Shown: piece after piece, positions 1-64,000 of the stretch | Layout of the letters: each line of letters begins with the position of its first letter | Numbering within the stretch: position 1 is the first letter of the stretch | Source: Acidobacteriota bacterium | GTDB lineage: Bacteria > Acidobacteriota > UBA6911 > RPQK01 > JAJDTT01 | DNA: 64,000 nt | Assembly: GCA_965209055.1 (NCBI GenBank) | Contig: OZ242374.1 | Coordinates: 320,001 to 384,000, forward strand | Reading direction: 5' to 3' | Made by a program: the position numbers and the translations under genes | The notes under the pieces: model-generated | What the model was told of the DNA's origin: nothing | The model's database searches: none | The model's input: only the letters and a program-made list of their open reading frames with translations

Positions 1-1993
1 CCAGGGCCGGGTCGAACGGGGCCGGGACCTGGTGGAGAACCTGGGATGCGTCAATTGCCACGCAAGCGGGTCCGAATCCCTGGATCACCGCCGCGGACCC
101 GGCCTGCACGCCGCCGCTCGCCTGGACCCTGCGTGGCTCCGCCGTTGGCTGCTTGATCCCGCAGCGGTCCGGCCCGAAGCGACCATGCCGGCGCTGCTGG
201 ACGAGGCGGAAGCCAGGGACGTCACGGCCTACCTCGCTTCGCGGCCGGTCACCGGCCCGCCGGACCGGGTCCCGGACCGGCCGGCCGTGGACACCGCCCG
301 GGGACGCGGCCTCTACGCCTCATTGGGGTGCGCCGCATGCCACACGCCGGAGAGTCATGCCCTGGACGGCATCGGGTCCAAGATGTCCGCCGCCGGTTTG
401 GCCGCCTACCTGAAGGACCCCTCCCGCCACCATCCCGAAAGCCTCATGCCTTCACTGCATCTGGATGACACGGAGGCGTCTCGTATTGCCGCCTACCTGA
501 CCGATCCGGTACCGGATTCTCCGGAAGAGCCGCTGACGGGCGGCGACGCGGGTCGTGGAGAGGAGCTGATCCGGTCCCGGGGATGTCTCTCCTGTCACCG
601 GATGGAAGACCGGGAACAACCCGCCGCTCCGGATCGCGGGCCGGCCGTGACCCATCTCTCCCTCGATGGAGGATGTCTGGCGGAAAACCCTGGTCCCACC
701 CTTCCCCGGTACCGGCTGGATGGAGAACAGCGGCAGGCGATTCGAGAATTCATTCGCGTTCAACAACGATTCCCCGATGTCAGTCCCGCGCCGGTCTACG
801 ACTTCTACCGGCGGATCCGCCGGCTTCGCTGCACCGCCTGTCACGTCATGGACCACTTCGAAGGCGGGCAGCTGGCCGGGGCGCCGGTCTTGACTGGAGC
901 GGGAGAAAAGCTGCGGCTCGAATTCCTGAAGGAGGCGCTCCTGGGCAGGGTCGGCCTGCGGAGTTGGATTCCCCTGCGCATGCCCCGGTTTTCCCGAGAC
1001 CAGGTGGAGCCGCTGATCCACGGGTTCGCCAAGGCTTCGGGCCTCGACCCATCGGCTCCCGCCGTGGAGTCGGTGGTGTCCCAGCAGGATACGAACAAGG
1101 GCCTGACGCTGTTGGGGAAGGACACGGAGGGGAAGAGCCTGGGCTGCATCGGCTGTCATGACTGGGCGGACTACCGGGCGCAGGGGGAGCGGGCGCCCCA
1201 GTTGGCCCGGGCCGCGGATCGCCTCCGCTATCCGTGGTACCGGCGTTTCATGTTGAATCCGGCCCGGATCCTTTCCGGGACGTCAATGCCGGAGCACTTC
1301 ACGGACATCGCGCCGGAGGAGAGGGACGTGAGCATCCGGAGGATCTGGGGAGCCCTCGGCGTCGGCTCGGGCGGCCGGTTCCTCCCCGGTCTGGATCCGG
1401 CGCCCGATCCCTGGACCGCCGAAGCCCGCCCGGATCCTTCCCAAGGGGCCCTCATGGTCCGGACCGTCATGCCGGAGGCGACTCCGGCGGCCATCGCCGT
1501 GGGCCTGCCCGGCGGCCTCTCCTACTGCTTCGACGCCGGCGCGCAACGTCTTCTGTATGCCTGGAGGGGGGCGTTCCTCGACCTCGAGGCCACCCTGCAG
1601 CGGAAGACCGGTGACGATGGGTTCACTCTGACCCCCCGGATCCCGGGGACGCGCTTTTTCCGGTCGACCCGTTTCCCGTTCCGGCTGGCGGATTCCGGAC
1701 GCATTCCTGAAACGCGTTTCAAGGGCTACCGCCTGCGGGACGGCGTCCCGGAATTCCAATACTCGGTGGGCGGAGCGGAGGTCTTCGAACTCATTCGCCC
1801 CAGCGAAACGAATGACGGGTTCCGCTGGCGGTTCCGGATCGAACGGGTCCAGGTTCCGCTTCGTTTCGACGCGGGCCTCGAAGGTCCGGTTCGAATCTCG
1901 GCGAGCCGGGGTGCCGTGGAGAAGGGCAACGTTCGGATTCGCATCGACGGGGACGCCCGATTCGAAATCCTGGTCGGGAGCCAAAGGAAATGA
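1..1993 (+). CDS. Multiheme c-type cytochrome (5'-truncated by window edge)
   Basis: Five CxxCH motifs (CVNCH, CAACH, CLSCH, CTACH, CIGCH), most followed by distal MP motifs. The frame is open from position 2. Confidence 0.85.
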   Translation, partial: QGRVERGRDLVENLGCVNCHASGSESLDHRRGPGLHAAARLDPAWLRRWLLDPAAVRPEATMPALLDEAEARDVTAYLASRPVTGPPDRVPDRPAVDTARGRGLYASLGCAACHTPESHALDGIGSKMSAAGLAAYLKDPSRHHPESLMPSLHLDDTEASRIAAYLTDPVPDSPEEPLTGGDAGRGEELIRSRGCLSCHRMEDREQPAAPDRGPAVTHLSLDGGCLAENPGPTLPRYRLDGEQRQAIREFIRVQQRFPDVSPAPVYDFYRRIRRLRCTACHVMDHFEGGQLAGAPVLTGAGEKLRLEFLKEALLGRVGLRSWIPLRMPRFSRDQVEPLIHGFAKASGLDPSAPAVESVVSQQDTNKGLTLLGKDTEGKSLGCIGCHDWADYRAQGERAPQLARAADRLRYPWYRRFMLNPARILSGTSMPEHFTDIAPEERDVSIRRIWGALGVGSGGRFLPGLDPAPDPWTAEARPDPSQGALMVRTVMPEATPAAIAVGLPGGLSYCFDAGAQRLLYAWRGAFLDLEATLQRKTGDDGFTLTPRIPGTRFFRSTRFPFRLADSGRIPETRFKGYRLRDGVPEFQYSVGGAEVFELIRPSETNDGFRWRFRIERVQVPLRFDAGLEGPVRISASRGAVEKGNVRIRIDGDARFEILVGSQRK

Positions 1994-3516
1994 GAGAGAC
2001 CGGCGCCCTGCTCCTGCTCTGGCTGGCGGCGGCGTGGATCGTTCCATGCTCCGCCTTGGCGCAGGTTCCCCGGGAGAGCTACCGGATCGAGACCGTAGAG
2101 ACCCCGCCGGGAGTGGCGCCGGAGGTGGGCGGGATCGATTTCGACCGGCGCGGCCGGCTGGTGGCCTGCTTTCGCCGCGGGGGCCTCTTCCGGCGGGATC
2201 CGGACTCGGGCCGCTGGAGCCGGTTCGCCACCGGACTCCAGGTCCCCCTGGGAATCGTCGCGGGGAAGCCGGGGGAATACTTCGTGGCCCAGCAGTCCGA
2301 GTTGACGCGGATCGTCGACACCGATGGCGATGGCCGGGCCGATCACTACCAGACCCTCAGCGATGAATGGGGGATTTCGGGCAACTACCACGAGTATGCC
2401 TACGGGCTGGTCCGGGACGGCGAAGGGAACTTCTACGTGGGGTTGGGACTGGCCTCGGGTTCGAGCCGGCACAAGTTCTCGGGCCGGGGGCCGGCGACGA
2501 CCAGGAGCCTGGTCGCCGAGAACCCCAAGCCTGGAACGGTGCGGCGGTTGCGCCACAATTCACCCGTTTCCTACCGGGGCTGGGTGATCAAGATCACCCC
2601 CGGAGGAAAATTCGTGCCCTTCGCCTCCGGTTTCCGGCAGCCCAACGGCCTGGGGTTCAACCGGGAGGGGGCGCTGTTCGCCACCGACAATCAGGGGGGC
2701 TGGATCGGGACGTCTCCCCTTCATCATGTCACGCCCGGATCGTTCTATGGACACCCCTCCTCGCTGAATTGGCATCCGGACTTCCAGGGCATCAATCCTG
2801 TGGACATCGAGGTGGAGAACTTGGCGCGCCGGCGCAAGCCGCCGGCCGTCCAGATTCCTCAGAACGACATGGCCGGTTCCCTGGGACAGCCCTTGGAGGA
2901 CCGCACCGGAGGCCGGTTCGGTCCGTATGCGGGCCAGGTGTTCATCGCCGACTGGACCTATCCCCGGATTCACCGGGTCTTTCTGGAAAAAGTGGAAGGG
3001 ACCTGGCAGGGGGCCTGCTTCCCGTTCATCGAGGGGCGCGGGTTGCGCAAGGGAAACATGCGCCTGGCCTTCTCTCCGAAGGGAGATCTCTACGTGGCGC
3101 AGACCTCACGGATCTGGGGAATCGGAGAGGGATTGCAGCGGATGGCCTGGACGGGAAAGATCCCCCTGGACATTCAGGAGATGCGCCTGACCGAATCGGG
3201 GTTCGACCTCGTATTCACCAAGCCGGTGGACCCGGACACCGCGGCGCTCGCCGACGACTACTCCCTGTTCCACTACTACTACCGTTACCACGGGGAGTAC
3301 GGGTCTCCCAAGACGGATGTGACGCCGGTCCGGATCGAGAAAGTGTCCCTATCCGACGCTGGACGCCGGGTTTCGCTCCACCTTTCGGATCCGTTGTTGA
3401 CGGGACGGGTCTACGAACTGCGTCCGGGGCAGGGAATTCGTTCCCAAGACGGCGAACCCCTGGTGACCAAGCTGGCCGCCTATACGGTGAACCGGCTCCG
3501 TGTGGGTGCCGAGTGA
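1990..3516 (+). CDS. Secreted beta-propeller protein, glucose/sorbosone dehydrogenase-like (PVC/DUF7133-type)
   Basis: Signal peptide; DTDGDGRAD, GNYHEYAYG, SGFRQPNG and TDNQGGW motifs. ATGA overlap with the upstream cytochrome gene. Confidence 0.7.
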   Translation: MRETGALLLLWLAAAWIVPCSALAQVPRESYRIETVETPPGVAPEVGGIDFDRRGRLVACFRRGGLFRRDPDSGRWSRFATGLQVPLGIVAGKPGEYFVAQQSELTRIVDTDGDGRADHYQTLSDEWGISGNYHEYAYGLVRDGEGNFYVGLGLASGSSRHKFSGRGPATTRSLVAENPKPGTVRRLRHNSPVSYRGWVIKITPGGKFVPFASGFRQPNGLGFNREGALFATDNQGGWIGTSPLHHVTPGSFYGHPSSLNWHPDFQGINPVDIEVENLARRRKPPAVQIPQNDMAGSLGQPLEDRTGGRFGPYAGQVFIADWTYPRIHRVFLEKVEGTWQGACFPFIEGRGLRKGNMRLAFSPKGDLYVAQTSRIWGIGEGLQRMAWTGKIPLDIQEMRLTESGFDLVFTKPVDPDTAALADDYSLFHYYYRYHGEYGSPKTDVTPVRIEKVSLSDAGRRVSLHLSDPLLTGRVYELRPGQGIRSQDGEPLVTKLAAYTVNRLRVGAE

Positions 3517-3540
3517 GGCAGAGCTTCCCATTTGTTCTGC

Positions 3541-3566
3541 TTCGGAATATCCGATATTCTGAATAT
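3541..3566. promoter_or_regulatory. Palindromic operator upstream of the AbrB-PIN TA operon
   Basis: TCGGAATAT-CCG-ATATTCTGA imperfect inverted repeat with an overlapping ATATTCTGAATAT palindrome, in an AT-rich spacer. Confidence 0.5.
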
Positions 3567-3608
3567 ACGTAAAGTCAACGTCTGCAGGTTCGGAAAGGGA
3601 GGGTTGGA

Positions 3609-3860
3609 ATGCAGGAAACGTTGGTCGTGTCCAGTCGTGGCCAGATCACTCTGCCGGCTGTATTGCGGAAGCGCTTTGGAATCAAACGTGGTGATGTCCT
3701 GATCCTGGAAGATCGTGGCAATGAAATCGTACTCAAACCTGGTGTGGTGCTCGAGGTCGAGTATTTCAGCGACGAACAAATCGCCGAGTGGGACGCCGCG
3801 GACGTGCTTTCAGACGAGGAGCGGGCCCGCATCCTCGATAAATTCAGCGGATCGGAATGA
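3609..3860 (+). CDS. AbrB/MazE/SpoVT family antitoxin
   Basis: VSSRGQITLPAVLRKRFGIKRGD signature; GGGAGG RBS. Confidence 0.9.
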   Translation: MQETLVVSSRGQITLPAVLRKRFGIKRGDVLILEDRGNEIVLKPGVVLEVEYFSDEQIAEWDAADVLSDEERARILDKFSGSE

Positions 3861-4261
3861 GGCTATTTCTTGACGCCAATGTTCTGTTTACTGCGGCACA
3901 CAATCCTCGGGGGAAAGCCGCACTGGTGATAGAGCTCTCCAGGCAAGGGCATTGGGAGATCTCTTCCAGTGCATACGCAATAGAGGAGGCCCGGCGAAAT
4001 CTGGAACGGAAACTTCCCGAGTTCGTGCGGAACCTGGACGCGTTCTCGGATGTTCTGCAAATTGCTCCTCATGCGGTCGGACTTGAGTTTCCCCATTGGC
4101 TCCCAACGAAGGACCAACCCATTTTTCTGGCAGCCGTCACGTGTCGGGCCACCCACCTGCTGACCGGGGACCTAAAGGACTTTGGTGCGTTCATGAACCA
4201 ACCGGAAAAAACCTCCGGTATTCGAATCCAAACGGTGGCCAGTTTCCTCGATCGTCTTTGA
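3857..4261 (+). CDS. vapC: PIN-domain (VapC-like) toxin
   Basis: LFLDANVL, EE, KDQPI and LLTGDLKDF acidic PIN motifs; ATGA-coupled to the antitoxin. Confidence 0.85.
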   Translation: MRLFLDANVLFTAAHNPRGKAALVIELSRQGHWEISSSAYAIEEARRNLERKLPEFVRNLDAFSDVLQIAPHAVGLEFPHWLPTKDQPIFLAAVTCRATHLLTGDLKDFGAFMNQPEKTSGIRIQTVASFLDRL

Positions 4262-4353
4262 ATCCAGCCGGGCTGAGCGATTCGCCTAATGCCTTGATCG
4301 ATCGACAGACGCGAGATGCCGGACGAGCCTCGGTGGCCTGCCTTCGGTGCCGG

Positions 4354-4932
4354 CTATTGGGTCTCGCCCGCCCGGCCGGTCACGGAGGCAGTCGAGGGCT
4401 CGGACCAGGATCGGACGTATTCCCTCTGTTCCCGGGTTTCCGGCGATCTGGGGTGATAGTCGTTTTTTTCCATTCCCCGCCACCACTCGGCGATCCGCCT
4501 CAGGGCTTCGCCGCCCGTCCTCCCGTGCCGGACCAGCCAGCAGCCCACCGTGGTCCCGGTTCGTCCCACGCCGCCCCAGCAGTGAACGTAAACCGTCTTG
4601 CCATCGCCGAGAGCGGCGTCGACGGCGTCGAGGATCTTGACCATCCGCTGCGGGGAAGAGGGGACGTTCAGGTCGACGATGGGATGCCGCTCCCATCCGA
4701 TTTCGAGGCCGCGTCGACGGGCCTCCCCGGCGATGATTCCGGAGTACGGCTCCAGCTCACCCTGCTCCGTCAGGTCGATGAAGTGGTCGATTCCCGCATC
4801 CAGCAGCTTGCGGACTTTTTCGGCCGCCCAGGCCCGGTCCCAATGGCCAGGGTACTCTCCCGCCGCGAAACGGCCTGGCCGAATCCAGTAGCTGTTCTCC
4901 ATGGGACGGTCTTGGCCGTCGTCGATGGACAT
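4354..4932 (-). CDS. Dual-specificity/protein-tyrosine phosphatase
   Basis: HCWGGVGRTG P-loop (CX5R), HPIVD acid loop and PETREQ Q-loop. Confidence 0.9.
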   Translation of the reverse strand: MSIDDGQDRPMENSYWIRPGRFAAGEYPGHWDRAWAAEKVRKLLDAGIDHFIDLTEQGELEPYSGIIAGEARRRGLEIGWERHPIVDLNVPSSPQRMVKILDAVDAALGDGKTVYVHCWGGVGRTGTTVGCWLVRHGRTGGEALRRIAEWWRGMEKNDYHPRSPETREQREYVRSWSEPSTASVTGRAGETQ

Positions 4933-4957
4933 TCCCGATGACCTCCTCTGCCGCCGG

Positions 4958-5515
4958 TCAGGGCCAGAGCCAGCCGAAGGTTCCGGCCGTCAGGAGGGAG
5001 TAGATCGCGCCGTCGAACATGGTTCGCAGCGTGGCGCCCCAGCCCCGGTGCCACCAGATGGCGCTCTGCAGGATCGCCAGCGAGTAGCCGGCAAATGCGA
5101 CCACGCTGACCATCTTGAAGACGGCCATGTAGTCGGCGCCGGGTCCGATGTGCAGTCCGGCGGCATAGCCGGCGAAGACTCCGACGAGCACGCAGTAGGC
5201 GAACCACAGGGCGAGGCTCTTGCCCATGTTCACGGGCCGGTTGGAAAGCACCGTCACCAGGGCAACCGGTCCCCTGTTGGTCTTCTCGACGAATTCCGGC
5301 GAGTTCATTTCCTTGGGGTCCGCGGCGTGCGGAATGCAGTAGTCGCCCGGCGGGATCTTGAACGGCCGGAGGGCATCCATCACCGCGGCCTCGTCGGGAA
5401 CCGGTCCCACGTCCGACCTGTGATACCGAAGCACCATGTGAATGATGGAGCTGACGATGAAGACCAGCACCGCCGAAAGCAGCACCGGCAGCCAGAGGGA
5501 AACGACCGAAACCAT
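4958..5515 (-). CDS. Conserved hypothetical membrane protein (about 4 TM)
   Basis: Start reassigned to MVSVVSLWLPVLL behind a GAGGAGG RBS; several hydrophobic segments. Confidence 0.75.
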   Translation of the reverse strand: MVSVVSLWLPVLLSAVLVFIVSSIIHMVLRYHRSDVGPVPDEAAVMDALRPFKIPPGDYCIPHAADPKEMNSPEFVEKTNRGPVALVTVLSNRPVNMGKSLALWFAYCVLVGVFAGYAAGLHIGPGADYMAVFKMVSVVAFAGYSLAILQSAIWWHRGWGATLRTMFDGAIYSLLTAGTFGWLWP

Positions 5516-5562
5516 ATCGACCTCCTCTCGGTCCGGATTTGTCCTGATCGGCCGACGACCGA

Positions 5563-7200
5563 TCAGTAGAGAACGCTCACCAGTATGTCCTTCAAGCGCG
5601 GCGCCGGGCCGGCCGGGACAAGAATGCGGAAGTGATTGTATCCCGTCTGCAATTGGGTGGGCGAGATGGAATAGCGGAGTTCGTCCTGGACCCTCTCCGC
5701 AGCTTCCAACCGATGACCATTCACTGATATCCGAACTGGCGTCTCCGGGTCCAGGCTTTCCAGTTGCACGCGTGCCTGCACGTTGGGACGGTTGCCGATG
5801 ACCGCGTGGTTCAGCGACCGGTCGGCCAGGTACATGGGGACGGTGTAGGTCATGCCCGGCTCCAGCAACAGTGGGGAAAGTGGAGAAACAGGCTTCTGCG
5901 CCTTGTATTGTTCGAAGTCGTGGATGTACCGCTTGAAGGATTCCCGTCCCACCGGGTCCAGGCTGTAGAGCTTGTCCAGCCTCTCCAGGCCATTCGGGTC
6001 TCCGAGTTCGCGGTATTTCCGGTCGTGGTCCTCGTCGGGAAAGAGATTGAAGAGGTAGATCCCGTCCGCCCCCTGTTTCCAGGCCGTCAGGGCCTGCGCC
6101 CGGAAGGACTCCAGTGATTCGCGTTCTTCTCCCATCATGGACCTGCGGATACATGGGTAGACGGGAACGCCGTAACGGTGAGCGAGCCGGATGGTCTCCT
6201 CCCAGGGCGCCAGAGCCACCTCGCCGATGATCACCAGATCGACCAGGTCTTCACGGAGCCAGGTCACCAGGTCCAGACCCATGTCGTGGTTCAGTTCGGG
6301 CGAGTCCATGACCCGGACTGCGATCAGCAGGGGCCGTCCCCGCTCCCGGGCCCGGGCGTCGGCCATCCGGCGGACGCGACGCATCAGCCGGGTCATGGAA
6401 TCCGTTTCTGTCTGCGTGACCGGTTCTCCCCAGGCGTAGGTCTTGAAATAGGGAGGATGGCGCCAAAAATCGAGTTCCAGGCCGTCCAGGTCGTAGTTGG
6501 AGGCCATCTCCTCCAACACCTGGAAGGTCATGTTCCGGATCGGCTTCCAACTGAAATCGGCGCCGGACCAGTAGCCGTAGGGCGGCGGCTTCCGGGAGGA
6601 ACCGAAAAGAGTGCGAGAGTGTTTCCGCTTGAACTTGGAACCCAGGACCGAGAACCGGTCGCTGCTGTCGTGCACGTCGTTCATGCGCAGGGTGGCGAAG
6701 ATCTCGACTCCCTCTTTCCTGCAGTATTCCGTCACGATCTCCAACGGGTCCGTCCCCTGTTCGGCGAATTCACCGACCGGGTTCCGAAATCCCTCTCTCG
6801 GGAGATCCCGAACCAGGAGCTCGGCGACTTCGCTGCGATGGGTGTAGGCGCCGATGCTCTGGGTGGTGCAGTAGAAGATGGAATCGACCTGGGTTCCCAT
6901 GACGGGGATGGTGCGCCGCTCCAGTAGATTTTGCGGCGTGGCCGGCAGGTCCGAGGGAAAGAAGAGAGCATCGTCTCCGTCGTTGTTGAAGATGAGGCGC
7001 CGCTTGCGCCACCGGGCCCTGTGCCTGAGATCGTCGATCTCCCCGGTGCCGGAAACCGTGTCTTTTTCGGCAGGTTTTTCCATTCCCGGCGACGAAGCCG
7101 CCGGAGAGCAACCCAGGATCGGAACCAGCAGCAGAGCCGCCGCGGCGATGCGGGGCCCAATATGAAGCAATCTCATGAGAACCGGGGTGAATTCTCTCAT
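5563..7200 (-). CDS. GHL10-like TIM-barrel putative glycoside hydrolase, probable lipoprotein
   Basis: IFNNDGDD, RMNDVHD, YDLDGLELDFWRH and GADGIYLFN motifs; ILGC lipobox. Start uncertain. Confidence 0.7.
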   Translation of the reverse strand: MREFTPVLMRLLHIGPRIAAAALLLVPILGCSPAASSPGMEKPAEKDTVSGTGEIDDLRHRARWRKRRLIFNNDGDDALFFPSDLPATPQNLLERRTIPVMGTQVDSIFYCTTQSIGAYTHRSEVAELLVRDLPREGFRNPVGEFAEQGTDPLEIVTEYCRKEGVEIFATLRMNDVHDSSDRFSVLGSKFKRKHSRTLFGSSRKPPPYGYWSGADFSWKPIRNMTFQVLEEMASNYDLDGLELDFWRHPPYFKTYAWGEPVTQTETDSMTRLMRRVRRMADARARERGRPLLIAVRVMDSPELNHDMGLDLVTWLREDLVDLVIIGEVALAPWEETIRLAHRYGVPVYPCIRRSMMGEERESLESFRAQALTAWKQGADGIYLFNLFPDEDHDRKYRELGDPNGLERLDKLYSLDPVGRESFKRYIHDFEQYKAQKPVSPLSPLLLEPGMTYTVPMYLADRSLNHAVIGNRPNVQARVQLESLDPETPVRISVNGHRLEAAERVQDELRYSISPTQLQTGYNHFRILVPAGPAPRLKDILVSVLY

Positions 7201-7292
7201 TTTTGTGCGCCCCGGGACTACGGAATGAGTTTTGCGGCCGCAGTCGGTAGTAAACTGGGCGTGAAGACCACGGTACCCGGAGTCTGTTTGCA

Positions 7293-9464
7293 ATGAGAAT
7301 ATCCCCCGTTCTTCCGGTCCTGGTGGCCTGTTTGCTGCCGCAGGCCGGCTGCGGGCCGTCGAGCGAGGCGGACCCGTCCGACTGGCCGGTCTACCTGGGG
7401 GACGCCGCGGCCTCCCACTTTTCCCCGTTGGATCAGATCAACCGGAACAACGTGCACCGGCTCCAGGTCGCCTGGACCTACAACACCGGGGACAAGTCCG
7501 AGTTCAGCCAGATCCAATGCAATCCCCTCGTCGTCGGGGGCCGCCTGTTCGCCACCTCGCCGCAGTTGAAGGCCTTCTGCCTGGATGCGGCCACAGGCCG
7601 GGAGATCTGGGTCTACGATCCGGTCGAGGAGGCGGGGCTCAGCACGCTGGGCGTGAATCGGGGCCTCGTCCACTGGGAACGCGGGTCCGGGGCGAGGATC
7701 TTCCATACCGCCGGAAATCTCCTCTTCGCCCTGGACGCCGCAACCGGGCTCCCGGTCCCCACCTTTGGGGACAATGGCCGAATCGACCTGAGGTTCGGCT
7801 TGGGCCTGGAAGACCCGGAAAAGTTCTGGGTCGTCTCCACCTCGCCGCCGGCCCTGTTCCGGGACATCCTCATTGTCGGCAGCCGGGTGGGGGAGGGTCC
7901 CGGAGCCGCCGCGCCCGGTCACATCCGTGGCATCGACGCCCGCACCGGCCGGATCCGGTGGACCTTCCACACGATTCCCAGGCCGGGCCAGGACGGATAC
8001 GAGACCTGGCCGCCGGACGCCTGGACCTACGCCGGCGGCGCCAACTCCTGGGCGGGGATGACGGTCGACGAGAAGCGCGGAATCGTCTTCGCCTCCACCG
8101 GATCGCCCTCCTTCGACTTCTGGGGCGGCGACCGGAAGGGAAAGAACCTCTACGGCGACTGCGTCCTGGCCATCGACGCCGTTACGGGCAAGCTCCGCTG
8201 GCACTACCAGACCCTGCACCACGACCTCTGGGACCGGGACCTGCCCGCTCCTCCCAACCTGGTCACACTGGAGCGGGAGGGCAAGAGGATCGATGCCGTC
8301 GCCCAGGTCACCAAGTTGGGAGTCGTCTTCGTTTTGGACCGGGACACCGGCGAACCTCTTTTTCCGGTGGAAGAGAGGCCGGTTCCCGCGTCGGATCTGG
8401 AAGGGGAGCAGGCGTGGCCCACGCAGCCGTTTCCCCTCAAGCCGCCCCCTTTCTCCCGCCTGTCCTTCACCGAGGCGGACGTTACGGACCTCTCCCCGCG
8501 CGCCCGCCAGGCCGTGCTGGAACGTTTTCGCCAGGTGCGCACGGGCCACATCTTCGAGCCCCCCAGCACGCAGGGGACGCTGGTCTTTCCCGGGTTCAAC
8601 GGCGGCGCCGAATGGGGCGGCGCGGCCTTCGACGCCTCCCGCGGCCGGTTGTACGTCAACTCCAGCGAGATCCCGTGGATTCTGACCATGATCCCGACCA
8701 AGGATCGCCAGCTTCCGGAGCCGTCGGTTGGATCCCGCGTCTACCAGGTCCACTGCGCCGGCTGCCATGGGGACCGCCGGCAAGGGAGTCCGCGCGGCAA
8801 CAGTCCACCCCTCCCCTTGGAGCAGGTCTATCCCCGAAAGGAGACCCGGGACCTGATACGGCTGGGAATCGGCCGGATGGATGCCATGCCCCAGCTCAAT
8901 GACTCGGAGCTGGATGCGGTGGTCGATTTTCTCGCCGGCGCCGATGCCGACAACGTCCCGCCCTGGGCCGTTACGGAAGGCGAGGTTCCCTACACTTTCT
9001 CCGGATACAATCATTTCCTGGATCCCGACGGATACCCGGCCATCAAGCCTCCGTGGGGCCAGTTGACGGCCATCGATCTCAACGCGGGGACCATTGCCTG
9101 GCAGGTGACGCTGGGCCTGTACGACGAACTGATGGAGCGTGGGATTCCACCCACTGGAACCGAGAATTTCGGCGGTCCCGTGGTCACCGCCGGCGGCCTG
9201 CTCTTCATCGGAGCCACCGCCGACGAGCGGTTCCGGGCGTTCGACACCGATAGTGGAGGGATCGTCTGGGAGGCCCGGCTTCCGGCAGGGGGCTACGCCA
9301 CTCCCGCCAGCTACGCGATTCGGGGCCGGCAGTACGTGGTCATTGCCGCCGGTGGAGGAAAAATGGGCACCCCGCCCGGAGATGCCTATGTGGCCTTCGC
9401 GCTGCCCGAGGCAACCGAAACCCGCAAGCGGGCTAGCGGCGGACCAGCCTCACGAAACCCTTGA
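7293..9464 (+). CDS. PQQ-dependent (glucose/quinate-type) dehydrogenase with an inserted cytochrome c domain
   Basis: SPLDQIN, HHDLWDRDLP, GGAEWGG and GGPVVTAGGLLF propeller motifs; one CAGCH heme motif. Confidence 0.9.
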   Translation: MRISPVLPVLVACLLPQAGCGPSSEADPSDWPVYLGDAAASHFSPLDQINRNNVHRLQVAWTYNTGDKSEFSQIQCNPLVVGGRLFATSPQLKAFCLDAATGREIWVYDPVEEAGLSTLGVNRGLVHWERGSGARIFHTAGNLLFALDAATGLPVPTFGDNGRIDLRFGLGLEDPEKFWVVSTSPPALFRDILIVGSRVGEGPGAAAPGHIRGIDARTGRIRWTFHTIPRPGQDGYETWPPDAWTYAGGANSWAGMTVDEKRGIVFASTGSPSFDFWGGDRKGKNLYGDCVLAIDAVTGKLRWHYQTLHHDLWDRDLPAPPNLVTLEREGKRIDAVAQVTKLGVVFVLDRDTGEPLFPVEERPVPASDLEGEQAWPTQPFPLKPPPFSRLSFTEADVTDLSPRARQAVLERFRQVRTGHIFEPPSTQGTLVFPGFNGGAEWGGAAFDASRGRLYVNSSEIPWILTMIPTKDRQLPEPSVGSRVYQVHCAGCHGDRRQGSPRGNSPPLPLEQVYPRKETRDLIRLGIGRMDAMPQLNDSELDAVVDFLAGADADNVPPWAVTEGEVPYTFSGYNHFLDPDGYPAIKPPWGQLTAIDLNAGTIAWQVTLGLYDELMERGIPPTGTENFGGPVVTAGGLLFIGATADERFRAFDTDSGGIVWEARLPAGGYATPASYAIRGRQYVVIAAGGGKMGTPPGDAYVAFALPEATETRKRASGGPASRNP

Positions 9465-10197
9465 AGCCTTGTCCCTTGAGTTTTCTCAGGCGCTTGTCCG
9501 CCGCCTCTTTCGTTCCGCCCGCAACGACGACCCGGTAGAGTCTCGAACTCCCACGCCGAAACGGCCTCACCTCGACGCGGTGCCCCTTCTGCTTGGCGGC
9601 CCAGGCCAGAGTCTTCGCGTTCGCTTCAATCTTGAAGACTCCGATCTGAATTTCGTACGCACCCCTCGCCGGCGCGGGTCTCGACTCGGCGGTGCGGCTA
9701 CTCCGTTTCGGGCGTTTTCGCTTTCCATCGGGACCGTCGATGACGGTGAGGCGGACTCGAACCGTGCCCGCTCCGATCATCTGGATCTCCGACGCGGCGG
9801 CTCTGGAAAGATCGATGATGTACCGGGCGGTAAACGGCCCCCGGTCGTTGATCCGGACCTGTGTGGACCTTCCGTTCCGGAGATTCCGGACGTTGACCCA
9901 GGTGCCGAACGGCAGCCGCGTATGGGCGGCGGTCATCTTGTTCATGTCGTAGGTCTCGCCGTTGCTGGTCTGGCGCCCGTGGTAGGGATGCCCGTACCAA
10001 CTGGCGATGCCGACCTCGGACCACCCTCTCTTGGCTTCCACGGGCGGCGGGAGCTTGATTTTCTTGCGCCCGCCGCACCCACTGAGGGCGACAACGGCCG
10101 CCAGCAGAGCGCAGAGCCGGACGCCCGGAATCGCCGGATTCCGTCGGAGAGTTCCGGGTGGTGGCGAGGTTCGGCCCGGTGCGTGCTGTGTTACCAT
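9433..10197 (-). CDS. rlpA: Septal ring lytic transglycosylase RlpA with SPOR domain
   Basis: GIASWYG, TAAHTRLPFGT, VRINDRGPF, IIDLS; LSGC lipobox; C-terminal SPOR (IQIGVF). Start approximate. Confidence 0.92.
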   Translation of the reverse strand: MVTQHAPGRTSPPPGTLRRNPAIPGVRLCALLAAVVALSGCGGRKKIKLPPPVEAKRGWSEVGIASWYGHPYHGRQTSNGETYDMNKMTAAHTRLPFGTWVNVRNLRNGRSTQVRINDRGPFTARYIIDLSRAAASEIQMIGAGTVRVRLTVIDGPDGKRKRPKRSSRTAESRPAPARGAYEIQIGVFKIEANAKTLAWAAKQKGHRVEVRPFRRGSSRLYRVVVAGGTKEAADKRLRKLKGQGFKGFVRLVRR

Positions 10198-10422
10198 TCT
10201 TTTCTTCGTGCTGGAGCAGATGCCGCTGGTCGATGACCTCAATGGATGTTGGGGGTCGGAAATCGCCGGATCGACGATTTGCCCGCCTCGCAACCTGCCG
10301 GTGACTCGGTCCGCCGGAACCACTCCAGTTCCGGAACCGGTGAGACACATGCTGAATTCGAGAGAAATCTACTGGACGACCCCGACGTTCCGGGCCCCTC
10401 TTCCGGTCGCCAGGGTCCCAAG

Positions 10423-11580
10423 ATGAACCGGGTGAGCAAGGACCTGGAAATCACGCTCGGGATCGAGGAGGAATTTTTTCTCGTCGACCCCGAGACCCGA
10501 GACCTGGTTGCCGATCCCGATCCGGCCATCTACGACGCCTGCGAGCGGAATCGAGGGCCGCACAAGGTGGTGACCGAGTTCCTCCGCTCCCAGATCGAGA
10601 CCAACACCCGGGTCTGCGCTTCCGTCGCAGAAGTCCGTGAGGCGTTGGTGGAGACCCGGCGCCTGGTGATCGAGGCCGCGTCGCAGCACGGCGCGGCGGT
10701 GCTGGCCGCGTCCACCCACCCCTTCGCGTCGTGGACGGCTCAGATGCCCACGCCCAAGAAAAGGTACGAGCGATTCGAGGTCACCTTCCAGGAGGCCGTG
10801 CGGCGGCTGCTCATCGGCGGCATGCACATCCACGCCGGCTTCGGCGATCCGGAGGAGCGGATCTGCGTCATGACCGCAATTCGCCAGTACCTGCCCCTGC
10901 TCCATGCGCTGTCCACGTCGTCCCCGTTCAACGCGGGACACCTCACTGGTTTCAAGTCGTATCGGCTCAGTCTGTTCGGTGTGCTCCCACGCACCAGCCT
11001 GCCCGCCCCCCTGTATTCCCGGGAGGAATACGACCGGCTCGTGGAGGACTACAAGCGCCTACAGTTCATCGAGGGCGCCAATGAGCTGTGGTGGGACATC
11101 CGGCCCGCCGACCTCCATCCCACGGTGGAGATGCGCATCTGCGACGTCTGTCCGCTCATCGACGATGCGGTCGGAATCGCGGCGCTCTACGCGTCGTTGA
11201 TCCGGTGGCTGCTGCGGCAGCATCGAGCCGGCGCCCTGCCCGCGGAGCCCCGCACCGAAATCATCGCCGAGAACCGCTGGCTGGCGCAGCGCTATGGAGC
11301 CTTCGCGTTCCTCGGGGACACTCGCCACGGCGGTCGCATGGACATCAACGACTATGCCCTGGGGTTGCTGGAGGAACTGGACGGCGACGCCGGCGCCCTC
11401 GGCTGCCGGGAGGAGTTGAGCCGCGTGTCCTCCATCATCCGGGAAGGCAGCGGCGCCGACCGGCAACTCGACCACTATCGCCTGGCTCGTCTGGAGGGGG
11501 CCACCAAGATGGAAGCCTTGGGTTCGGTGGTCGATCTGGTGATCGCCGAAACCCGCCACGGCGTCGACGCGGCCATTTGA
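10423..11580 (+). CDS. ybdK: Carboxylate-amine ligase (glutamate-cysteine ligase 2 family)
   Basis: TLGIEEEFFLVD, GMHIHAG, ALSTSSPF, WWDIRP, TVEMRICD. Confidence 0.9.
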   Translation: MNRVSKDLEITLGIEEEFFLVDPETRDLVADPDPAIYDACERNRGPHKVVTEFLRSQIETNTRVCASVAEVREALVETRRLVIEAASQHGAAVLAASTHPFASWTAQMPTPKKRYERFEVTFQEAVRRLLIGGMHIHAGFGDPEERICVMTAIRQYLPLLHALSTSSPFNAGHLTGFKSYRLSLFGVLPRTSLPAPLYSREEYDRLVEDYKRLQFIEGANELWWDIRPADLHPTVEMRICDVCPLIDDAVGIAALYASLIRWLLRQHRAGALPAEPRTEIIAENRWLAQRYGAFAFLGDTRHGGRMDINDYALGLLEELDGDAGALGCREELSRVSSIIREGSGADRQLDHYRLARLEGATKMEALGSVVDLVIAETRHGVDAAI

Positions 11581-11612
11581 GGGCGTCTGCCGGCCAGGGT
11601 CCGCCGAGCGCG

Positions 11613-12371
11613 TCAGCCGCGGCCGACGAGGGGCATCTTGGTCGCCATCACGGTCATGAACTGGACGTTGGCCTCCAGCGGCAGATCGGCCATGTAGACC
11701 ACCGCGTTGGCGATGTCCTCCACGTCCATGTAGGGCTCGACCATGACCGTCCCGTGCGCCTGCGGGAGTCCCTTCTCCGCCCTGCGGGTCATTTTCGTCA
11801 GCGCGTTTCCGATGTCGATCTGGCCGCAGGCGATGTTGTATTTTCGGCCGTCCAGGGAAGTGGACCGGGTCAGGCCGGTGATGGCGTGCTTGGTGGAGGT
11901 GTAGGGCGCCGAATTGACGCGGGGCACCTGGGCCGAGACCGAACCGTTGTTGATGATCCGCCCGCCCATGGGGTCCTGGCTCTTCATCATGCGGAACGCT
12001 TCCCGGGTGCAGAGGAAGGAGCCGGTCAGGTTGACATCGACCACGGCCTGCCACTGCTCGTAGGTCAGATCCTCCAGCAAGACCGCGGGAGCGGGAATCC
12101 CGGCGTTGTTGAAGAGCAGATCGAGCCGGCCGAAGGTTTCCCGGGTTTGCGAAAAGAGGTTCGAGACCGCTTCCGGGTCGCCGACGTCGGTGGAGACCGC
12201 CAGGGTTCGCGAGCCGCCGGTTTCCGCCAGGCGGACCGTTTCTTCCAAGGCGTCGAGCCGCCTTCCCGCCAGGACCACACTGTATCCGATACGCAGCAGA
12301 GCCCAGGTGGAGTGCCGGCCGATTCCCGATCCGGCGCCCGTGACGACGGCGATCTTTCCTTCGTTCTTCAT
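11613..12371 (-). CDS. SDR family oxidoreductase
   Basis: [13 protein letters not shown] and YTSTK catalytic motif. Confidence 0.92.
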
Positions 12372-12453
12372 GGTCTGAGTCCTTTTTGTCTGGGAAAGTT
12401 TCCTTGTCCGTCCGGGTGGCCAAGGCCGTCCGCCCGCCCCCGGTGATCGCGAA

Positions 12454-13326
12454 TCAACCCCAACGTTCGGGCGAGATGCCGGTGGCTTCCCTCGCCATGT
12501 TGTCCGGGCGGTTCGGCAGATCGAATTCGATGTTCCGCGTGTTGAGGCTCCCGAAATACTTGCGGACGGCCGGAGGGAGACCGGCCACCTTTTCCGGATC
12601 GCGCTCCGGAACGTCGTCGATGGGCCCCGCCCAAGTGGGGCGGTAGGCGATGGCCAGCATGCGGCGAACCCGGTCGCTGTAGTTGGGAAAGTTGGCGTGA
12701 AACACTTTCTGGTTGATGACCACCGCCGAGCCGGCGCGGCAGGTCACCATCACCTCGGCACTGTGGGACAGGTAGCGGTTGTAGGGGTTGGCGTCGCGAT
12801 GCAGCGACAAATGAGAGCGTGGGATCACCTTGAATGGGGAACACTCCGGTGTCAGGTCGTCCAGGTAGTAGAGGACGCGGACCAGGCAGGGCGAGCTGGC
12901 CTGGACCCCGAATATCTTGGAGCCGTAAGGCTGGGAATCGGTATGAATGGCGATTCCCGGGTGGCCGGGCCTGGACTCGGCATATTGGCAGGAGGTGCAG
13001 ATCAACTCGTCTCCGAAGAGCTCTCTGACGAACTCCACCGTGGCCGGCAGGCCGATCACCGAGGTGGCCCGGGGCGAGTCGGTCCACTGGAGATCGGGGC
13101 AACCCCGCTGATGGGGGCTGTAATCGACTGCCGTGGTGGGCACCCTGGAGGTTTCCTCCCGGATCTCCTCCATCATTTCCTTGCTCAGCAGATCCGGAAT
13201 GACGACGAAACCCTCCAACTCGATGGACCGAAACTGTTCGGCCCGGGTCAACCCGTACCAATGGCTTTCCGGGATCCGGTTCGCCCGCTCCAGACTTTCT
13301 CGACTGTTGGTGAATGAAGTGTCCAT
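12454..13326 (-). CDS. PhyH-family Fe(II)/2-oxoglutarate dioxygenase, copy 3
   Basis: EGFVVIP, HTD (HxD), VIPRSH, AGS...FH...N...R motifs. Confidence 0.88.
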
Positions 13327-13395
13327 TTCTCTAACTATCCTCTCTTCGTTCTTCCCGGCCTGATTCTATAGCTGTCGGGGCAAGTCCGGTACATT

Positions 13396-14310
13396 TCACG
13401 CGAAAAACCGCGGCGTCCCGCGCCCAAAGCCCTGGTCGGCCCCCCAGCGCCGGGGCGAAATGCCCGGGGCAGCTCTGGCCATGTTGTCCGGACGGTTCGG
13501 AAAATCGAACCTGATCTTCCTGGTGTTGAGGCTCCTGAAGTATTTGCGGACGGCCGCGGGGAGGCCGGACACCTTGTCCGGGTCGCGTTCGGGAACCTCG
13601 TCGATGGGACCCGCCCAAGCGGGGCGGTAGGCGATGGCCAGCATGCGGCGGATCCGGTCGCTGTGGTTGGGGAAATTGCCGTGAAACACCTTCTGGTTGA
13701 TGATCACCGCCGAGCCGGCGCGGCAGGTCACCATCAGCTCATCGCCGTGGGAAAGGTAGCGGTTGTAGGGGTTGGCGTCGCTGTGCAGCGACACGTGGGA
13801 GCGCGGAATCACCTTGAAGGGGGAGCACTCCGGAGTCAGGTCGTCCAGGTAGTAGAGGACGCGGACCAGGCAGGGCGAACTGGTGAGGACTCCGGACGAC
13901 TGGTTCCCGTAGGGCTGGGCATCGGTGTGAATGGAGATTCCCGGGTGGCCCGGCCTGGATTCGGCGTAAGTGCACGAGGTGCAGATCAGGTCGTCGCCCA
14001 AGAGCTCTTCCAGGAGTTCGACCGCGGCCGGCAGCGCGACGACCGAGGTGGCGTGTGGCGAGCCGGTCCATTGCACATCGGGAAAGTACCGTTGATGCTC
14101 GCTGTAGTCGACCGCCGTCGTGGGGAGCCTGGAAGTCTCCTCGCGGATCTCCTCCACCAGTTCCTTGCTCAGCAGATCAGGAATGACGACGAAACCCTCC
14201 AGCTCGATGGAACGAAACTGCCGGGCCCGGGTCAGACCGGTCCAATGGCTCTCCGGGACGCGGTTCGCCCGTTCCAGGCTTTCCCGGCTGTTGGTGAAAG
14301 AGGTGTCCAT
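13396..14310 (-). CDS. PhyH-family dioxygenase, copy 2
   Basis: Same motifs; start set at the shared [11 protein letters not shown]. Confidence 0.88.
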   Translation of the reverse strand: MDTSFTNSRESLERANRVPESHWTGLTRARQFRSIELEGFVVIPDLLSKELVEEIREETSRLPTTAVDYSEHQRYFPDVQWTGSPHATSVVALPAAVELLEELLGDDLICTSCTYAESRPGHPGISIHTDAQPYGNQSSGVLTSSPCLVRVLYYLDDLTPECSPFKVIPRSHVSLHSDANPYNRYLSHGDELMVTCRAGSAVIINQKVFHGNFPNHSDRIRRMLAIAYRPAWAGPIDEVPERDPDKVSGLPAAVRKYFRSLNTRKIRFDFPNRPDNMARAAPGISPRRWGADQGFGRGTPRFFA

Positions 14311-14333
14311 TGCTCTACGAGTCCTGACTCGGA

Positions 14334-15206
14334 TCAGCTCCAGCGGTCGGTCGAAATGCCCGCGGCATGCCTCGCCATGTTGTCCGGACGGTTCGGCAGA
14401 TCGAACATGATTTTCCTCGTGTTGAGGCTCCTGAAGTATTTTCGGACGGCCGGAGGAAGGCCGGCCACCTTCTCCGGGTCCCGCTCCGGAACGTCGCCTG
14501 TCGGACCCGCCCAAGCGGGCCGGTAGGCAATGGCCAGCATGCGGCGGACCCGGTCGCTGTAGTTGGGGAAATTGCCGTGAAACACTCTCTGGTTGATGAT
14601 CACCGCCGAGCCGGCGCGGCAGGTCACCATCAACTCATCGTCGTGGGAGAGGTATTTGGTGTACGGGTTGGCGTCGCTGTGCAGCGACAGGTGGGAGCGT
14701 GGAATCACCTTGAAAGGGGAACGCTCCGGAGTCAGATCGTCCAGGTAGTAGAGGACGCGGACCAGGCAGGGCGAGCTGGACTGGACTCCGAAGATCTGGG
14801 ACCCGTAGGGCTGGGCGTCGGTGTGAATGGCGATTCCCGGATGGCCCGGCCCGGACTCGACGTACGAGCAGGAAGTGCAGATCAGCTCGTCGCCCAAGAG
14901 TTCTTCCAGGAACTCCACCGTGGCCGGCAGGGCAATCACCGAGGTGGCGTGGGGCGAGCCGGTCCACTGCACATCGGAAATGTATCGCTGGTGCTCGCTG
15001 TAGTCGACCGATGTGGTGGGAAGCTTGGAGGTCTCCTCGCGGATCTTCTCCATGAGTTCCTCGTCCAGCAGACTCGGAATCACGACGAAACCCTCCAACT
15101 CGAGGGAACGAAACTGCCGGGCCCGGGTCAGACTGGTCCAATGGCTCTCCGGGACGCGGTTCGCCCGCTCCAGGCTTTCCCGGCTGTTGGTGAACGAAGT
15201 GTCCAT
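14334..15206 (-). CDS. PhyH-family dioxygenase, copy 1
   Basis: Same motifs; start set at the shared [11 protein letters not shown]. Confidence 0.88.
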   Translation of the reverse strand: MDTSFTNSRESLERANRVPESHWTSLTRARQFRSLELEGFVVIPSLLDEELMEKIREETSKLPTTSVDYSEHQRYISDVQWTGSPHATSVIALPATVEFLEELLGDELICTSCSYVESGPGHPGIAIHTDAQPYGSQIFGVQSSSPCLVRVLYYLDDLTPERSPFKVIPRSHLSLHSDANPYTKYLSHDDELMVTCRAGSAVIINQRVFHGNFPNYSDRVRRMLAIAYRPAWAGPTGDVPERDPEKVAGLPPAVRKYFRSLNTRKIMFDLPNRPDNMARHAAGISTDRWS

Positions 15207-15407
15207 TGGACCCGCAGTTCCCGCCCGCCCGACATCCGGCGGTTCAAGGATCATTGCTCCGATCCGCGAACGCCTCCACGACGTTGGCGGCCTCCATTTT
15301 GCCAACGGGAAGCCGCGCCTGGCAATCTCCCCGCCGATACTCGCCGGATCCGCGGCTGACAGCAGGGACCCCATCCTTTACAATCCGCCGCTGGAGAAAG
15401 TGCCGCC

Positions 15408-16463
15408 GTGCCCCTAGTCCAAGCCGAAACCTTGCGCCGGATCGGCCACCAGTTGTTCGAGGCCGCCGGATGCGATCCCGAAGACGCCCGGGTCGTCACC
15501 CATCACCTGGTGGAGTCGAACCTCTTCGGCCACGACTCCCACGGGGTCATCCGCTACCCGGAATACATGGACGCCATCCGGACGGGGCGTTTCCAGGCCA
15601 AGGCCCAACCCAGGGTGGTGCGGGACCATCCCTCCTGCGCGGTGGTGGACGCCGCCGGCGCGCTGGGTCAGGTGGGCGCCGCCTTCGCCACCCGCCTGGC
15701 CATGGACAAGGCTTCCCGCCAGGGAGTGGCCGCGGTGGCGCTGCGGAACACGAGCCACGTGGGCCGGGTCGGGGCCTACCCGCTGATGGTGGGACGGGCC
15801 GGAATGATCGGCCAGGCCTTTGTCAACGGGGGCCGCTTCGGGAATCAGATCGCTCCCTTCGGTGGCATCGACGCGCGTCTCACCACCGATCCTCTGGCCT
15901 TCGCGGCGCCCCGGCGGGACGCGGAGCCCATCTTCCTGGACATGACCACGTCGGTGGCCGCCGAGGGCAAGGTGCGGGTCGCTTCCTACGCCGGAAAACA
16001 GGTGCCGGAAGGATGGCTCATCGATCACCATGGGCGCCCGACCACCGATCCCGACAGTTTTAGCGCCACGCCGAAAGGCGCCATTCTGCCCCTGGGAGGA
16101 ATCGCCTCTCACAAGGGCTACGGCATGAGCCTCATGGTGGAGCTTCTGGCCGGGACCTTGAGCGGCCAGGGCTGTTGTGTCGGAGAGTCGGAGATGGTCA
16201 GCAACGGCATGCTCCTGGCGGTCCACCGGATCGACCACTTCATCGACCCGGAGGACTACTACCAGGAGGTGGAGGCGCTGATCCGGTACGTGCGGTCGAG
16301 TCCTCCCGCGCCCGGCTTCAAGGAGATCCTGCTTCCGGGGGAGCCCGAGCTCCGGTCGGCCCGCCGAAGAGAAGCGGATGGAATCGACCTCGACGACAAG
16401 ACCTGGTCCCTCATCGGCGCGGACCTGGAACGCTTCGGCTTGCCCGTTCCGCCGGCCGGCTAG
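15408..16463 (+). CDS. Ldh_2 family (ComC/AllD/YbiC-type) NAD(P)-dependent hydroxyacid dehydrogenase
   Basis: GHDSHG, HVGRVG, LDMTTS, GKV, HKGYG, LLPGE motifs. Confidence 0.9.
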   Translation: MPLVQAETLRRIGHQLFEAAGCDPEDARVVTHHLVESNLFGHDSHGVIRYPEYMDAIRTGRFQAKAQPRVVRDHPSCAVVDAAGALGQVGAAFATRLAMDKASRQGVAAVALRNTSHVGRVGAYPLMVGRAGMIGQAFVNGGRFGNQIAPFGGIDARLTTDPLAFAAPRRDAEPIFLDMTTSVAAEGKVRVASYAGKQVPEGWLIDHHGRPTTDPDSFSATPKGAILPLGGIASHKGYGMSLMVELLAGTLSGQGCCVGESEMVSNGMLLAVHRIDHFIDPEDYYQEVEALIRYVRSSPPAPGFKEILLPGEPELRSARRREADGIDLDDKTWSLIGADLERFGLPVPPAG

Positions 16464-16490
16464 CACTCGTCTCAGGAAAGGAATGCCCCT

Positions 16491-17534
16491 TTGCCCAGAT
16501 TTTCCCCACAGGCTCTGAGGGAACTCGGCTATCGGCTCTTCCAGGCCGCGGGTTGCCGTTCGGAGGATGCCCGGGCCGTGGTGGACCACCTGGTGGAGTC
16601 GAGCCTCTTCGGCCACGATTCCCATGGAGCCATCCGGTTCTACGAGTACGCCCAAGGGATTCGCGACGGACGCTTCAATCCCGGCGCCCGGCCCAAGGTG
16701 GTCCGGGAGCGCCCCTGCTCGGCGGTGGTGGACGGAGGAGGCGCCCTGGGACAGGTGGGCGCCGCCTTCGCGACTCGCATCGCCATGGACAAGGCTCGGG
16801 ACCATGGCATGGCGACGGTCACGCTGCGCAACACCTGTCACATCGGCCGGGTGGGCACCTATCCGTTGATGGCCGCCCGGGCCGGCTTCATGGCCCAGCT
16901 CTTCGCCAACGCCGGCCACCTGGGGGCTCAGGTGATTCCCTTCGGGGGCCGGGAAGGGCGGCTGTCCACCAATCCAATGGCCTTCGCCGCTCCCCGCCGC
17001 GGCCACGAACCGCTGCTGTTGGACATGACCACCTCGGTGGTGGCCGAAGGGAAGGTCCGCGTGGCCATCAACCGCGGCGAGTCCATCCCCGAGGGTTGGG
17101 CCGTAGACGCCCAGGGCCGTTCCACCACCGATCCGAGGCAGGTCAAATCCGATCCGCCCGGGGCGCTCCTTCCGCTGGGTGGGGTGGTGGCTCACAAGGG
17201 CTACGGCCTGTCCATGATGGTGGAAATCATGGGAGGAGCCGTGGGCGGGGAGGGCTGCGCGGCCGGCGCCCCCAAGTTCGTCAGCAACGGAGTGCTCCTG
17301 ACCGTCTACCACATCGAGCACTTCACCGGCCTGGAGACCTACTACGACGAACTGGACGCCATGATCGCCCACGTTCGGACCAGCCGCCTGGCTCCCGGGT
17401 TCCAGGAGATCCTGCTTCCCGGCGAGCCCGAATTCCGGAGCGCCCGGAGGCGGGAGGCGGAAGGCATCGAGGTGGATGACGAGACCTGGGGTCAGATCCG
17501 CCAGCAGATGGAGTATTTCGGGGTCGGAGAGTAG
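16491..17534 (+). CDS. Ldh_2 family dehydrogenase, tandem paralog
   Basis: Same motifs; TTG start behind AGGAAAGGA. Confidence 0.9.
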   Translation: MPRFSPQALRELGYRLFQAAGCRSEDARAVVDHLVESSLFGHDSHGAIRFYEYAQGIRDGRFNPGARPKVVRERPCSAVVDGGGALGQVGAAFATRIAMDKARDHGMATVTLRNTCHIGRVGTYPLMAARAGFMAQLFANAGHLGAQVIPFGGREGRLSTNPMAFAAPRRGHEPLLLDMTTSVVAEGKVRVAINRGESIPEGWAVDAQGRSTTDPRQVKSDPPGALLPLGGVVAHKGYGLSMMVEIMGGAVGGEGCAAGAPKFVSNGVLLTVYHIEHFTGLETYYDELDAMIAHVRTSRLAPGFQEILLPGEPEFRSARRREAEGIEVDDETWGQIRQQMEYFGVGE

Positions 17535-17539
17535 GAGGG

Positions 17540-17554
17540 GGGACTGTTAGTCCC
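17540..17554 (+). repeat. Left att core, GGGACTGTTAGTCCC
   Basis: Identical to 29284-29298; internally symmetric GGGA-(7 nt)-TCCC. Confidence 0.88.
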
Positions 17555-17591
17555 AACTGTCCCACAGTCAACGACTACCGAACGTTAACGT

Positions 17592-17604
17592 TTTCAATAT
17601 GTTA
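17592..17604 (+). promoter_or_regulatory. IHF-like binding site in the left att arm
   Basis: TTTCAATATGTTA, one mismatch to WATCAANNNNTTR, between the core and the arm repeats. Confidence 0.5.
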
Positions 17605-17658
17605 CCGGGTTCTTCGCTGGACCGGTGAGGTGGTTGACTCCCTTTGTTTGACATGCTG

Positions 17659-17679
17659 AACAGGCAACAAACAGGCAGC
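17659..17679 (+). repeat. Putative integrase arm-type sites (left)
   Basis: Tandem AACAGGCA units; GGCAACAAACAGGCA (17663-17677) recurs exactly at 29175-29189. Confidence 0.7.
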
Positions 17680-17778
17680 TGAATCGGTTTCTGAAAGCCG
17701 ACGTGCCCGTTTTCCCCTTCCGTTGCCTGGCTCAGAGACCTTATCAATTGGGGATTATCCAGTTGACTTGACATATTC

Positions 17779-18021
17779 CTACGGAACCTCCTGGGATTTC
17801 GTCCGATAGGACCACGTTCTGTGCTTATGACCATGACCTATCAAGGTCAGACTCACCTGGCCAATCCCGCCATTGCGACACGCCTGAACGATGACCTCTT
17901 CGCGTAGCAACTCCTCCAACTTCTGTTCCAACAGGTCATAGATCTTGGGTGCTGCCGAGTCTGTAAGTTGTTCCCTGTTCCCCGATCCGACGGTTACCAC
18001 ATCGGCATGATCGTTCATCAT
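17779..18021 (-). CDS. Small hypothetical protein in the island
   Basis: 80-aa ORF with an AGGAG RBS; no recognised motif. Confidence 0.45.
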   Translation of the reverse strand: MMNDHADVVTVGSGNREQLTDSAAPKIYDLLEQKLEELLREEVIVQACRNGGIGQVSLTLIGHGHKHRTWSYRTKSQEVP

Positions 18022-18531
18022 CTCCTAGCCTTTCCCAAAGATTTCTTTGTGCCGAGCTGGTCTGCCGGAGGCCGAAGGTGTCCGGCTTCGAACGGCTCGG
18101 CATTCCCAAGAATCGGCATCCCCGGCAAGTGTACTACGGCACGGTGGGGAAGACCCGGCGCTACTTGGTGTTCAAACTGCCGATTGCCGTCGAGGACGAC
18201 CGGGTCGTCCTCGACGGTGTCGATCCGGAGCCTGTGGCCACCAAGGGTCTGCGCTCCTGGATAGCGGCGCACCGGCGGTGGAGGATCGCTCCGTCTCAGG
18301 TGTGATCGCGATGACCACTCTCGACCGCCGCAAAGGTTTTTGGAGACTCGTTTCGGGTGTGCGTCAAGGGGTCTCGCGCCCGATCCGGGAGTGTGAATGG
18401 GACATGGGGGGTGGATTCACAAAAAGCGGTCCCGGTGATTCACACCTCCGCTTTCCCCGATCTGTTTTCCTTTCAGTCAGTTACGGCCCCATGCCCTGGG
18501 GTCCGCGTGGCCGCTCCGGGAGATCGGAGGT

Positions 18532-18631
18532 GGACGGGAGCGACCCCCCCTTTTTGCTGCCCGGTGCGGGCGCGGGGGTGTTGCGCAATTCACATTTGCG
18601 CAACACCCCCTGGGGGGGGTCGCTCCCGTCC
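18532..18631. repeat. Nested perfect inverted repeats (19-bp outer stem, 15-bp inner stem)
   Basis: 18532-18550 pairs with 18613-18631; 18574-18588 pairs with 18596-18610 around the loop TTCACAT. Confidence 0.9.
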
Positions 18632-19100
18632 CAAATATCCTTGCAGGAAGGCCCGGAGAAACCCCGTCTGTGCGCTTCCACGCAAAGACCGGACCACAAA
18701 GAGAGTTGCTGACGCACCGGAGAGAGACCCCATGAAGTGTCGGTATCCGGTTCTGGTTCTGGCTGGTTTGGCGGTAGTGACCGGGCACTACCAACAATGA
18801 CCCCTTTACCGGGCCGGGAGACAATGCCGTGCAGAATCTGATCGCCTTTCAGGATCTTCCGTTCGTACCGTGATCCAGGTGTCGTATTCCGCGGTCTCGG
18901 GCATCAATGTTACGCTGGCCGGTGTTTTCCAGCAGCCAGGAAGCCGCCTTACGCTTGATGTCTCGCCAGAATCAATCGACGAACTTGGGGTAGAATTGGT
19001 CTTGGAGGCGTTCCGCGAGGTGCGAACGGACACCGCGCCTAGCCAAGCCTCTTGCGGACACTCGCAGTTCAACTGATTGTCCGGCATCCAAGGGAGGATC

Positions 19101-21713
19101 ATGGCACCGCGCGGCAGCAAGGCGAGGCGGAACATCGAGACTTACGCGCACTCCGATAAGGAACGTGTCAACAACCCGCCGGTCGGATTGGTGACACCGG
19201 AGACAGATAGAGACGCTGGCGGTCAGCCCTACGCCCACGACCCGCATCTCGACCCTCAACTCTCCTGGGCCGGCAAGGCGGAGCACACATCCTTCGACGT
19301 ACCGACGGTCTCACTGCATGTGCACGAGCGGATCGACCCGCGTACGATTATCGAAGCGGTACGCAAGCCGAACGGCACCAAACGGCAGATGTCGCTGTTC
19401 GCTTCACCAAGTGAGAACCCGCCGCTCCGCCAAGCTATCGAGTTCTACAGGCACCGCCACAACTGGACCAACCGGCTGATCGCCGGTGACAGCCTTCTGG
19501 TCATGAACAGCATGATCGAGAAGGAGGGCTTGGGAGGACACGTCCAGATGGTCTACATCGACCCGCCTTACGGAATCCGCTACGGCTCCAACTTCCAGCC
19601 TTTCGTGAACCGGCGCGACGTGAGGGACGGCCGAGATGAGGATCTTACCCATGAGCCGGAGACGATCCGTGCTTTCCGAGATACTTGGGAGCTTGGCATC
19701 CACTCCTATCTCTCGCATCTGCGGGATCGTTTGTTGCTGGCGCGTGAACTACTCCATGAAACCGGAAGCTGCTTCGTACAGATCGGCGATGAGAACGTAC
19801 ACCACGTCCGGGAGGTGCTGGACGAGGTATTTGGGACGCACAATTATGTTACGCAGATCTATTTTTCGACCACAGGTGGGTTCGCTTCGTCAACGCTGAG
19901 CAGGGTCGGCGATTACCTTGTTTGGTATGCACGCGATCGATCCCGCATCAAGTGTCATCAGCTCTTCCAGGGCAAGCCGGGAATGGATACCGGAGATGCC
20001 GCCTATAAGAATCTCGAACTGGCGGACGGATCCCGAAGGTCTATGTCACGGGAGGAGCGCAACGGTCGTGAGCCGATTCCCGACGGCGCCCGAATCTTCA
20101 CCTATGACAATCTCCAGGGTTCAGGTTCGGCGAGCATTGACACGCCCTTTGAGTTCAACGGTGAAATATTCCGGCCCAATAGAAACAACCACTGGAAGGC
20201 GGCTTGGCCGGACGGAATGGCGCGGCTCAGGGCCGCCCGCCGCATCGGTCGTGTTGGGAATACGCTCCGGTACATTCGGTATATGGAGGACAATCCGGTA
20301 AACCCGCTGACAAATTCGTGGATGGATACGTCGTTTGCGGGGTTTGCGACGAACAAAAAGTACGTTGTAGAAACCAACCCCAAGGTTGTCCAGCGCTGTA
20401 TCTTGATGACCACGGATCCCGGCGATCTGGTCTTCGATCCGACCTGCGGTAGCGGAACCAGTGCGTACGTTGCCGAGCAATGGGGGCGGCGCTGGATCAC
20501 CTGCGACACGTCTCGAGTGGCAACCGCCTTGGCCAAACAGCGTCTGATGACCGCCAAGTTCGACTACTACGATCTTGCGCAAGCGGATGAAGGAGTTGGC
20601 AGCGGCTTCAAATATAAAACCGTGCCTCATGTGACCCTCGGCTCCATCGCCAACAACCCGGACATCAGCGAGGGTATGACACGGGAGCAGATCGGTCACG
20701 CCATCACGCGGCATGCGTCGCAGAAGACACTTTACGATCAGCCTGCTACCGACCGTACCAAAGCTCGCGTGACAGGCCCGTTCACGGTCGAAGCGGTCCC
20801 CGCCCCGTCTGTGCTCCCACTCGACGACATTTCCGAGGGTGAGGTGTTGCCCGCCGACGCCTCGGTGGCGCGCACGGGGCCGACGATTCGACAAGGCGAC
20901 TGGCGCGACGAACTTCTGAAGACCGGCATTCGCGGCAAGGCTGGCCAACACGTCTCGTTCGTGCGGCTGGAGCCGTTGCCTGGCGCAAAATGGCTTCACG
21001 CCGAGGGCGAGACGAGGCTCGACGAAGCTCCGGGACAAGGTGCTCCAGACACCGCGCCTAGCTCTCGCGTAGTCGTATCGTTCGGGCCGGATCACGCACC
21101 GATGGAGCAACGTCAAGTGGCGCTCGCGATCGAGGAATCGCATCGCTTGGTTCCGAAGCCGGCGGTCATCGTCTTCGCGGCATTTCAGTTCGACCCCGAG
21201 ACGTCGAAGGACATCGACGAGACAAACTGGCCCGGCGTCACGTTGCTCAAGGCGCAGATGAACGCCGACCTACTGACCGATGACCTCAAGAAGAAACGGG
21301 CGAGTAACGAGAGCTTCTGGCTCATTGGCCAACCGGACGTGGCGCTGGAGCACATTCCGGAAGGGGAGGACGAAGGCAGATTCCAGGTCTCGGTCCGAGG
21401 ATTCGACTACTACAACACAAAGACCGGCAATGTGGAGTCCGGCGGAGCCGACCGGATCGCACTCTGGATGCTTGACCCTGACTACGACGGGCGTAGCCTG
21501 TTCCCGCACCAAGTGTTTTTCCCGATGGCCAGCGCCAAGGATGGCTGGGCTAAGCTGGCCCGGAGCCTCAAAGCCGAGATCGACGCGACACTGATGACAT
21601 CCTACCATGGGACCGTCTCCCTCCCCTTCAAGTCTGGCAAGCAGGGGCGCGTAGCGGTCAAGATCGTGGACGACCGAGGTGTCGAGAGCCTCAAGATCGT
21701 GGAATTGGAGTAG
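19101..21713 (+). CDS. mod: Type III R-M methyltransferase (Mod, beta-class N6-adenine MTase)
   Basis: YIDPPY catalytic motif precedes the FDPTCGSGT SAM motif; GGGAGG RBS before the ATG at 19101. Confidence 0.92.
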   Translation: MAPRGSKARRNIETYAHSDKERVNNPPVGLVTPETDRDAGGQPYAHDPHLDPQLSWAGKAEHTSFDVPTVSLHVHERIDPRTIIEAVRKPNGTKRQMSLFASPSENPPLRQAIEFYRHRHNWTNRLIAGDSLLVMNSMIEKEGLGGHVQMVYIDPPYGIRYGSNFQPFVNRRDVRDGRDEDLTHEPETIRAFRDTWELGIHSYLSHLRDRLLLARELLHETGSCFVQIGDENVHHVREVLDEVFGTHNYVTQIYFSTTGGFASSTLSRVGDYLVWYARDRSRIKCHQLFQGKPGMDTGDAAYKNLELADGSRRSMSREERNGREPIPDGARIFTYDNLQGSGSASIDTPFEFNGEIFRPNRNNHWKAAWPDGMARLRAARRIGRVGNTLRYIRYMEDNPVNPLTNSWMDTSFAGFATNKKYVVETNPKVVQRCILMTTDPGDLVFDPTCGSGTSAYVAEQWGRRWITCDTSRVATALAKQRLMTAKFDYYDLAQADEGVGSGFKYKTVPHVTLGSIANNPDISEGMTREQIGHAITRHASQKTLYDQPATDRTKARVTGPFTVEAVPAPSVLPLDDISEGEVLPADASVARTGPTIRQGDWRDELLKTGIRGKAGQHVSFVRLEPLPGAKWLHAEGETRLDEAPGQGAPDTAPSSRVVVSFGPDHAPMEQRQVALAIEESHRLVPKPAVIVFAAFQFDPETSKDIDETNWPGVTLLKAQMNADLLTDDLKKKRASNESFWLIGQPDVALEHIPEGEDEGRFQVSVRGFDYYNTKTGNVESGGADRIALWMLDPDYDGRSLFPHQVFFPMASAKDGWAKLARSLKAEIDATLMTSYHGTVSLPFKSGKQGRVAVKIVDDRGVESLKIVELE

Positions 21714-22078
21714 TGGAGGCTTCAGTGCGCCCGGGGACCATGACTGCCAAAGACCAAGAGCGGCTGGCTTCCCGTATCGGCCTATCCATGAATGCCATCG
21801 CCGCGTTTTGCGACCGCTGGCAAGTGGAGGAACTTTCACTATTCGGTTCCGTGCTGCGCGATGATTTTGGGTGTGACAGCGACATCGACATACTGATCCG
21901 TTTCAAGACTCATCGTGCTCCGGGGCTGTTTGGGATTGCCGGAATGGAGCGGGAGCTGGCTGAATTGCTCGACCGCAGGGTCGATTTGGTGAACCGCGCC
22001 GCCATCGAGGAGAGTCGAAACTACATTCGTCGAAAGGCGATCCTGGAATCCGCGCAGGTTGTCTATGCCGCGCGATGA
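21713..22078 (+). CDS. Minimal nucleotidyltransferase (MNT) antitoxin
   Basis: LFGSVLRDDFGCDSDIDILI (GSX10DXD) and RVDLV. The start may instead be the ATG at 21740. Confidence 0.9.
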   Translation: MEASVRPGTMTAKDQERLASRIGLSMNAIAAFCDRWQVEELSLFGSVLRDDFGCDSDIDILIRFKTHRAPGLFGIAGMERELAELLDRRVDLVNRAAIEESRNYIRRKAILESAQVVYAAR

Positions 22079-22409
22079 CTCAGCGTATCTGCTGGACATG
22101 CTGCTTGCCGCGCGCGACGCGGTGTCCTTCACAGTAGGCATTTCGTACGACGAATTCGTACGAGACCGGCGGACCCAACTCTCTGTTCTGAAGTCGGTGG
22201 AGATCGTGGGCGAGGCGGCCGCACATGTGAGCGATGAAGCGAAGCGGGCGCACCCGGCCATCCCCTGGCGGGAGATCGTGGGCATCCGCAACCGTCTCGT
22301 ACACGTCTACTTCGACATAGACCTGCTACTCGTCTGGAATACGGTTCGTAATGACCTCCCGGTTCTGATTGGGCAATTAGAGCCCCTAGTACCACCGGAG
22401 GCCGGATAG
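22065..22409 (+). CDS. HEPN (DUF86/HepT-like) RNase toxin
   Basis: EIVGEAA and RNRLVHVY (RX4HXY). Confidence 0.9.
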   Translation: MPRDDSAYLLDMLLAARDAVSFTVGISYDEFVRDRRTQLSVLKSVEIVGEAAAHVSDEAKRAHPAIPWREIVGIRNRLVHVYFDIDLLLVWNTVRNDLPVLIGQLEPLVPPEAG

Positions 22410-25219
22410 TGCCACGCTCTACCATCGACCGGCTGATCGTCAATTCTCCCTACGAGGAACCGGCACAGCATTGGAGCTACGATCGGACTACGCGCCTGTT
22501 CGATCTTGCAGATGGTCGCAGACCCGCAGGATATGTGGTGGCATCGGGAGAGTCCCGGGCGTTCGACGATCCCGGCGCGTTTCGTGAAATTCCTCTGGTC
22601 AACCGAATCCGAGAGCGGGTCAAGGCGTGGCGTGCCGCTAGCTACCCCGGCGTGACAGGGATCACGAAGCGTCTTTTGGAGTACTGGCAGGATCCCGAAG
22701 AGTTCGAGAGCCGCCGGTTTTTCTTCTGCCAGCTTGAGGCGGTCGAAACGCTCATCTGGCTCACCGAAGCGCCGTCGGCCGAACGGGTGGGTATCGATAT
22801 CCCGTCCGACAGCGGCGCGTTCACGCGGCTCTGCGCCAAGATGGCGACCGGCTCCGGCAAGACCGTCGTCATGGCCATGGTCATCGCCTGGCATGTCCTC
22901 AACAAGGTGACAAACCCCCGAGATACCCGGTTCGCCCAGAATGTCCTTGTGGTCGCCCCCGGCCTTACGGTGCGGAGCCGACTGGCCGTTCTCGGACCGT
23001 CTCATGCCGAGAACTATTACGAGGCCTTCCGCGTCGTGCCTCCGGCACTGTTCGACAAGCTGCGCCGGGGCAAGGTCGTAATCCGCAACTGGCACGCGCT
23101 CAACTGGGAGACGGACGAGCGGATCGCCCGCAAGCGTAGCGTCGACAAGCGTGGCGCTAAGAGCGACGAAGCCTATGTCCGTGACGTGCTCGGGGACATG
23201 GCGAGCGCGAGGAACATTCTGGTGGTCAACGACGAGGCGCATCATGCATGGCGAGTGCCAGCCGGAGCCAAGATCAAGGGCGTCGCCAAGGGCACCGTCG
23301 AGGAAGCGACCAAATGGGTTGGCGGGTTGGACCGCATCCACCGGGCGCGGGGTATCCTCGTCTGCTACGACTTCTCCGCGACACCCTTCGTGCCATCGGG
23401 CAAGCGGAGTTCCGAAGAAGCGCTGTTCGGCTGGATCGTGAGCGATTTTGGCTTGAACGACGCCATCGAGTCCGGCTTGGTGAAGACGCCCCGGGTCGTG
23501 ATTCGCGACGATGCGGTGCCCGACGCCAAGACCTACAAGTCCCGCCTCTACCACATCTACAACGACTCTGAGGTCAGGGATGACCTTAACCGGCCGGCCA
23601 AGCCGGCGGAACCATTGCCGGACCTAGTGACGAACGGATACTACCTGCTCGGATACGACTGGCGCGAAACCGCCAGGGAATGGGCGGCGCGTGGAAATGC
23701 TACGCCTCCCGTGATGATCACAGTTGCTAACCGCACCCAGACAGCGGCCCGGATCAAACATGCGTTCGACCGCAAGCGGGTTCACATCGACGAACTCTGC
23801 GACCCCGAGCGGACGCTACATATCGACTCGAAGGTGCTCGCGACGGCAGAAGCCGCCGAGGAGCCGATCGCCAAGGTTGCAGCCGAAGGTAGCCGAGACC
23901 ACCCCGATAAGGTCCGAGTACGCAAATTGACGAAAAAGCAGCAGGCTGAACTGTTGCGTCAGCAGGTGGATACGGTGGGTCGGCTTGGACACGCAGGAGA
24001 ACGGATTCAGAACGTAATTTCGGTCGGAATGCTCTCGGAGGGCTGGGATGCGAAGACTGTCACCCACATCATGGGCCTCCGCGCCTTCACGAGTCAGCTT
24101 CTCTGTGAGCAGGTGGTGGGACGTGGACTGCGCCGCACGTCCTACGACGTGAACCCGAAAACCAGGCTTTTCGAGCCGGAATACGTCAACGTCTTCGGCG
24201 TACCCTTCACCTTCCTGCCGCACGAGGGCGGCGGGGATGGCCCACCCCCGCCGCCGAAACCCAAGACCGCTATTGAACCCGTGAGGGACAGACAACAGCT
24301 TTTCGAGATTTCATGGCCCAATGTCGTGCGTATCAATCACACCTACCGGCCGCGTCTGTCGCTCGATTGGGACCGGATAATGCCCCTCGTGCTCGATGCC
24401 GCCCGAACCGCACAGCTCGCCGAGCTGGCGCCCACGATCGACGGCAAGCCGGACACCACGAAGATTGATTCCATAGACCTCCAAGACCTCGCCCTCGAAT
24501 TCCGCACCCAGCGCATCATCTTCGAGACTGCGCGGGACGTGTACGACCAGATTCGGGAAAACTGGCCGGGCGAACGGACATTCCTGCTCGCGCAACTTGT
24601 GCGGCTCGTCGAACAGTTCATCCGGTCCGACAAGATCGCAATTATCCCCCCACTATTCCAAGTCGACGAGCTCAAGCGCCGCCTCGTCGTCACGCTAAAC
24701 ATGACCAAGGTGGTACAACACATCTGGGAAGCGATCCGCCACGAGAACACGGAGAGGCTAGAGCCGGTCTTCGACCGGGATCAGCCGATCCGCGCCACTG
24801 GAGACATGCGCACATGGTATACGGGTAAGCCTTGCGAACCCACGGCCCACAGCCACATCAACTTCTGCGTCTTCGACAGCGCGTGGGAAGCGTCCGAGGC
24901 TTTCGTGCTTGACAACGCCCCCGAGGTGGCCACGTGGGTTAAGAACGACCATCTTGGCTTCGAAGTGTTGTACGTCCATCGAGGCGTAGTGCGGAAATAC
25001 CGTCCCGACTTCCTTATCCGTCTCACGTCGGGCGACATGCTGGTGTTAGAGACCAAGGGCCGAGACACCGACCGCGAACGGACCAAGCGCATGTTCCTCG
25101 CCGAATGGGTCGAAGCCGTAAATCAGCATGGCGGGTTTGGACGCTGGGCTTGGGATGTCTCGACGACACCTGGCGACATCTACGGCATCCTCGAACGCCA
25201 CTTGCGCGGCGCTGCCTGA
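22409..25219 (+). CDS. res: Type III R-M restriction subunit (Res), DEAH helicase plus PD-(D/E)xK nuclease
   Basis: MATGSGKT, NDEAHH, SATP, MLSEGWD, QVVGRGLR, PDFLI...LETKG. Confidence 0.92.
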   Translation: MPRSTIDRLIVNSPYEEPAQHWSYDRTTRLFDLADGRRPAGYVVASGESRAFDDPGAFREIPLVNRIRERVKAWRAASYPGVTGITKRLLEYWQDPEEFESRRFFFCQLEAVETLIWLTEAPSAERVGIDIPSDSGAFTRLCAKMATGSGKTVVMAMVIAWHVLNKVTNPRDTRFAQNVLVVAPGLTVRSRLAVLGPSHAENYYEAFRVVPPALFDKLRRGKVVIRNWHALNWETDERIARKRSVDKRGAKSDEAYVRDVLGDMASARNILVVNDEAHHAWRVPAGAKIKGVAKGTVEEATKWVGGLDRIHRARGILVCYDFSATPFVPSGKRSSEEALFGWIVSDFGLNDAIESGLVKTPRVVIRDDAVPDAKTYKSRLYHIYNDSEVRDDLNRPAKPAEPLPDLVTNGYYLLGYDWRETAREWAARGNATPPVMITVANRTQTAARIKHAFDRKRVHIDELCDPERTLHIDSKVLATAEAAEEPIAKVAAEGSRDHPDKVRVRKLTKKQQAELLRQQVDTVGRLGHAGERIQNVISVGMLSEGWDAKTVTHIMGLRAFTSQLLCEQVVGRGLRRTSYDVNPKTRLFEPEYVNVFGVPFTFLPHEGGGDGPPPPPKPKTAIEPVRDRQQLFEISWPNVVRINHTYRPRLSLDWDRIMPLVLDAARTAQLAELAPTIDGKPDTTKIDSIDLQDLALEFRTQRIIFETARDVYDQIRENWPGERTFLLAQLVRLVEQFIRSDKIAIIPPLFQVDELKRRLVVTLNMTKVVQHIWEAIRHENTERLEPVFDRDQPIRATGDMRTWYTGKPCEPTAHSHINFCVFDSAWEASEAFVLDNAPEVATWVKNDHLGFEVLYVHRGVVRKYRPDFLIRLTSGDMLVLETKGRDTDRERTKRMFLAEWVEAVNQHGGFGRWAWDVSTTPGDIYGILERHLRGAA

Positions 25220-25405
25220 CCTGTACGAGTAGCCGGGCATGAGCCAAGGACGGACCGCGACTCACAAAGCTCGTCGCTCGCGACCCTACAAGGGGTTGTC
25301 GACGTTACTTGGTCGATTGCCGGATCCGAAGGCCGTCGGCATCTCGCGGTAGGCAGATCGCAAGGGACCGCGCACCCCAACTGTGCCGCCGCTGAAGGAG
25401 GAACG

Positions 25406-25981
25406 ATGATCTACCCGAAAGAAACGCTCACCCTAAAATTGTCAATGCCCCAGGAAGCCTGGGACCATTGGAAGTGCGGCCTGGGTAGGACACCGGTAGG
25501 AGCCGTTGTCCGAGAAGGGATTGAAGAGGTCCGGACACACCCCAAGGCACTCGCGAAACTAAAGCACCAATGCAAACATGTACGCGAATCTTCGGCGGCC
25601 TTTTCGAAAGATCTGCCAGAACCATCGGAGGCGGTCGTCATTGAGATTCAACTGCCCGGTGCTGACTGGATCGAGGTCTGTCAGCTGATCGGGGAACTAG
25701 ACACAGCCTTACACGACGGGCCGGTCAGCGACCAAGAACTACTCGCGGCGGTGATACTCGAGAGCGGAAGCTGGAAACAAACCGCAAAGGCCGAGTTTCG
25801 AGCTGGGTGGTGTACAAACCAACTGATTTCCTCTTCCACTAGCGGTCTGCTGAGATTCCACCTGGGAAAGCGGGGAAAGTTCGTAGCAGCAGTAGCAGCA
25901 GGAGCCACCGTGGTGATCGCAGCGACCACTGTTGCTCAAGCCGTGGCCTTATTTTGGGGGCTGTACTGCGAGTGCGGATAG
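25406..25981 (+). CDS. Hypothetical protein with a C-terminal hydrophobic helix
   Basis: AAGGAGG RBS; FVAAVAAGATVVIAATTVAQAVALFW putative TM segment. Confidence 0.6.
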   Translation: MIYPKETLTLKLSMPQEAWDHWKCGLGRTPVGAVVREGIEEVRTHPKALAKLKHQCKHVRESSAAFSKDLPEPSEAVVIEIQLPGADWIEVCQLIGELDTALHDGPVSDQELLAAVILESGSWKQTAKAEFRAGWCTNQLISSSTSGLLRFHLGKRGKFVAAVAAGATVVIAATTVAQAVALFWGLYCECG

Positions 25982-26132
25982 GGCGTGGTGATGACGACTG
26001 AACCGGCACGAGATCGACTGGGGGCAGAGGAGAGATGTCAATCTAACAACTCCTGACCATCATCGCTCCCTCTTCCGTTACGATCGCCACTGGACCTTCG
26101 TTACGCTCGACAGACGATGATGCAAGCCGATG

Positions 26133-27503
26133 TTACCCGCGCTTAAGTAAGAGATTCAGCTCACGTTGTACGACTACGTACGGAAGACGCCTAAGGCTGA
26201 ACCGCTCGTAAAGTGGTGACAGCAGCTCGTGGACCACCTCGGCCAGATTGGCACTCAGGGTGTCCACACCAACATTCGTCGATAGCGAAACATCGTTGTC
26301 CCGGCAAATGCCCCCGGCCCAGACGGTGTCCCGCATCGGGTTTGCCCACGCGTACAGTCGCCTCCTGCGAAGTCCGGTATACCGGGCAACAAAGGAGACC
26401 GAATGGCCGCCTATGCGATCGGCAAGATACGCAGCGTGCCGGAGTGCTTCTCCGACCCGCACAATCGGTAGCGTCGGGTCCACACAGGTGCCTGGTTGAA
26501 TCCGAGCCTCCGCTGCCCGATCACCGTCCTCCTCGTAGCCTCGAAGCAAAAAGGCGAGTCCATCGGGTGTTATGCGCCAGAAGTCGGCGTGGGCAGCATC
26601 GTGAAGGCCTCGCTGAGGTGCGCTCGGATCGTCCCCGAGCCAGCACTCTAGGGCACCGTCGCGGGCGTAGGGTTCGATCTCCGGCCGCGTTGGCACCCAC
26701 CACGGGGGCCAGCCTGTGAGACGCGGTGCATCGGCCAAAACATCCAGCAGGTCACGAAGTCCTCCGAAGAATCTTCCGCCGTCAACATGGTAGGCGAACG
26801 TAAAGAATCCGTGCGGACAACGTGCCGGGCTGTCGGGCGGGAGTCCGGCGATTCTGTTTCGCCAGATACCTTCAGACTCCGACACCCACCGATCCAGTCG
26901 GGATATTTCCGTCTGATTTCTTTCCGATGAAGGCCTGCCACTCAGCAGATCCCGGATGTGATCAAGCAGCTCATCTTGCCGCGCCCGCAAGCACCTTCCA
27001 AGTAGTTCGTCCCACTCGCGTCCATTGTCAGGTTGTGCGCTTTGCGGCCCCGGTCGGCGGATGTAGATTGTGTGTTGTCGAACTATCCGATCTTCCGGAC
27101 CGTTGCGCTTCGCGCGGATGGGAACTCGGTGACCGCCCGGAACACCAATGATCGGGTGAGTGACGCCCGAGGTGGGATGTGGGACGTAATGCACCGAACA
27201 ATGAAACGCAGGTTCTGCATAATTGTGAACGATCCCGTTCACCTTGTCCTGAGAGTAGGCGTCGAGAGTATCCGGTCGTCCATCGCCAGTCCTAAAACCG
27301 GCGTCCGTCTCTGTGAGTCCGATGATCACATGTCCCCCACCATGGTTCGCCAATGCAAGCAAGGCCTGGGCGAGTTTCGCTTTGTGTTCATTGTTCCCAG
27401 TGAGGTCCAGCCAGTTCTTGATCTCAATGTCGAGTGCTTCCTGCGGCTCGCGCAGTAGATCCGCAAGTCGATTGTGTTCTGGCGATGGCGACGTCACGCT
27501 CAT
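26133..27503 (-). CDS. Schlafen/AlbA_2-domain protein with an uncharacterised C-terminal domain
   Basis: EALDIEIK, ALANHGGGHVIIG and IYIRRPG motifs; AAGGAGG RBS. Confidence 0.82.
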   Translation of the reverse strand: MSVTSPSPEHNRLADLLREPQEALDIEIKNWLDLTGNNEHKAKLAQALLALANHGGGHVIIGLTETDAGFRTGDGRPDTLDAYSQDKVNGIVHNYAEPAFHCSVHYVPHPTSGVTHPIIGVPGGHRVPIRAKRNGPEDRIVRQHTIYIRRPGPQSAQPDNGREWDELLGRCLRARQDELLDHIRDLLSGRPSSERNQTEISRLDRWVSESEGIWRNRIAGLPPDSPARCPHGFFTFAYHVDGGRFFGGLRDLLDVLADAPRLTGWPPWWVPTRPEIEPYARDGALECWLGDDPSAPQRGLHDAAHADFWRITPDGLAFLLRGYEEDGDRAAEARIQPGTCVDPTLPIVRVGEALRHAAYLADRIGGHSVSFVARYTGLRRRRLYAWANPMRDTVWAGGICRDNDVSLSTNVGVDTLSANLAEVVHELLSPLYERFSLRRLPYVVVQRELNLLLKRG

Positions 27504-27901
27504 CGAGCGAGCCTCCTTTGCAGGCGTTTCAGGTCTGTCCTGAAGCCAACCATAGCATCCCTGACACGCCCCGTCCCATCGCGAAACCGCCTGCGGCGTC
27601 GCAACGCCGTCCTTTTCATCGAGACGAGCCGCCCTTCATCGCTATCGACCTGACCCGATTATGGACTTTGCCAACAATATTTCGCGGTCCACGGGGAAGG
27701 AGCATTCCCCCGATTCGCGGTGGCTCTCGGCCTCGGCCAGCAGATCTTCAGGACCGGGGCTTCGGGATTCCACAATAATTCTCCGAGAGAAGCTGTAGAG
27801 AGCGAGTCTCAGGGAGATAGAGGAGAGTGTCTGGGTCTTACCCTTGGGAAACAATTGCGGGATGTGGATCCGAGGCCGTCCTGCATTGATGACATGCGCG
27901 C

Positions 27902-28147
27902 GTCCCCAGTTCCACCATCAGCGTGGCGACCGTGGCCCAGTACCTGGACAAGGTCATCAGCACGATTCGCAAACTTGCCGATCTGAACATCATCCAAACC
28001 AGAGCCGACATGGATACTGCCGGCCGACATCGTCGCCCTGGAGGACCTGAACGCCGACGTCGATTCTCTGGAGCCGTGGTACGATTCGCCTCACGGCGAA
28101 GAACCCGGATCCAGAAAGGAGGAGATGCATGGGCATCTACAAGGTGA
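27902..28147 (+). pseudogene. Possible degenerate HTH excisionase upstream of the integrase
   Basis: ISVATVAQYLDKVISTIRKL resembles the Xis/HTH_17 pattern; in-frame stop at 27890 and no good start codon. Confidence 0.35.
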
Positions 28148-29217
28148 AGGATCGCCGGGGGAGACGACGCTATGTCGTCAGCAAGTACTGGCCGAACGGA
28201 TCCGGTCGGCTCCGAATGTACGCCCCCAACTACCGGAGCGCACAGGCGCTTCAAACACGAATCGAGTCCAGCATCCTGGACGGCACCTGGAAGCAGCTCA
28301 AGGAGGAGCTCGCCGGTGGGAAACGCACCATCTGGACGGTCCGGAGCTTCTACGAGCGTTTCTTCGAGGAGTACTGCAAACCTCGCATGCGCTCCCGGCG
28401 TCGCTATGCGCTCTCGTTCAAGAGCCTCAACGCCATGGTGGGGAACATTCCCCTGAAGGAGTTCCAACGCAAGGACCTTCACCGCTACGTCGCGAAACGG
28501 AAGGGGCAGGTCCAGCCGGCCACGGTGAACCGGGACATTGCCGCCATCAGCAAGCTGTTTTCCTACGCGCTGGAGTGCGGGGAAGTGGACACGCACCCGC
28601 TGGTGAGATTCCCCAAACTCAAAGAACCCAAGAAGGTCTTCCGGCCCTTGACGGTTCAACAGTTCCGCGACCTGGTCGAGGCGATGGACAACCCTTACCT
28701 GCAAGCCATGGTTGCGGTGATCGGCGAGACGGGGATACGAAAAGGCGAAGCCTTGTCGCTCACCTGGAAACGGGTGGACCTATCCCGGAGGCTGCTATGG
28801 GTGGAATTCACCAAGAACGACGAGCCGAGGGAGATCCCGCTGTCGAAGTACGCTGCTGGATATCTGGCCGGTCTGGTTCGTTACCTGAACACCCCTTACG
28901 TCTTCGTCAACACCCGGACCGGGACGAGATGGGTGAATCCGGACAAGCCGTTGCGTCGAGCCGCCGAGCGGGTGGGGTTGAAGGTCGGGTTTCACGACCT
29001 GAGACGATTCCGGTGCAGCCATTGGCTGATGCAGGGGGTGGACGTGAGGACGGTGCAGAAGCTGATGGGTCACTCGGCGATCAGCACGACGATGCGCTAC
29101 GCGGGGTACGTCAGTTCCCATGCGCTTGCCAGCATTCGGGAGGCACAGGCTACCGAAGACTCACAAACGCGCCCGGCAACAAACAGGCAACAGCTAGGAA
29201 ATAGGAGGAATGATTAG
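28129..29217 (+). CDS. Phage-type tyrosine integrase
   Basis: Full catalytic set: TGIR (R), TKN (K), HDLR (H, R), LMGH (H), TTMRY (Y). N-terminal arm-binding-like and SAM-like regions; GGAGGAG RBS. Confidence 0.95.
   Translation: MGIYKVKDRRGRRRYVVSKYWPNGSGRLRMYAPNYRSAQALQTRIESSILDGTWKQLKEELAGGKRTIWTVRSFYERFFEEYCKPRMRSRRRYALSFKSLNAMVGNIPLKEFQRKDLHRYVAKRKGQVQPATVNRDIAAISKLFSYALECGEVDTHPLVRFPKLKEPKKVFRPLTVQQFRDLVEAMDNPYLQAMVAVIGETGIRKGEALSLTWKRVDLSRRLLWVEFTKNDEPREIPLSKYAAGYLAGLVRYLNTPYVFVNTRTGTRWVNPDKPLRRAAERVGLKVGFHDLRRFRCSHWLMQGVDVRTVQKLMGHSAISTTMRYAGYVSSHALASIREAQATEDSQTRPATNRQQLGNRRND
29175..29193 (+). repeat. Putative integrase arm-type sites (right)
   Basis: GGCAACAAACAGGCAACAG within the integrase 3' tail; matches the left-end repeat. 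Confidence 0.7.
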
Positions 29218-29232
29218 AGGAGAGAGGGGGCG

Positions 29233-29245
29233 TAAACCTTTGAAA
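29233..29245 (-). promoter_or_regulatory. IHF-like site in the right att arm
   Basis: Reverse strand reads TTTCAAAGGTTTA. Confidence 0.5.
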
Positions 29246-29283
29246 ATAAATGCGCTCGACCTAATCTCAGCAGGACAGAGCAC

Positions 29284-29298
29284 GGGACTGTTAGTCCC
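29284..29298 (+). repeat. Right att core, GGGACTGTTAGTCCC
   Basis: Identical to 17540-17554; 66 bp downstream of the integrase stop. Confidence 0.88.
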
Positions 29299-29344
29299 CC
29301 ATTCTTCCTTTCCCCGATCCTGCTCGGGGTCACTGTTCCACTGG

Positions 29345-29403
29345 AGTTCGGCGGTAAGAAAACCGCCGCTCCAGTTCGGCGGTTAGGAAACCGCCGCCCC
29401 TAT
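29345..29403 (-). repeat. Two tandem REP-like hairpins
   Basis: AGTTCGGCGGT-AAGAAA-ACCGCCGC and AGTTCGGCGGT-TAGGAA-ACCGCCGC; on the minus strand they are preceded by GGAG and ATAG feet. Confidence 0.65.
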
Positions 29404-32237
29404 GCCTTGGCCAGGGCCGGCTCCCGGTGATCCATCGGCACCGGCTCGCCTTCGATGGTCACGTCGGGCAGGGAGAAGCTCTCTTCGATCCCGGTAGCGA
29501 CCTTCTCCAGCCGAACCGCGCTCACCTTGTACTCGGGACAACCGGTGAACTCGTCCTTGGCGTCTCCCACCAGGATGTTGGTGCGGGTCTCGGGATAGTG
29601 GAAGGTCATGAAGACGGTGCCCACGTTGCTGGCCTTGGTGATCTCGGCCTTGACCCGGACCCGTCCCCGGCGGGAGATCACATCCACCAATTCCCCTTCC
29701 TCGATGCCCAGGGAGCGGGCGTCGCGGGGATGGATCCGCACTGTCTCTTCACGGGCCTTGTCCAGCTTGCTCACGGCGGTGCGGCGGGTCTGGGTGCCCA
29801 CGTTGTAGTGGAAGAGCATGCGGCCGGTGGTGAGGTAGAAGGGGAACTCGTCGTCGGGCAGCTCTCCCGGTTCCTGCCAGGGGGTGACCGTCAACTGTGC
29901 CTTGCCGCGCAGGAAGTCCCCTCCCTCATGGACGATCTCCGTTCCCGGATGGTTCTCGTCCCAGCAGGGCCACTGGAGGAAGCCCTCCTTCTCCAGCCGG
30001 TCGTAGCGGACGCCGCCCCACTTGGGAGTGAGCCGGGCGATTTCGTCCATGATCCGGCTGGGGTCGATGGAAGTCCCCGGTCCGTCGTCGAAACCCAGGT
30101 CGAACCCCATGCGGCGGGCCACCGTGTTGACCACGTCGCCGTCGGCCAGGAGGCTGCCGGGCGGCGGCGCCACTTTGCGCACGCGCTGGATCCGGCGGTC
30201 GGAGTTGGTGAAGGTGCCGTCCTTTTCCAGGAACGTGGAGCCGGGCAGCACCACGTCGGCGTACTTGGCCGTCTCGCACATGAAGATGTCCTGCACCACC
30301 AGGAAGTCCAGCTTCTCCAGGGCTCCCACCACATGGGCCGTGTCCGGGTCCGACTGGGCGATGTCTTCGGCCAGCACGTACATGGCCTTGAGAGTGCCTT
30401 CGTGGGCCGCGTCGAACATGTCGGGGATGCGCAGACCGGCGTTGTCCGGCATGGAACAACCCCAGACCGCCTCGTGCTCGGCCCGCGCCTGGGGATCGGT
30501 GGTCTGGCGGTAGTCGCTGAAGACGTTGGGCAGCGCGCCCATGTCGGATGCGCCCTGCACGTTGTTCTGTCCCCGGATGGGACAGGTTCCTGTGCCGGGC
30601 CGCCCGATGTTCCCGGTCATGACCGCCATGTTGATCATGCCGAAGACGGCGTTGGAGCCGTGTCCGGCCTCGGTCACTCCCAGACCCCACAGGATCTGGC
30701 TGGCGCCGCTGGCCGCATACATCCGGGCCGCCTTGCGAATCAGCCCGGGCTCCACCCCGCTGATCTCGCCGGCCCACTCGGGCGTGCAGGATGCCAACTC
30801 GGCCCGGAGTTCGTCGAATCCTTCGCTGTACCGGTCGATGAAGTCCTGGTCGATGAGCCCTTCCGTGAGCAGGACGTGCTGCATGGCGTTGATCACGGCC
30901 ACGTTGGAGCCGGGCTTCAACGGCAAGTGCAGGTCGGACCATCTCGCCAGCTCCGTGTTCCGGGGGTCCAGGACGATGAGCTGGCAGCCCTTGAGGACGG
31001 CCTGTTTCATCCGGGCCCCGAAGACCGGATGGGCCTCCGTGGGGTTGGCGCCCACGATCATGAGCAGCTTCGACCTCTCCACATCCTGGAAGCTGTTGGT
31101 CCCGGCCCCCGTCCCCAACGCGGCGCCCAGAGCGAAGGCGGAGGGGGAGTGGCAGACTCGTGAGCAGTTGTCCACGGAGTTGGTCCGCATGATGGTGCGG
31201 GTGAACTTCTGGGTCAGGAAATTCTCTTCGTTGGTGCAGCGGGAGGAACTGATGAAGGCGAACCCTTCCGGGCCGTACCGTTCCCGGACCTCCAGTAGAT
31301 TGCTGGCGATCAGGTCGAAGGCCTCGTCCCAGGAGGCCTCGCGGAAGTTGCCTTCGCCGTCCTTGATCAGGGGAACCCGCAGCCGGTCCTTGCTCTTCCC
31401 GAATTGATGGGCGAACCGCCCCTTGACGCAGGTGTGGCCCAGATTCGCGCTCCCCTCGGGATTCGGCTCGATGTTGACGATCTCGCCGTCCTTCATGTTC
31501 ACGTTCAGCGAACAGCCGACTCCGCAGTAGCTGCAGGTGGTGGTGACGGTCTCGTCAGGCAGGCCGTGGGCCCGGGTCTGGGTCTCCTCCAGCGCGGCCA
31601 CGGGACACTCGAACACACACTGGCCGCAACTGACGCAGTCGGCCTCCTCGAACCCGGTGTCGTTCCCCGCGATGACCTGGACGTCGTACCCGCGGCCGGA
31701 CATTCCCAGGATGAAGGAACCCTGGATCTCGTCGCAGGCCCGCACGCACCGGGCGCAGCCGATGCACTTGTCCATCTCCAGCTTGATGAAGGGATGGGTG
31801 TTGTCCATGGGGGGTGTGTGCGTGCGCGGGTTCTCGTAACGGGGAGTGCGCAGACCCACGTCCTGGGCCAGGGACTGGAGCTCGCAACGCCCGTTGGCGG
31901 TGCAGTCCAGGCATTCCAGCGGATGGTCCGAGACGATCAGCTCGGTGATGTTGCGACGCAGACGGGTGAGCAGGGGCGACCGGGTGGTGTAGACGCCGCC
32001 TTCCCGAACCTGCGTGTGACACGACGCAACCGGTTTCCCTCCATCCTGTTCCACCAGGCAGGTCCGGCAGGCGCCGAACGGCTCCATGCGATCGGAGTAG
32101 CAGAGCGTGGGAACGGTGCTCCCAATGGGCTTCATGGCCTCCAGGATGGTCGCTCCGCGCGGGACCATGACGGACTGCCCATCGATGGTCGCGGATACGT
32201 GCCCATTCCGGGAGCCGTGCCCGTTCTGTTGGCTCAT
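29400..32237 (-). CDS. fdhF: NAD-linked formate dehydrogenase alpha subunit (Mo/W-bisPGD, NuoG-like Fe-S N-terminus)
   Basis: GACRTCLVE, HPLECLDC, CIGCARC, CVSCGQC, CSYCGVGC, RVCH active-site Cys, RGQNNVQG. Confidence 0.92.
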   Translation of the reverse strand: MSQQNGHGSRNGHVSATIDGQSVMVPRGATILEAMKPIGSTVPTLCYSDRMEPFGACRTCLVEQDGGKPVASCHTQVREGGVYTTRSPLLTRLRRNITELIVSDHPLECLDCTANGRCELQSLAQDVGLRTPRYENPRTHTPPMDNTHPFIKLEMDKCIGCARCVRACDEIQGSFILGMSGRGYDVQVIAGNDTGFEEADCVSCGQCVFECPVAALEETQTRAHGLPDETVTTTCSYCGVGCSLNVNMKDGEIVNIEPNPEGSANLGHTCVKGRFAHQFGKSKDRLRVPLIKDGEGNFREASWDEAFDLIASNLLEVRERYGPEGFAFISSSRCTNEENFLTQKFTRTIMRTNSVDNCSRVCHSPSAFALGAALGTGAGTNSFQDVERSKLLMIVGANPTEAHPVFGARMKQAVLKGCQLIVLDPRNTELARWSDLHLPLKPGSNVAVINAMQHVLLTEGLIDQDFIDRYSEGFDELRAELASCTPEWAGEISGVEPGLIRKAARMYAASGASQILWGLGVTEAGHGSNAVFGMINMAVMTGNIGRPGTGTCPIRGQNNVQGASDMGALPNVFSDYRQTTDPQARAEHEAVWGCSMPDNAGLRIPDMFDAAHEGTLKAMYVLAEDIAQSDPDTAHVVGALEKLDFLVVQDIFMCETAKYADVVLPGSTFLEKDGTFTNSDRRIQRVRKVAPPPGSLLADGDVVNTVARRMGFDLGFDDGPGTSIDPSRIMDEIARLTPKWGGVRYDRLEKEGFLQWPCWDENHPGTEIVHEGGDFLRGKAQLTVTPWQEPGELPDDEFPFYLTTGRMLFHYNVGTQTRRTAVSKLDKAREETVRIHPRDARSLGIEEGELVDVISRRGRVRVKAEITKASNVGTVFMTFHYPETRTNILVGDAKDEFTGCPEYKVSAVRLEKVATGIEESFSLPDVTIEGEPVPMDHREPALAKA

Positions 32238-32290
32238 AAGCGAGTTCCTATACCGTACCCACCAGTTTACTACGTTTTAACGGGAATCTT

Positions 32291-32332
32291 CTACGCGCTC
32301 CGGTACTTGTCGATTTCTTCCGGAAAGAACTC
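32291..32332 (-). pseudogene. Duplicated, diverged 3' end of the NuoEF-like gene
   Basis: Encodes EFFPEEIDKYRSA*; the intact gene ends EFFPDEIDRYRR*. Confidence 0.75.
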
Positions 32333-32334
32333 CG

Positions 32335-32358
32335 GGAGGGGGGACATTCCTGTCCCCC
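32335..32358 (+). repeat. REP-like hairpin GGAGGGGGGAC-ATTCCT-GTCCCCC
   Basis: Same arms as the island's reconstructed empty site, with a different loop. Confidence 0.7.
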
Positions 32359-32395
32359 TCTTCATAGCCGACCCGGAACCGGACTATTTCCTCGT

Positions 32396-34156
32396 TCATC
32401 TGCGGTACCGATCGATCTCATCGGGAAAGAACTCCATCAAATTCTCGATGGGAATGGGGATCATTCCGCCCAGAGCGCAGAGGCTGCCGTATTTCATGGT
32501 CTCGCACAATTCCGAGAGCAACTGCAGTTTGTCGTCGGTCACGCCGGAGCCGTCGGGGTCCAGAAACTGGTCGAACATTTCGGTTCCCCGCACGGCGCCG
32601 ATACGGCAGGGGAAGCACTTCCCGCAGCTTTCCACGGCGCAGAAGGCCATCAGGGCGCGGCCGATCTCCACCAGGTCGTCCCCTTGGGAATAGACCACCA
32701 CCCCGGCATGCCCCAGGATGCCGCCGGCTTCGGCCATGGTCTCGAACGCCAGGGGGGTGTCCAGCTTGCTCTCGGGCAGGATGCCTCCCAAGGGTCCTCC
32801 CACCTGGACCGCCTTGAAGACCTCTCCGGACGCCATTCCGCCGGCCCGGCGGAAGATCAGGTCCCGCAAGGTGACCCCCAACTCGATCTCGTAGAGCCCC
32901 GGACGCCGGACCCGGGTGTTGAGGCTCACCAGCTTGGTCCCCCGGGATTTCCCATGTCCGAAAGCGGCATAGGCCTCCCCGCCGTGTTCGATGATCCAGG
33001 GGAGGTTGTGCAGCGTCTCGACGTTGTTCACTGCAGTGGGGCAGCCGTAGAGCCCCTTCTCGGCCGGGAATGGGGGTTTGAAGCTGACGATGGCCGGGAC
33101 CCCTTCGATGGACCGGAGCAGCGAGGTCTCCTCGCCGCAGATATAGGCTCCCTGACCCTTGACGATCCGCACCCGGCACGAGAAATCGCTTCCCAATATG
33201 TTCGATCCCACGAGGCCGGCTCCTTCGGCCTCGGCGATCGCCTGGCGCATGACTCGAAGCAGGCAGGGGTACTCGAAGCGGATGTAGAGGATGACCTCCT
33301 GGGCGCCGCACGAGTACGCGGCCAGCAGCGCGCCTTCCAGCTGGGTGTGGGGATCGCGCTCCATCAGTTCCTTGTCGATATAGGAGCCCGCGTCCCCTTC
33401 GTCGCAATTGACCACCACGAACTTGCGGCCGTCGGCCGAAGCGGATCGTGACACCGTTTCCAACTTGATGCCCGACGGAAAACCGGCTCCCCCGCGTCCG
33501 CGAAGCTGGCTGGCCTTGATCTCGTCGATCACCTGTTGGGGACTCATGGACGCCAGAGCCTTCTCCAGGGAACCGTAAGCTCCTGCCTCGCGGGCGCCCT
33601 GGAGAGACGCGACGTCGCGGTCGAACCGCCTGAGCAGGATGCACGGTTCCCCGTCACGCGGCATGTGGATCGGGTTGTTGGGTTCGTTCAGTCCATGCGA
33701 AGCGCCGGAACGCGCGTACTCCAGCACCGATTCGAGCGCTCCTTCGCCGGCCATGCTGACCGGCTCATTGTCCAGCATGACGTTGGGTCCCAAGCCGCAA
33801 TAGCCGAGACAGGTGACGTGCTCCACCCGCACCCCGTTGGCGCCGACGCCCCCGGGAGCGTCGAGGCCGCAGGCTTCAAGAAGCTTTTCCTCGCAGGAAA
33901 CGAAGCCGGCGACGCGGCAAGCCTCGCCGTTGCAGACCTTGACGACGCGTTCGGCCGGCCGGTCGTGGGTGAGCTCCTCGTAGAACTTGGCCGTGGCGCG
34001 GATCTGCTGCGGAGGGAGATGGTGCTGCCGCGCCAGACGGTCGATGTCCCGGTCGCCGATGTAGCCCTGCCGCTCGTGAAGCTTCGAAAGCTCGTCGTAG
34101 ACGGTCTGTCCATGGCCCAGAAACTTGTTCTGGAGGGCGATCAGGTTCTCGCTCAT
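32396..34156 (-). CDS. Formate dehydrogenase beta subunit, NuoE-NuoF fusion (2Fe-2S, FMN/NADH, 4Fe-4S)
   Basis: CNGEAC and CLGYC; LRGRGGAGFP, NCDEGD, YICGEET, ESCGKCFPCR, SLCALG. Confidence 0.92.
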   Translation of the reverse strand: MSENLIALQNKFLGHGQTVYDELSKLHERQGYIGDRDIDRLARQHHLPPQQIRATAKFYEELTHDRPAERVVKVCNGEACRVAGFVSCEEKLLEACGLDAPGGVGANGVRVEHVTCLGYCGLGPNVMLDNEPVSMAGEGALESVLEYARSGASHGLNEPNNPIHMPRDGEPCILLRRFDRDVASLQGAREAGAYGSLEKALASMSPQQVIDEIKASQLRGRGGAGFPSGIKLETVSRSASADGRKFVVVNCDEGDAGSYIDKELMERDPHTQLEGALLAAYSCGAQEVILYIRFEYPCLLRVMRQAIAEAEGAGLVGSNILGSDFSCRVRIVKGQGAYICGEETSLLRSIEGVPAIVSFKPPFPAEKGLYGCPTAVNNVETLHNLPWIIEHGGEAYAAFGHGKSRGTKLVSLNTRVRRPGLYEIELGVTLRDLIFRRAGGMASGEVFKAVQVGGPLGGILPESKLDTPLAFETMAEAGGILGHAGVVVYSQGDDLVEIGRALMAFCAVESCGKCFPCRIGAVRGTEMFDQFLDPDGSGVTDDKLQLLSELCETMKYGSLCALGGMIPIPIENLMEFFPDEIDRYRR

Positions 34157-34175
34157 GGGGCAATCCCTCCCGGCG

Positions 34176-35789
34176 TCAGGTTAGCAGAGCCATCCCGCCG
34201 CTGCCGGTGTCGGCGCCTCCCGAGAGCTGTCCGGTCTCGGGATCGATGACGATGGCATGAACCAGTCCCATCCCGCCGTGACTCAGGGGCAGCCGCTCGA
34301 TGGGATGGTTCCGGCGAACCTGGGCGCAGACGAATTCGGGGATCCGGGCCTGGCAGCGGATCAGGTCTCCCTGGCAGTCGAAGCGGGGAGCCAGCACCGC
34401 GTCGCTGGCGCTCATTCCGAAATCCAGGATGTTGACCAGGACCTGGAGGACGGAAGTGATGATTCGAGTCGCGCCGGGTGCGCCGATCACCACCACCGGG
34501 CGATCCCCCTTGTAGACCAGGGTCGGCGTCATTCCCGTGGTTCGCCCCTTGCCCGGCGCGATGGAGTTGGGATGCCCGGCCAGGGGGTGAAAGTTGATCA
34601 TGGAGTTGTTGTACATGAAGCCCAGTCCCGGCGTGATCACTCCGGACGACATCCCCAGGGAATGGGTCAGAGAGACGCAGTTTCCCTCTGAGTCCACCAC
34701 GCTCACCTGGGTCGTGTCGGGCGGTTCCGGCGCCATGGGCTCCACGGTGATGGCGCCGCCCTCCTCGATGGTGCGGCGCCACTGGGAGGCGCGTTCCTTG
34801 GAGGTCATCCAGTCCAGGGGAACGTCCACGAAATCCGGATCGGCCAGATGCAGGCTCCGGTCGGCGAAGGCGGCCTTCATGGCCATGGCGACGCGCTCGA
34901 TATAGGCCGGGGAGTTGTGCCGCAGGCTGGCAACGTCCCAGCCTTCCAGGATGTTCAGAATGGCCGCCAGAGTCGGTCCTCCGTGGGGAGGCTGGGAGCT
35001 GACCACCCGGTATCCCCGATAGCTTCCCACCACGGGTTCCGGATCCCGGAGCCGGTAGCCCGCCAGGTCGCCGCCGGTCACGAAGCTGCCGTTGGCCGCG
35101 AGGTCGGCGGCCATGGTTTCCGCCAGTTCTCCCCGGTAGAAATCTTCGGGGCCGGCTTCGGCCAAGTGCTCGAGGGTCGAGGCATAGTCGGGGTTGGCGA
35201 CCCGATCCCCGACCTCGCGGGGGAGCCCCTCCTCGTTGAGATAGATCCGGCTCGCCTCGGCATTGCCCCGGACGTAGTCCATCAGGCAGGAAGCTTCGGG
35301 ATAGGCCGGCCTGGCTCTCCATCCGTCGGCCAGGGATTTGTCCACCAGGAACCCCTCCCGGGCGATTCTGGCCGCCGGCTCCAGGACTGCCTTCCAGGAA
35401 AGGGTTCCCCAGCGCTCCAGCATGGCGGCGAATCCCTTGACCGCTCCGGGGACGCAGACCGACTGGTAACCCAGGTCGTTGACCTTGTCCTTCAGGAAGA
35501 AACCCCAGCCGTCGGGGTTGGGTCCCAGGATCGCCTTCTCCCACATGGCGGGAGAGACCTTCGATCCGGCCAGAGCGGGAGCATCCAGGACCCGTCCGTT
35601 CCCGCCGGAATCGCCGGCGAGGTGGAGGGTCGTAATGATGTAGCCACCGATCCCGCACATGTGGGGGCTCGCGACCGACTGCACCAGGGCGCAGGTGACG
35701 GCGGCGTCCACGGCGTTGCCGCCCGCCATCAGGACCTTGGCCCCCTCTTCCACGGCTACGGGCTGGGGAGCGACGATCATTCCGGGCAT
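34176..35789 (-). CDS. ggt: Gamma-glutamyltransferase
   Basis: GGNAVDAA, DTT nucleophile site, YNNSM, GAPG. Confidence 0.9.
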   Translation of the reverse strand: MPGMIVAPQPVAVEEGAKVLMAGGNAVDAAVTCALVQSVASPHMCGIGGYIITTLHLAGDSGGNGRVLDAPALAGSKVSPAMWEKAILGPNPDGWGFFLKDKVNDLGYQSVCVPGAVKGFAAMLERWGTLSWKAVLEPAARIAREGFLVDKSLADGWRARPAYPEASCLMDYVRGNAEASRIYLNEEGLPREVGDRVANPDYASTLEHLAEAGPEDFYRGELAETMAADLAANGSFVTGGDLAGYRLRDPEPVVGSYRGYRVVSSQPPHGGPTLAAILNILEGWDVASLRHNSPAYIERVAMAMKAAFADRSLHLADPDFVDVPLDWMTSKERASQWRRTIEEGGAITVEPMAPEPPDTTQVSVVDSEGNCVSLTHSLGMSSGVITPGLGFMYNNSMINFHPLAGHPNSIAPGKGRTTGMTPTLVYKGDRPVVVIGAPGATRIITSVLQVLVNILDFGMSASDAVLAPRFDCQGDLIRCQARIPEFVCAQVRRNHPIERLPLSHGGMGLVHAIVIDPETGQLSGGADTGSGGMALLT

Positions 35790-36035
35790 GGGCGACCTTC
35801 CTGTCAGATTCTAACTCTATTCAGCACTATGGTTTGCCCGCCATCTTCCGTTTCCCGGTCTTTTTGGCGAGCCAATCGGAAAATGCCGATGAACCCCGGC
35901 CACAATGCCTGAAACGATCATGCAAGTCGAGTCGTGGCGGTCCACCGGGAGAGAATGTTTGGACGTCGAACTTGTAGTGCGACCGTTGTATCCTGAAGAG
36001 TGTCCACGTCCGCAACAACTATAGGAACCAGGTAA

Positions 36036-36290
36036 ATGACATCTATGATGACAATAAAACTTTCGATGGACACGAAACTCCTGGGACGGATTGAGAAACG
36101 CGCTCAGCAACTCGGTACAACACGATCCGCGTTTACCCGGGAGGCCTTGCGGGCCGCGTTGGACCGCTACGACGAAGCGGAATCGGAAGCGCAGCACCGA
36201 GCCGGTTATCGTCGGCTTCCGAACATCCCGGGAGAGTTTTTGGTTCCGGAAGAGGACTTCGTTTGGGGCGATCGTGCATGGAGTGATTGA
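36036..36290 (+). CDS. Ribbon-helix-helix (CopG/MazE-like) antitoxin
   Basis: TIKLSMD...TRSAFTREAL; acidic C-terminus with AGY. Confidence 0.8.
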   Translation: MTSMMTIKLSMDTKLLGRIEKRAQQLGTTRSAFTREALRAALDRYDEAESEAQHRAGYRRLPNIPGEFLVPEEDFVWGDRAWSD

Positions 36291-36292
36291 CT

Positions 36293-36373
36293 ATGCACCG
36301 TGGTGAGATCCGTTGTTGTCGAACCGGGCAGCGTTACTGGCGAGACATCTGTCGGCTGCCGTATCATCGTTGA
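36293..36373 (+). pseudogene. Truncated MazF/PemK toxin
   Basis: MHRGEIR start 2 nt after the antitoxin, typical of the PemK N-terminus; similarity is lost after about 8 codons and the frame stops at codon 27. Confidence 0.55.
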
Positions 36374-36379
36374 GCAGCC

Positions 36380-36559
36380 ATGCGGGAGATTGTCTTCGTC
36401 GTCGAGGAAGCCCCAGAGAGCGGATTCACTGCGCGTGCCTTGGGTGTTTCGATTTTTACTGAAGCCGACACGCTTCCGGAGCTTCACGCAGCGATGCGGG
36501 ATGCTGTCCGGTGTCACTTTGAAGAGCGCGATCGACCGAAAGTTATTCGGCTACATTAA
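36380..36559 (+). CDS. HicB-like small antitoxin, probably 3'-truncated (below the ORF-track cutoff)
   Basis: Manual translation MREIVFVVEEAPESGFTARALGVSIFTEADTLPELHAAMRDAVRCHFEERDRPKVIRLH*. Confidence 0.7.
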   Translation: MREIVFVVEEAPESGFTARALGVSIFTEADTLPELHAAMRDAVRCHFEERDRPKVIRLH

Positions 36560-36568
36560 CAAAGTCCG

Positions 36569-38074
36569 CTATTCGCTCCCCACCACATAGACGGCGTAAA
36601 GGCGAGCGTCTTCCGGGTAAATTCCTTCCCAATTCACGCGGACGCGGATTGGCCCGTCCACGCCTGCCAGTTGGTCCTTGCCGCGCCACGTCACCCGTTG
36701 CCGCAGGCCCGGTTCCTGCAGCGCAATCGAGGCGTCTCCCGAATAACCGGGCAACGGCCGGAGCCGGTGGTCCAGGACCTCGACCCGGAGCTGGCTCTTC
36801 TCCGACAGCCCGGAGGCGTTGACGTAGATCTCCGCTTGCGGGGAATCCAATTCGATCGGCGTGGAGAGGAAATGGGCGCCTTCCGTCCGGGGCGCCGCGG
36901 CGAAATATCCCAGCCGGTCCCGGCCCCAGGTGGCCAGACGGACTCCCGAGGGACTCTCGGGGTTGAACGCGACCCAGATGCTGTACCAGAAGAAGGTCCG
37001 GTCGCCGATGTTCTCGAACCCCTGACCCTGGAGCAGCCGCGGTTCGGCGCCGTCCGGTTCCTCGTAGGAGGGAAGGATCTTGAAGTCGGGGATCGGCTCC
37101 TTGAAGTGGATGGCGTCGGGGCTCACCACCAGGCCCAGGTCGCAGGTGGAGTAGCGCCGGTCGTTGGTCTGGTTGTCGTATTGGCCGTAAAAACCAATGA
37201 TCACGTTGCCCCGGTTCCAGAGGCTGGCCCCCATGTGCACCTGTGCGCCGCGATGGATCTCGAAGTTGTCGAGGGGACGCGGCGGGAGGGGATTCCTCCG
37301 GAAGCTGAGGTGGGCCGCTTCGCTCCAGTGGTCGAAGTCGTGGGAGATGTAAGTGACCATCTTTCGACCCCGGGCCTTGGGGACGGGGTGGGGGATCGGT
37401 CCCCCCTGTCCGTTCAGGTAGTAGAAGCCGTTGAACCGGATCAGGCCGCCCGTCTCCATGCCGCTGCCCTTGATGATGGGGTTGTTGGGAGAATCGGTCC
37501 AGCTCAGCCCGTCCGGGCTGTACGCCGCCATGATGGCTCGCGGGTGCTCCTCCCGGACCATCTTGAAGCGCCGGCCGGGGTCGGGGTCTTCCGGCTCATG
37601 GAGTACCAGGACGAAGACCCCCTTCATGGGGTCCTTGCCGTTTGACAGCACCAGGTTGTTCCGCCGGTTCCCGTTGTACTCGACGAGTCCCAGGTCCGGC
37701 TTGTCCCAGCGGACGCCGTCCCGGGAGACGGCATAGAGGACCTGCCGTTTCCGGTCCTTGTCCCAACCGGAGTACCACATGCGGTACTCGCCATCGATCT
37801 TCAGGACGGTGCCGTAATAGTAGACCCGCGGGTGGTCCGGGTCTCCCGGCTTGCCCGGAGGGACGACCGGTTTGCTGGGGTGCAGAGGATCGGTTCCGTG
37901 CCCCGTATTGACCGCGCTTTTCTTGCCCGGGACCAGTTCTAGTAACAAACCCTTGCTGAACGGGACGCTGTAGTCGTCAAACGGGAAAAGGACCGTTTCC
38001 TTGCCGGCGCCGGCGCCCGGCTGCAGAGACAGGCCGAAACCGATGAGAACAGCCAAAATCATGCGAAGAGTCAT
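36569..38074 (-). CDS. Secreted five-bladed beta-propeller glycosidase-like protein
   Basis: Signal peptide; YRMWY, YAVSRDGVRWDKPDLG, SPDGLSW Asp-box-like repeats. Confidence 0.7.
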   Translation of the reverse strand: MTLRMILAVLIGFGLSLQPGAGAGKETVLFPFDDYSVPFSKGLLLELVPGKKSAVNTGHGTDPLHPSKPVVPPGKPGDPDHPRVYYYGTVLKIDGEYRMWYSGWDKDRKRQVLYAVSRDGVRWDKPDLGLVEYNGNRRNNLVLSNGKDPMKGVFVLVLHEPEDPDPGRRFKMVREEHPRAIMAAYSPDGLSWTDSPNNPIIKGSGMETGGLIRFNGFYYLNGQGGPIPHPVPKARGRKMVTYISHDFDHWSEAAHLSFRRNPLPPRPLDNFEIHRGAQVHMGASLWNRGNVIIGFYGQYDNQTNDRRYSTCDLGLVVSPDAIHFKEPIPDFKILPSYEEPDGAEPRLLQGQGFENIGDRTFFWYSIWVAFNPESPSGVRLATWGRDRLGYFAAAPRTEGAHFLSTPIELDSPQAEIYVNASGLSEKSQLRVEVLDHRLRPLPGYSGDASIALQEPGLRQRVTWRGKDQLAGVDGPIRVRVNWEGIYPEDARLYAVYVVGSE

Positions 38075-38227
38075 GTTTGGGACCTCCCTGAACATGCGGT
38101 TCCAAGGATTCGGGTCAAGCGCCCGAAAACGAACTTTCCAGATATAATTGGAAGCATACAAGGATACGGTTCCCGTCGGCGAATTTCGCGCCCCGAGGCA
38201 TCGGGGAGTTTCGGACCCGAGTGAAAA

Positions 38228-39010
38228 ATGTCCCTACGATTCCGGGACGCCGCCATCATCGTCTTGACCGGTTTGCTCCTGGGTTGCGGCCCTTCGCGGA
38301 TCAAGAAGTTGCCGGTTCCACAGGAGAATGTGATCGAGGCCTACCGTCTCATGGGGGAGGCGGACGAGATGATGAAGGAGGGAAAGGACCATCTGGCGGT
38401 CCTGAAATACGTCGAGGCGACGACGCTGAATCCGTATCACGAGGCCATTTTCAACAAGCTGGCCATCGCCTATTGCCGGACCGGGCGGTACTGGCAGGGA
38501 AGGAAAGCCGCCGAGCGCTCCGTCCGGCTCCACCCGGGATACGCCTCCGGCCACAACACGTTGGGAATCGTCTCCCTTTCGAATCGAAAATACAAACAGG
38601 CGGCCGCCTACTTCCAGGAGGCCATCGATCTGGATGCGCGGCCGTCCTATTACGTCAACCTGGGATATGCCGAAATGATGCGGAACCGCTACGAAGCGTC
38701 CCGCGAAGCCTACCTTCAGGCCGCCCTCCTGGACCCGGAAGTCTTCAAGAAATCGAGCGTATCCCGCCTGACCTATCCGGACCCCATGGGGGTGGACTCC
38801 GAGACGAACTACAATCTGGCCCGCCTCTTCGCCGAAATGGGGGACGAGCCCCAATGCCTGAAGTACCTGGGGAAAGCGTTGTCGGCTGGATTCACGGACC
38901 AGGAGCGGCTGGCGGCGGACGAGTCCTTCGACAAACTGCGTCAAAGTCAGGACTTCATCGAACTCCTGAGTCTTTACGGACTGACGGCCGCCGGGAAGGC
39001 TTCCGGCTGA
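38228..39010 (+). CDS. TPR lipoprotein
   Basis: LLGC lipobox; repeated TPR patterns. Confidence 0.8.
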   Translation: MSLRFRDAAIIVLTGLLLGCGPSRIKKLPVPQENVIEAYRLMGEADEMMKEGKDHLAVLKYVEATTLNPYHEAIFNKLAIAYCRTGRYWQGRKAAERSVRLHPGYASGHNTLGIVSLSNRKYKQAAAYFQEAIDLDARPSYYVNLGYAEMMRNRYEASREAYLQAALLDPEVFKKSSVSRLTYPDPMGVDSETNYNLARLFAEMGDEPQCLKYLGKALSAGFTDQERLAADESFDKLRQSQDFIELLSLYGLTAAGKASG

Positions 39011-39126
39011 CGATCCGGACACCGTAACCGGAAGCTCCCACCTTCCAGCCAGGCTTTGCTCCGAAAGAATGCTGCGTCTATATTGTTGTGCTTCAGTCGG
39101 CAAAAAGATCCAGAGAAGGAGAATCG

Positions 39127-39888
39127 ATGAGCCTCAAGAGCTTCTTTGACGAGAACGGTTACGTCACTGTGGACAACGTCTTCACTCCTGCGGAAATGGA
39201 CGAACTCATGGTCCGGATCGACGGCATGGAAAGAAGGGAGGTTCCATACCCCGAAAGCGACATCAAGTGGGAGCCGGCCAATCCTTCCGCGCTCCGCAAC
39301 GCCTTCGGGTTGCTCCATCGAGACCCGGTCTTCCGGTCCGTCGCCACGCATCCCAAGCTGGCCGCGGTCGTCGAGCAGATCCTGGGTCCCGACCTGGACA
39401 TCTACGCCGACGGACTCTTTGCCAAACCGGCGCTGGACGGAGGCCTGGTCCCGCCCCATCAGGACATGTACTACTGGAGTTTCCAGCCCTTCGAGATGCT
39501 GACCGCCTGGATCGCGTTGGAGGATGCGACCCGCGAGAACGGATGCCTCACCGTGATCCCCGGGAGCCACAAGTTGGGCCTCCTGGACCACGAGCATTCC
39601 AACGTGCCCGGGAATACGTGGAAGCTGACCCACGAGGCTCTGAGCCATCTGGGGGATGAGATTCCGGTGGAGCTGAGCAAGGGAAGCGTTGGGTTCCACC
39701 ACTGCCTGACCTATCACCGAAGCGAGCCCAACCGGAGTCCGCATTCCCGGCGCGCCTACACCGTGATCTTCATGACCGGCGAATCCCGCTGGGTGGGAGA
39801 GGAGGACTACCGGTACCCCTTCCTTCACGTTCAGGGCAAGCCGTCCCCGGCCTACGAGGCCATGAAGCACGTCCGGGTGGAAGGGTAA
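39127..39888 (+). CDS. PhyH-family dioxygenase
   Basis: PHQD, WIALEDATRENGCL, IPGSH, HRSEPNRS...RR. Confidence 0.92.
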   Translation: MSLKSFFDENGYVTVDNVFTPAEMDELMVRIDGMERREVPYPESDIKWEPANPSALRNAFGLLHRDPVFRSVATHPKLAAVVEQILGPDLDIYADGLFAKPALDGGLVPPHQDMYYWSFQPFEMLTAWIALEDATRENGCLTVIPGSHKLGLLDHEHSNVPGNTWKLTHEALSHLGDEIPVELSKGSVGFHHCLTYHRSEPNRSPHSRRAYTVIFMTGESRWVGEEDYRYPFLHVQGKPSPAYEAMKHVRVEG

Positions 39889-39991
39889 GCCGGGAACGCG
39901 TGGCGGGCCCGCCCACGCGCCCAGGAGCGGAGGCAATCCCGTTCCTGTGGAATACGTGGACAGCTTCTTTCCTCGGAGTGGATTCTATCCT

Positions 39992-40022
39992 TGTAATTTG
40001 TCCATTATATGGATAATTTACA
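39992..40022. promoter_or_regulatory. AT-rich inverted repeat directly before the AAA ATPase start
   Basis: TGTAATTTGTCCAT-TAT-ATGGATAATTTACA (12/14 paired). Confidence 0.5.
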
Positions 40023-40025
40023 GGG

Positions 40026-41195
40026 ATGATCGAGCGGCATATCAAGCTCCGCGTTCTTGAGGCGCTTGGTTACCAGGCAGCGGCGGCCATTATCGGCCCG
40101 CGCCAAGTTGGCAAGACCACGCTCGCGATGGATATCGGCGAAGAGTGCGGAGCCCTGTATCTCGACCTCGAAGACCGGACCGATCGGCAAAAGTTGAGCG
40201 ACCCGGCGCTGTTCCTGCGCCATTACGAAAACCGCCTCGTGATTCTCGATGAAATCCACAGAGTTCCCGGCCTGTTTCACGATCTTCGAGGGGTCATCGA
40301 CAGCGGACGGCGGCGAGGAATACGGACCGGACGATTTCTGATCCTCGGCTCCGCGTCCATGGATCTGTTGCGCCAGTCCAGCGAGAGTCTCGCCGGCCGG
40401 ATCGCCTATATCGACATGCAGCCGTTCCACCTCCTCGAGGTGCCGGGCGGCAGTGAAACGCCCACCCGGCTCTGGGTGCGGGGCGGCTTCCCGGACAGCT
40501 TTCTGGCCGTGGACGGAAGGCGTAGCTTTCTTCTTCGCAAGGACTTTATCCGGACTTACCTGGAGCGTGACGTCGCCCTGTTCGGGCCCCGCCTCCCCGC
40601 GGAGACGCTGGAGCGCCTTTGGATCATGCTGGCCCACAGCCAGGGAGGCCTGTTGAATGCTTCCCGGTTCGCTTCGTCATTGGGTGTCAGCGTGCAAACC
40701 GTAAATCGCTATATCGGACTCTTGACCGATCTGCTGCTGGTGCGGCGCCTGGCTCCTTTGCACGCCAATGTCGGGAAAAGGCTGGTGAAATCGCCGAAGA
40801 TCTACATACGCGACAGCGGCCTGCTGCACGCTCTGCTCGGCATTGGCGATTTCAACGCGCTGGCCGGCCATCCTGTGGCCGGCGCCAGTTGGGAAGGGTA
40901 TGTGATCGAGAACCTGCTCGCAGCCGCCCCGGAACGGACGACGGCCAGTTTCTACCGCACTTCCGCCGGCGCCGAGGTCGATCTTGTGCTTCAGTTGCCG
41001 AACGGCGAACTGTGGGCGATAGAGATCAAGCGGGGTCGCGCCCCGAGACCGGACCGCGGCTTTTACAACGCCCGCGCGGACCTGCGGCCTGACCATGCGT
41101 TCGTCGCGTATTCCGGGGACGAACGCTTCCCGATCAGCGAAGGCGTTGAGGCGATCGGCGTCTTCGAACTGGCGATGTTGCTTCAGAACGGATGA
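40026..41195 (+). CDS. AAA_14 ATPase with DUF4143 and a C-terminal nuclease-like domain
   Basis: GPRQVGKTT, ILDEIH, LGSAS, GGFP, KSPKIYIRDSG, EVD...EIK. Confidence 0.9.
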   Translation: MIERHIKLRVLEALGYQAAAAIIGPRQVGKTTLAMDIGEECGALYLDLEDRTDRQKLSDPALFLRHYENRLVILDEIHRVPGLFHDLRGVIDSGRRRGIRTGRFLILGSASMDLLRQSSESLAGRIAYIDMQPFHLLEVPGGSETPTRLWVRGGFPDSFLAVDGRRSFLLRKDFIRTYLERDVALFGPRLPAETLERLWIMLAHSQGGLLNASRFASSLGVSVQTVNRYIGLLTDLLLVRRLAPLHANVGKRLVKSPKIYIRDSGLLHALLGIGDFNALAGHPVAGASWEGYVIENLLAAAPERTTASFYRTSAGAEVDLVLQLPNGELWAIEIKRGRAPRPDRGFYNARADLRPDHAFVAYSGDERFPISEGVEAIGVFELAMLLQNG

Positions 41196-41215
41196 AAAGC
41201 AGGGAGCGGGTGATC

Positions 41216-41355
41216 ATGATGGAAAGCGACCGGGTAACCACCAGCAAGCAGGCGACAGTCACCATCAGTTGCGCGTCGGCGCGCATCGTGTTGACCAGCT
41301 TGATCATCAGCGCGGGCCGAACTACAGTGACCTGTCCCGGATCGTGACGGACTGA
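41216..41355 (+). pseudogene. Internally deleted remnant of a C69 dipeptidase paralog
   Basis: 41282-41311 matches 45161-45190 (26/30) and 41308-41347 matches 45563-45602 (39/40). Confidence 0.8.
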
Positions 41356-41526
41356 GCCGTTCGGTCAGGCCGTGGGATTGGCCTCGTGCCGGTTCGCCCC
41401 CAAGTGTGACACCCGGCAGATTCCACAAGTCGCTGGCGGCCTTTCGGTTGCGCCACGGCCAACGGAGCGCGAATGCCGATCCGCGCTCCCCGTCCCCACC
41501 GTCCCCGCGCCCGCCGCCCACCGCGC

Positions 41527-42720
41527 TCAAGTCGCCCTTCTCGGATAGCGGCGCCCGTTCAGCTGTTTCCCGATGAACGTCGGTCGTACGAAGTAGTGGT
41601 AGGTCACCAGGATCAGGCCGGTCGCCATGATCGCGACGAGCGCGAGCTTGACGATCCCCGGAAGCGGCACGTTCGCCAGAACAAGGGGCAGCAGCATGAC
41701 GAGCGGCACGTGCACGATGTAGATCCAGTACGAGGCGTCCGCCAGGTACCGCCAGCGCGGGCTCGGCCTGTCCATGTAGCGGAGGAACAGGCCGATCAGG
41801 CTATACGCCATGAACCACATGGAAAGCGCGAGGAAGACGACCGCCGGCAGGTGCCCATCGCCGGCTTCCGGGCACGTCCTGTCCGGCCTGGGGGGGCAAC
41901 CGATCTCGAAGAAGTGCCGGTATACGAAGAAGCACAGGATGCCGCCGGCGAGGAGAGCCCATGCGGGGCGCTTGAAGCCCTCCAGCGTCTGCCGTCTGCG
42001 AAACAGCAGCCAGCCGAATACGAAGAACAGGGCGTAGAGTGCCAGCTGGCGCGGGGCGGGAAACGGGCCGGCGTAGTAGTCGATGGCCCACGACTCCATC
42101 CGGTACAGCAGGAGGCCCGCGGCCAGAATCAGCACCGCGATGCCTCCACGGTGCACCCAGCGCTCGAAGAGGTCCATGGCACGGGCGCGCACGCCCGCGG
42201 GAATCCGGCCGGCGAGCGCGCTCAGTGCGCTCGCGGCCACGCACAGGATCATCAGGTGGTAGAGGAACCACAGATGCATGAACAGGTGGTCAAGGGCCCT
42301 GGACGAGGTCAGTTCCGGAAGACTGTAGGTAGCGTTCGGCGGGGTGGCGCTGAAGCGGGCCGCGAACGGCACGATGAAGAACATCGTGACCGTAAGGAGG
42401 GGCCATGCCACCAGGAACGGAATCCCGATCCGGCTCCATCGGTGCCGGAGGAATTCTCGAGTTCCGCGTGTCTTGAGCAGGTACGCCGCAAAGAATCCCG
42501 CAATCGCGAAGAAGACCGGCAGGTTGAATACGCGGATGAAGATCACCACCCAGTAGGCGAGCATGTCGGCCTGGGGATCCCGGTATGGCCACTCGAAGAA
42601 GACCGTGGGCACGTAGCTGACCGCCGCGTGGCGAACCAAGCCGAGCATCATCATGGACGCGCGCAGTTGGTCGAGGGAGTGATACCGGGGAAGTTTCGCC
42701 TGTGGCTGTGTGCCGGTCAC
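41527..42720 (-). CDS. Acyltransferase-3 family membrane protein (OpgC/MdoC-like)
   Basis: LDQLRA...H, FFAIAGFF, HLWFLY, SYWIYIVH. Confidence 0.88.
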   Translation of the reverse strand: MTGTQPQAKLPRYHSLDQLRASMMMLGLVRHAAVSYVPTVFFEWPYRDPQADMLAYWVVIFIRVFNLPVFFAIAGFFAAYLLKTRGTREFLRHRWSRIGIPFLVAWPLLTVTMFFIVPFAARFSATPPNATYSLPELTSSRALDHLFMHLWFLYHLMILCVAASALSALAGRIPAGVRARAMDLFERWVHRGGIAVLILAAGLLLYRMESWAIDYYAGPFPAPRQLALYALFFVFGWLLFRRRQTLEGFKRPAWALLAGGILCFFVYRHFFEIGCPPRPDRTCPEAGDGHLPAVVFLALSMWFMAYSLIGLFLRYMDRPSPRWRYLADASYWIYIVHVPLVMLLPLVLANVPLPGIVKLALVAIMATGLILVTYHYFVRPTFIGKQLNGRRYPRRAT

Positions 42721-42727
42721 CAGGACT

Positions 42728-44725
42728 TTATGCGGTCGTCGGGACGTCGTGTGTCCGTCGGTGCAGGATGCGGATGCTGAAACGGACGGGCTGCATGGTC
42801 GGGAACGACCTCACGCGCAGCACATGGTCGGGCGCGAGCGGCTCCAGCACGAGCTCCCTCAGGATCGTAGCCATGGTGAGCGCGAGCTGAACCGGGACGA
42901 GACCGGCGCCGAGACATCGGTGGGTGCCGGCCCCGAAAGGGGCATAGGCGCCGCGCTGCCGGTGTTCGCCGCGAGTCTGCGTGAAGCGGTCGATGTCGAA
43001 GCGCTCCGGATCGGGGAAGTACTCTTCGAGCGTGTGCCCGACCGCCGTACCGATCATGACCTGCGTGCCCGCGCGAACCCTGTGACCTGCGAACTCAAAC
43101 GAGTTGGCGGTCGTCCGAAGTACGGCGGGCGAGACCGGATGGAGCCGCAGGGTCTCCATCGCTACGCGGCGCGTGACTTCGAGCCTCTTCAAGCCCACAG
43201 CGCTCACGCTGCCCTGATCGAACAGGGCGTCCGCCTCGGCGGTGATGCGCTCCATGAGCTGCGGCCGCTTGAGCACGTTGTAGATCATGAACGAGCATGT
43301 GCTCGCTGTGGTGTCCAGTCCGACCATGTAGGGTGCGAGCACCGTCAGGGGCAGGTTGGTCTCGGGAAGAAGCTGCGGATCGGCGTCGCGCAGCTCCAGC
43401 ATCAGGTCGATGAAGTCCGGCCTCGTTCTACGCGGACCCACCCTGCGCTTGTGTGCGAGGACTGCCCGGGCCAGCTCGCGGCCTCGCTCGCGTGCGTCGC
43501 GGAATCGCGGGAGCTTCATGACGTGCGGAGTCGTCGAAGCGCCCAGCAGCAGCCCGCCGAGGAGCGTGGACAGCTCGTGCGTGTAGCCCTGCGGCGAATA
43601 GTCGGCCATCATGTGACCCATCTGCTCCGCGATCACGTTCTGGAACGCCGGCAACGCCTCGAACGGCTTCCCCAACGGCCACTTGCCGATCTCGTCGCGC
43701 GTGATGTCGACGACCTCTTGTGACCGGTCCCTGATGACCCGGACTGCGTATCCCTTGGCCTGGGCCCTCCGCGTGGTGACGTGATCGATCCCGTCCATGG
43801 TCAGGATCGAGCGTGACGAGTCCATCAGGTTGTGGAGACTCGCCATGGGCTCGAGCGATCGGAACACGGTCTTTCCGTGCGAGGTGAGGAAATTGGTCGC
43901 TTCCGGCCCTGCCAAGCACACGAACCGGCGCGAGGGAGCGCGTATCCTGAAGATCGGGCCCAATTCGCGGTACTGGCGGGAAAGGAAGGCGACCAGTCCC
44001 TTCCGCATGGCCAGGCCGTTGCCCAGCAGGGGAAGCCCCGGCACCACCGGAATCTCTTTCGGTCGCCGAGGCTCCGGACGTGGTTCATCGGGCGCCTCGA
44101 GTCCTTCGATCGCCAGGCTCATCGTCCGGCCGATCAGATCGATATTCTTCAGCAGATCGATGCGATCCTGGACCTGCACCCGCTCCTCCGATGACAGAAT
44201 CGTGCGGAATACGCCGCAGGCGTTTGCGAGGGCAATGAGCGCGATGTCCGGCGGGTCGGGAATATCATTGTTGAACAAGATCCGCATGATCCGCAGCTTG
44301 GCTTCCTCGACCGGCCGCACGTCAACGGCGGGGTAGCGCCGCGACCGCGACACCGACGGGGCGAGGAACACGAGCCCGTCCGCCTCGGATCTCAGGATGC
44401 CGCGCTCAATCAGGCGAGCCAGCGCGGCGCGTCGGATCTGGTCAGCCTGCCCGGCGATCCGTCCGAGCCAATAGCCCGTGTCGCGTGGCTGGACGTCACT
44501 TGCGATCTCGGCGAGCGTGGGATCGAGGATGTCGTCGCCGAACGGCGTGGGATCCACGAGCACCAGGCGCTTGAGATCGGTGTCGATGCGGTCCTGGAGC
44601 GCGAGATCCATCAGCACGGCTCCGGCGAGCGCCAGGTCGAGTGAGCGGGGGGGCAGGCTGGCGGCCAAATCTCCCCGCTCCTCGTCCAGGACGAGAACCA
44701 GGATTTCCTCCGCGAACCTCAGCAT
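42728..44725 (-). CDS. GPP34 (GOLPH3-like) domain fused to cytochrome P450
   Basis: N-terminal FAEEILVL...ALAGAVLMDLALQDRI...LIERGIL; C-terminal VGLDTT I-helix, ETLR, PERF and FGAGTHRCLG. Confidence 0.85.
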   Translation of the reverse strand: MLRFAEEILVLVLDEERGDLAASLPPRSLDLALAGAVLMDLALQDRIDTDLKRLVLVDPTPFGDDILDPTLAEIASDVQPRDTGYWLGRIAGQADQIRRAALARLIERGILRSEADGLVFLAPSVSRSRRYPAVDVRPVEEAKLRIMRILFNNDIPDPPDIALIALANACGVFRTILSSEERVQVQDRIDLLKNIDLIGRTMSLAIEGLEAPDEPRPEPRRPKEIPVVPGLPLLGNGLAMRKGLVAFLSRQYRELGPIFRIRAPSRRFVCLAGPEATNFLTSHGKTVFRSLEPMASLHNLMDSSRSILTMDGIDHVTTRRAQAKGYAVRVIRDRSQEVVDITRDEIGKWPLGKPFEALPAFQNVIAEQMGHMMADYSPQGYTHELSTLLGGLLLGASTTPHVMKLPRFRDARERGRELARAVLAHKRRVGPRRTRPDFIDLMLELRDADPQLLPETNLPLTVLAPYMVGLDTTASTCSFMIYNVLKRPQLMERITAEADALFDQGSVSAVGLKRLEVTRRVAMETLRLHPVSPAVLRTTANSFEFAGHRVRAGTQVMIGTAVGHTLEEYFPDPERFDIDRFTQTRGEHRQRGAYAPFGAGTHRCLGAGLVPVQLALTMATILRELVLEPLAPDHVLRVRSFPTMQPVRFSIRILHRRTHDVPTTA

Positions 44726-44889
44726 CGTGTGCCCCCACCCGCAGGGACCCTCGATGAACCGGTCGTATGGCAGGGGCCGAAGTGCCTCAAGAAGATGGTC
44801 ATTGGCACCTCGTACGTCATGCAAGAAAAGATATCACGATACCGAAACCCATAGGCGCGGAGTTGTGAAAATATGGCGATCAGGAAGTG

Positions 44890-45102
44890 GGGGCTGTCCC
44901 AATCATAGTTGGAGGTTGGGTGGCTCCCGGGCATTTCATGCTACGATGCGAATTGCTCGATCCTCGCCTTGCCATCCTTTTCGCTCAGCTTCCAGGCCGC
45001 CCGCAGAACCGGCCGTGCCTGGTCGTGCAGCGTCTTCGGCAAGTGGCCAGGAACGTTGCGTATCTTGTGGATCCGGCAGCGCTGCACCCGGCGCGCCTCC
45101 CC
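44890..45102 (-). mobile_element. IS256-family remnant (transposase fragment plus probable terminal repeat)
   Basis: VQRCRIHKIRNV (QRCxxH motif of IS256/Mutator transposases), followed by an IS256-like end, CTCCAACTATGATTGGGACAGCCC. Confidence 0.7.
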
Positions 45103-45151
45103 TTTTTTTGTCAGGATTGTGCCGGCCGCCAACAAAAATGAGGACACTGCC

Positions 45152-46582
45152 ATGAGAGTACGTATCGTGCTGACCAGTTTGATTATCAGCCTTGCCAACG
45201 GCGCCAGCGCCGAGGCCAGCTATGCCATCTACGTGGGGAAGAACCTGACCCGAGACGGCAGTGTCTTCCTCGGCGGATACGGCGACGAGCCGTCCAGTCA
45301 TTGGTTGGAGATCGTGCCTCGCCGGACGCATCCCCCCGGGTCCACTCTGACGGTGGGAGCGACTCCGGAATCCCGTTATCCCGGTGAGCTCATTCAGATC
45401 CCGCAGGCGCCCATCACGTTTCGCTACCTGACCATGAACTATTCCTACTTCGCGGGTTTCCCGGCGCCCCTCACCAACGGCGGCCTGAACGAGCATGGCG
45501 TCGCCGCCCGGGACGTGTCGTCGGGCTCCCGGATCGAGCTGCGGGAGATGACGCCCAATCCACAGCGCGGGCCGAACTACAGCGACCTGTCCCGGATCGT
45601 GATGGAACGGGCCCGCAGCGCGCGCGAGGCCGTCCGGATCGTGGGCGACCTGATCGGCGAGTACGGCTTCTCCACCTACGGAGGCAACTCCCACTTGTTC
45701 GCCGACGCCGACGAGGGATGGATCCTGATCAACTTCGCGGGCGGTCAGGGACTCTGGATCGCCGAGCGATTGGGACCGGACGACATCCGGGTTTCTCGTG
45801 GGGGCTATATCCATGAGGTGCCGCTCAACTACCGGGAGCATCCCGGCTTCATGGGATCCGCGAATCTGATTTCATTCGCCGTGGAACGGGGCTGGTTCGA
45901 CCCGGGCTCGGGAGAACCCTTTCACGTGGGAAAGGTGTACGGACATTCGGCCGAAAAGGCCGCAGCGGTCCAGATGATCGAGGATCGCCTGCGGGCCCGG
46001 GCCGGCCGAATCGGACTGCCGGACATGATCGAGGTGGTCCGGACTCCGGAACTGACTCGCGATTCCGCCGGTTACGGTCAGGTGGCCCACCTGCGGAAAG
46101 GACTCCACCAGGAGTTGGAAACCTTGTGGGTGGCGCCGGCCCCTCCGGTAGCGGCGCCGTTCGTCCCCTACCGTATCGGCGTGCGGGACGTGCCGCCCGA
46201 ATTCAAGAGGCACCGCTACCTCACCGCAGGCGAGGCCACCCGCCACATCAGGGACCATCACATGGGGCCGGAATCGACGCGGTACGCGTTCCGCGCCTGC
46301 AAGCGCCTGTTCTATCTGGCCAAATCGCACGAGGAGAAATTCCTGCCGGAGGTCGTGGAAGCCTTGACCGCCTTCGAGTCCCGGCTGATTGACGAGCAGG
46401 TCGCGGTGGAGGGAATCGCGCTGGCGCTCTTGCAGGCCGGTGAACGGGATCTGGCCCAGGATGCCCTCACCTACTACAGCCGGACCGAAGCCCTGAATGG
46501 CCTCAGATTGGTGGAAGCCTTGTCCGAGGGTCTGGAGGCGCGCACCAAGGTGCTGTTCGGAATCCGCACGCCCGATCCCTGA
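45152..46582 (+). CDS. Secreted C69-family dipeptidase (Ntn hydrolase)
   Basis: Signal peptide then SYAIYVGKNLT; GGLNEHGV, ERARSAREAV, ADADEGW. Confidence 0.8.
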   Translation: MRVRIVLTSLIISLANGASAEASYAIYVGKNLTRDGSVFLGGYGDEPSSHWLEIVPRRTHPPGSTLTVGATPESRYPGELIQIPQAPITFRYLTMNYSYFAGFPAPLTNGGLNEHGVAARDVSSGSRIELREMTPNPQRGPNYSDLSRIVMERARSAREAVRIVGDLIGEYGFSTYGGNSHLFADADEGWILINFAGGQGLWIAERLGPDDIRVSRGGYIHEVPLNYREHPGFMGSANLISFAVERGWFDPGSGEPFHVGKVYGHSAEKAAAVQMIEDRLRARAGRIGLPDMIEVVRTPELTRDSAGYGQVAHLRKGLHQELETLWVAPAPPVAAPFVPYRIGVRDVPPEFKRHRYLTAGEATRHIRDHHMGPESTRYAFRACKRLFYLAKSHEEKFLPEVVEALTAFESRLIDEQVAVEGIALALLQAGERDLAQDALTYYSRTEALNGLRLVEALSEGLEARTKVLFGIRTPDP

Positions 46583-46592
46583 GGGTCCCGAC

Positions 46593-48209
46593 ATGTTCGT
46601 CGACGATCTGCGGACATCGTCTCTTTCGGCAATGCGCCCCGCCAACCCTTTCGCCGCAGCCGTCCCTTCGTTCCGATGCCGTAGACCGGAAGCCGCCTCT
46701 CGGCAGGCCGGGCCGCCGGCGGGGGGAATCCTCGACCTGTGGCGCCGCCGCGCACGCTTCGTATCGTTTGTGATCACTCTCTTCGCCCCGGCCCATGCCG
46801 GCGAGCCGGGTAGCGGCTCCGTTCTTCAATTCGGAGATCGAAAGCAGCTCCTGGTGGACGATCACGTCATTGCCGGGAAGCATCTCCTGGCGCGACGGCT
46901 CGGGCGTCCCGTCAAAGCGAATGGCGGCCGGCCGGTCATCGTCGACGACACGCCCTGGGAAGACTTCGGTGTGCCGATCGTCGGTTCCGTGCTGCGGGAG
47001 GACGGCCGGTTCCGCATCTGGTACCGGGCCGCCGGCTCCGGCCAGGATTCGGCGACCTACTGCTATGCCGAATCCCGGGACGGCGTCCGCTGGGTCAAGC
47101 CCCGGCTCGGACTCGTGGAATTCGACGGCAGCCGGGCCAACAGCATCTATCAGATCGGCCGTCCCCAGGCGTACTGTCCCTTTCGGGATCCTAACGAGAA
47201 GGACCCGCGCCACAAGTACAAGTCGGCCGTCGGAGCCGGAAGGGGATACGGCGCCACCACCGCCCTGGCCTATTCCCCCGACGGTCTTCGCTGGAGCTAC
47301 TACGACCAGGGCCGGCCCATCACCGGGCGGGCCGCCGACACCATCAACCAGGTGCTCTGGGATCCGTATGCGAGGGTCTACCGCCTCTACACCCGTACCG
47401 ACTATGGAACGGGAGGAGGGCAGGGAGAAATCCGGGGAACCCGGGACCTGGTGAACTCACAGGTGGATCTCCGCAATCGACCTGGAGACTGGACAACCGT
47501 GCGCGAGTGGTGTCTGGGGCGGGAGAACGGCAGAAGGGACTACGAGTGGACCCGCCAGATCTACAGCTTGAACGGATGGATCTACGAGGGTATCCAGTTC
47601 GGGTTGATCTGGTCGCTGGAAAGGCCGGGCGGCAGCGAGGAGATGGACTTCTATCTGGCCACCACTCGCCGGGATGACCCCTGGAACCTGGAGTGGGTGT
47701 ACCGCGACCAGCCGTTCCTGCCCCGGGGTCCCGAGGGAAGCTTCGACGCCAAGTGGATCCAGCCGGCCCCCAACGTCGTCACCTGGGAGGACCGGCACTG
47801 GTTCTACTATGTCGGCCGTCCCCTTTCCCACAGCGGCCAGGGCAATGTCCGGGCGCCCACCGGCATCGGCCTGGCCACGGTCCCGCTGGACCGGTTCGTT
47901 TCGTTGACGGCATCCCGCCGAATGGGCTGGGCCGTCACCCGGCCGTTTCGGGTCGAGGGCAGCGATTTGGGGGTCAATCTGGCAGCTCCGAACGGTGAAC
48001 TCGCAGTCGAGGTGCTGGATGCCGAAGGTGAGCCCATCCCCGGTTTTTCCCGCGGGGAGTTCCTCGTCCTGCGGCAGGTCGACGAGCTGCGGGCGAAGGT
48101 GCGCTGGAAGAGTCGGCAGGACCTCAGCCAACTGCTGGGCAGAGTCGTGAAATTGCGTTTCTGGCTCCGTCAAGGAAGTCTCTACGCGTTTCGCATTCGC
48201 GGGGATTGA
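46593..48209 (+). CDS. Five-bladed beta-propeller glycosidase-like protein
   Basis: QLLVDD, FRIWY, YAESRDGVRWVKPRLG, SPDGLRW; same family as 36569-38074. Start uncertain. Confidence 0.7.
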   Translation: MFVDDLRTSSLSAMRPANPFAAAVPSFRCRRPEAASRQAGPPAGGILDLWRRRARFVSFVITLFAPAHAGEPGSGSVLQFGDRKQLLVDDHVIAGKHLLARRLGRPVKANGGRPVIVDDTPWEDFGVPIVGSVLREDGRFRIWYRAAGSGQDSATYCYAESRDGVRWVKPRLGLVEFDGSRANSIYQIGRPQAYCPFRDPNEKDPRHKYKSAVGAGRGYGATTALAYSPDGLRWSYYDQGRPITGRAADTINQVLWDPYARVYRLYTRTDYGTGGGQGEIRGTRDLVNSQVDLRNRPGDWTTVREWCLGRENGRRDYEWTRQIYSLNGWIYEGIQFGLIWSLERPGGSEEMDFYLATTRRDDPWNLEWVYRDQPFLPRGPEGSFDAKWIQPAPNVVTWEDRHWFYYVGRPLSHSGQGNVRAPTGIGLATVPLDRFVSLTASRRMGWAVTRPFRVEGSDLGVNLAAPNGELAVEVLDAEGEPIPGFSRGEFLVLRQVDELRAKVRWKSRQDLSQLLGRVVKLRFWLRQGSLYAFRIRGD

Positions 48210-48241
48210 ATGCTCCGAAGCCGGGGGAAGACGCCATGATG

Positions 48242-48282
48242 AAGGGGACAGTCCCGTTTTCACTCGGTCCCGTTTTCACTCG
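48242..48282 (+). repeat. GGGAC-A-GTCCC palindrome and a 16-bp tandem duplication
   Basis: AAGGGGACAGTCCCGTTTT; GTCCCGTTTTCACTCG at 48251-48266 and 48267-48282. Confidence 0.6.
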
Positions 48283-48655
48283 CCGCTTCCCACAGGTCGG
48301 CCAATTGTCGATCGCATCAGCGTCCAATCGATATTTAAAGATCGTCTGATCGATTAACGTACCGCGGTGGAGCGAGCCGCAATGAGCGCGCCGACGGAGT
48401 TGAGTCCGGCCGCGGCGCCGGGTTTCGTCACGGCCTGGGGACCCCCGCCGCGATGATGTCGACGTTGATTTGGCGGTCCCACGAAAGGATCTCCTCATCG
48501 ACAAATTTGATTCTCTTTCCGGAAAAGTCTCGCCGAAGAGGGTGGCGCCTCAGGGAGCGTGGCCACTACAATCGCCGTGCCGCCGGCGGTCCGCACGATT
48601 CTGAATCGCTTACGCCAGCGGGTTTGGATCGAACCTGGGATCTGGAGGGATTGGA

Positions 48656-49888
48656 ATGCAGAGACGCAGTTTTCTTGGCTACGCGCTGCCTTCGGTGGCG
48701 GCGGCGGGAAGCTTGGGACGGGAAGCCTTGGGGGGCGGCGAACCGCTGGGGTCCAGCAGCGGTGTCCTTCCACCGAGACCCGGACCCAGCTCCATCCGGG
48801 AAGGATCGCTGGTGATGGGAGCCATCTCCGGCCACGGCCATGCGGGAGGGCACGTGCGGGTCCTGGACCAACTTCCCGAGGTGGGCAAGATCCACGTCTG
48901 CGCCGCCACCGATCTGGCCGACGTCGAAAAACTCGCCTCCGAATCCTCCAAGGTGGCCACGAAATCCGCCGATCTGGGCAAATTCCTGGCGAGAGACGAC
49001 CTGGACGCGGTGACGGTCTGCGCCCGTCCCGACCAGGCGCCCGGCATTCTGGAGCAGGTCGTCTCAGCCGGTCTGCCGGTCCTTTACGACAAACCGGCGA
49101 CCACCCATTCCTCCCACCTCCGCCGGGTTGCGGAAGTGGCGGAAGAGAAGGGTGTGACGGCCGGCGCCATGCTGCAGTGGCGCTACAATCCCATGGTCAT
49201 GGACTTCAAGCGCGCCCTGGACGACGGAGCCCTGGGCCGCGTCATGACCATCGAGGCCAAGCTCCTGAACGGTCTGGTGGAATACCGGGACACCTCCAGC
49301 TACATCTTCGATCCCAAGACCGCGGGCAGCGGAATCATGTCCTGGTTGGGGTGCCACTGCCTGGACTTGGTGCTGTACCTGATGCAGGAGCGGGTGGTCG
49401 AAGTCATGGCGCTGGTGGGCAACCTGAATCCGGAGCAGATTCCCGTCGAAGACACGGGTTTGCTATTGCTGAGCTTCGAGAGCGGCAAGATGGGAACGTT
49501 CCAGGCCGGATATCACTTGAAGGGGAGCCGGGCCGTCTACGACTTCTACGTCGGCATGCGGGGAACGGAAGGGTATTCCATTTTGCCGCTGGTGGAGCCG
49601 GTGGAGCACGGGACGACGAATGCCGCCGTTGCGGGCGGAACCTACACCCTCTACAGCGAGGCCCGGCATTGGGTCAGCGGCCGCCGTCACCGCAAGACCT
49701 ACATGATTCCCCAGACGCCGGGCTACGGCGGCATCATGGCCGAAGAACTCTTTCGCGATTTCCTGGAGGCGTCCCGAACCGGGGCCCCGGCGCCGTCGCC
49801 GATTCAGGACAACGTCCACATGCTGGAGATCATCGAAGCGGCGAAGGAGTCGTCGGCCACCCGCCGGGCCGTGCGAATTCCGGCGTGA
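48656..49888 (+). CDS. Gfo/Idh/MocA oxidoreductase with a Tat signal
   Basis: MQRRSFLG; DKP, RYNP, GCHCLD. Confidence 0.85.
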   Translation: MQRRSFLGYALPSVAAAGSLGREALGGGEPLGSSSGVLPPRPGPSSIREGSLVMGAISGHGHAGGHVRVLDQLPEVGKIHVCAATDLADVEKLASESSKVATKSADLGKFLARDDLDAVTVCARPDQAPGILEQVVSAGLPVLYDKPATTHSSHLRRVAEVAEEKGVTAGAMLQWRYNPMVMDFKRALDDGALGRVMTIEAKLLNGLVEYRDTSSYIFDPKTAGSGIMSWLGCHCLDLVLYLMQERVVEVMALVGNLNPEQIPVEDTGLLLLSFESGKMGTFQAGYHLKGSRAVYDFYVGMRGTEGYSILPLVEPVEHGTTNAAVAGGTYTLYSEARHWVSGRRHRKTYMIPQTPGYGGIMAEELFRDFLEASRTGAPAPSPIQDNVHMLEIIEAAKESSATRRAVRIPA

Positions 49889-49950
49889 CGAACAGTTGAC
49901 AGGGTTCAAGAGCCGGAGGCCGCTTTGACCGGCCTCACGGGAGGATCCTC

Positions 49951-51624
49951 GTGGCGAAGAAGCTGAGCCGGAGGGAGTTTCAACGGAACGTGGGTGCGCT
50001 GACGCTGGCGGGGACCGGTGTGGCGTCGGCGGGACCGTCCGAGGCCGGGACCCAGCGCCTGTCGCTGCCTCCGCTGTTCTACAACAACGACGGCAGCTTC
50101 CTCTTCTTCCCGGACCCGCCCAGGACGCCTGAGGACTTCGTCTACGAAGCGGTGGGCCGGTTTGCCGGAACCCAGATCGGCGCCGTGGTCTGCCACATGT
50201 TCGGGTTCGGCGACGCGGTTCCCCTGTTTCCCACCCGGGTTCGGGAGGCGGAGGGGATCGACCGGGACAGCTTTCTCCACGTCAGCGAGTGGAAACAGCA
50301 GACTTGTATCCGCGGACTGCTGGACCAGGGCATCGATCCCTGGCAGCTCTCTCTGGAACGGGCCCACGAAGCCGGCATGCAGTACTGGATCGGCATGCGT
50401 TTCAATGACCTGCATGGACCCCGCTTCCAATGGCCCAGCCGGTTCCGGGTCGCCCATCGGGAGTACGAGCTGGGGGAAAACTGCGGCACCGGGGTCCACG
50501 GTCCCGAAAGCGTCTACGGCGAGAAATGCGTCGGCCTCAATTTCGCCATTCCCGAGGTCCGGGCGCACCGGCTCGAGCTGATCGAGGACGTGTGCACCCG
50601 TTACGACGCGGAAGGTTTCGAGTGGGACCTCCTGCGCGAGCCGGGCCATTTTTTCCCCGACATTGACCGGGGAAGGACGACCCTGACCGGGTATCTGCGG
50701 GAGGCCCGGGCCCTGTTCCAACGCATCGGAAGCGACCGGGGCCGGCCCCTGGGATTCGGAGTCCGGGTCCCGGCGACGCTGGAGAAGTGCCATGAGATCG
50801 GACTGGAGCTGAAGACCTGGATCCACGAGGGGTTGGTCGACTACATCTCTCCAGGCGTCCATTGGGACACGGCCACCGGCATGCCCTACGACGAGTTCGT
50901 GGCTCTGGCGAAGGGGACTTCCTGCAAGGTCTACGCTTGTACCTCCGAACAGGTGGGCCCGGGCTACCATCGGCGGCCGCCTGCCGCGACGCTCCGGGCC
51001 GGCGCCGCCAACGCCTGGCGCCAGGGAGTCGACGGGATCTACATGTTCAACTTCCACCACCACATCGGCCACAACCTGAAGGAAGCCGAAGTGGTGTTCC
51101 AGGAGCTGGGTGATCCCAAGACGCTGGAGCACAAGGACAAGCTCTACACCGAGGTCGGATGTTACGACTGCCTGAAGAAGTACCCTCGCAGCAGCGACGT
51201 CTTCCAGGCCTTCGTTCACCAGTTGCCCGAGGCGCTGGCCGAGGGGAAGACCAAGACGGTGGATGTCCTGGTGGCCGACGATCTGGACATGGCGCGGCGA
51301 AGGGGCATGCTCCAGGAGATCAGGTTGAGCCTGACCGTGGTGGGCCTGACCTGGGAGGATGTCCTGGAGTTGAACTGGAACGGGAGTCCGTTGCCCGAAA
51401 ACCCTCGGCTGGAGATCCCCATGAACCGGGTCGGTCCGGGGCCCATCGAGTACCAGGGCAACTACATCATGTCCTACGACCTGACGCACGGAGACTGGAT
51501 CCGGCAGGGGGTCAACCGGCTGGAGGCCACCCTCCAGAAGCGCAACCCCCAGGTCCGCGTCGAAATGATCCTCCACAGCCTGGAGTTGACCATCGAGTAC
51601 CGGACGCTGCCCACCCGGGTATGA
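49951..51624 (+). CDS. GHL10-like putative glycoside hydrolase with a Tat signal
   Basis: SRREFQ; YNNDG, RFNDLH, YDAEGFEWD, GVDGIYMFN. Confidence 0.72.
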   Translation: MAKKLSRREFQRNVGALTLAGTGVASAGPSEAGTQRLSLPPLFYNNDGSFLFFPDPPRTPEDFVYEAVGRFAGTQIGAVVCHMFGFGDAVPLFPTRVREAEGIDRDSFLHVSEWKQQTCIRGLLDQGIDPWQLSLERAHEAGMQYWIGMRFNDLHGPRFQWPSRFRVAHREYELGENCGTGVHGPESVYGEKCVGLNFAIPEVRAHRLELIEDVCTRYDAEGFEWDLLREPGHFFPDIDRGRTTLTGYLREARALFQRIGSDRGRPLGFGVRVPATLEKCHEIGLELKTWIHEGLVDYISPGVHWDTATGMPYDEFVALAKGTSCKVYACTSEQVGPGYHRRPPAATLRAGAANAWRQGVDGIYMFNFHHHIGHNLKEAEVVFQELGDPKTLEHKDKLYTEVGCYDCLKKYPRSSDVFQAFVHQLPEALAEGKTKTVDVLVADDLDMARRRGMLQEIRLSLTVVGLTWEDVLELNWNGSPLPENPRLEIPMNRVGPGPIEYQGNYIMSYDLTHGDWIRQGVNRLEATLQKRNPQVRVEMILHSLELTIEYRTLPTRV

Positions 51625-51671
51625 GCCGGAAGCGGCGGTTGCCAACCGCCGACGAAAGGAGACAACAGCGC

Positions 51672-52799
51672 ATGAACGGTGACACCGACGGTGGAGCGCG
51701 ATCCATCAAATACGGCATGTTCATCATGCCCTACCATCCTTCCGGCAAGCCGCTGGCCCAGTGCTTCGACGAGGACGTCGAACTGGTCATCCGGGCGGAG
51801 GAGCTCGGTTTCGACGAGTTCTGGATCGGCGAGCACCACACCATGAGGTTCGAGCCCATCGTGGTCCCGGAGGTGTTCATCGGACGGGTCCTCGGAGTGA
51901 CGGAGCGGATTCGACTGGGAGCCGCGCCCGTATGCCTCAATCTGCACCATCCGGCGTACGTGGCCACGCGGCTCGGGTTTCTGGATCATCTGTCCAAAGG
52001 AAGGCTCAATCTCTGCTTCGCGCCCAACAGCGTCAGCACCGACATGGAGCTCTACGGCTACCATCCGAAAGATGGCGGCGCCATGACGAGGGAAGCGCTG
52101 GACGTCATCCTCGACTTGTGGGCGTCGGACCCGCCGTACCATCACGAAGGCAAATTCTGGCAGTTCTCGCTGGAAGAGAACGTCGACGAGGCGACGGGGA
52201 TCGGATTCATTTTCAAGCCTCTGCAGCAGCCGCATCCACCCATCGCCATGCCGGGCCTCAGCCGCAACTCGGGCACCCTCACCCTGGCCGGCCAGCGCGG
52301 GTACGCTCCCTTCTCGGCCGCCCTGGCTACCGGAAACGTCCTGGCGGACAACTGGGCCACCTACGCCCGGGCCGCCGCCGAAGCGGGCCGCGAACCCGAT
52401 CCCGGGGCCTGGAAGGTCTGCCGCGCCATCTTCCTGGCCGACACGACCGAGGAGGCGGTGAAGCTCGCCCGCAACAACTCGGTGGGGGGAAACTACGAGT
52501 ACATCGCGTCCCTGATGGACAACTCACTGGGGCACCGGGACATCCTGAAGCGCGACCTCGACATGCCGGACGCCGAGTGCAACATGGATTTCTGGCTCAA
52601 GGAGCAGATCATCGCCGGCGACGTCGACGAAGTGCTCCGGCGGTTGCTGGAGCTCATGGAAGAGAGCGGACCTTTCGGCACCCTGGTCCTGATGGGCTTC
52701 GACTGGGACGACAAGCCGAGTTGGATCCGCAACCTGGAACTGTTCGCCAAGGAGCTGATGCCCGCCTTGAACAAGGCCGTTTCCGGCGTTACGGCGTGA
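51672..52799 (+). CDS. LLM-class flavin-dependent monooxygenase
   Basis: GMFIMPYHP, GFDEFWIGEHH, LDHLSKGR, PLQQPHPP. Confidence 0.9.
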   Translation: MNGDTDGGARSIKYGMFIMPYHPSGKPLAQCFDEDVELVIRAEELGFDEFWIGEHHTMRFEPIVVPEVFIGRVLGVTERIRLGAAPVCLNLHHPAYVATRLGFLDHLSKGRLNLCFAPNSVSTDMELYGYHPKDGGAMTREALDVILDLWASDPPYHHEGKFWQFSLEENVDEATGIGFIFKPLQQPHPPIAMPGLSRNSGTLTLAGQRGYAPFSAALATGNVLADNWATYARAAAEAGREPDPGAWKVCRAIFLADTTEEAVKLARNNSVGGNYEYIASLMDNSLGHRDILKRDLDMPDAECNMDFWLKEQIIAGDVDEVLRRLLELMEESGPFGTLVLMGFDWDDKPSWIRNLELFAKELMPALNKAVSGVTA

Positions 52800-52959
52800 A
52801 CGCCTCCGGTGTGCTGAGCTGCCTGTAGAGGGGATGGAATCTGACTTATTGCAGGCAGGTTCGGCCAGATTCCTGTGGCAGCATGATGGTAGTTGGCGCC
52901 TCTTGGATCCAAGTTTTTCGGAAAGCGGACGGAAGGCGCTTAGCCGAGGAGGAGACCGG

Positions 52960-53655
52960 ATGTTCGATCGAGCAGCAGGGGACCTCCGCGAGCTTCCCTC
53001 CTACACAGTTTCCGAGGTTGCGCACTACCTTACCGTGCCGCCGTCGACCATCCGGTTTTGGTCCGTTGGCCGGGGTCCTTATGAGCCACTCATTGAACTC
53101 CCCGACTGTTCCCCAAACAACCCAACGCTGCTCTCGTTCCTTAACCTCGTTGAACTCCACGTTCTCGCTGCCGTCAGGCGCAAGCATGTTGTAGCAATGC
53201 CGAAGGTCCGAAAGGCCATCAAGTACTTGATGGAGACCGCTCCATCCGTAACCGACCAGCGGCATCCGTTGATCAGTTACGAAATGGAGACAGATGGCCT
53301 GGATCTGTTCATCGAACGCTATGGACGGCTGATCAATATCAGTCAGTCGGGTCAGTTGGCGATGCGGGAGCTTCTCCAAACTGCCTTACATCGGATCGTT
53401 CGCGACTCCCGCAAGGTGCCCATCAGGCTGTATCCATTCACCCGAACCGAAATGCGAGATGCACCCGAGATGGTGGTCATAGACCCAAGGCTGTCTGCTG
53501 GCCGACCCGTGATCGCCGGAACCGGGCTCACAACCCAGATCATTGCCGAGCGCTACAAGGCGGGTGAGTCAGTCACCCAGCTAGCAAGAGACTACGGGCG
53601 TGAAGAATCGGAAATCGAAGAAGCGCTCCGGTGTGAGATCAAGCTCGCCGCGTGA
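52960..53655 (+). CDS. DUF433 / VapB45-like antitoxin
   Basis: YTVSEVAHYL HTH, LSFLNLVE, IDPRLSAGRPVI, AGES; GAGGAG RBS. Confidence 0.88.
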   Translation: MFDRAAGDLRELPSYTVSEVAHYLTVPPSTIRFWSVGRGPYEPLIELPDCSPNNPTLLSFLNLVELHVLAAVRRKHVVAMPKVRKAIKYLMETAPSVTDQRHPLISYEMETDGLDLFIERYGRLINISQSGQLAMRELLQTALHRIVRDSRKVPIRLYPFTRTEMRDAPEMVVIDPRLSAGRPVIAGTGLTTQIIAERYKAGESVTQLARDYGREESEIEEALRCEIKLAA

Positions 53656-53689
53656 GGAACCCGCCCTCTTCCTGGATCGCAATCTCGGA
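53633..53689 (+). pseudogene. Truncated VapC45-like PIN toxin
   Basis: An overlapping GTG start gives RSSSPREEPALFLDRNLG, then the frame runs into the convergent SDR gene. Confidence 0.65.
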
Positions 53690-53706
53690 CTGGTGAGAGG
53701 TTCAGG

Positions 53707-54465
53707 TCAGGCCAGGGCCGCTCCGTCGACGTTCATCACTTGGCCGGCGACGAATGAGGCTTTGTCGGAACACAACCAAACGATGGCCTCGGCGATTTCC
53801 TCGGGCCGTCCCATGCGGCCGATTCTAAGAGAGTCTCGGTATTCCTTGACCTTGTCCGGATAGTCCACTTCCTGCTGGTCGACCATTTCAGTCTGGACGA
53901 ACCCGGGATTGATGGCGTTCACACGGATGTTCCTGGCGACCAGATCGACCGCGGCCGCCCGTGTCAGCATGGTGACAGCCACCTTGGACGCTCCATAAAC
54001 CGCCAGGTCGGGGGTTCCCGCCCCACCGGCGACAGAGGCGATGTTCACGATCACTCCGGACCCCTGCCGAAGCATCTGGATGATTTCATATTTCATGCAC
54101 AGCCAGATGCCCTTGGTGTTGGTCGCCATCACACGATCGTAGTTTTCCTCGGTGCACTCATGGATCTTGCCCATTTCTCCCAGAATGCCGGCGACGTTGA
54201 TCCCGCAATCCAGCCGGCCATGGCGGCTCACGCAGGCCTGGACCAGCGCCTCGACTTCGGCGGCGTTCGACACATCGCAGCCAACGGCCATCGCCTCCCC
54301 ACCGGCCGCTTGGACCAACCGGACGGTCTGGCTCGCTTGGTCCTGTTGCACATCAGCCACGACCACTTTGGCGCCTTCCCGGGCAAGCAGTAGACAGGTG
54401 GCTCGGCCAATTCCTGAGGCCCCGCCCGTTACCAAAGCAATTCGGTTGTTGAGACTGGCTGCCAT
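53707..54465 (-). CDS. SDR family oxidoreductase
   Basis: TGGASGIG, YGASK, VNAINPG. Confidence 0.92.
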   Translation of the reverse strand: MAASLNNRIALVTGGASGIGRATCLLLAREGAKVVVADVQQDQASQTVRLVQAAGGEAMAVGCDVSNAAEVEALVQACVSRHGRLDCGINVAGILGEMGKIHECTEENYDRVMATNTKGIWLCMKYEIIQMLRQGSGVIVNIASVAGGAGTPDLAVYGASKVAVTMLTRAAAVDLVARNIRVNAINPGFVQTEMVDQQEVDYPDKVKEYRDSLRIGRMGRPEEIAEAIVWLCSDKASFVAGQVMNVDGAALA

Positions 54466-54605
54466 GAGAACCTCCTTCGAGCGTCAATGGTTTTTTCGGA
54501 TCTCCGGACGAGAATTCCTATTGTCACTAATCGTTTCTCTCTGTTTCCAGATCTATTGAAAGATGACCGGGAGCTCCAACGCCGCTCTTGGGGAAACCTG
54601 GTCCA

Positions 54606-56363
54606 CTACGGCTTCCACGGTATTCCGGAGCCTTCCTGGAGGGTGACGAGGCGATCCGCTTCCACCCCTTCCCAGATCTCGCTGCCACCCCCGGGCCAGT
54701 GGACGATGACGGCCTCGACCTCTTTGTCCCGGCCCAAGCCGAAGTGCACCCGATGGTCGTTGGCGTTCAGATAGCTGCCGTCGGTATGTGCGCGGCGCCA
54801 TAACGTCCTCTGACCCTGGCGCTGCACTCCCACCCTCGCTCCGACCCCGTCGCGGTTGCTTTGCACCCCCTGCAGTCGAACCTGCAGCCAGTGGTGCCGC
54901 GACCCGGTCCCGTTCAACAGCAACCGCACCGGTCCGTTGTTGTTGGTGATCAGAATGTCCACGTCACCGTCGTTGTCCATGTCGCCGAAGGCCGCTCCCC
55001 GGCTCACTTCCGACAGTTGCAGGGCCGGTCCCGCCTCGGCAGTCGTTTCCCGATAGTTGCCCTTCCCGTCGTTGTGGAACAGTTGGTTGATTTGATCGTA
55101 GGCATAGTCGGCCGGTTCGGCCAGCCGCATCATTCGCACCGCGCCATTGGCCATGAACAGATCCAGGTGCCCGTCATTGTCGTAGTCGAACCACCGGGTG
55201 CCGAAACCGGTGAAATTGTGAACCCGGGTCAATCCGAAACGGCTGGTCTGGTCGGAAAAGCCGCCGGCGCCATCGTTCAGGTAGAGGGTGTGGGTCTCTT
55301 CCGTCAGATGGGTCATGAAGAGGTCTTCGCTGCCGTCGTTGTTGAAATCGGCGGCCGTGACCCCCATGCTGGCTTCCGCCTGGCCGTCGACGTTGAACGC
55401 CGTCCCTGAGAACAACCCCGCCTCTTCGAAGCTTCCGTTTCCCCGGTTGAGCCAGAGTTGATTGGGAGTCTTGTCATTGGCGACGTAGATATCCGTCCAA
55501 CCGTCAACATTGAAGTCCGCGCAAACGACGCCCAATCCATTGCCGAACGCGGCCGCCAGGCCCGCCTGCTCCGTCACGTCGACAAATCGGCGCCCACCGT
55601 CGTTGCGAAAGAACCGGTCCGGCAAAGGGGAATAGACTGTGGGGAAACAGTAATCCCTGGCGCCCGCGGTTCTGCAAACCTGGTTTCCCGCGACCGTGAA
55701 CCCAACGTAGTTTGTCAGGAACAAATCTAGGTCGCCGTCGCGATCGTAGTCCAGGAAGGCGGCGCTGGTGGTCCAGCGGGAATCCTCGGCTCCCACTCCC
55801 TTCATTGGGGTGAAGGTCCCGTCTCCGTTGTTGCGATACAGGAGATTGGGTCCGTAGTTGGTCAGGTAGAGGTCGAGGTCTCCGTCGTTGTCGTAGTCCC
55901 CAACCGCGGCCCCCATCCCGTAGCTGACCGAGTCGACTCCGGCTTGGGCGGTGACCTCCCTGAACTTGAGACTTCCGCCGGGGATCAGATCGTTTCGATA
56001 CAACCGGTGCCCCGGTTTCCACCCGGGATCTGGAGGAAACCAGGACTGGGAGGGAGTCTTGGCCGGTTCCAGCATCGCGCCTTGCACCAGGTAGACATCC
56101 AGGTCGCCGTCGCCGTCGTAGTCCAACAGGGCGGCTCCGGAGCCCACGATTTCAGGCAGGTAAAACTTGCCGCCGGCCCCGTTGAAGTGCTGGAAATCCA
56201 GCCCCACCCGGGAAGCCGCTTCCGAGAAAAGGGGAGTTGGAAGCGATGGGTCTTGCGCCACAAGAGCCGGCCAGGCCGAGGCTCCCCAGAGGAGTCCGGC
56301 CAGCAGCCGGCCGGCGGGCCGTCGGCAGGACCGCCGGGCCGGAGAGGCAGCCACCTTTCTCAT
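54606..56363 (-). CDS. CRTAC1/ASPIC-UnbV family FG-GAP repeat protein
   Basis: Multiple DYDxDGxxD repeats, SRGAAFGD, SNRDGVGA, HFGLG. Confidence 0.9.
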   Translation of the reverse strand: MRKVAASPARRSCRRPAGRLLAGLLWGASAWPALVAQDPSLPTPLFSEAASRVGLDFQHFNGAGGKFYLPEIVGSGAALLDYDGDGDLDVYLVQGAMLEPAKTPSQSWFPPDPGWKPGHRLYRNDLIPGGSLKFREVTAQAGVDSVSYGMGAAVGDYDNDGDLDLYLTNYGPNLLYRNNGDGTFTPMKGVGAEDSRWTTSAAFLDYDRDGDLDLFLTNYVGFTVAGNQVCRTAGARDYCFPTVYSPLPDRFFRNDGGRRFVDVTEQAGLAAAFGNGLGVVCADFNVDGWTDIYVANDKTPNQLWLNRGNGSFEEAGLFSGTAFNVDGQAEASMGVTAADFNNDGSEDLFMTHLTEETHTLYLNDGAGGFSDQTSRFGLTRVHNFTGFGTRWFDYDNDGHLDLFMANGAVRMMRLAEPADYAYDQINQLFHNDGKGNYRETTAEAGPALQLSEVSRGAAFGDMDNDGDVDILITNNNGPVRLLLNGTGSRHHWLQVRLQGVQSNRDGVGARVGVQRQGQRTLWRRAHTDGSYLNANDHRVHFGLGRDKEVEAVIVHWPGGGSEIWEGVEADRLVTLQEGSGIPWKP

Positions 56364-57769
56364 GGCCGCTTGCCCGCCTGCCGCAACCTTTGCAGGAACT
56401 TCCCGACATCGGCCGCCAGTTCACGCTTCCCCATGGAAAAGGCCTTTGCCTGGGCCTTTACGGCAGAGTCGACGGCTTTATCAATCTTGCCCAGACGGGC
56501 GTAGCTGTGAGCCAGTACGTAATGGCGCACCGGGGTTCCCTCATCCTCTACCGTCAGGGTCTTCAGGAAGTGACCGATCGCCTCCGCATTCCTCCCTTGT
56601 TTCTGAAGCAGCAGCCCCAACTGAAAATGGGCATCCATGAATTGCGACCGATTCTCGATCGCCAGGCGAAAGCGTTCTTCCGCCTCTCTCACCTGACCGC
56701 CGTTTGCCAGATTGGCGCCCAATAGGTAATGCGACTCGGCCCGGTAAGGATCGAGCTCCAGAGCTTTCCGGAACGCTGCTTCAGCGTCCCGATCACGCTT
56801 CTGTAGCGTGCGTAGAATACCCAGATTGTGGTGGATTTCGTGAAGCCGGGGATCGAGTTTGTGCGCCGCCCGGTAATGTTCTTCCGCTTTGACCAGGTCT
56901 CCCAGGGTGAGAAAGCTGAAGAACAGGTTGGCGTGCGCCCCGGCATGCCGGGGGTCTTCTTTCAGGGCCCGCTCAAACTCGCCAAGTGCTTCAGAGATTC
57001 GTGCTTTCCGCTGAAATCCCAGTCCTCGCAGGTAGTGGTATTCCGCCTTTGATTGAAGCCGGCGGAGCGAATCCAACAGAGGGTCCACCAGGGGAGGCGG
57101 ATCCCCCTGAACCCGTTGAAAAAGGAGTAGATGCCGGCGAGCCTTCTCTTTTTCTCCCAGGTTGCGGTACACGGTGCCGAGCCCATAGTGGGCGGCGCCA
57201 AAATCGGGCGCCAACCGGGAAGCGGTCCGGTAGCTCTTCAAGGCTGCCCGAGTCTCGCCTCGAGCAAACTGGACCCGGCCGAGTCCGTAATGGGCACGGG
57301 CAGAATCGGGATGTTGCCGAACCACCTGGCGATAAATCTTTCCGCTCTCATCCCAGTCGCCCACCGTCCGAAGCAGTTTGCCGAGTCTCAGTTGCGCCGG
57401 AAGATAGTCCGGGGCCAATTCGACGGCTCTCCGAAAGGCGGGAATCGCTTCTGCCTCCCGGCCGGTCGCGGTCATGGCGACGCCCAGATAGTACGGCCAG
57501 CGAAAGTCGGATGGTTCGATGGACCCGACCCGCCGGTAAAACGTGGAGGCGAGTTCATATTGTCCGAAACCGTGCAGGAGCATTGCCAGCCGGCCATTGA
57601 GTTCGCTATCCGCCGGGTTTGCCAGAGCTTCCCGGTAGGTTTCAAGCAGCCGTTGACGGTCACGGGGCTCGAAAGCGGCCAGCAACCGTTCGGCCAATTG
57701 GGGCGGTGGAGGCGATTCCGGGGTCGCGGCAGCGATGAAAACCAAACTCAAGGTCCAAAGCGGCAGCAT
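56360..57769 (-). CDS. Secreted TPR protein
   Basis: Signal peptide and many TPRs; 4-nt overlap with the CRTAC1 gene. Confidence 0.85.
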   Translation of the reverse strand: MLPLWTLSLVFIAAATPESPPPPQLAERLLAAFEPRDRQRLLETYREALANPADSELNGRLAMLLHGFGQYELASTFYRRVGSIEPSDFRWPYYLGVAMTATGREAEAIPAFRRAVELAPDYLPAQLRLGKLLRTVGDWDESGKIYRQVVRQHPDSARAHYGLGRVQFARGETRAALKSYRTASRLAPDFGAAHYGLGTVYRNLGEKEKARRHLLLFQRVQGDPPPLVDPLLDSLRRLQSKAEYHYLRGLGFQRKARISEALGEFERALKEDPRHAGAHANLFFSFLTLGDLVKAEEHYRAAHKLDPRLHEIHHNLGILRTLQKRDRDAEAAFRKALELDPYRAESHYLLGANLANGGQVREAEERFRLAIENRSQFMDAHFQLGLLLQKQGRNAEAIGHFLKTLTVEDEGTPVRHYVLAHSYARLGKIDKAVDSAVKAQAKAFSMGKRELAADVGKFLQRLRQAGKRP

Positions 57770-57879
57770 GGTCCTGATGATACCTGTTTGCCAAAAATGG
57801 GCTCAAGATGAGGGGCGCACCGGCGAACACCGGAATTGCTGACAAGAAAAGCGTTTTCTGACCGGGCCGTCCGTGTTTG

Positions 57880-57907
57880 TTGTACCGAACGGAGCGGAGG
57901 GTATAAT
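57880..57907 (+). promoter_or_regulatory. Sigma70-like promoter for the GWxTD operon
   Basis: TTGTAC-16 nt-TATAAT. Confidence 0.5.
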
Positions 57908-57952
57908 GGGACCAATTCACCGTCGGTCGGGGTCAGGTTCTCCGAGGTGCCA

Positions 57953-59581
57953 ATGTCAAGAACCTTCGCAGGTTCTCCCGTGAGTGGCAGGTTCCTTCTG
58001 CTTGCCTTGTTTCTGGTTCTGCTCCCGGTCCAGGCCAAAGAGAAGAAGCGGGACGACCGGGCCGTTCTCCAGGAAGAGCAGGAGGACTACTTCAAGAAGT
58101 GGCTCAAGGAGGACGTCGTCTACATCATCACCGATGAGGAGCGGGGCGTGTTCAACGGCCTGGGCACCATGGACGAGAAGGAACAGTTCATCGAGCAGTT
58201 CTGGCGCCGGCGCGACCCGGATGCGAGAACGGCCGTCAACGAATACAAGGAAGAACATTACCGTCGTATTGCCTACGCCAACGACCATTTCTTCAGCGCC
58301 AAGGCCGGGTGGAGAACAGATCGCGGCAGGACCTACATCCTCTGGGGCCCGCCCGACGACCGCGAAATGCGTCCCTCGGGCGGCCGCTATGAAAGGCTGA
58401 TCTACGAGGGCGGGGGAACGACGACGACCTATCCCTTCGAGCGCTGGATCTATCGCCACATTCCAGGGATCGGGTCCGGTGTCGAGTTGGAATTCGTCGA
58501 CCAGTCAGGTACCGGTGAATACCGTCTGGCGCTGGGTATGGAGGAGAAAGATGCGCTCCTCCACAGCGAAGGCGGATTGACCATGGCAGAACAACTCGGG
58601 ATGATGGACAAGTCCGAACGCCCTTATTTTACTCCATCCAATGCCCATAACCCCTTTATTCAGGGGATCACCGGCATGCGCGCAAAAGATCGTCCTTTCG
58701 CTCGCATGGCGCGCTACTTCGATGTTCAGAAGGCTCCCGATATTCGGTACAAAGACCTCCAGAAGCTGGTCGACAGCAGAGTCTTGTATCACAGCCTGCC
58801 GTTCGACCTCAGCAGCAACGCGATCAAACTGGACGATGCCAGGGCGCTGGTTGCCATTACCGTGGAGGTGCGCAACCAGGATCTGACATTTCAGGAGAAA
58901 TCCGGCATCCGCCAGGCCCACCTTCGACTCTATGGACGCGTGCTGAATGTGAGCGGCCGAATGCTGACCGAGTTTGAGCAGGAACTGGCCATTGACTACG
59001 CAGCCGAAGAATTCGAAACCAGCTTGACGGAACGGTCCGTTTATCAGAATCAGATCGCAGTCCCGGCTGGCCTCTACAAGCTGACTCTGATCCTTGAAGA
59101 CTTGCACGGTGAAAGGATGGGTTCAACGGAGACTCGTATACCGGCTCCCAGATATGACGAAAAACAACTTGCTGCCTCTCTGATTCTGGCCCAGTCGATT
59201 CAGCAGCTTGGTGCGGTGCCGGATACGATCCGGATGTTCGTGCTCGGCGACCTGAAAGTGATCCCCAGTGTCAGCCGTACGTTTGTCTCTGACGCTTCAC
59301 TGCCGGTCTATCTTCAGGTGTACAACCTGCAGGTGGATCAGGCCCTGGACAGACCGGATCCTGAAATCGTCTACGAAATCAGCAGGAAGGGGAAAGTCGT
59401 CAAGACCGTCTCCGGCATTGGCGGCCGGAACCTTGCCTATTTCTCACCGGAACGCGCGGTTTTCGTTCGACATCTTGACTTGGAGGGACTCCCGCTTGGG
59501 GACTATTCGTTGCGAGTGGCCGTACGTGACGGCATTTCCGGAGAATCGTCCGTAACCCGCGATCGATTCAAGATTCAATGA
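57953..59581 (+). CDS. GWxTD domain protein
   Basis: FWRRRDP...NEYKEEHYRRIAYAN...GWRTDRGRTYILWGPPD; signal peptide. Confidence 0.92.
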   Translation: MSRTFAGSPVSGRFLLLALFLVLLPVQAKEKKRDDRAVLQEEQEDYFKKWLKEDVVYIITDEERGVFNGLGTMDEKEQFIEQFWRRRDPDARTAVNEYKEEHYRRIAYANDHFFSAKAGWRTDRGRTYILWGPPDDREMRPSGGRYERLIYEGGGTTTTYPFERWIYRHIPGIGSGVELEFVDQSGTGEYRLALGMEEKDALLHSEGGLTMAEQLGMMDKSERPYFTPSNAHNPFIQGITGMRAKDRPFARMARYFDVQKAPDIRYKDLQKLVDSRVLYHSLPFDLSSNAIKLDDARALVAITVEVRNQDLTFQEKSGIRQAHLRLYGRVLNVSGRMLTEFEQELAIDYAAEEFETSLTERSVYQNQIAVPAGLYKLTLILEDLHGERMGSTETRIPAPRYDEKQLAASLILAQSIQQLGAVPDTIRMFVLGDLKVIPSVSRTFVSDASLPVYLQVYNLQVDQALDRPDPEIVYEISRKGKVVKTVSGIGGRNLAYFSPERAVFVRHLDLEGLPLGDYSLRVAVRDGISGESSVTRDRFKIQ

Positions 59582-59588
59582 CAAACCG

Positions 59589-61934
59589 GTGTCTGGCAAA
59601 GTACTGATCGGAACCGGCGTCGCCGGGTGGGCCATTCTGGTATTTGCGGCGGCGCTTCCGGCGCTCATTCCGCACGGTTCGACCGCGCAGACGACACCTC
59701 TCTCCACAGCCGAGCCTCGTCACGCCGAAGGCTATGCCGGGCAAGAGACGTGCGCGAGCTGCCACAGGGAAATCACCGACTCCTACCAAAGGGTTGCGAT
59801 GTCACGGTCGTTCTCTCGACCCACGCCTGCGAACACGATTGAGGACTACGAAAAAAACAACAGTTTTTTCCACGAAAAGTCGGAATTTTATTACACCATG
59901 CTCAAGCGCGGCGGGCGCTATTTTCAGCGCCGCAGCCTCAAGAACAAGCAGGGGGAGCCCGTTCACGTTCATGAAGAGGAGATCACCTACATCCTGGGTT
60001 CGGGTGATCATGCCCGCTCCTATTTTCATCATCATCCCAATGGCGTGATCACCAAGTTGCCCGTCACCTGGTACACACAGGAACAACGCTGGGGAATGTC
60101 TCCCGGCTACGACGTCCCGGATCATCTCGACTTCACCCGCCCCATACCGCAGGGGTGTTTTTTTTGCCACACGTCCTACCCTCGGCTCATCCCGCAAAGG
60201 TCCGAGGACGAGGTCTACTTCCCCAACTCTCTTCCGGCCGGCATCGGTTGCGAGCGTTGCCACGGACCGGGCAGCGAACATGTCCGCCTGGTCTTGGAGA
60301 AAGCTCCCGCGGAAGAGTTCAAGAAGGCGATCTACCACCCCGGGCTGGATTCGAAACAGGCTCAGAGAGATCTCTGTTACCAATGCCACGTGGAGACCAA
60401 CGTCTACAGCGTGGCAACCAGAGTCATCGTGCCGGGCCGGGAAACCTTCTCCTACCGGCCGGGAGAAACTTTTTCCGATTACGCAGTCCGCTTCAAGCTT
60501 CGGGGCGTGGACGACAAGAGCAAACAATTCGACATGGTGAAGCAGCATGGCGATCTGATGGAAGAATCGAAATGCTTTCAAGCCAGCAGCGGCGCCATGA
60601 CCTGTACCACCTGCCATGATCCCCACGTGAAGGTCTCTCATGAAGAGAGCGCCGATTTCTACCGCGCCCGCTGCCTTTCCTGCCATGTCTCGAGTGAGCT
60701 CAACAGCACCCACAAACCTGTCGAAGTCGAGGGGAACTGCGCCGCTTGCCACATGCCCTCGGGAGACCCGACCGGCGACAGCCCCGATATTTCTTTCGAG
60801 GAGCTTCGGCGGGGAAATCAACGCACCCGTCACATCGTTTTTACCAACCATAGAATCGGTATCCACTCCAGAGGAGAAGTGCCCGCCGATCTGGGTCAGA
60901 ACACCCTCTACGAACTGGAACCTTCAACCGAATCGCTGTCCGAGACCGAGAATCTATTTTTTATGGGAGCGGCATTCCTGGATGCGACTCCGGCGGAACT
61001 GAGCGAACGCCCCAAACAGTTGGAAACCGGAATGGGGTTGTTGGAGCAGTACACAGAGAGGGCCGGCGGCCGCTACCGGACCGAGGCCTTCGCCCTGTTG
61101 GGGAAAGGCTATGAAGTTTCGGGGGAAATCGATCGGGCGGTGGCAGCTTACGAGCGCTCGCTGGAAGGGCGGCCGGGCCAGTTGCTGCCTATGAGCAATC
61201 TGGCTTTGATCTACGCCAATCGGGGAGACCACGACCGCGGCAAGTCTTACTTCTCCCGAGTGCTGGAGCGATTCCCGGAAAATGTTCCGGCACTTCACGG
61301 GCTGGGCGTCCTGGCTGCCGGGGCCGGAAAAAAACAGGAGGCGATCGGGTACTTCGAAAGAGCGACCCAGTTGTTTCCGCTTGCCGTCTTTTCCCACTAT
61401 CACCTGGCCCAAATGTACTTGCGCGACCAGGAGTGGGACAAAGCCTTTGCGGCGATCATGCGCACCCTGGCTGTTTCTCCAAGATTCGCTCCGGCATACC
61501 TGGACCTGGGAAATCTTCACGCCCTCCAGAACCGGTTGTCCCCGGCCGGAGAAGCCTTCGAGCGGTTACTGACGTTGGATCCGAACAACGAAACCGCCTA
61601 CAACGCGGTTTCCATCGTCGCGGCGCGGCAGGGCGCTTTCGAGCGGGCTATTGAAGTGCTGGAAAAGGCCGTCGAAAAAGGTGTTGCCGCGGAGGCAACC
61701 TTCCTGAATCTCGGTCGTTTCCGGGCTCAATCCGGTCATCTGGAGAGATCCGTCGAGTCGCTGCAACAGGCGTTGTCCCTGAACCCTCAAAGCGAAGAAG
61801 TTCTCTTGACCTTGGCGATGGTGCACTCGTTGAAGGACGAGCGTGCATTGGCGAGACAATTTCTCCAGCGGCTGCTCAAGCTGAATCCGGATCACGAGCA
61901 GGCGCGCCTCCTATTGCAGAGGCTTGGACATTAG
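59589..61934 (+). CDS. Multiheme cytochrome c (c554-like) fused to TPR repeats
   Basis: Seven CxxCH motifs (CASCH, CFFCH, CERCH, CYQCH, CTTCH, CLSCH, CAACH), then TPRs. Confidence 0.88.
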   Translation: MSGKVLIGTGVAGWAILVFAAALPALIPHGSTAQTTPLSTAEPRHAEGYAGQETCASCHREITDSYQRVAMSRSFSRPTPANTIEDYEKNNSFFHEKSEFYYTMLKRGGRYFQRRSLKNKQGEPVHVHEEEITYILGSGDHARSYFHHHPNGVITKLPVTWYTQEQRWGMSPGYDVPDHLDFTRPIPQGCFFCHTSYPRLIPQRSEDEVYFPNSLPAGIGCERCHGPGSEHVRLVLEKAPAEEFKKAIYHPGLDSKQAQRDLCYQCHVETNVYSVATRVIVPGRETFSYRPGETFSDYAVRFKLRGVDDKSKQFDMVKQHGDLMEESKCFQASSGAMTCTTCHDPHVKVSHEESADFYRARCLSCHVSSELNSTHKPVEVEGNCAACHMPSGDPTGDSPDISFEELRRGNQRTRHIVFTNHRIGIHSRGEVPADLGQNTLYELEPSTESLSETENLFFMGAAFLDATPAELSERPKQLETGMGLLEQYTERAGGRYRTEAFALLGKGYEVSGEIDRAVAAYERSLEGRPGQLLPMSNLALIYANRGDHDRGKSYFSRVLERFPENVPALHGLGVLAAGAGKKQEAIGYFERATQLFPLAVFSHYHLAQMYLRDQEWDKAFAAIMRTLAVSPRFAPAYLDLGNLHALQNRLSPAGEAFERLLTLDPNNETAYNAVSIVAARQGAFERAIEVLEKAVEKGVAAEATFLNLGRFRAQSGHLERSVESLQQALSLNPQSEEVLLTLAMVHSLKDERALARQFLQRLLKLNPDHEQARLLLQRLGH

Positions 61935-61966
61935 TTGAGCTCGGTATTGGCTCTATCCCGTTACCT

Positions 61967-62740
61967 TTAACTGCCATGCCCTCTCAGGCGGGCGGCCGAG
62001 GTGTCGATGGCACGCGCCAAGTGCGCCCAATCCACCCCCATGAGCACCCATTGGATCCCCTTTTCCGTCCACTCCATAAGCGCTTCCGGATCGTCGGCCA
62101 GACCGATTCCGGGAAAGACGCCGGCTTGATGTGCCGTGGTCACGACCGTTTCAACGGCTCTCTGCACCTCCGGATGCTGAGGATTTCCCATATGCCCCAT
62201 GGAACCGGCCAAGTCGTTGACTCCGATCATGATCGCGGTGAGTCCCGGCACGCGAACCATTTCGTCGATCACGTTGACGGCGTCGATGTGCTCGATCTGC
62301 ACGATGCAGACGATTTCCCGGTTGGCTCGCCGGCAGTACTCTGCGTCCCCGATGCGACCGTATCGAATCGGCCGTCGTGGACCGAATCCCCGCTCTCCCT
62401 CCGGCGGATACAAGCAGGCCGAGACGGCTAGCTGAACGTCTTCGACCGTGCGGACGAGCGGGACCACAATTCCGTCTGCCCCGATGTCCAACACCGGCTT
62501 GATCAAGACGGCATCATTCCAGGCAACACGCACCAACGCCGCGGCGTCGCTACCCTTGGTCGCCATGATGTGACCCTGAACCGTTTCCAGGGAATGACCA
62601 TTGTGCTCCATGTCGATGAAGGCAAAATCGAGCGTGTGAGAGATCAGCTCGGTCACGGTGGGATCCGAAAAGCTCACTCCGCAACCAAGCGGGATCTGTC
62701 CGCTTTCCAGCTTGGCCCTGAACGTGTTGGCGTTCTCCAT
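61967..62740 (-). CDS. HpcH/HpaI class II aldolase
   Basis: IDMEH, LVRV, YPPEGERG, QIEH, GVNDL. Confidence 0.9.
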   Translation of the reverse strand: MENANTFRAKLESGQIPLGCGVSFSDPTVTELISHTLDFAFIDMEHNGHSLETVQGHIMATKGSDAAALVRVAWNDAVLIKPVLDIGADGIVVPLVRTVEDVQLAVSACLYPPEGERGFGPRRPIRYGRIGDAEYCRRANREIVCIVQIEHIDAVNVIDEMVRVPGLTAIMIGVNDLAGSMGHMGNPQHPEVQRAVETVVTTAHQAGVFPGIGLADDPEALMEWTEKGIQWVLMGVDWAHLARAIDTSAARLRGHGS

Positions 62741-62856
62741 CAAAACCCCCTTCTTGGATCGCTTGAAAGCTGTTGCGTCGATTGAAAACTAATGGTTGAT
62801 CTGTCGCTTGGCCGTTTCGGAAACAGGGGTTGGGGTGGTCAAAATGAATTCAACCA

Positions 62857-63744
62857 CTATCCGATTCCTATCGATCTCAAGTACTCCCGGTTTCGCTTGG
62901 CGATGGGCAATGGTTTGTCGAACGCCACGGGATACATGTCTTGTTCAACAATGGCCCAGCCGTCATATTCGATTTCCTGCAGCAAATCTCGCAAGGCAAT
63001 GTAATCCACCACTCCTTTTGAGAGTTCACAGAACATGCCCATGGCGACGGCATGAATAAACGGTATTTCCTCAGCCACCACTTGCCGGCGAAGTTCAGGG
63101 TCCACGCTCTTGAGATGAAGGTAAGGGATCCTCTCGTGGTGCTTGCGCACGAAGGCGACCGGGTCCACCCCGCGGTAGGCCAGATGACCAACGTCCTGGC
63201 CCAGGGAGATCACCTCGGGGTCGGTATCTTCCAGTAGCTTCTCAATCTGGTCTTCAAAGGCGACGTGGGAATCGGGGCTGGAATGATAAACCAACTGGAT
63301 CTCGAATTTTTCCCGCGCCAGGATTGCCGCCCGGTGGGTGGTGTCGATCAGGCGCTTCCACGCGTCCTCATCCAATCGTTCCGGCTTGATTCGTTCGCCG
63401 GTAAACCAATCCGTGTGCAGGTCGTCGATCAAGACCAGAAATCGCGCGTCCAGTCCCGCCAGCAACTCTCCGACTTCCAATAGCTGCGACTCCAACCCCG
63501 GCCAGGCTTCCGGGTCTTCGAGATGAGCCATGAGAAAAGTGCCCGTGACCTTCAAATTCCGCCGGCTCAATTGCCGGCGCAAGACGTTGAGATCTTGCGG
63601 GAAATAACCATAGGGGCCCAGTTCGATCCACTCATAGCCGGCCTCCGCCACCTCGTCGAGAAACCTCCGCCAGGGGATCTGTTTCGGATCTTCCCCAAAC
63701 CACACGCCCCAGGAATCCGGACAGCTACCTACCTTGACGTTCAT
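62857..63744 (-). CDS. IolE-like sugar phosphate isomerase/dehydratase (AP endonuclease 2 TIM barrel)
   Basis: PDSWGVW, ELGPYGY, DVGH, HLK, VEQD. Confidence 0.85.
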   Translation of the reverse strand: MNVKVGSCPDSWGVWFGEDPKQIPWRRFLDEVAEAGYEWIELGPYGYFPQDLNVLRRQLSRRNLKVTGTFLMAHLEDPEAWPGLESQLLEVGELLAGLDARFLVLIDDLHTDWFTGERIKPERLDEDAWKRLIDTTHRAAILAREKFEIQLVYHSSPDSHVAFEDQIEKLLEDTDPEVISLGQDVGHLAYRGVDPVAFVRKHHERIPYLHLKSVDPELRRQVVAEEIPFIHAVAMGMFCELSKGVVDYIALRDLLQEIEYDGWAIVEQDMYPVAFDKPLPIAKRNREYLRSIGIG

Positions 63745-63763
63745 TGTTGGAATCTCCTATTGG

Positions 63764-64000
63764 TTATTGATCCGGACGCAAAACTGCGCCTTCCTGCGCC
63801 GCATTGTCGATCTCTTCCGCCAGACGAGCCAGTTCCTGCCCCTTTTCAGCCTGTTCCGCCGCCAGGCGTATTCTTGCCTCTTCGAGGATGGCATCAATGC
63901 TCTTCCCGGCCCATTCGTAATCGCGGGCCTGTTGCATGATCGAATGAATTCGCTCCAAATGAGTCTTGGAGCGCTCGGCAGCCGGAGAATCCAGAATGGA
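63764..64000 (-). CDS. C-terminus of an unidentified protein (runs off the window)
   Basis: Frame open to the window edge (SILDSPAAERSK...RPDQ*), stopping just before the IolE-like RBS. Confidence 0.55.
   Translation of the reverse strand, partial: SILDSPAAERSKTHLERIHSIMQQARDYEWAGKSIDAILEEARIRLAAEQAEKGQELARLAEEIDNAAQEGAVLRPDQ

Follow-up and report, generated by a model that had tools for sequence, protein, structure and literature searches.

The 11.7-kb island at positions 17540-29298 of the window, that is, the whole 64,000-nucleotide stretch of an Acidobacteriota bacterium contig (OZ242374.1) analyzed here, is very probably an integrative element that is mobilized by a lambda-like tyrosine integrase with arm sites and uses a REP-like GC-rich hairpin as its chromosomal attachment site. 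This reading comes from sequence comparison and agrees with a preliminary description of the window, whose interpretation is supported with one correction, a link of the family to a tRNA gene. As that description had claimed, the island is bounded by an exact repeat: the 15-mer GGGACTGTTAGTCCC stands at each end (17540-17554 and 29284-29298) and has no other copy in the window. Shuffling the window gave a mean of 0.12 matches, and two were reached in 1 of 100 shuffles, but this null is unsuitable because the whole genome holds 37 copies of the 15-mer. The GC content is 0.57 to 0.61 in the island versus 0.65 to 0.68 in the flanks. The borders and host flanks are as follows.

16491..17534, plus strand: Ldh_2 malate/L-lactate dehydrogenase family gene, left host flank (Pfam PF02615, 362.7 bits)
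17532..17543, plus strand: host (B) side of attL, with the TAGGAG foot and G-rich 5' arm of the REP-like hairpin, read from the sequence
17540..17554, plus strand: attL core, 15-bp identity block, with the putative 7-bp overlap CTGTTAG at 17544-17550 between GGGA and TCCC
29284..29298, plus strand: attR core, 15-bp identity block, with the putative overlap CTGTTAG at 29288-29294
29295..29310, plus strand: host (B') side, with the C-rich 3' hairpin arm and the ATTCTTCC tail
29349-29368 and 29377-29396, no strand assigned: two REP-like hairpins of the GGCGGT/ACCGCC type, downstream of fdhF
29400-32237, minus strand: fdhF-like gene, right flank
32339..32358, no strand assigned: unoccupied sibling hairpin with arms GGGGGAC/GTCCCCC and loop ATTCCT

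The register of the attL overlap was set from elements whose ends share 7 bp only. The TAG stop of Ldh_2 (17532-17534) is itself part of the TAGGAG 5' foot; the same combination of foot and G-rich arm leads into intact hairpins elsewhere, one of them at genome position 172931, and the ATTCTTCC tail is also found 3' of hairpins in relatives (L007 and L008). The pair of neighboring hairpins and the same-arm sibling noted earlier were both recovered. Inside the island, we found an arm at each end, a conserved module, cargo genes, and the integrase gene.

17555..17746, plus strand: P' arm, the left end conserved in the element family, 91% identity to the minimal element
17663..17677, plus strand: GGCAACAAACAGGCA, a candidate arm-type site for the integrase, 108 nt away from the junction
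18061..18666, plus strand: conserved module, apparently non-coding, present in the elements examined, with a longest-ORF frame that shifts between copies
19077..21713, plus strand: type III restriction-modification methyltransferase (Mod), cargo (PADLOC MTase_III, 525.6 bits; Pfam N6_N4_Mtase)
21713-22078, plus strand: MNT nucleotidyltransferase, cargo (Pfam NTP_transf_2, 55.2 bits; PADLOC PDC-S09)
22059-22409, plus strand: HepT-like RNase, cargo (Pfam HepT-like, 93.5 bits)
22409..25219, plus strand: type III restriction subunit-like helicase/nuclease (Res), cargo (Pfam ResIII, 33.1 bits, and PADLOC REase_III, 35.8 bits, both weak)
25406..25981, plus strand: 191-aa cargo ORF matching no family
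26133..27503, minus strand: 456-aa cargo protein with a weak Schlafen/AlbA_2 match (Pfam PF04326, 22.5 bits, under the cut-off of 25.3)
28129..29217, plus strand: tyrosine integrase of 362 aa, reading toward attR (Pfam Phage_integrase, 93.8 bits)
29175..29189, plus strand: the candidate arm-type site again, within the 3' end of int and 95 nt ahead of the attR core
29252..29287, plus strand: P arm, by alignment a vestigial tRNA-Arg(UCU) 5' half (acceptor-strand remnant, D-arm, and 5' anticodon-stem strand)

The P' arm aligned in 15 of the 15 L-ends shown. The 15-mer GGCAACAAACAGGCA has 55 copies in the genome, of which 29 lie in L-ends, always at 108 nt, and 25 in R-ends, at 93 to 96 nt, which leaves 1 elsewhere; such candidate arm-type sites on both attP arms, away from the core, resemble the layout of heterobivalent (lambda-like) integrases. 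Within the conserved module, positions 18532-18631 form a 100-nt long hairpin (DNA fold of -54.4 kcal/mol, z of -11.3). The MNT and HepT-like genes (21713..22409) make up a toxin-antitoxin-type pair between Mod and Res. The cargo of the family, as read from its genes, is mostly defence, namely restriction-modification, abortive infection, and CRISPR-Cas, and the defence cargo claimed for these islands is borne out in 12 of the 20 cargo-bearing elements. The 2.7-kb minimal element shows no Pfam match besides the integrase and no transposase, and no excisionase conserved across the element family was found.

The junctions of the whole family carry the main argument, and their anatomy, register, and number can be read directly. 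The genome (G000) contains 26 full-length integrase paralogs of 89 to 97% identity, as well as fragments and one broken copy. From the conserved L- and R-ends, 25 elements of 2.7 to 25 kb could be paired, and 1 further element is cut by the contig end. In all 25 paired elements, attL and attR hold the same 7-mer in a fixed register, as expected from the proposed GGGA-CTGTTAG-TCCC, and rejoining the two target halves restores a perfect hairpin, with 6 or more base pairs in the stem, in 23 of them. The identity block between attL and attR measures 15, 14, 11, 10, or 7 bp; because four elements (three with TTTCCTA and one with TTTCCAA) share nothing but the 7-mer between their ends, the exchange region is delimited to it. 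All attP cores read (C/G)GGA-7 nt-TCCC. Six distinct 7-mers are in use, each matching a hairpin loop variant, and the reverse complement CTAACAG occurs in seven elements, in which the same hairpin type is entered the other way round. The integrases of the CTAACAG elements are interspersed with the CTGTTAG group in an unrooted tree, and enzymes identical at up to 357 of 362 residues use reverse-complement 7-mers, which is consistent with the earlier suggestion that the loop sets the specificity.

Segmental duplications and rearranged element flanks do occur in this genome, two 10- to 12-kb elements (L136 and L140) carry the same cargo, and orphan ends and broken integrase genes exist, so that one could regard the copies as inert relics spread by duplication and rearrangement instead of by insertion into hairpins. 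We consider this highly improbable, since each of the 25 elements has different host flanks that start right at the core, unrelated loci hold copies with 99.96% identity across 2718 bp, 26 integrase genes are intact, and relatives lack the element at the orthologous position for 4 of the 4 loci tested. Insertion by the integrase is the reading we retain, and the family is presumably still active. Contigs assembled from runs X19 and X20 matched the island without differences, and the summed depth of these runs was 20 to 50 times higher in the bins of the ends and the integrase than in the cargo bins, which independently points to many copies. The check for attP circle junctions turned out negative among the 15 joints listed from assembled contigs (26 further joints exist), and the empty-site-like joints in these contigs extend just 22 nt on one side.

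The target proved to be a multicopy hairpin family, as anticipated, with 87 GGGGGAC-N3-8-GTCCCCC sites in the genome and perfect hairpins of five stem types (253, 151, 128, 115, and 12 copies, about 650 in total), the 253 being the GGCGGT/ACCGCC type. GGCGGT-type hairpins number 40 to 250 per genome in 9 of 9 genomes of the genus, compared with 5 to 15 for a control pattern. The hairpins are independent of the integrase, because they are present in all nine genomes, including one (G001) that has 56 of them but no match to the integrase. Of the 128 GGGGAC hairpins, 73 have a GGAG within 10 nt on one side and not on the other, as do about half of the other types, and the foot is (T)AGGAG rather than GTAG. 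The search for a RAYT gene yielded a RAYT-like 252-aa protein with such hairpins on both sides (NF047646, 77.4 bits, just under the cut-off of 80) and a second candidate at 51.9 bits.

Empty sites are found in relatives. In 7 of the 8 genomes of the same genus, the Ldh and fdhF flanks are adjacent and lack the island. Where the genome studied here has a 20.6-kb element, G001 keeps an intact GGGGAC-TGTTC-GTCCCC hairpin with the same right flank, and the genome studied here has intact hairpins at positions where G008 and G005 carry elements. The empty Ldh-fdhF site sought in relatives is thus confirmed as to the hairpin and the missing island but not as to its loop: TGTTA at the window's site was found in none of the relatives, which have the loops ATTCTT or ATCCTT or a different stem, and it was likewise not found in relatives at two other loci. 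The pre-insertion state of the window's site is therefore reconstructed rather than seen. A 5-kb paralogous locus retains an intact TGTTA hairpin, while the two halves of this locus abut element ends elsewhere.

The occupancy of some loop types counts against our explanation, because a manual tally gave 17 occupied sites among the 29 with a TGTTA loop, and about 5 sites of the GGGGGT/TTTCCT type include 4 occupied ones, which is unusually high for a pre-existing target. The integrase might instead recognize the stems only and tolerate mismatched overlaps, as the Tn916 and CTnDOT integrases do, in which case the loop would be brought by the element and intact TGTTA hairpins would be footprints of past visits. 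The occupancy of over half of the TGTTA sites, and the fact that orthologous sites in relatives mostly keep the same stem with other loops (TTTCCT, ATTCCT, ATCCTT, TTTTA), would fit this idea. Nevertheless, it seems very unlikely: resolution of a heteroduplex would give unlike junctions, whereas 25 of 25 are identical; many loops of relatives have 6 nt instead of 5, which therefore allows no simple overlap swap; loops vary among all species at these sites and not in this genome alone; dozens of unoccupied hairpins match the TTTCCAA type; and the paralogous empty copy has the TGTTA loop.

On the connection of the family to tRNA genes, our results add to the earlier description. The statement that no tRNA is visible at either end holds for intact genes, as ARAGORN found none in the window, but not for the remnant in the P arm at 29252-29287, which can be aligned with the 5' half of tRNA-Arg(tct). 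Each of the 20 REP-targeting R-ends that were aligned matches this half; one R-end agrees at 28 of 29 positions and the window's own at 22 of 30 (manual counts). In G003, an integrase identical at 307 of 362 residues (85%) adjoins an intact tRNA-Arg(tct), the attL repeats the first 42 nt of that gene, and the junction lies in the anticodon stem-loop. The crossover in REP hairpins has the same register as the ACGGA|CTTCTAA|TCCGT of the tRNA, a 7-nt loop between symmetric stem arms, with the cleavage points placed by inference. These comparisons support descent of the family from an element integrating into the tRNA-Arg(UCU) anticodon stem-loop; because the tree is unrooted, the tRNA-first order rests on the vestigial half and not on branching order. 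The att sites of integrase homologs divide, with hairpin halves at 8 of 8 junctions read in G004 and tRNA-Arg(tct) in G003.

Could tRNA-Arg still be the true target, with the hairpin insertions as rare off-target events at pseudo-sites? The hairpin-type overlap TTTCTAA is one base off the anticodon loop CTTCTAA; even so, the idea is extremely improbable, given that none of the 25 paired elements is located at a tRNA gene, the tRNA-Arg(tct) of the genome is unoccupied, the sequence of the attP cores has itself shifted to fit hairpin loops, and the 8 G004 junctions read are hairpin halves.

The integrase itself matches PF00589 over residues 174-325, well above the cut-off of 27.1 bits, and its translation shows TGIRKGE, HDLRR, MGHS, and RY in the order expected for tyrosine recombinases, which would be the catalytic Arg, His-x-x-Arg, His/Trp, and Tyr motifs by the family pattern. 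For residues 1-90, Pfam gave no match, Int_N staying under its cut-off (24.8 versus 27 bits). IntI with attC and XerCD with CTX phage recombine folded single-stranded DNA, and an integron-like integrase would act on the hairpin in that form rather than as a duplex with a 7-bp overlap. Each target and attP core is a foldable palindrome, NCBIfam gives weak XerA and integron-integrase matches (102.1 and 61.5 bits), and the elements examined contain the very stable 100-nt hairpin. Yet the integron models stay far below their cut-offs (TIGR02249, 61.5 versus 265 bits; NF011946, 27.7 versus 435), no cassette array is present, the G003 relative has a 42-bp direct repeat at an ordinary tRNA gene, and identical 7-mers at both junctions with paired arm-type motifs about 100 nt from the core represent duplex lambda-type anatomy. 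Although both systems combine a tyrosine recombinase with imperfectly palindromic sites of variable sequence, integrons work through IntI on folded single strands and build cassette arrays; we consider an integron-like mode very unlikely here, and the substrates are more probably double stranded.

Attachment sites centered on the anticodon of tRNA genes were reportedly described by Williams in 2002 and form Islander class 'A'. In the Islander paper (PMC4383910), 2083 of 3919 islands are anticodon centered, and islands carrying a tRNA 5' half are rare (159 of 3919). The present family resembles that class in that a tyrosine integrase adjoins the att site, the crossover is centered on a 7-nt loop in a symmetric stem, and the element carries part of a tRNA, the G003 member at tRNA-Arg(tct) being the plain case; unlike that class, the window's element lies outside any tRNA gene, restores none, keeps only a decayed 5' half, and targets a many-copy repeat instead of a single essential gene. 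A multicopy chromosomal repeat, dRS3, is also said to be the attachment site of the Neisseria Nf prophages, whose recombinase is, however, of the Piv/IS110 type and not a tyrosine integrase. Integrases of the lambda/HK022 type depend on overlap identity rather than overlap sequence and use a single chromosomal site; the family shares their heterobivalent layout, with core sites around a 7-bp overlap and arm sites about 100 bp off, but represents a natural radiation of overlaps matched to repeat variants. Promiscuity of the 7-bp overlap is mentioned in the abstract of PMC7736782. REP palindromes serve IS1397, IS621, IS1594, and other insertion sequences as a dispersed, largely neutral landing pad, according to the review PMC3184786. 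Those elements share the landing pad but use DDE or IS110-type transposases and have no cargo, whereas the family here has a tyrosine integrase, arm sites, and cargo of up to about 22 kb. The tycheposons of Prochlorococcus, as presented in a preprint (bioRxiv 10.1101/2020.12.28.424599), are likewise cargo-carrying, transposon-like elements with tyrosine recombinases, and they have partial-tRNA flanks with tRNA-Arg(tct) among the targets; they occupy seven tRNA genes with 1 to 2 elements per genome, compared with a repeat target and about 26 elements in one genome here.

According to the above comparisons, the integrase would take the two hairpin arms as inverted core sites and exchange strands across a 7-bp overlap formed by the loop and its closing pair (GGGA|CTGTTAG|TCCC in the window). 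A match of the overlap between element and target would be required and would set both the loop variant used and the orientation of insertion. In the ancestor at tRNA-Arg(UCU), the 7-nt anticodon loop would have been the overlap and the anticodon stem the core sites; this attP "anticodon stem-loop" may then have been re-addressed to REP loops, with the dead tRNA 5' half left behind in the P arm. A multicopy target could have allowed the element to rise in number to about 26 sites in this genome, carrying defence genes with it.

Finally, the family may be a naturally re-addressable tyrosine integrase system, a tentative idea that we put somewhat short of an even chance: recognition by the protein would be limited to a minimal GGA/TCC frame, and the 7-bp "former anticodon loop" of attP would be a mutable address label. 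If so, a few base changes in attP would suffice, with the enzyme unchanged, to send the element to a different REP loop variant or to turn it round, and the element would behave like an insertion sequence while hauling a 20-kb defence cargo. Escape from these elements may then be part of the reason why REP loops turn over so fast between species.

The island is bounded by an exact 15-mer, GGGACTGTTAGTCCC, at 17540-17554 and 29284-29298, and an exact search found no other copy in the window. The left copy comes after the TAG stop of an Ldh_2 gene and a convergent, fdhF-like gene has its 3' end beyond the right copy, and the GC content is 0.57-0.61 inside the island versus 0.65-0.68 in the flanks. 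The island carries the following genes:

Type III restriction-modification pair (Mod, Res), with an MNT/HepT pair placed between Mod and Res
Weak Schlafen/AlbA_2 protein
191-aa protein without family assignment
Tyrosine integrase, transcribed towards the right end

As the preliminary description had it, two extra hairpins follow the island (29349-29368 and 29377-29396) and a sibling lies at 32339-32358. It also saw no tRNA at either end, which holds for intact genes (ARAGORN detected none in the window) but not for a decayed 5' half of tRNA-Arg(tct) at 29252-29287. The Ldh_2 gene is one of two tandem paralogs (15408-16463 and 16491-17534), about 70% identical at the DNA level, and the pair is kept in relatives. 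Contigs assembled from the sponge-metagenome run X1 are about 98-99% identical to both flanking genes (window 16300-17537 and 29376-30500; 25 differences in 1238 nt and 14 in 1125 nt), which places a close relative in this sort of sample.

The genome containing the window (G000) is a single 6.08-Mb contig, of which the window is positions 320001-384000. The hairpin, suspected of belonging to a multicopy family, indeed does: GGGGGAC-N3-8-GTCCCCC occurs at 87 sites genome-wide, and GGGACTGTTAGTCCC has 37 copies across G000. Sorted by 5' stem word, the perfect hairpins comprise 253 GGCGGT, 151 GGCGAT, 128 GGGGAC, 115 GGCGAC and 12 GGGGGT copies; their recurring loops are TTCCA, TTCCTA, TTTCCT, ATTCCT, AGTCTT and TGTTA, and about half of them have a GGAG foot on one side. 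That the hairpin is just a terminator was rejected on copy number and sequence conservation. Screening with the REP-associated tyrosine transposase (RAYT) model returned a 252-aa protein just below the cut-off:

G000 1142805-1143563 (L001 1336-2094), minus strand: RAYT-like gene, 77.4 bits against a cut-off of 80, REP-like hairpins on both sides

This gene directly adjoins the right element-host junction (attR) of a TTTCTAA-type element, and a second, weaker RAYT-like candidate on locus L002 scored 51.9 bits. GGCGGT-type hairpins were present in nine of nine genus genomes at 40-250 copies, versus 5-15 for a reversed-pattern control. Among these genomes, G001 has 56 such hairpins (control 10) yet no integrase match; the hairpins therefore exist independently of the element, and their interpretation as integrase footprints was rejected for the GGCGGT type. 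Genome-wide, the TAG of the TAGGAG hairpin foot often serves as a gene stop codon too, as at window 17532-17534, and in 27 of 48 such hairpins it terminates an open frame of 100 codons or more, versus 329 of 3000 random TAGs.

By tblastn, G000 holds 26 full-length integrase paralogs (89-97% identity) as well as a broken copy and fragments. Matching the conserved left ends with the right ones gives 25 elements of 2.7-25 kb, and a 26th is cut by the contig end. In the 2.7-kb minimal form, an apparently non-coding module (about 600 nt) and the integrase are all that separates the left end from the right end; over 2718 bp, two copies from unrelated loci show 99.96% identity. Target-site duplication by a transposase was rejected, because the minimal element encodes the integrase only and the conserved ends include palindrome arms. 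Contigs of the runs X19 and X20 match the island without differences, and in their summed contig depth, which does not equal copy number, the end and integrase bins reach 20-50 times the cargo bins, an excess consistent with many copies.

No excisionase conserved across the family was found among the left-end ORFs by Pfam or, for a zinc-ribbon ORF, by tblastn: the eight ORFs in the left 1.5 kb of the element gave no credible Pfam match, and the 131-aa zinc-ribbon ORF, absent from the window island, yielded 24 tblastn pieces in some elements only:

L015 1052-1447 (minimal element 897-1292), 3' of the module: small ORF whose first 45 residues are conserved and close with a CPxCG zinc-ribbon motif

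Rfam returned two matches on the minimal element, both sub-threshold (27.4 bits against 53.1 and 17.2 against 37). The 15 joints listed from the assembled contigs of the runs, out of 41, include no circle junction. The X1 joints 17554>29376 and 17554>29372 cannot be assigned to the island locus, because their 22-nt sides consist of repeat sequence, and the contig joints weigh neither for nor against excision. The G000 contig stops 13 nt before the right junction of an element (6074465-6077182) and its start does not continue that element, so the circular closure falls in or beside a repeat copy. A 5-kb segment is duplicated in G000 (170431-175446 versus 484586-487100 and 789046-791560); its second copy is split at the hairpin into mutually inverted halves 300 kb apart, each adjoining an element left end, which suggests that the elements take part in large rearrangements.

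Every core of the joined element site (attP) reads (C/G)GGA, seven bases, TCCC. The 7-mer, which corresponds to the hairpin loop with its closing pair, is identical at the left and right junctions in 25 of 25 elements, and for 23 of them rebuilding the target gives a perfect stem of 6 bp or more.

Seven-base addresses of the elements and length of the identity block between their ends
CTGTTAG: 8 elements including the window's, 15 bp
CTAACAG: 7 elements, 14 bp
TTTCCAA (GGCGAT stems): 4 elements, 11 bp
TTTCTAA: 1 element, 11 bp
TTTCCTA: 3 elements, 7 bp only
TTTCCTA: 1 element, 10 bp
TTTCCAA (GGGGGT stem): 1 element, 7 bp only

Four elements have just these seven bases in common between their ends; they would confine strand exchange to the 7-mer block, and this block coincides with the register GGGA-CTGTTAG-TCCC that had been proposed from the window alone. 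CTAACAG is the reverse complement of CTGTTAG, and its seven elements occupy the same hairpin type the opposite way round; in the tree, their integrases fall among those of the CTGTTAG group, with identity at up to 357 of 362 positions. Similarly, integrases of the comparison genome G004 that are identical at 351 of 361 positions pair with CTTCCAG and TTTCTAG. Near-identical integrases with different 7-mers argue that the address lies in the attP DNA rather than in the protein, which would agree with lambda-type integrase behavior. For lambda-type integrases, the identity of the overlap matters and its sequence does not. Promiscuity of the 7-bp overlap is mentioned in the abstract of PMC7736782. 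Element ends also contain a further 15-mer, GGCAACAAACAGGCA, always in one orientation: in 29 left ends it is 108 nt from the junction, in 25 right ends 93-96 nt, and one of its 55 genome copies is outside element ends; this spacing is the layout of arm-type sites, for which the 15-mer copies are candidates.

The Ldh/fdhF flanks lie 50-230 bp apart in seven of eight same-genus genomes, and in the eighth, G005 (L009), tandem AGTTCGTAG-like repeats follow the Ldh ortholog in place of a hairpin. Three same-genus genomes have a REP-like hairpin right after the Ldh stop codon, with loops ATTCTT/ATCCTT or the stem GGGCGAC, and the TGTTA loop was found at this site in none of the three. Comparison of the assemblies shows that relatives lack the island and possess a hairpin there; which exact loop the window's site had before the insertion is something that we infer. 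At other sites, loci that hold elements in G008 and G005 show the same right flank in G000 next to intact GGGGCGAT-TTCCA-type hairpins, and G001 has an intact GGGGAC-TGTTC-GTCCCC hairpin, then the same flank, at the site of the 20.6-kb element. At two other element sites the relatives keep the stem, with loops TTTCCT, ATTCCT, ATCCCT or TTTTA. Within G000, an intact TGTTA hairpin (172931) sits in a 5-kb locus of which two half-copies exist, 98.4% and 99.0% identical to it; each half-copy stops at the core, where it meets an element end. The loops at these sites differ among all species, and hairpin turnover is therefore fast. An element could also import its own loop into the target, as the occupation of 17 of the 29 TGTTA sites might suggest; we assign this a small probability and favor insertion into hairpins already present.

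Insertion into such hairpins probably descends from insertion into a tRNA gene. In G003, a comparison genome whose integrase is identical at 307 of 362 positions, an intact tRNA-Arg(tct) directly follows the integrase; at the far end of the 47-kb island, the initial 42 nt of the tRNA are present again, followed by a left-end homolog, and the junction is within the anticodon stem-loop, ACGGA-CTTCTAA-TCCGT. The 5' half of tRNA-Arg(tct) is also matched by the right ends of all aligned REP-targeting elements (13 from G000 and 7 from G004, G005 and G007), at 28 of 29 positions in one element and 22 of 30 in the window at 29252-29287 (manual count from the alignment). The tRNA-Arg(tct) of G000 itself is unoccupied, and the TTTCTAA 7-mer is one base off the anticodon loop. 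We read these features as a tRNA anticodon-loop integrase re-addressed to hairpins resembling an anticodon arm. The integrase tree is unrooted, with no close outgroup and the next homologs only 30-36% identical, so the direction of change rests on the decayed tRNA half. According to PMC4383910, 2083 of 3919 islands have anticodon-centred sites, a common class, and islands carrying a tRNA 5' fragment are rare (159 of 3919).

The elements also share the module between the left end and the integrase:

Window 18061-18666: conserved module, looks non-coding, contains a long hairpin at 18532-18631

It was found in 22 of the 22 element copies examined, and blastn with its conserved part gave 66 matches genome-wide, some distant from any integrase. 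The 3' 100 nt fold as a long, branched hairpin that is nearly invariant (DNA fold -54.4 kcal/mol, z -11.3), and the longest ORF across the module shifts frame between copies. The sequence is too invariant for covariation to choose between an RNA and a DNA structure; the module may be an origin of replication or transfer, specify an RNA or be a miniature element in its own right.

To survey cargo, 153 ORFs of at least 140 aa were scanned from 20 loci covering 19 other elements, with integrase ORFs left out. Defence cargo, already suggested for the window, extends to the family, recognisable defence genes being present in 12 of 20 cargo-bearing elements, window included:

Type I restriction-modification, four elements
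Type ISP, type III and MmeI-like systems
NotI with a D12 methylase
GmrSD with Schlafen
AbiTii with Abi_alpha
L141 4673-12636 (G000 about 3908.8-3916.8 kb): CRISPR-Cas set Cas1, Cas4, Cas3, GSU0053 and GSU0054, in a 21-kb CTAACAG-type element

The remaining cargo-bearing elements hold LRR proteins, transposases or nothing recognisable. The 20.6-kb element contains three further unrelated tyrosine recombinase genes (L017 6199-10040), one with a P4-type arm-binding domain, which may represent a nested element.

Among known systems, those that come closest are tRNA anticodon-loop islands, REP-targeting IS elements (PMC3184786) and tycheposons (bioRxiv 10.1101/2020.12.28.424599). Our literature search, mostly of material outside subscription journals, did not turn up any description of an integrase with REP sequences as its target site (attB). 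A site-specific integrase usually depends on one conserved gene, mostly that of a tRNA, and a genome then holds no more than one or a few copies of it. The integrase family described here, of the tRNA type, appears to have got round this limit by taking a repeat family as its target, and the intermediate steps are still visible in a relative on the tRNA, an overlap one base from the anticodon loop and a dead tRNA half in attP; the case therefore shows how attachment-site specificity evolves. The family offers natural attP/attB pairs that differ only in the 7-bp address and are served by nearly identical enzymes, so that overlap-driven targeting rules are directly testable, and it may be of use for multiplexed integration. 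The case also shows how REP-like repeats can shape the places at which defence islands build up.
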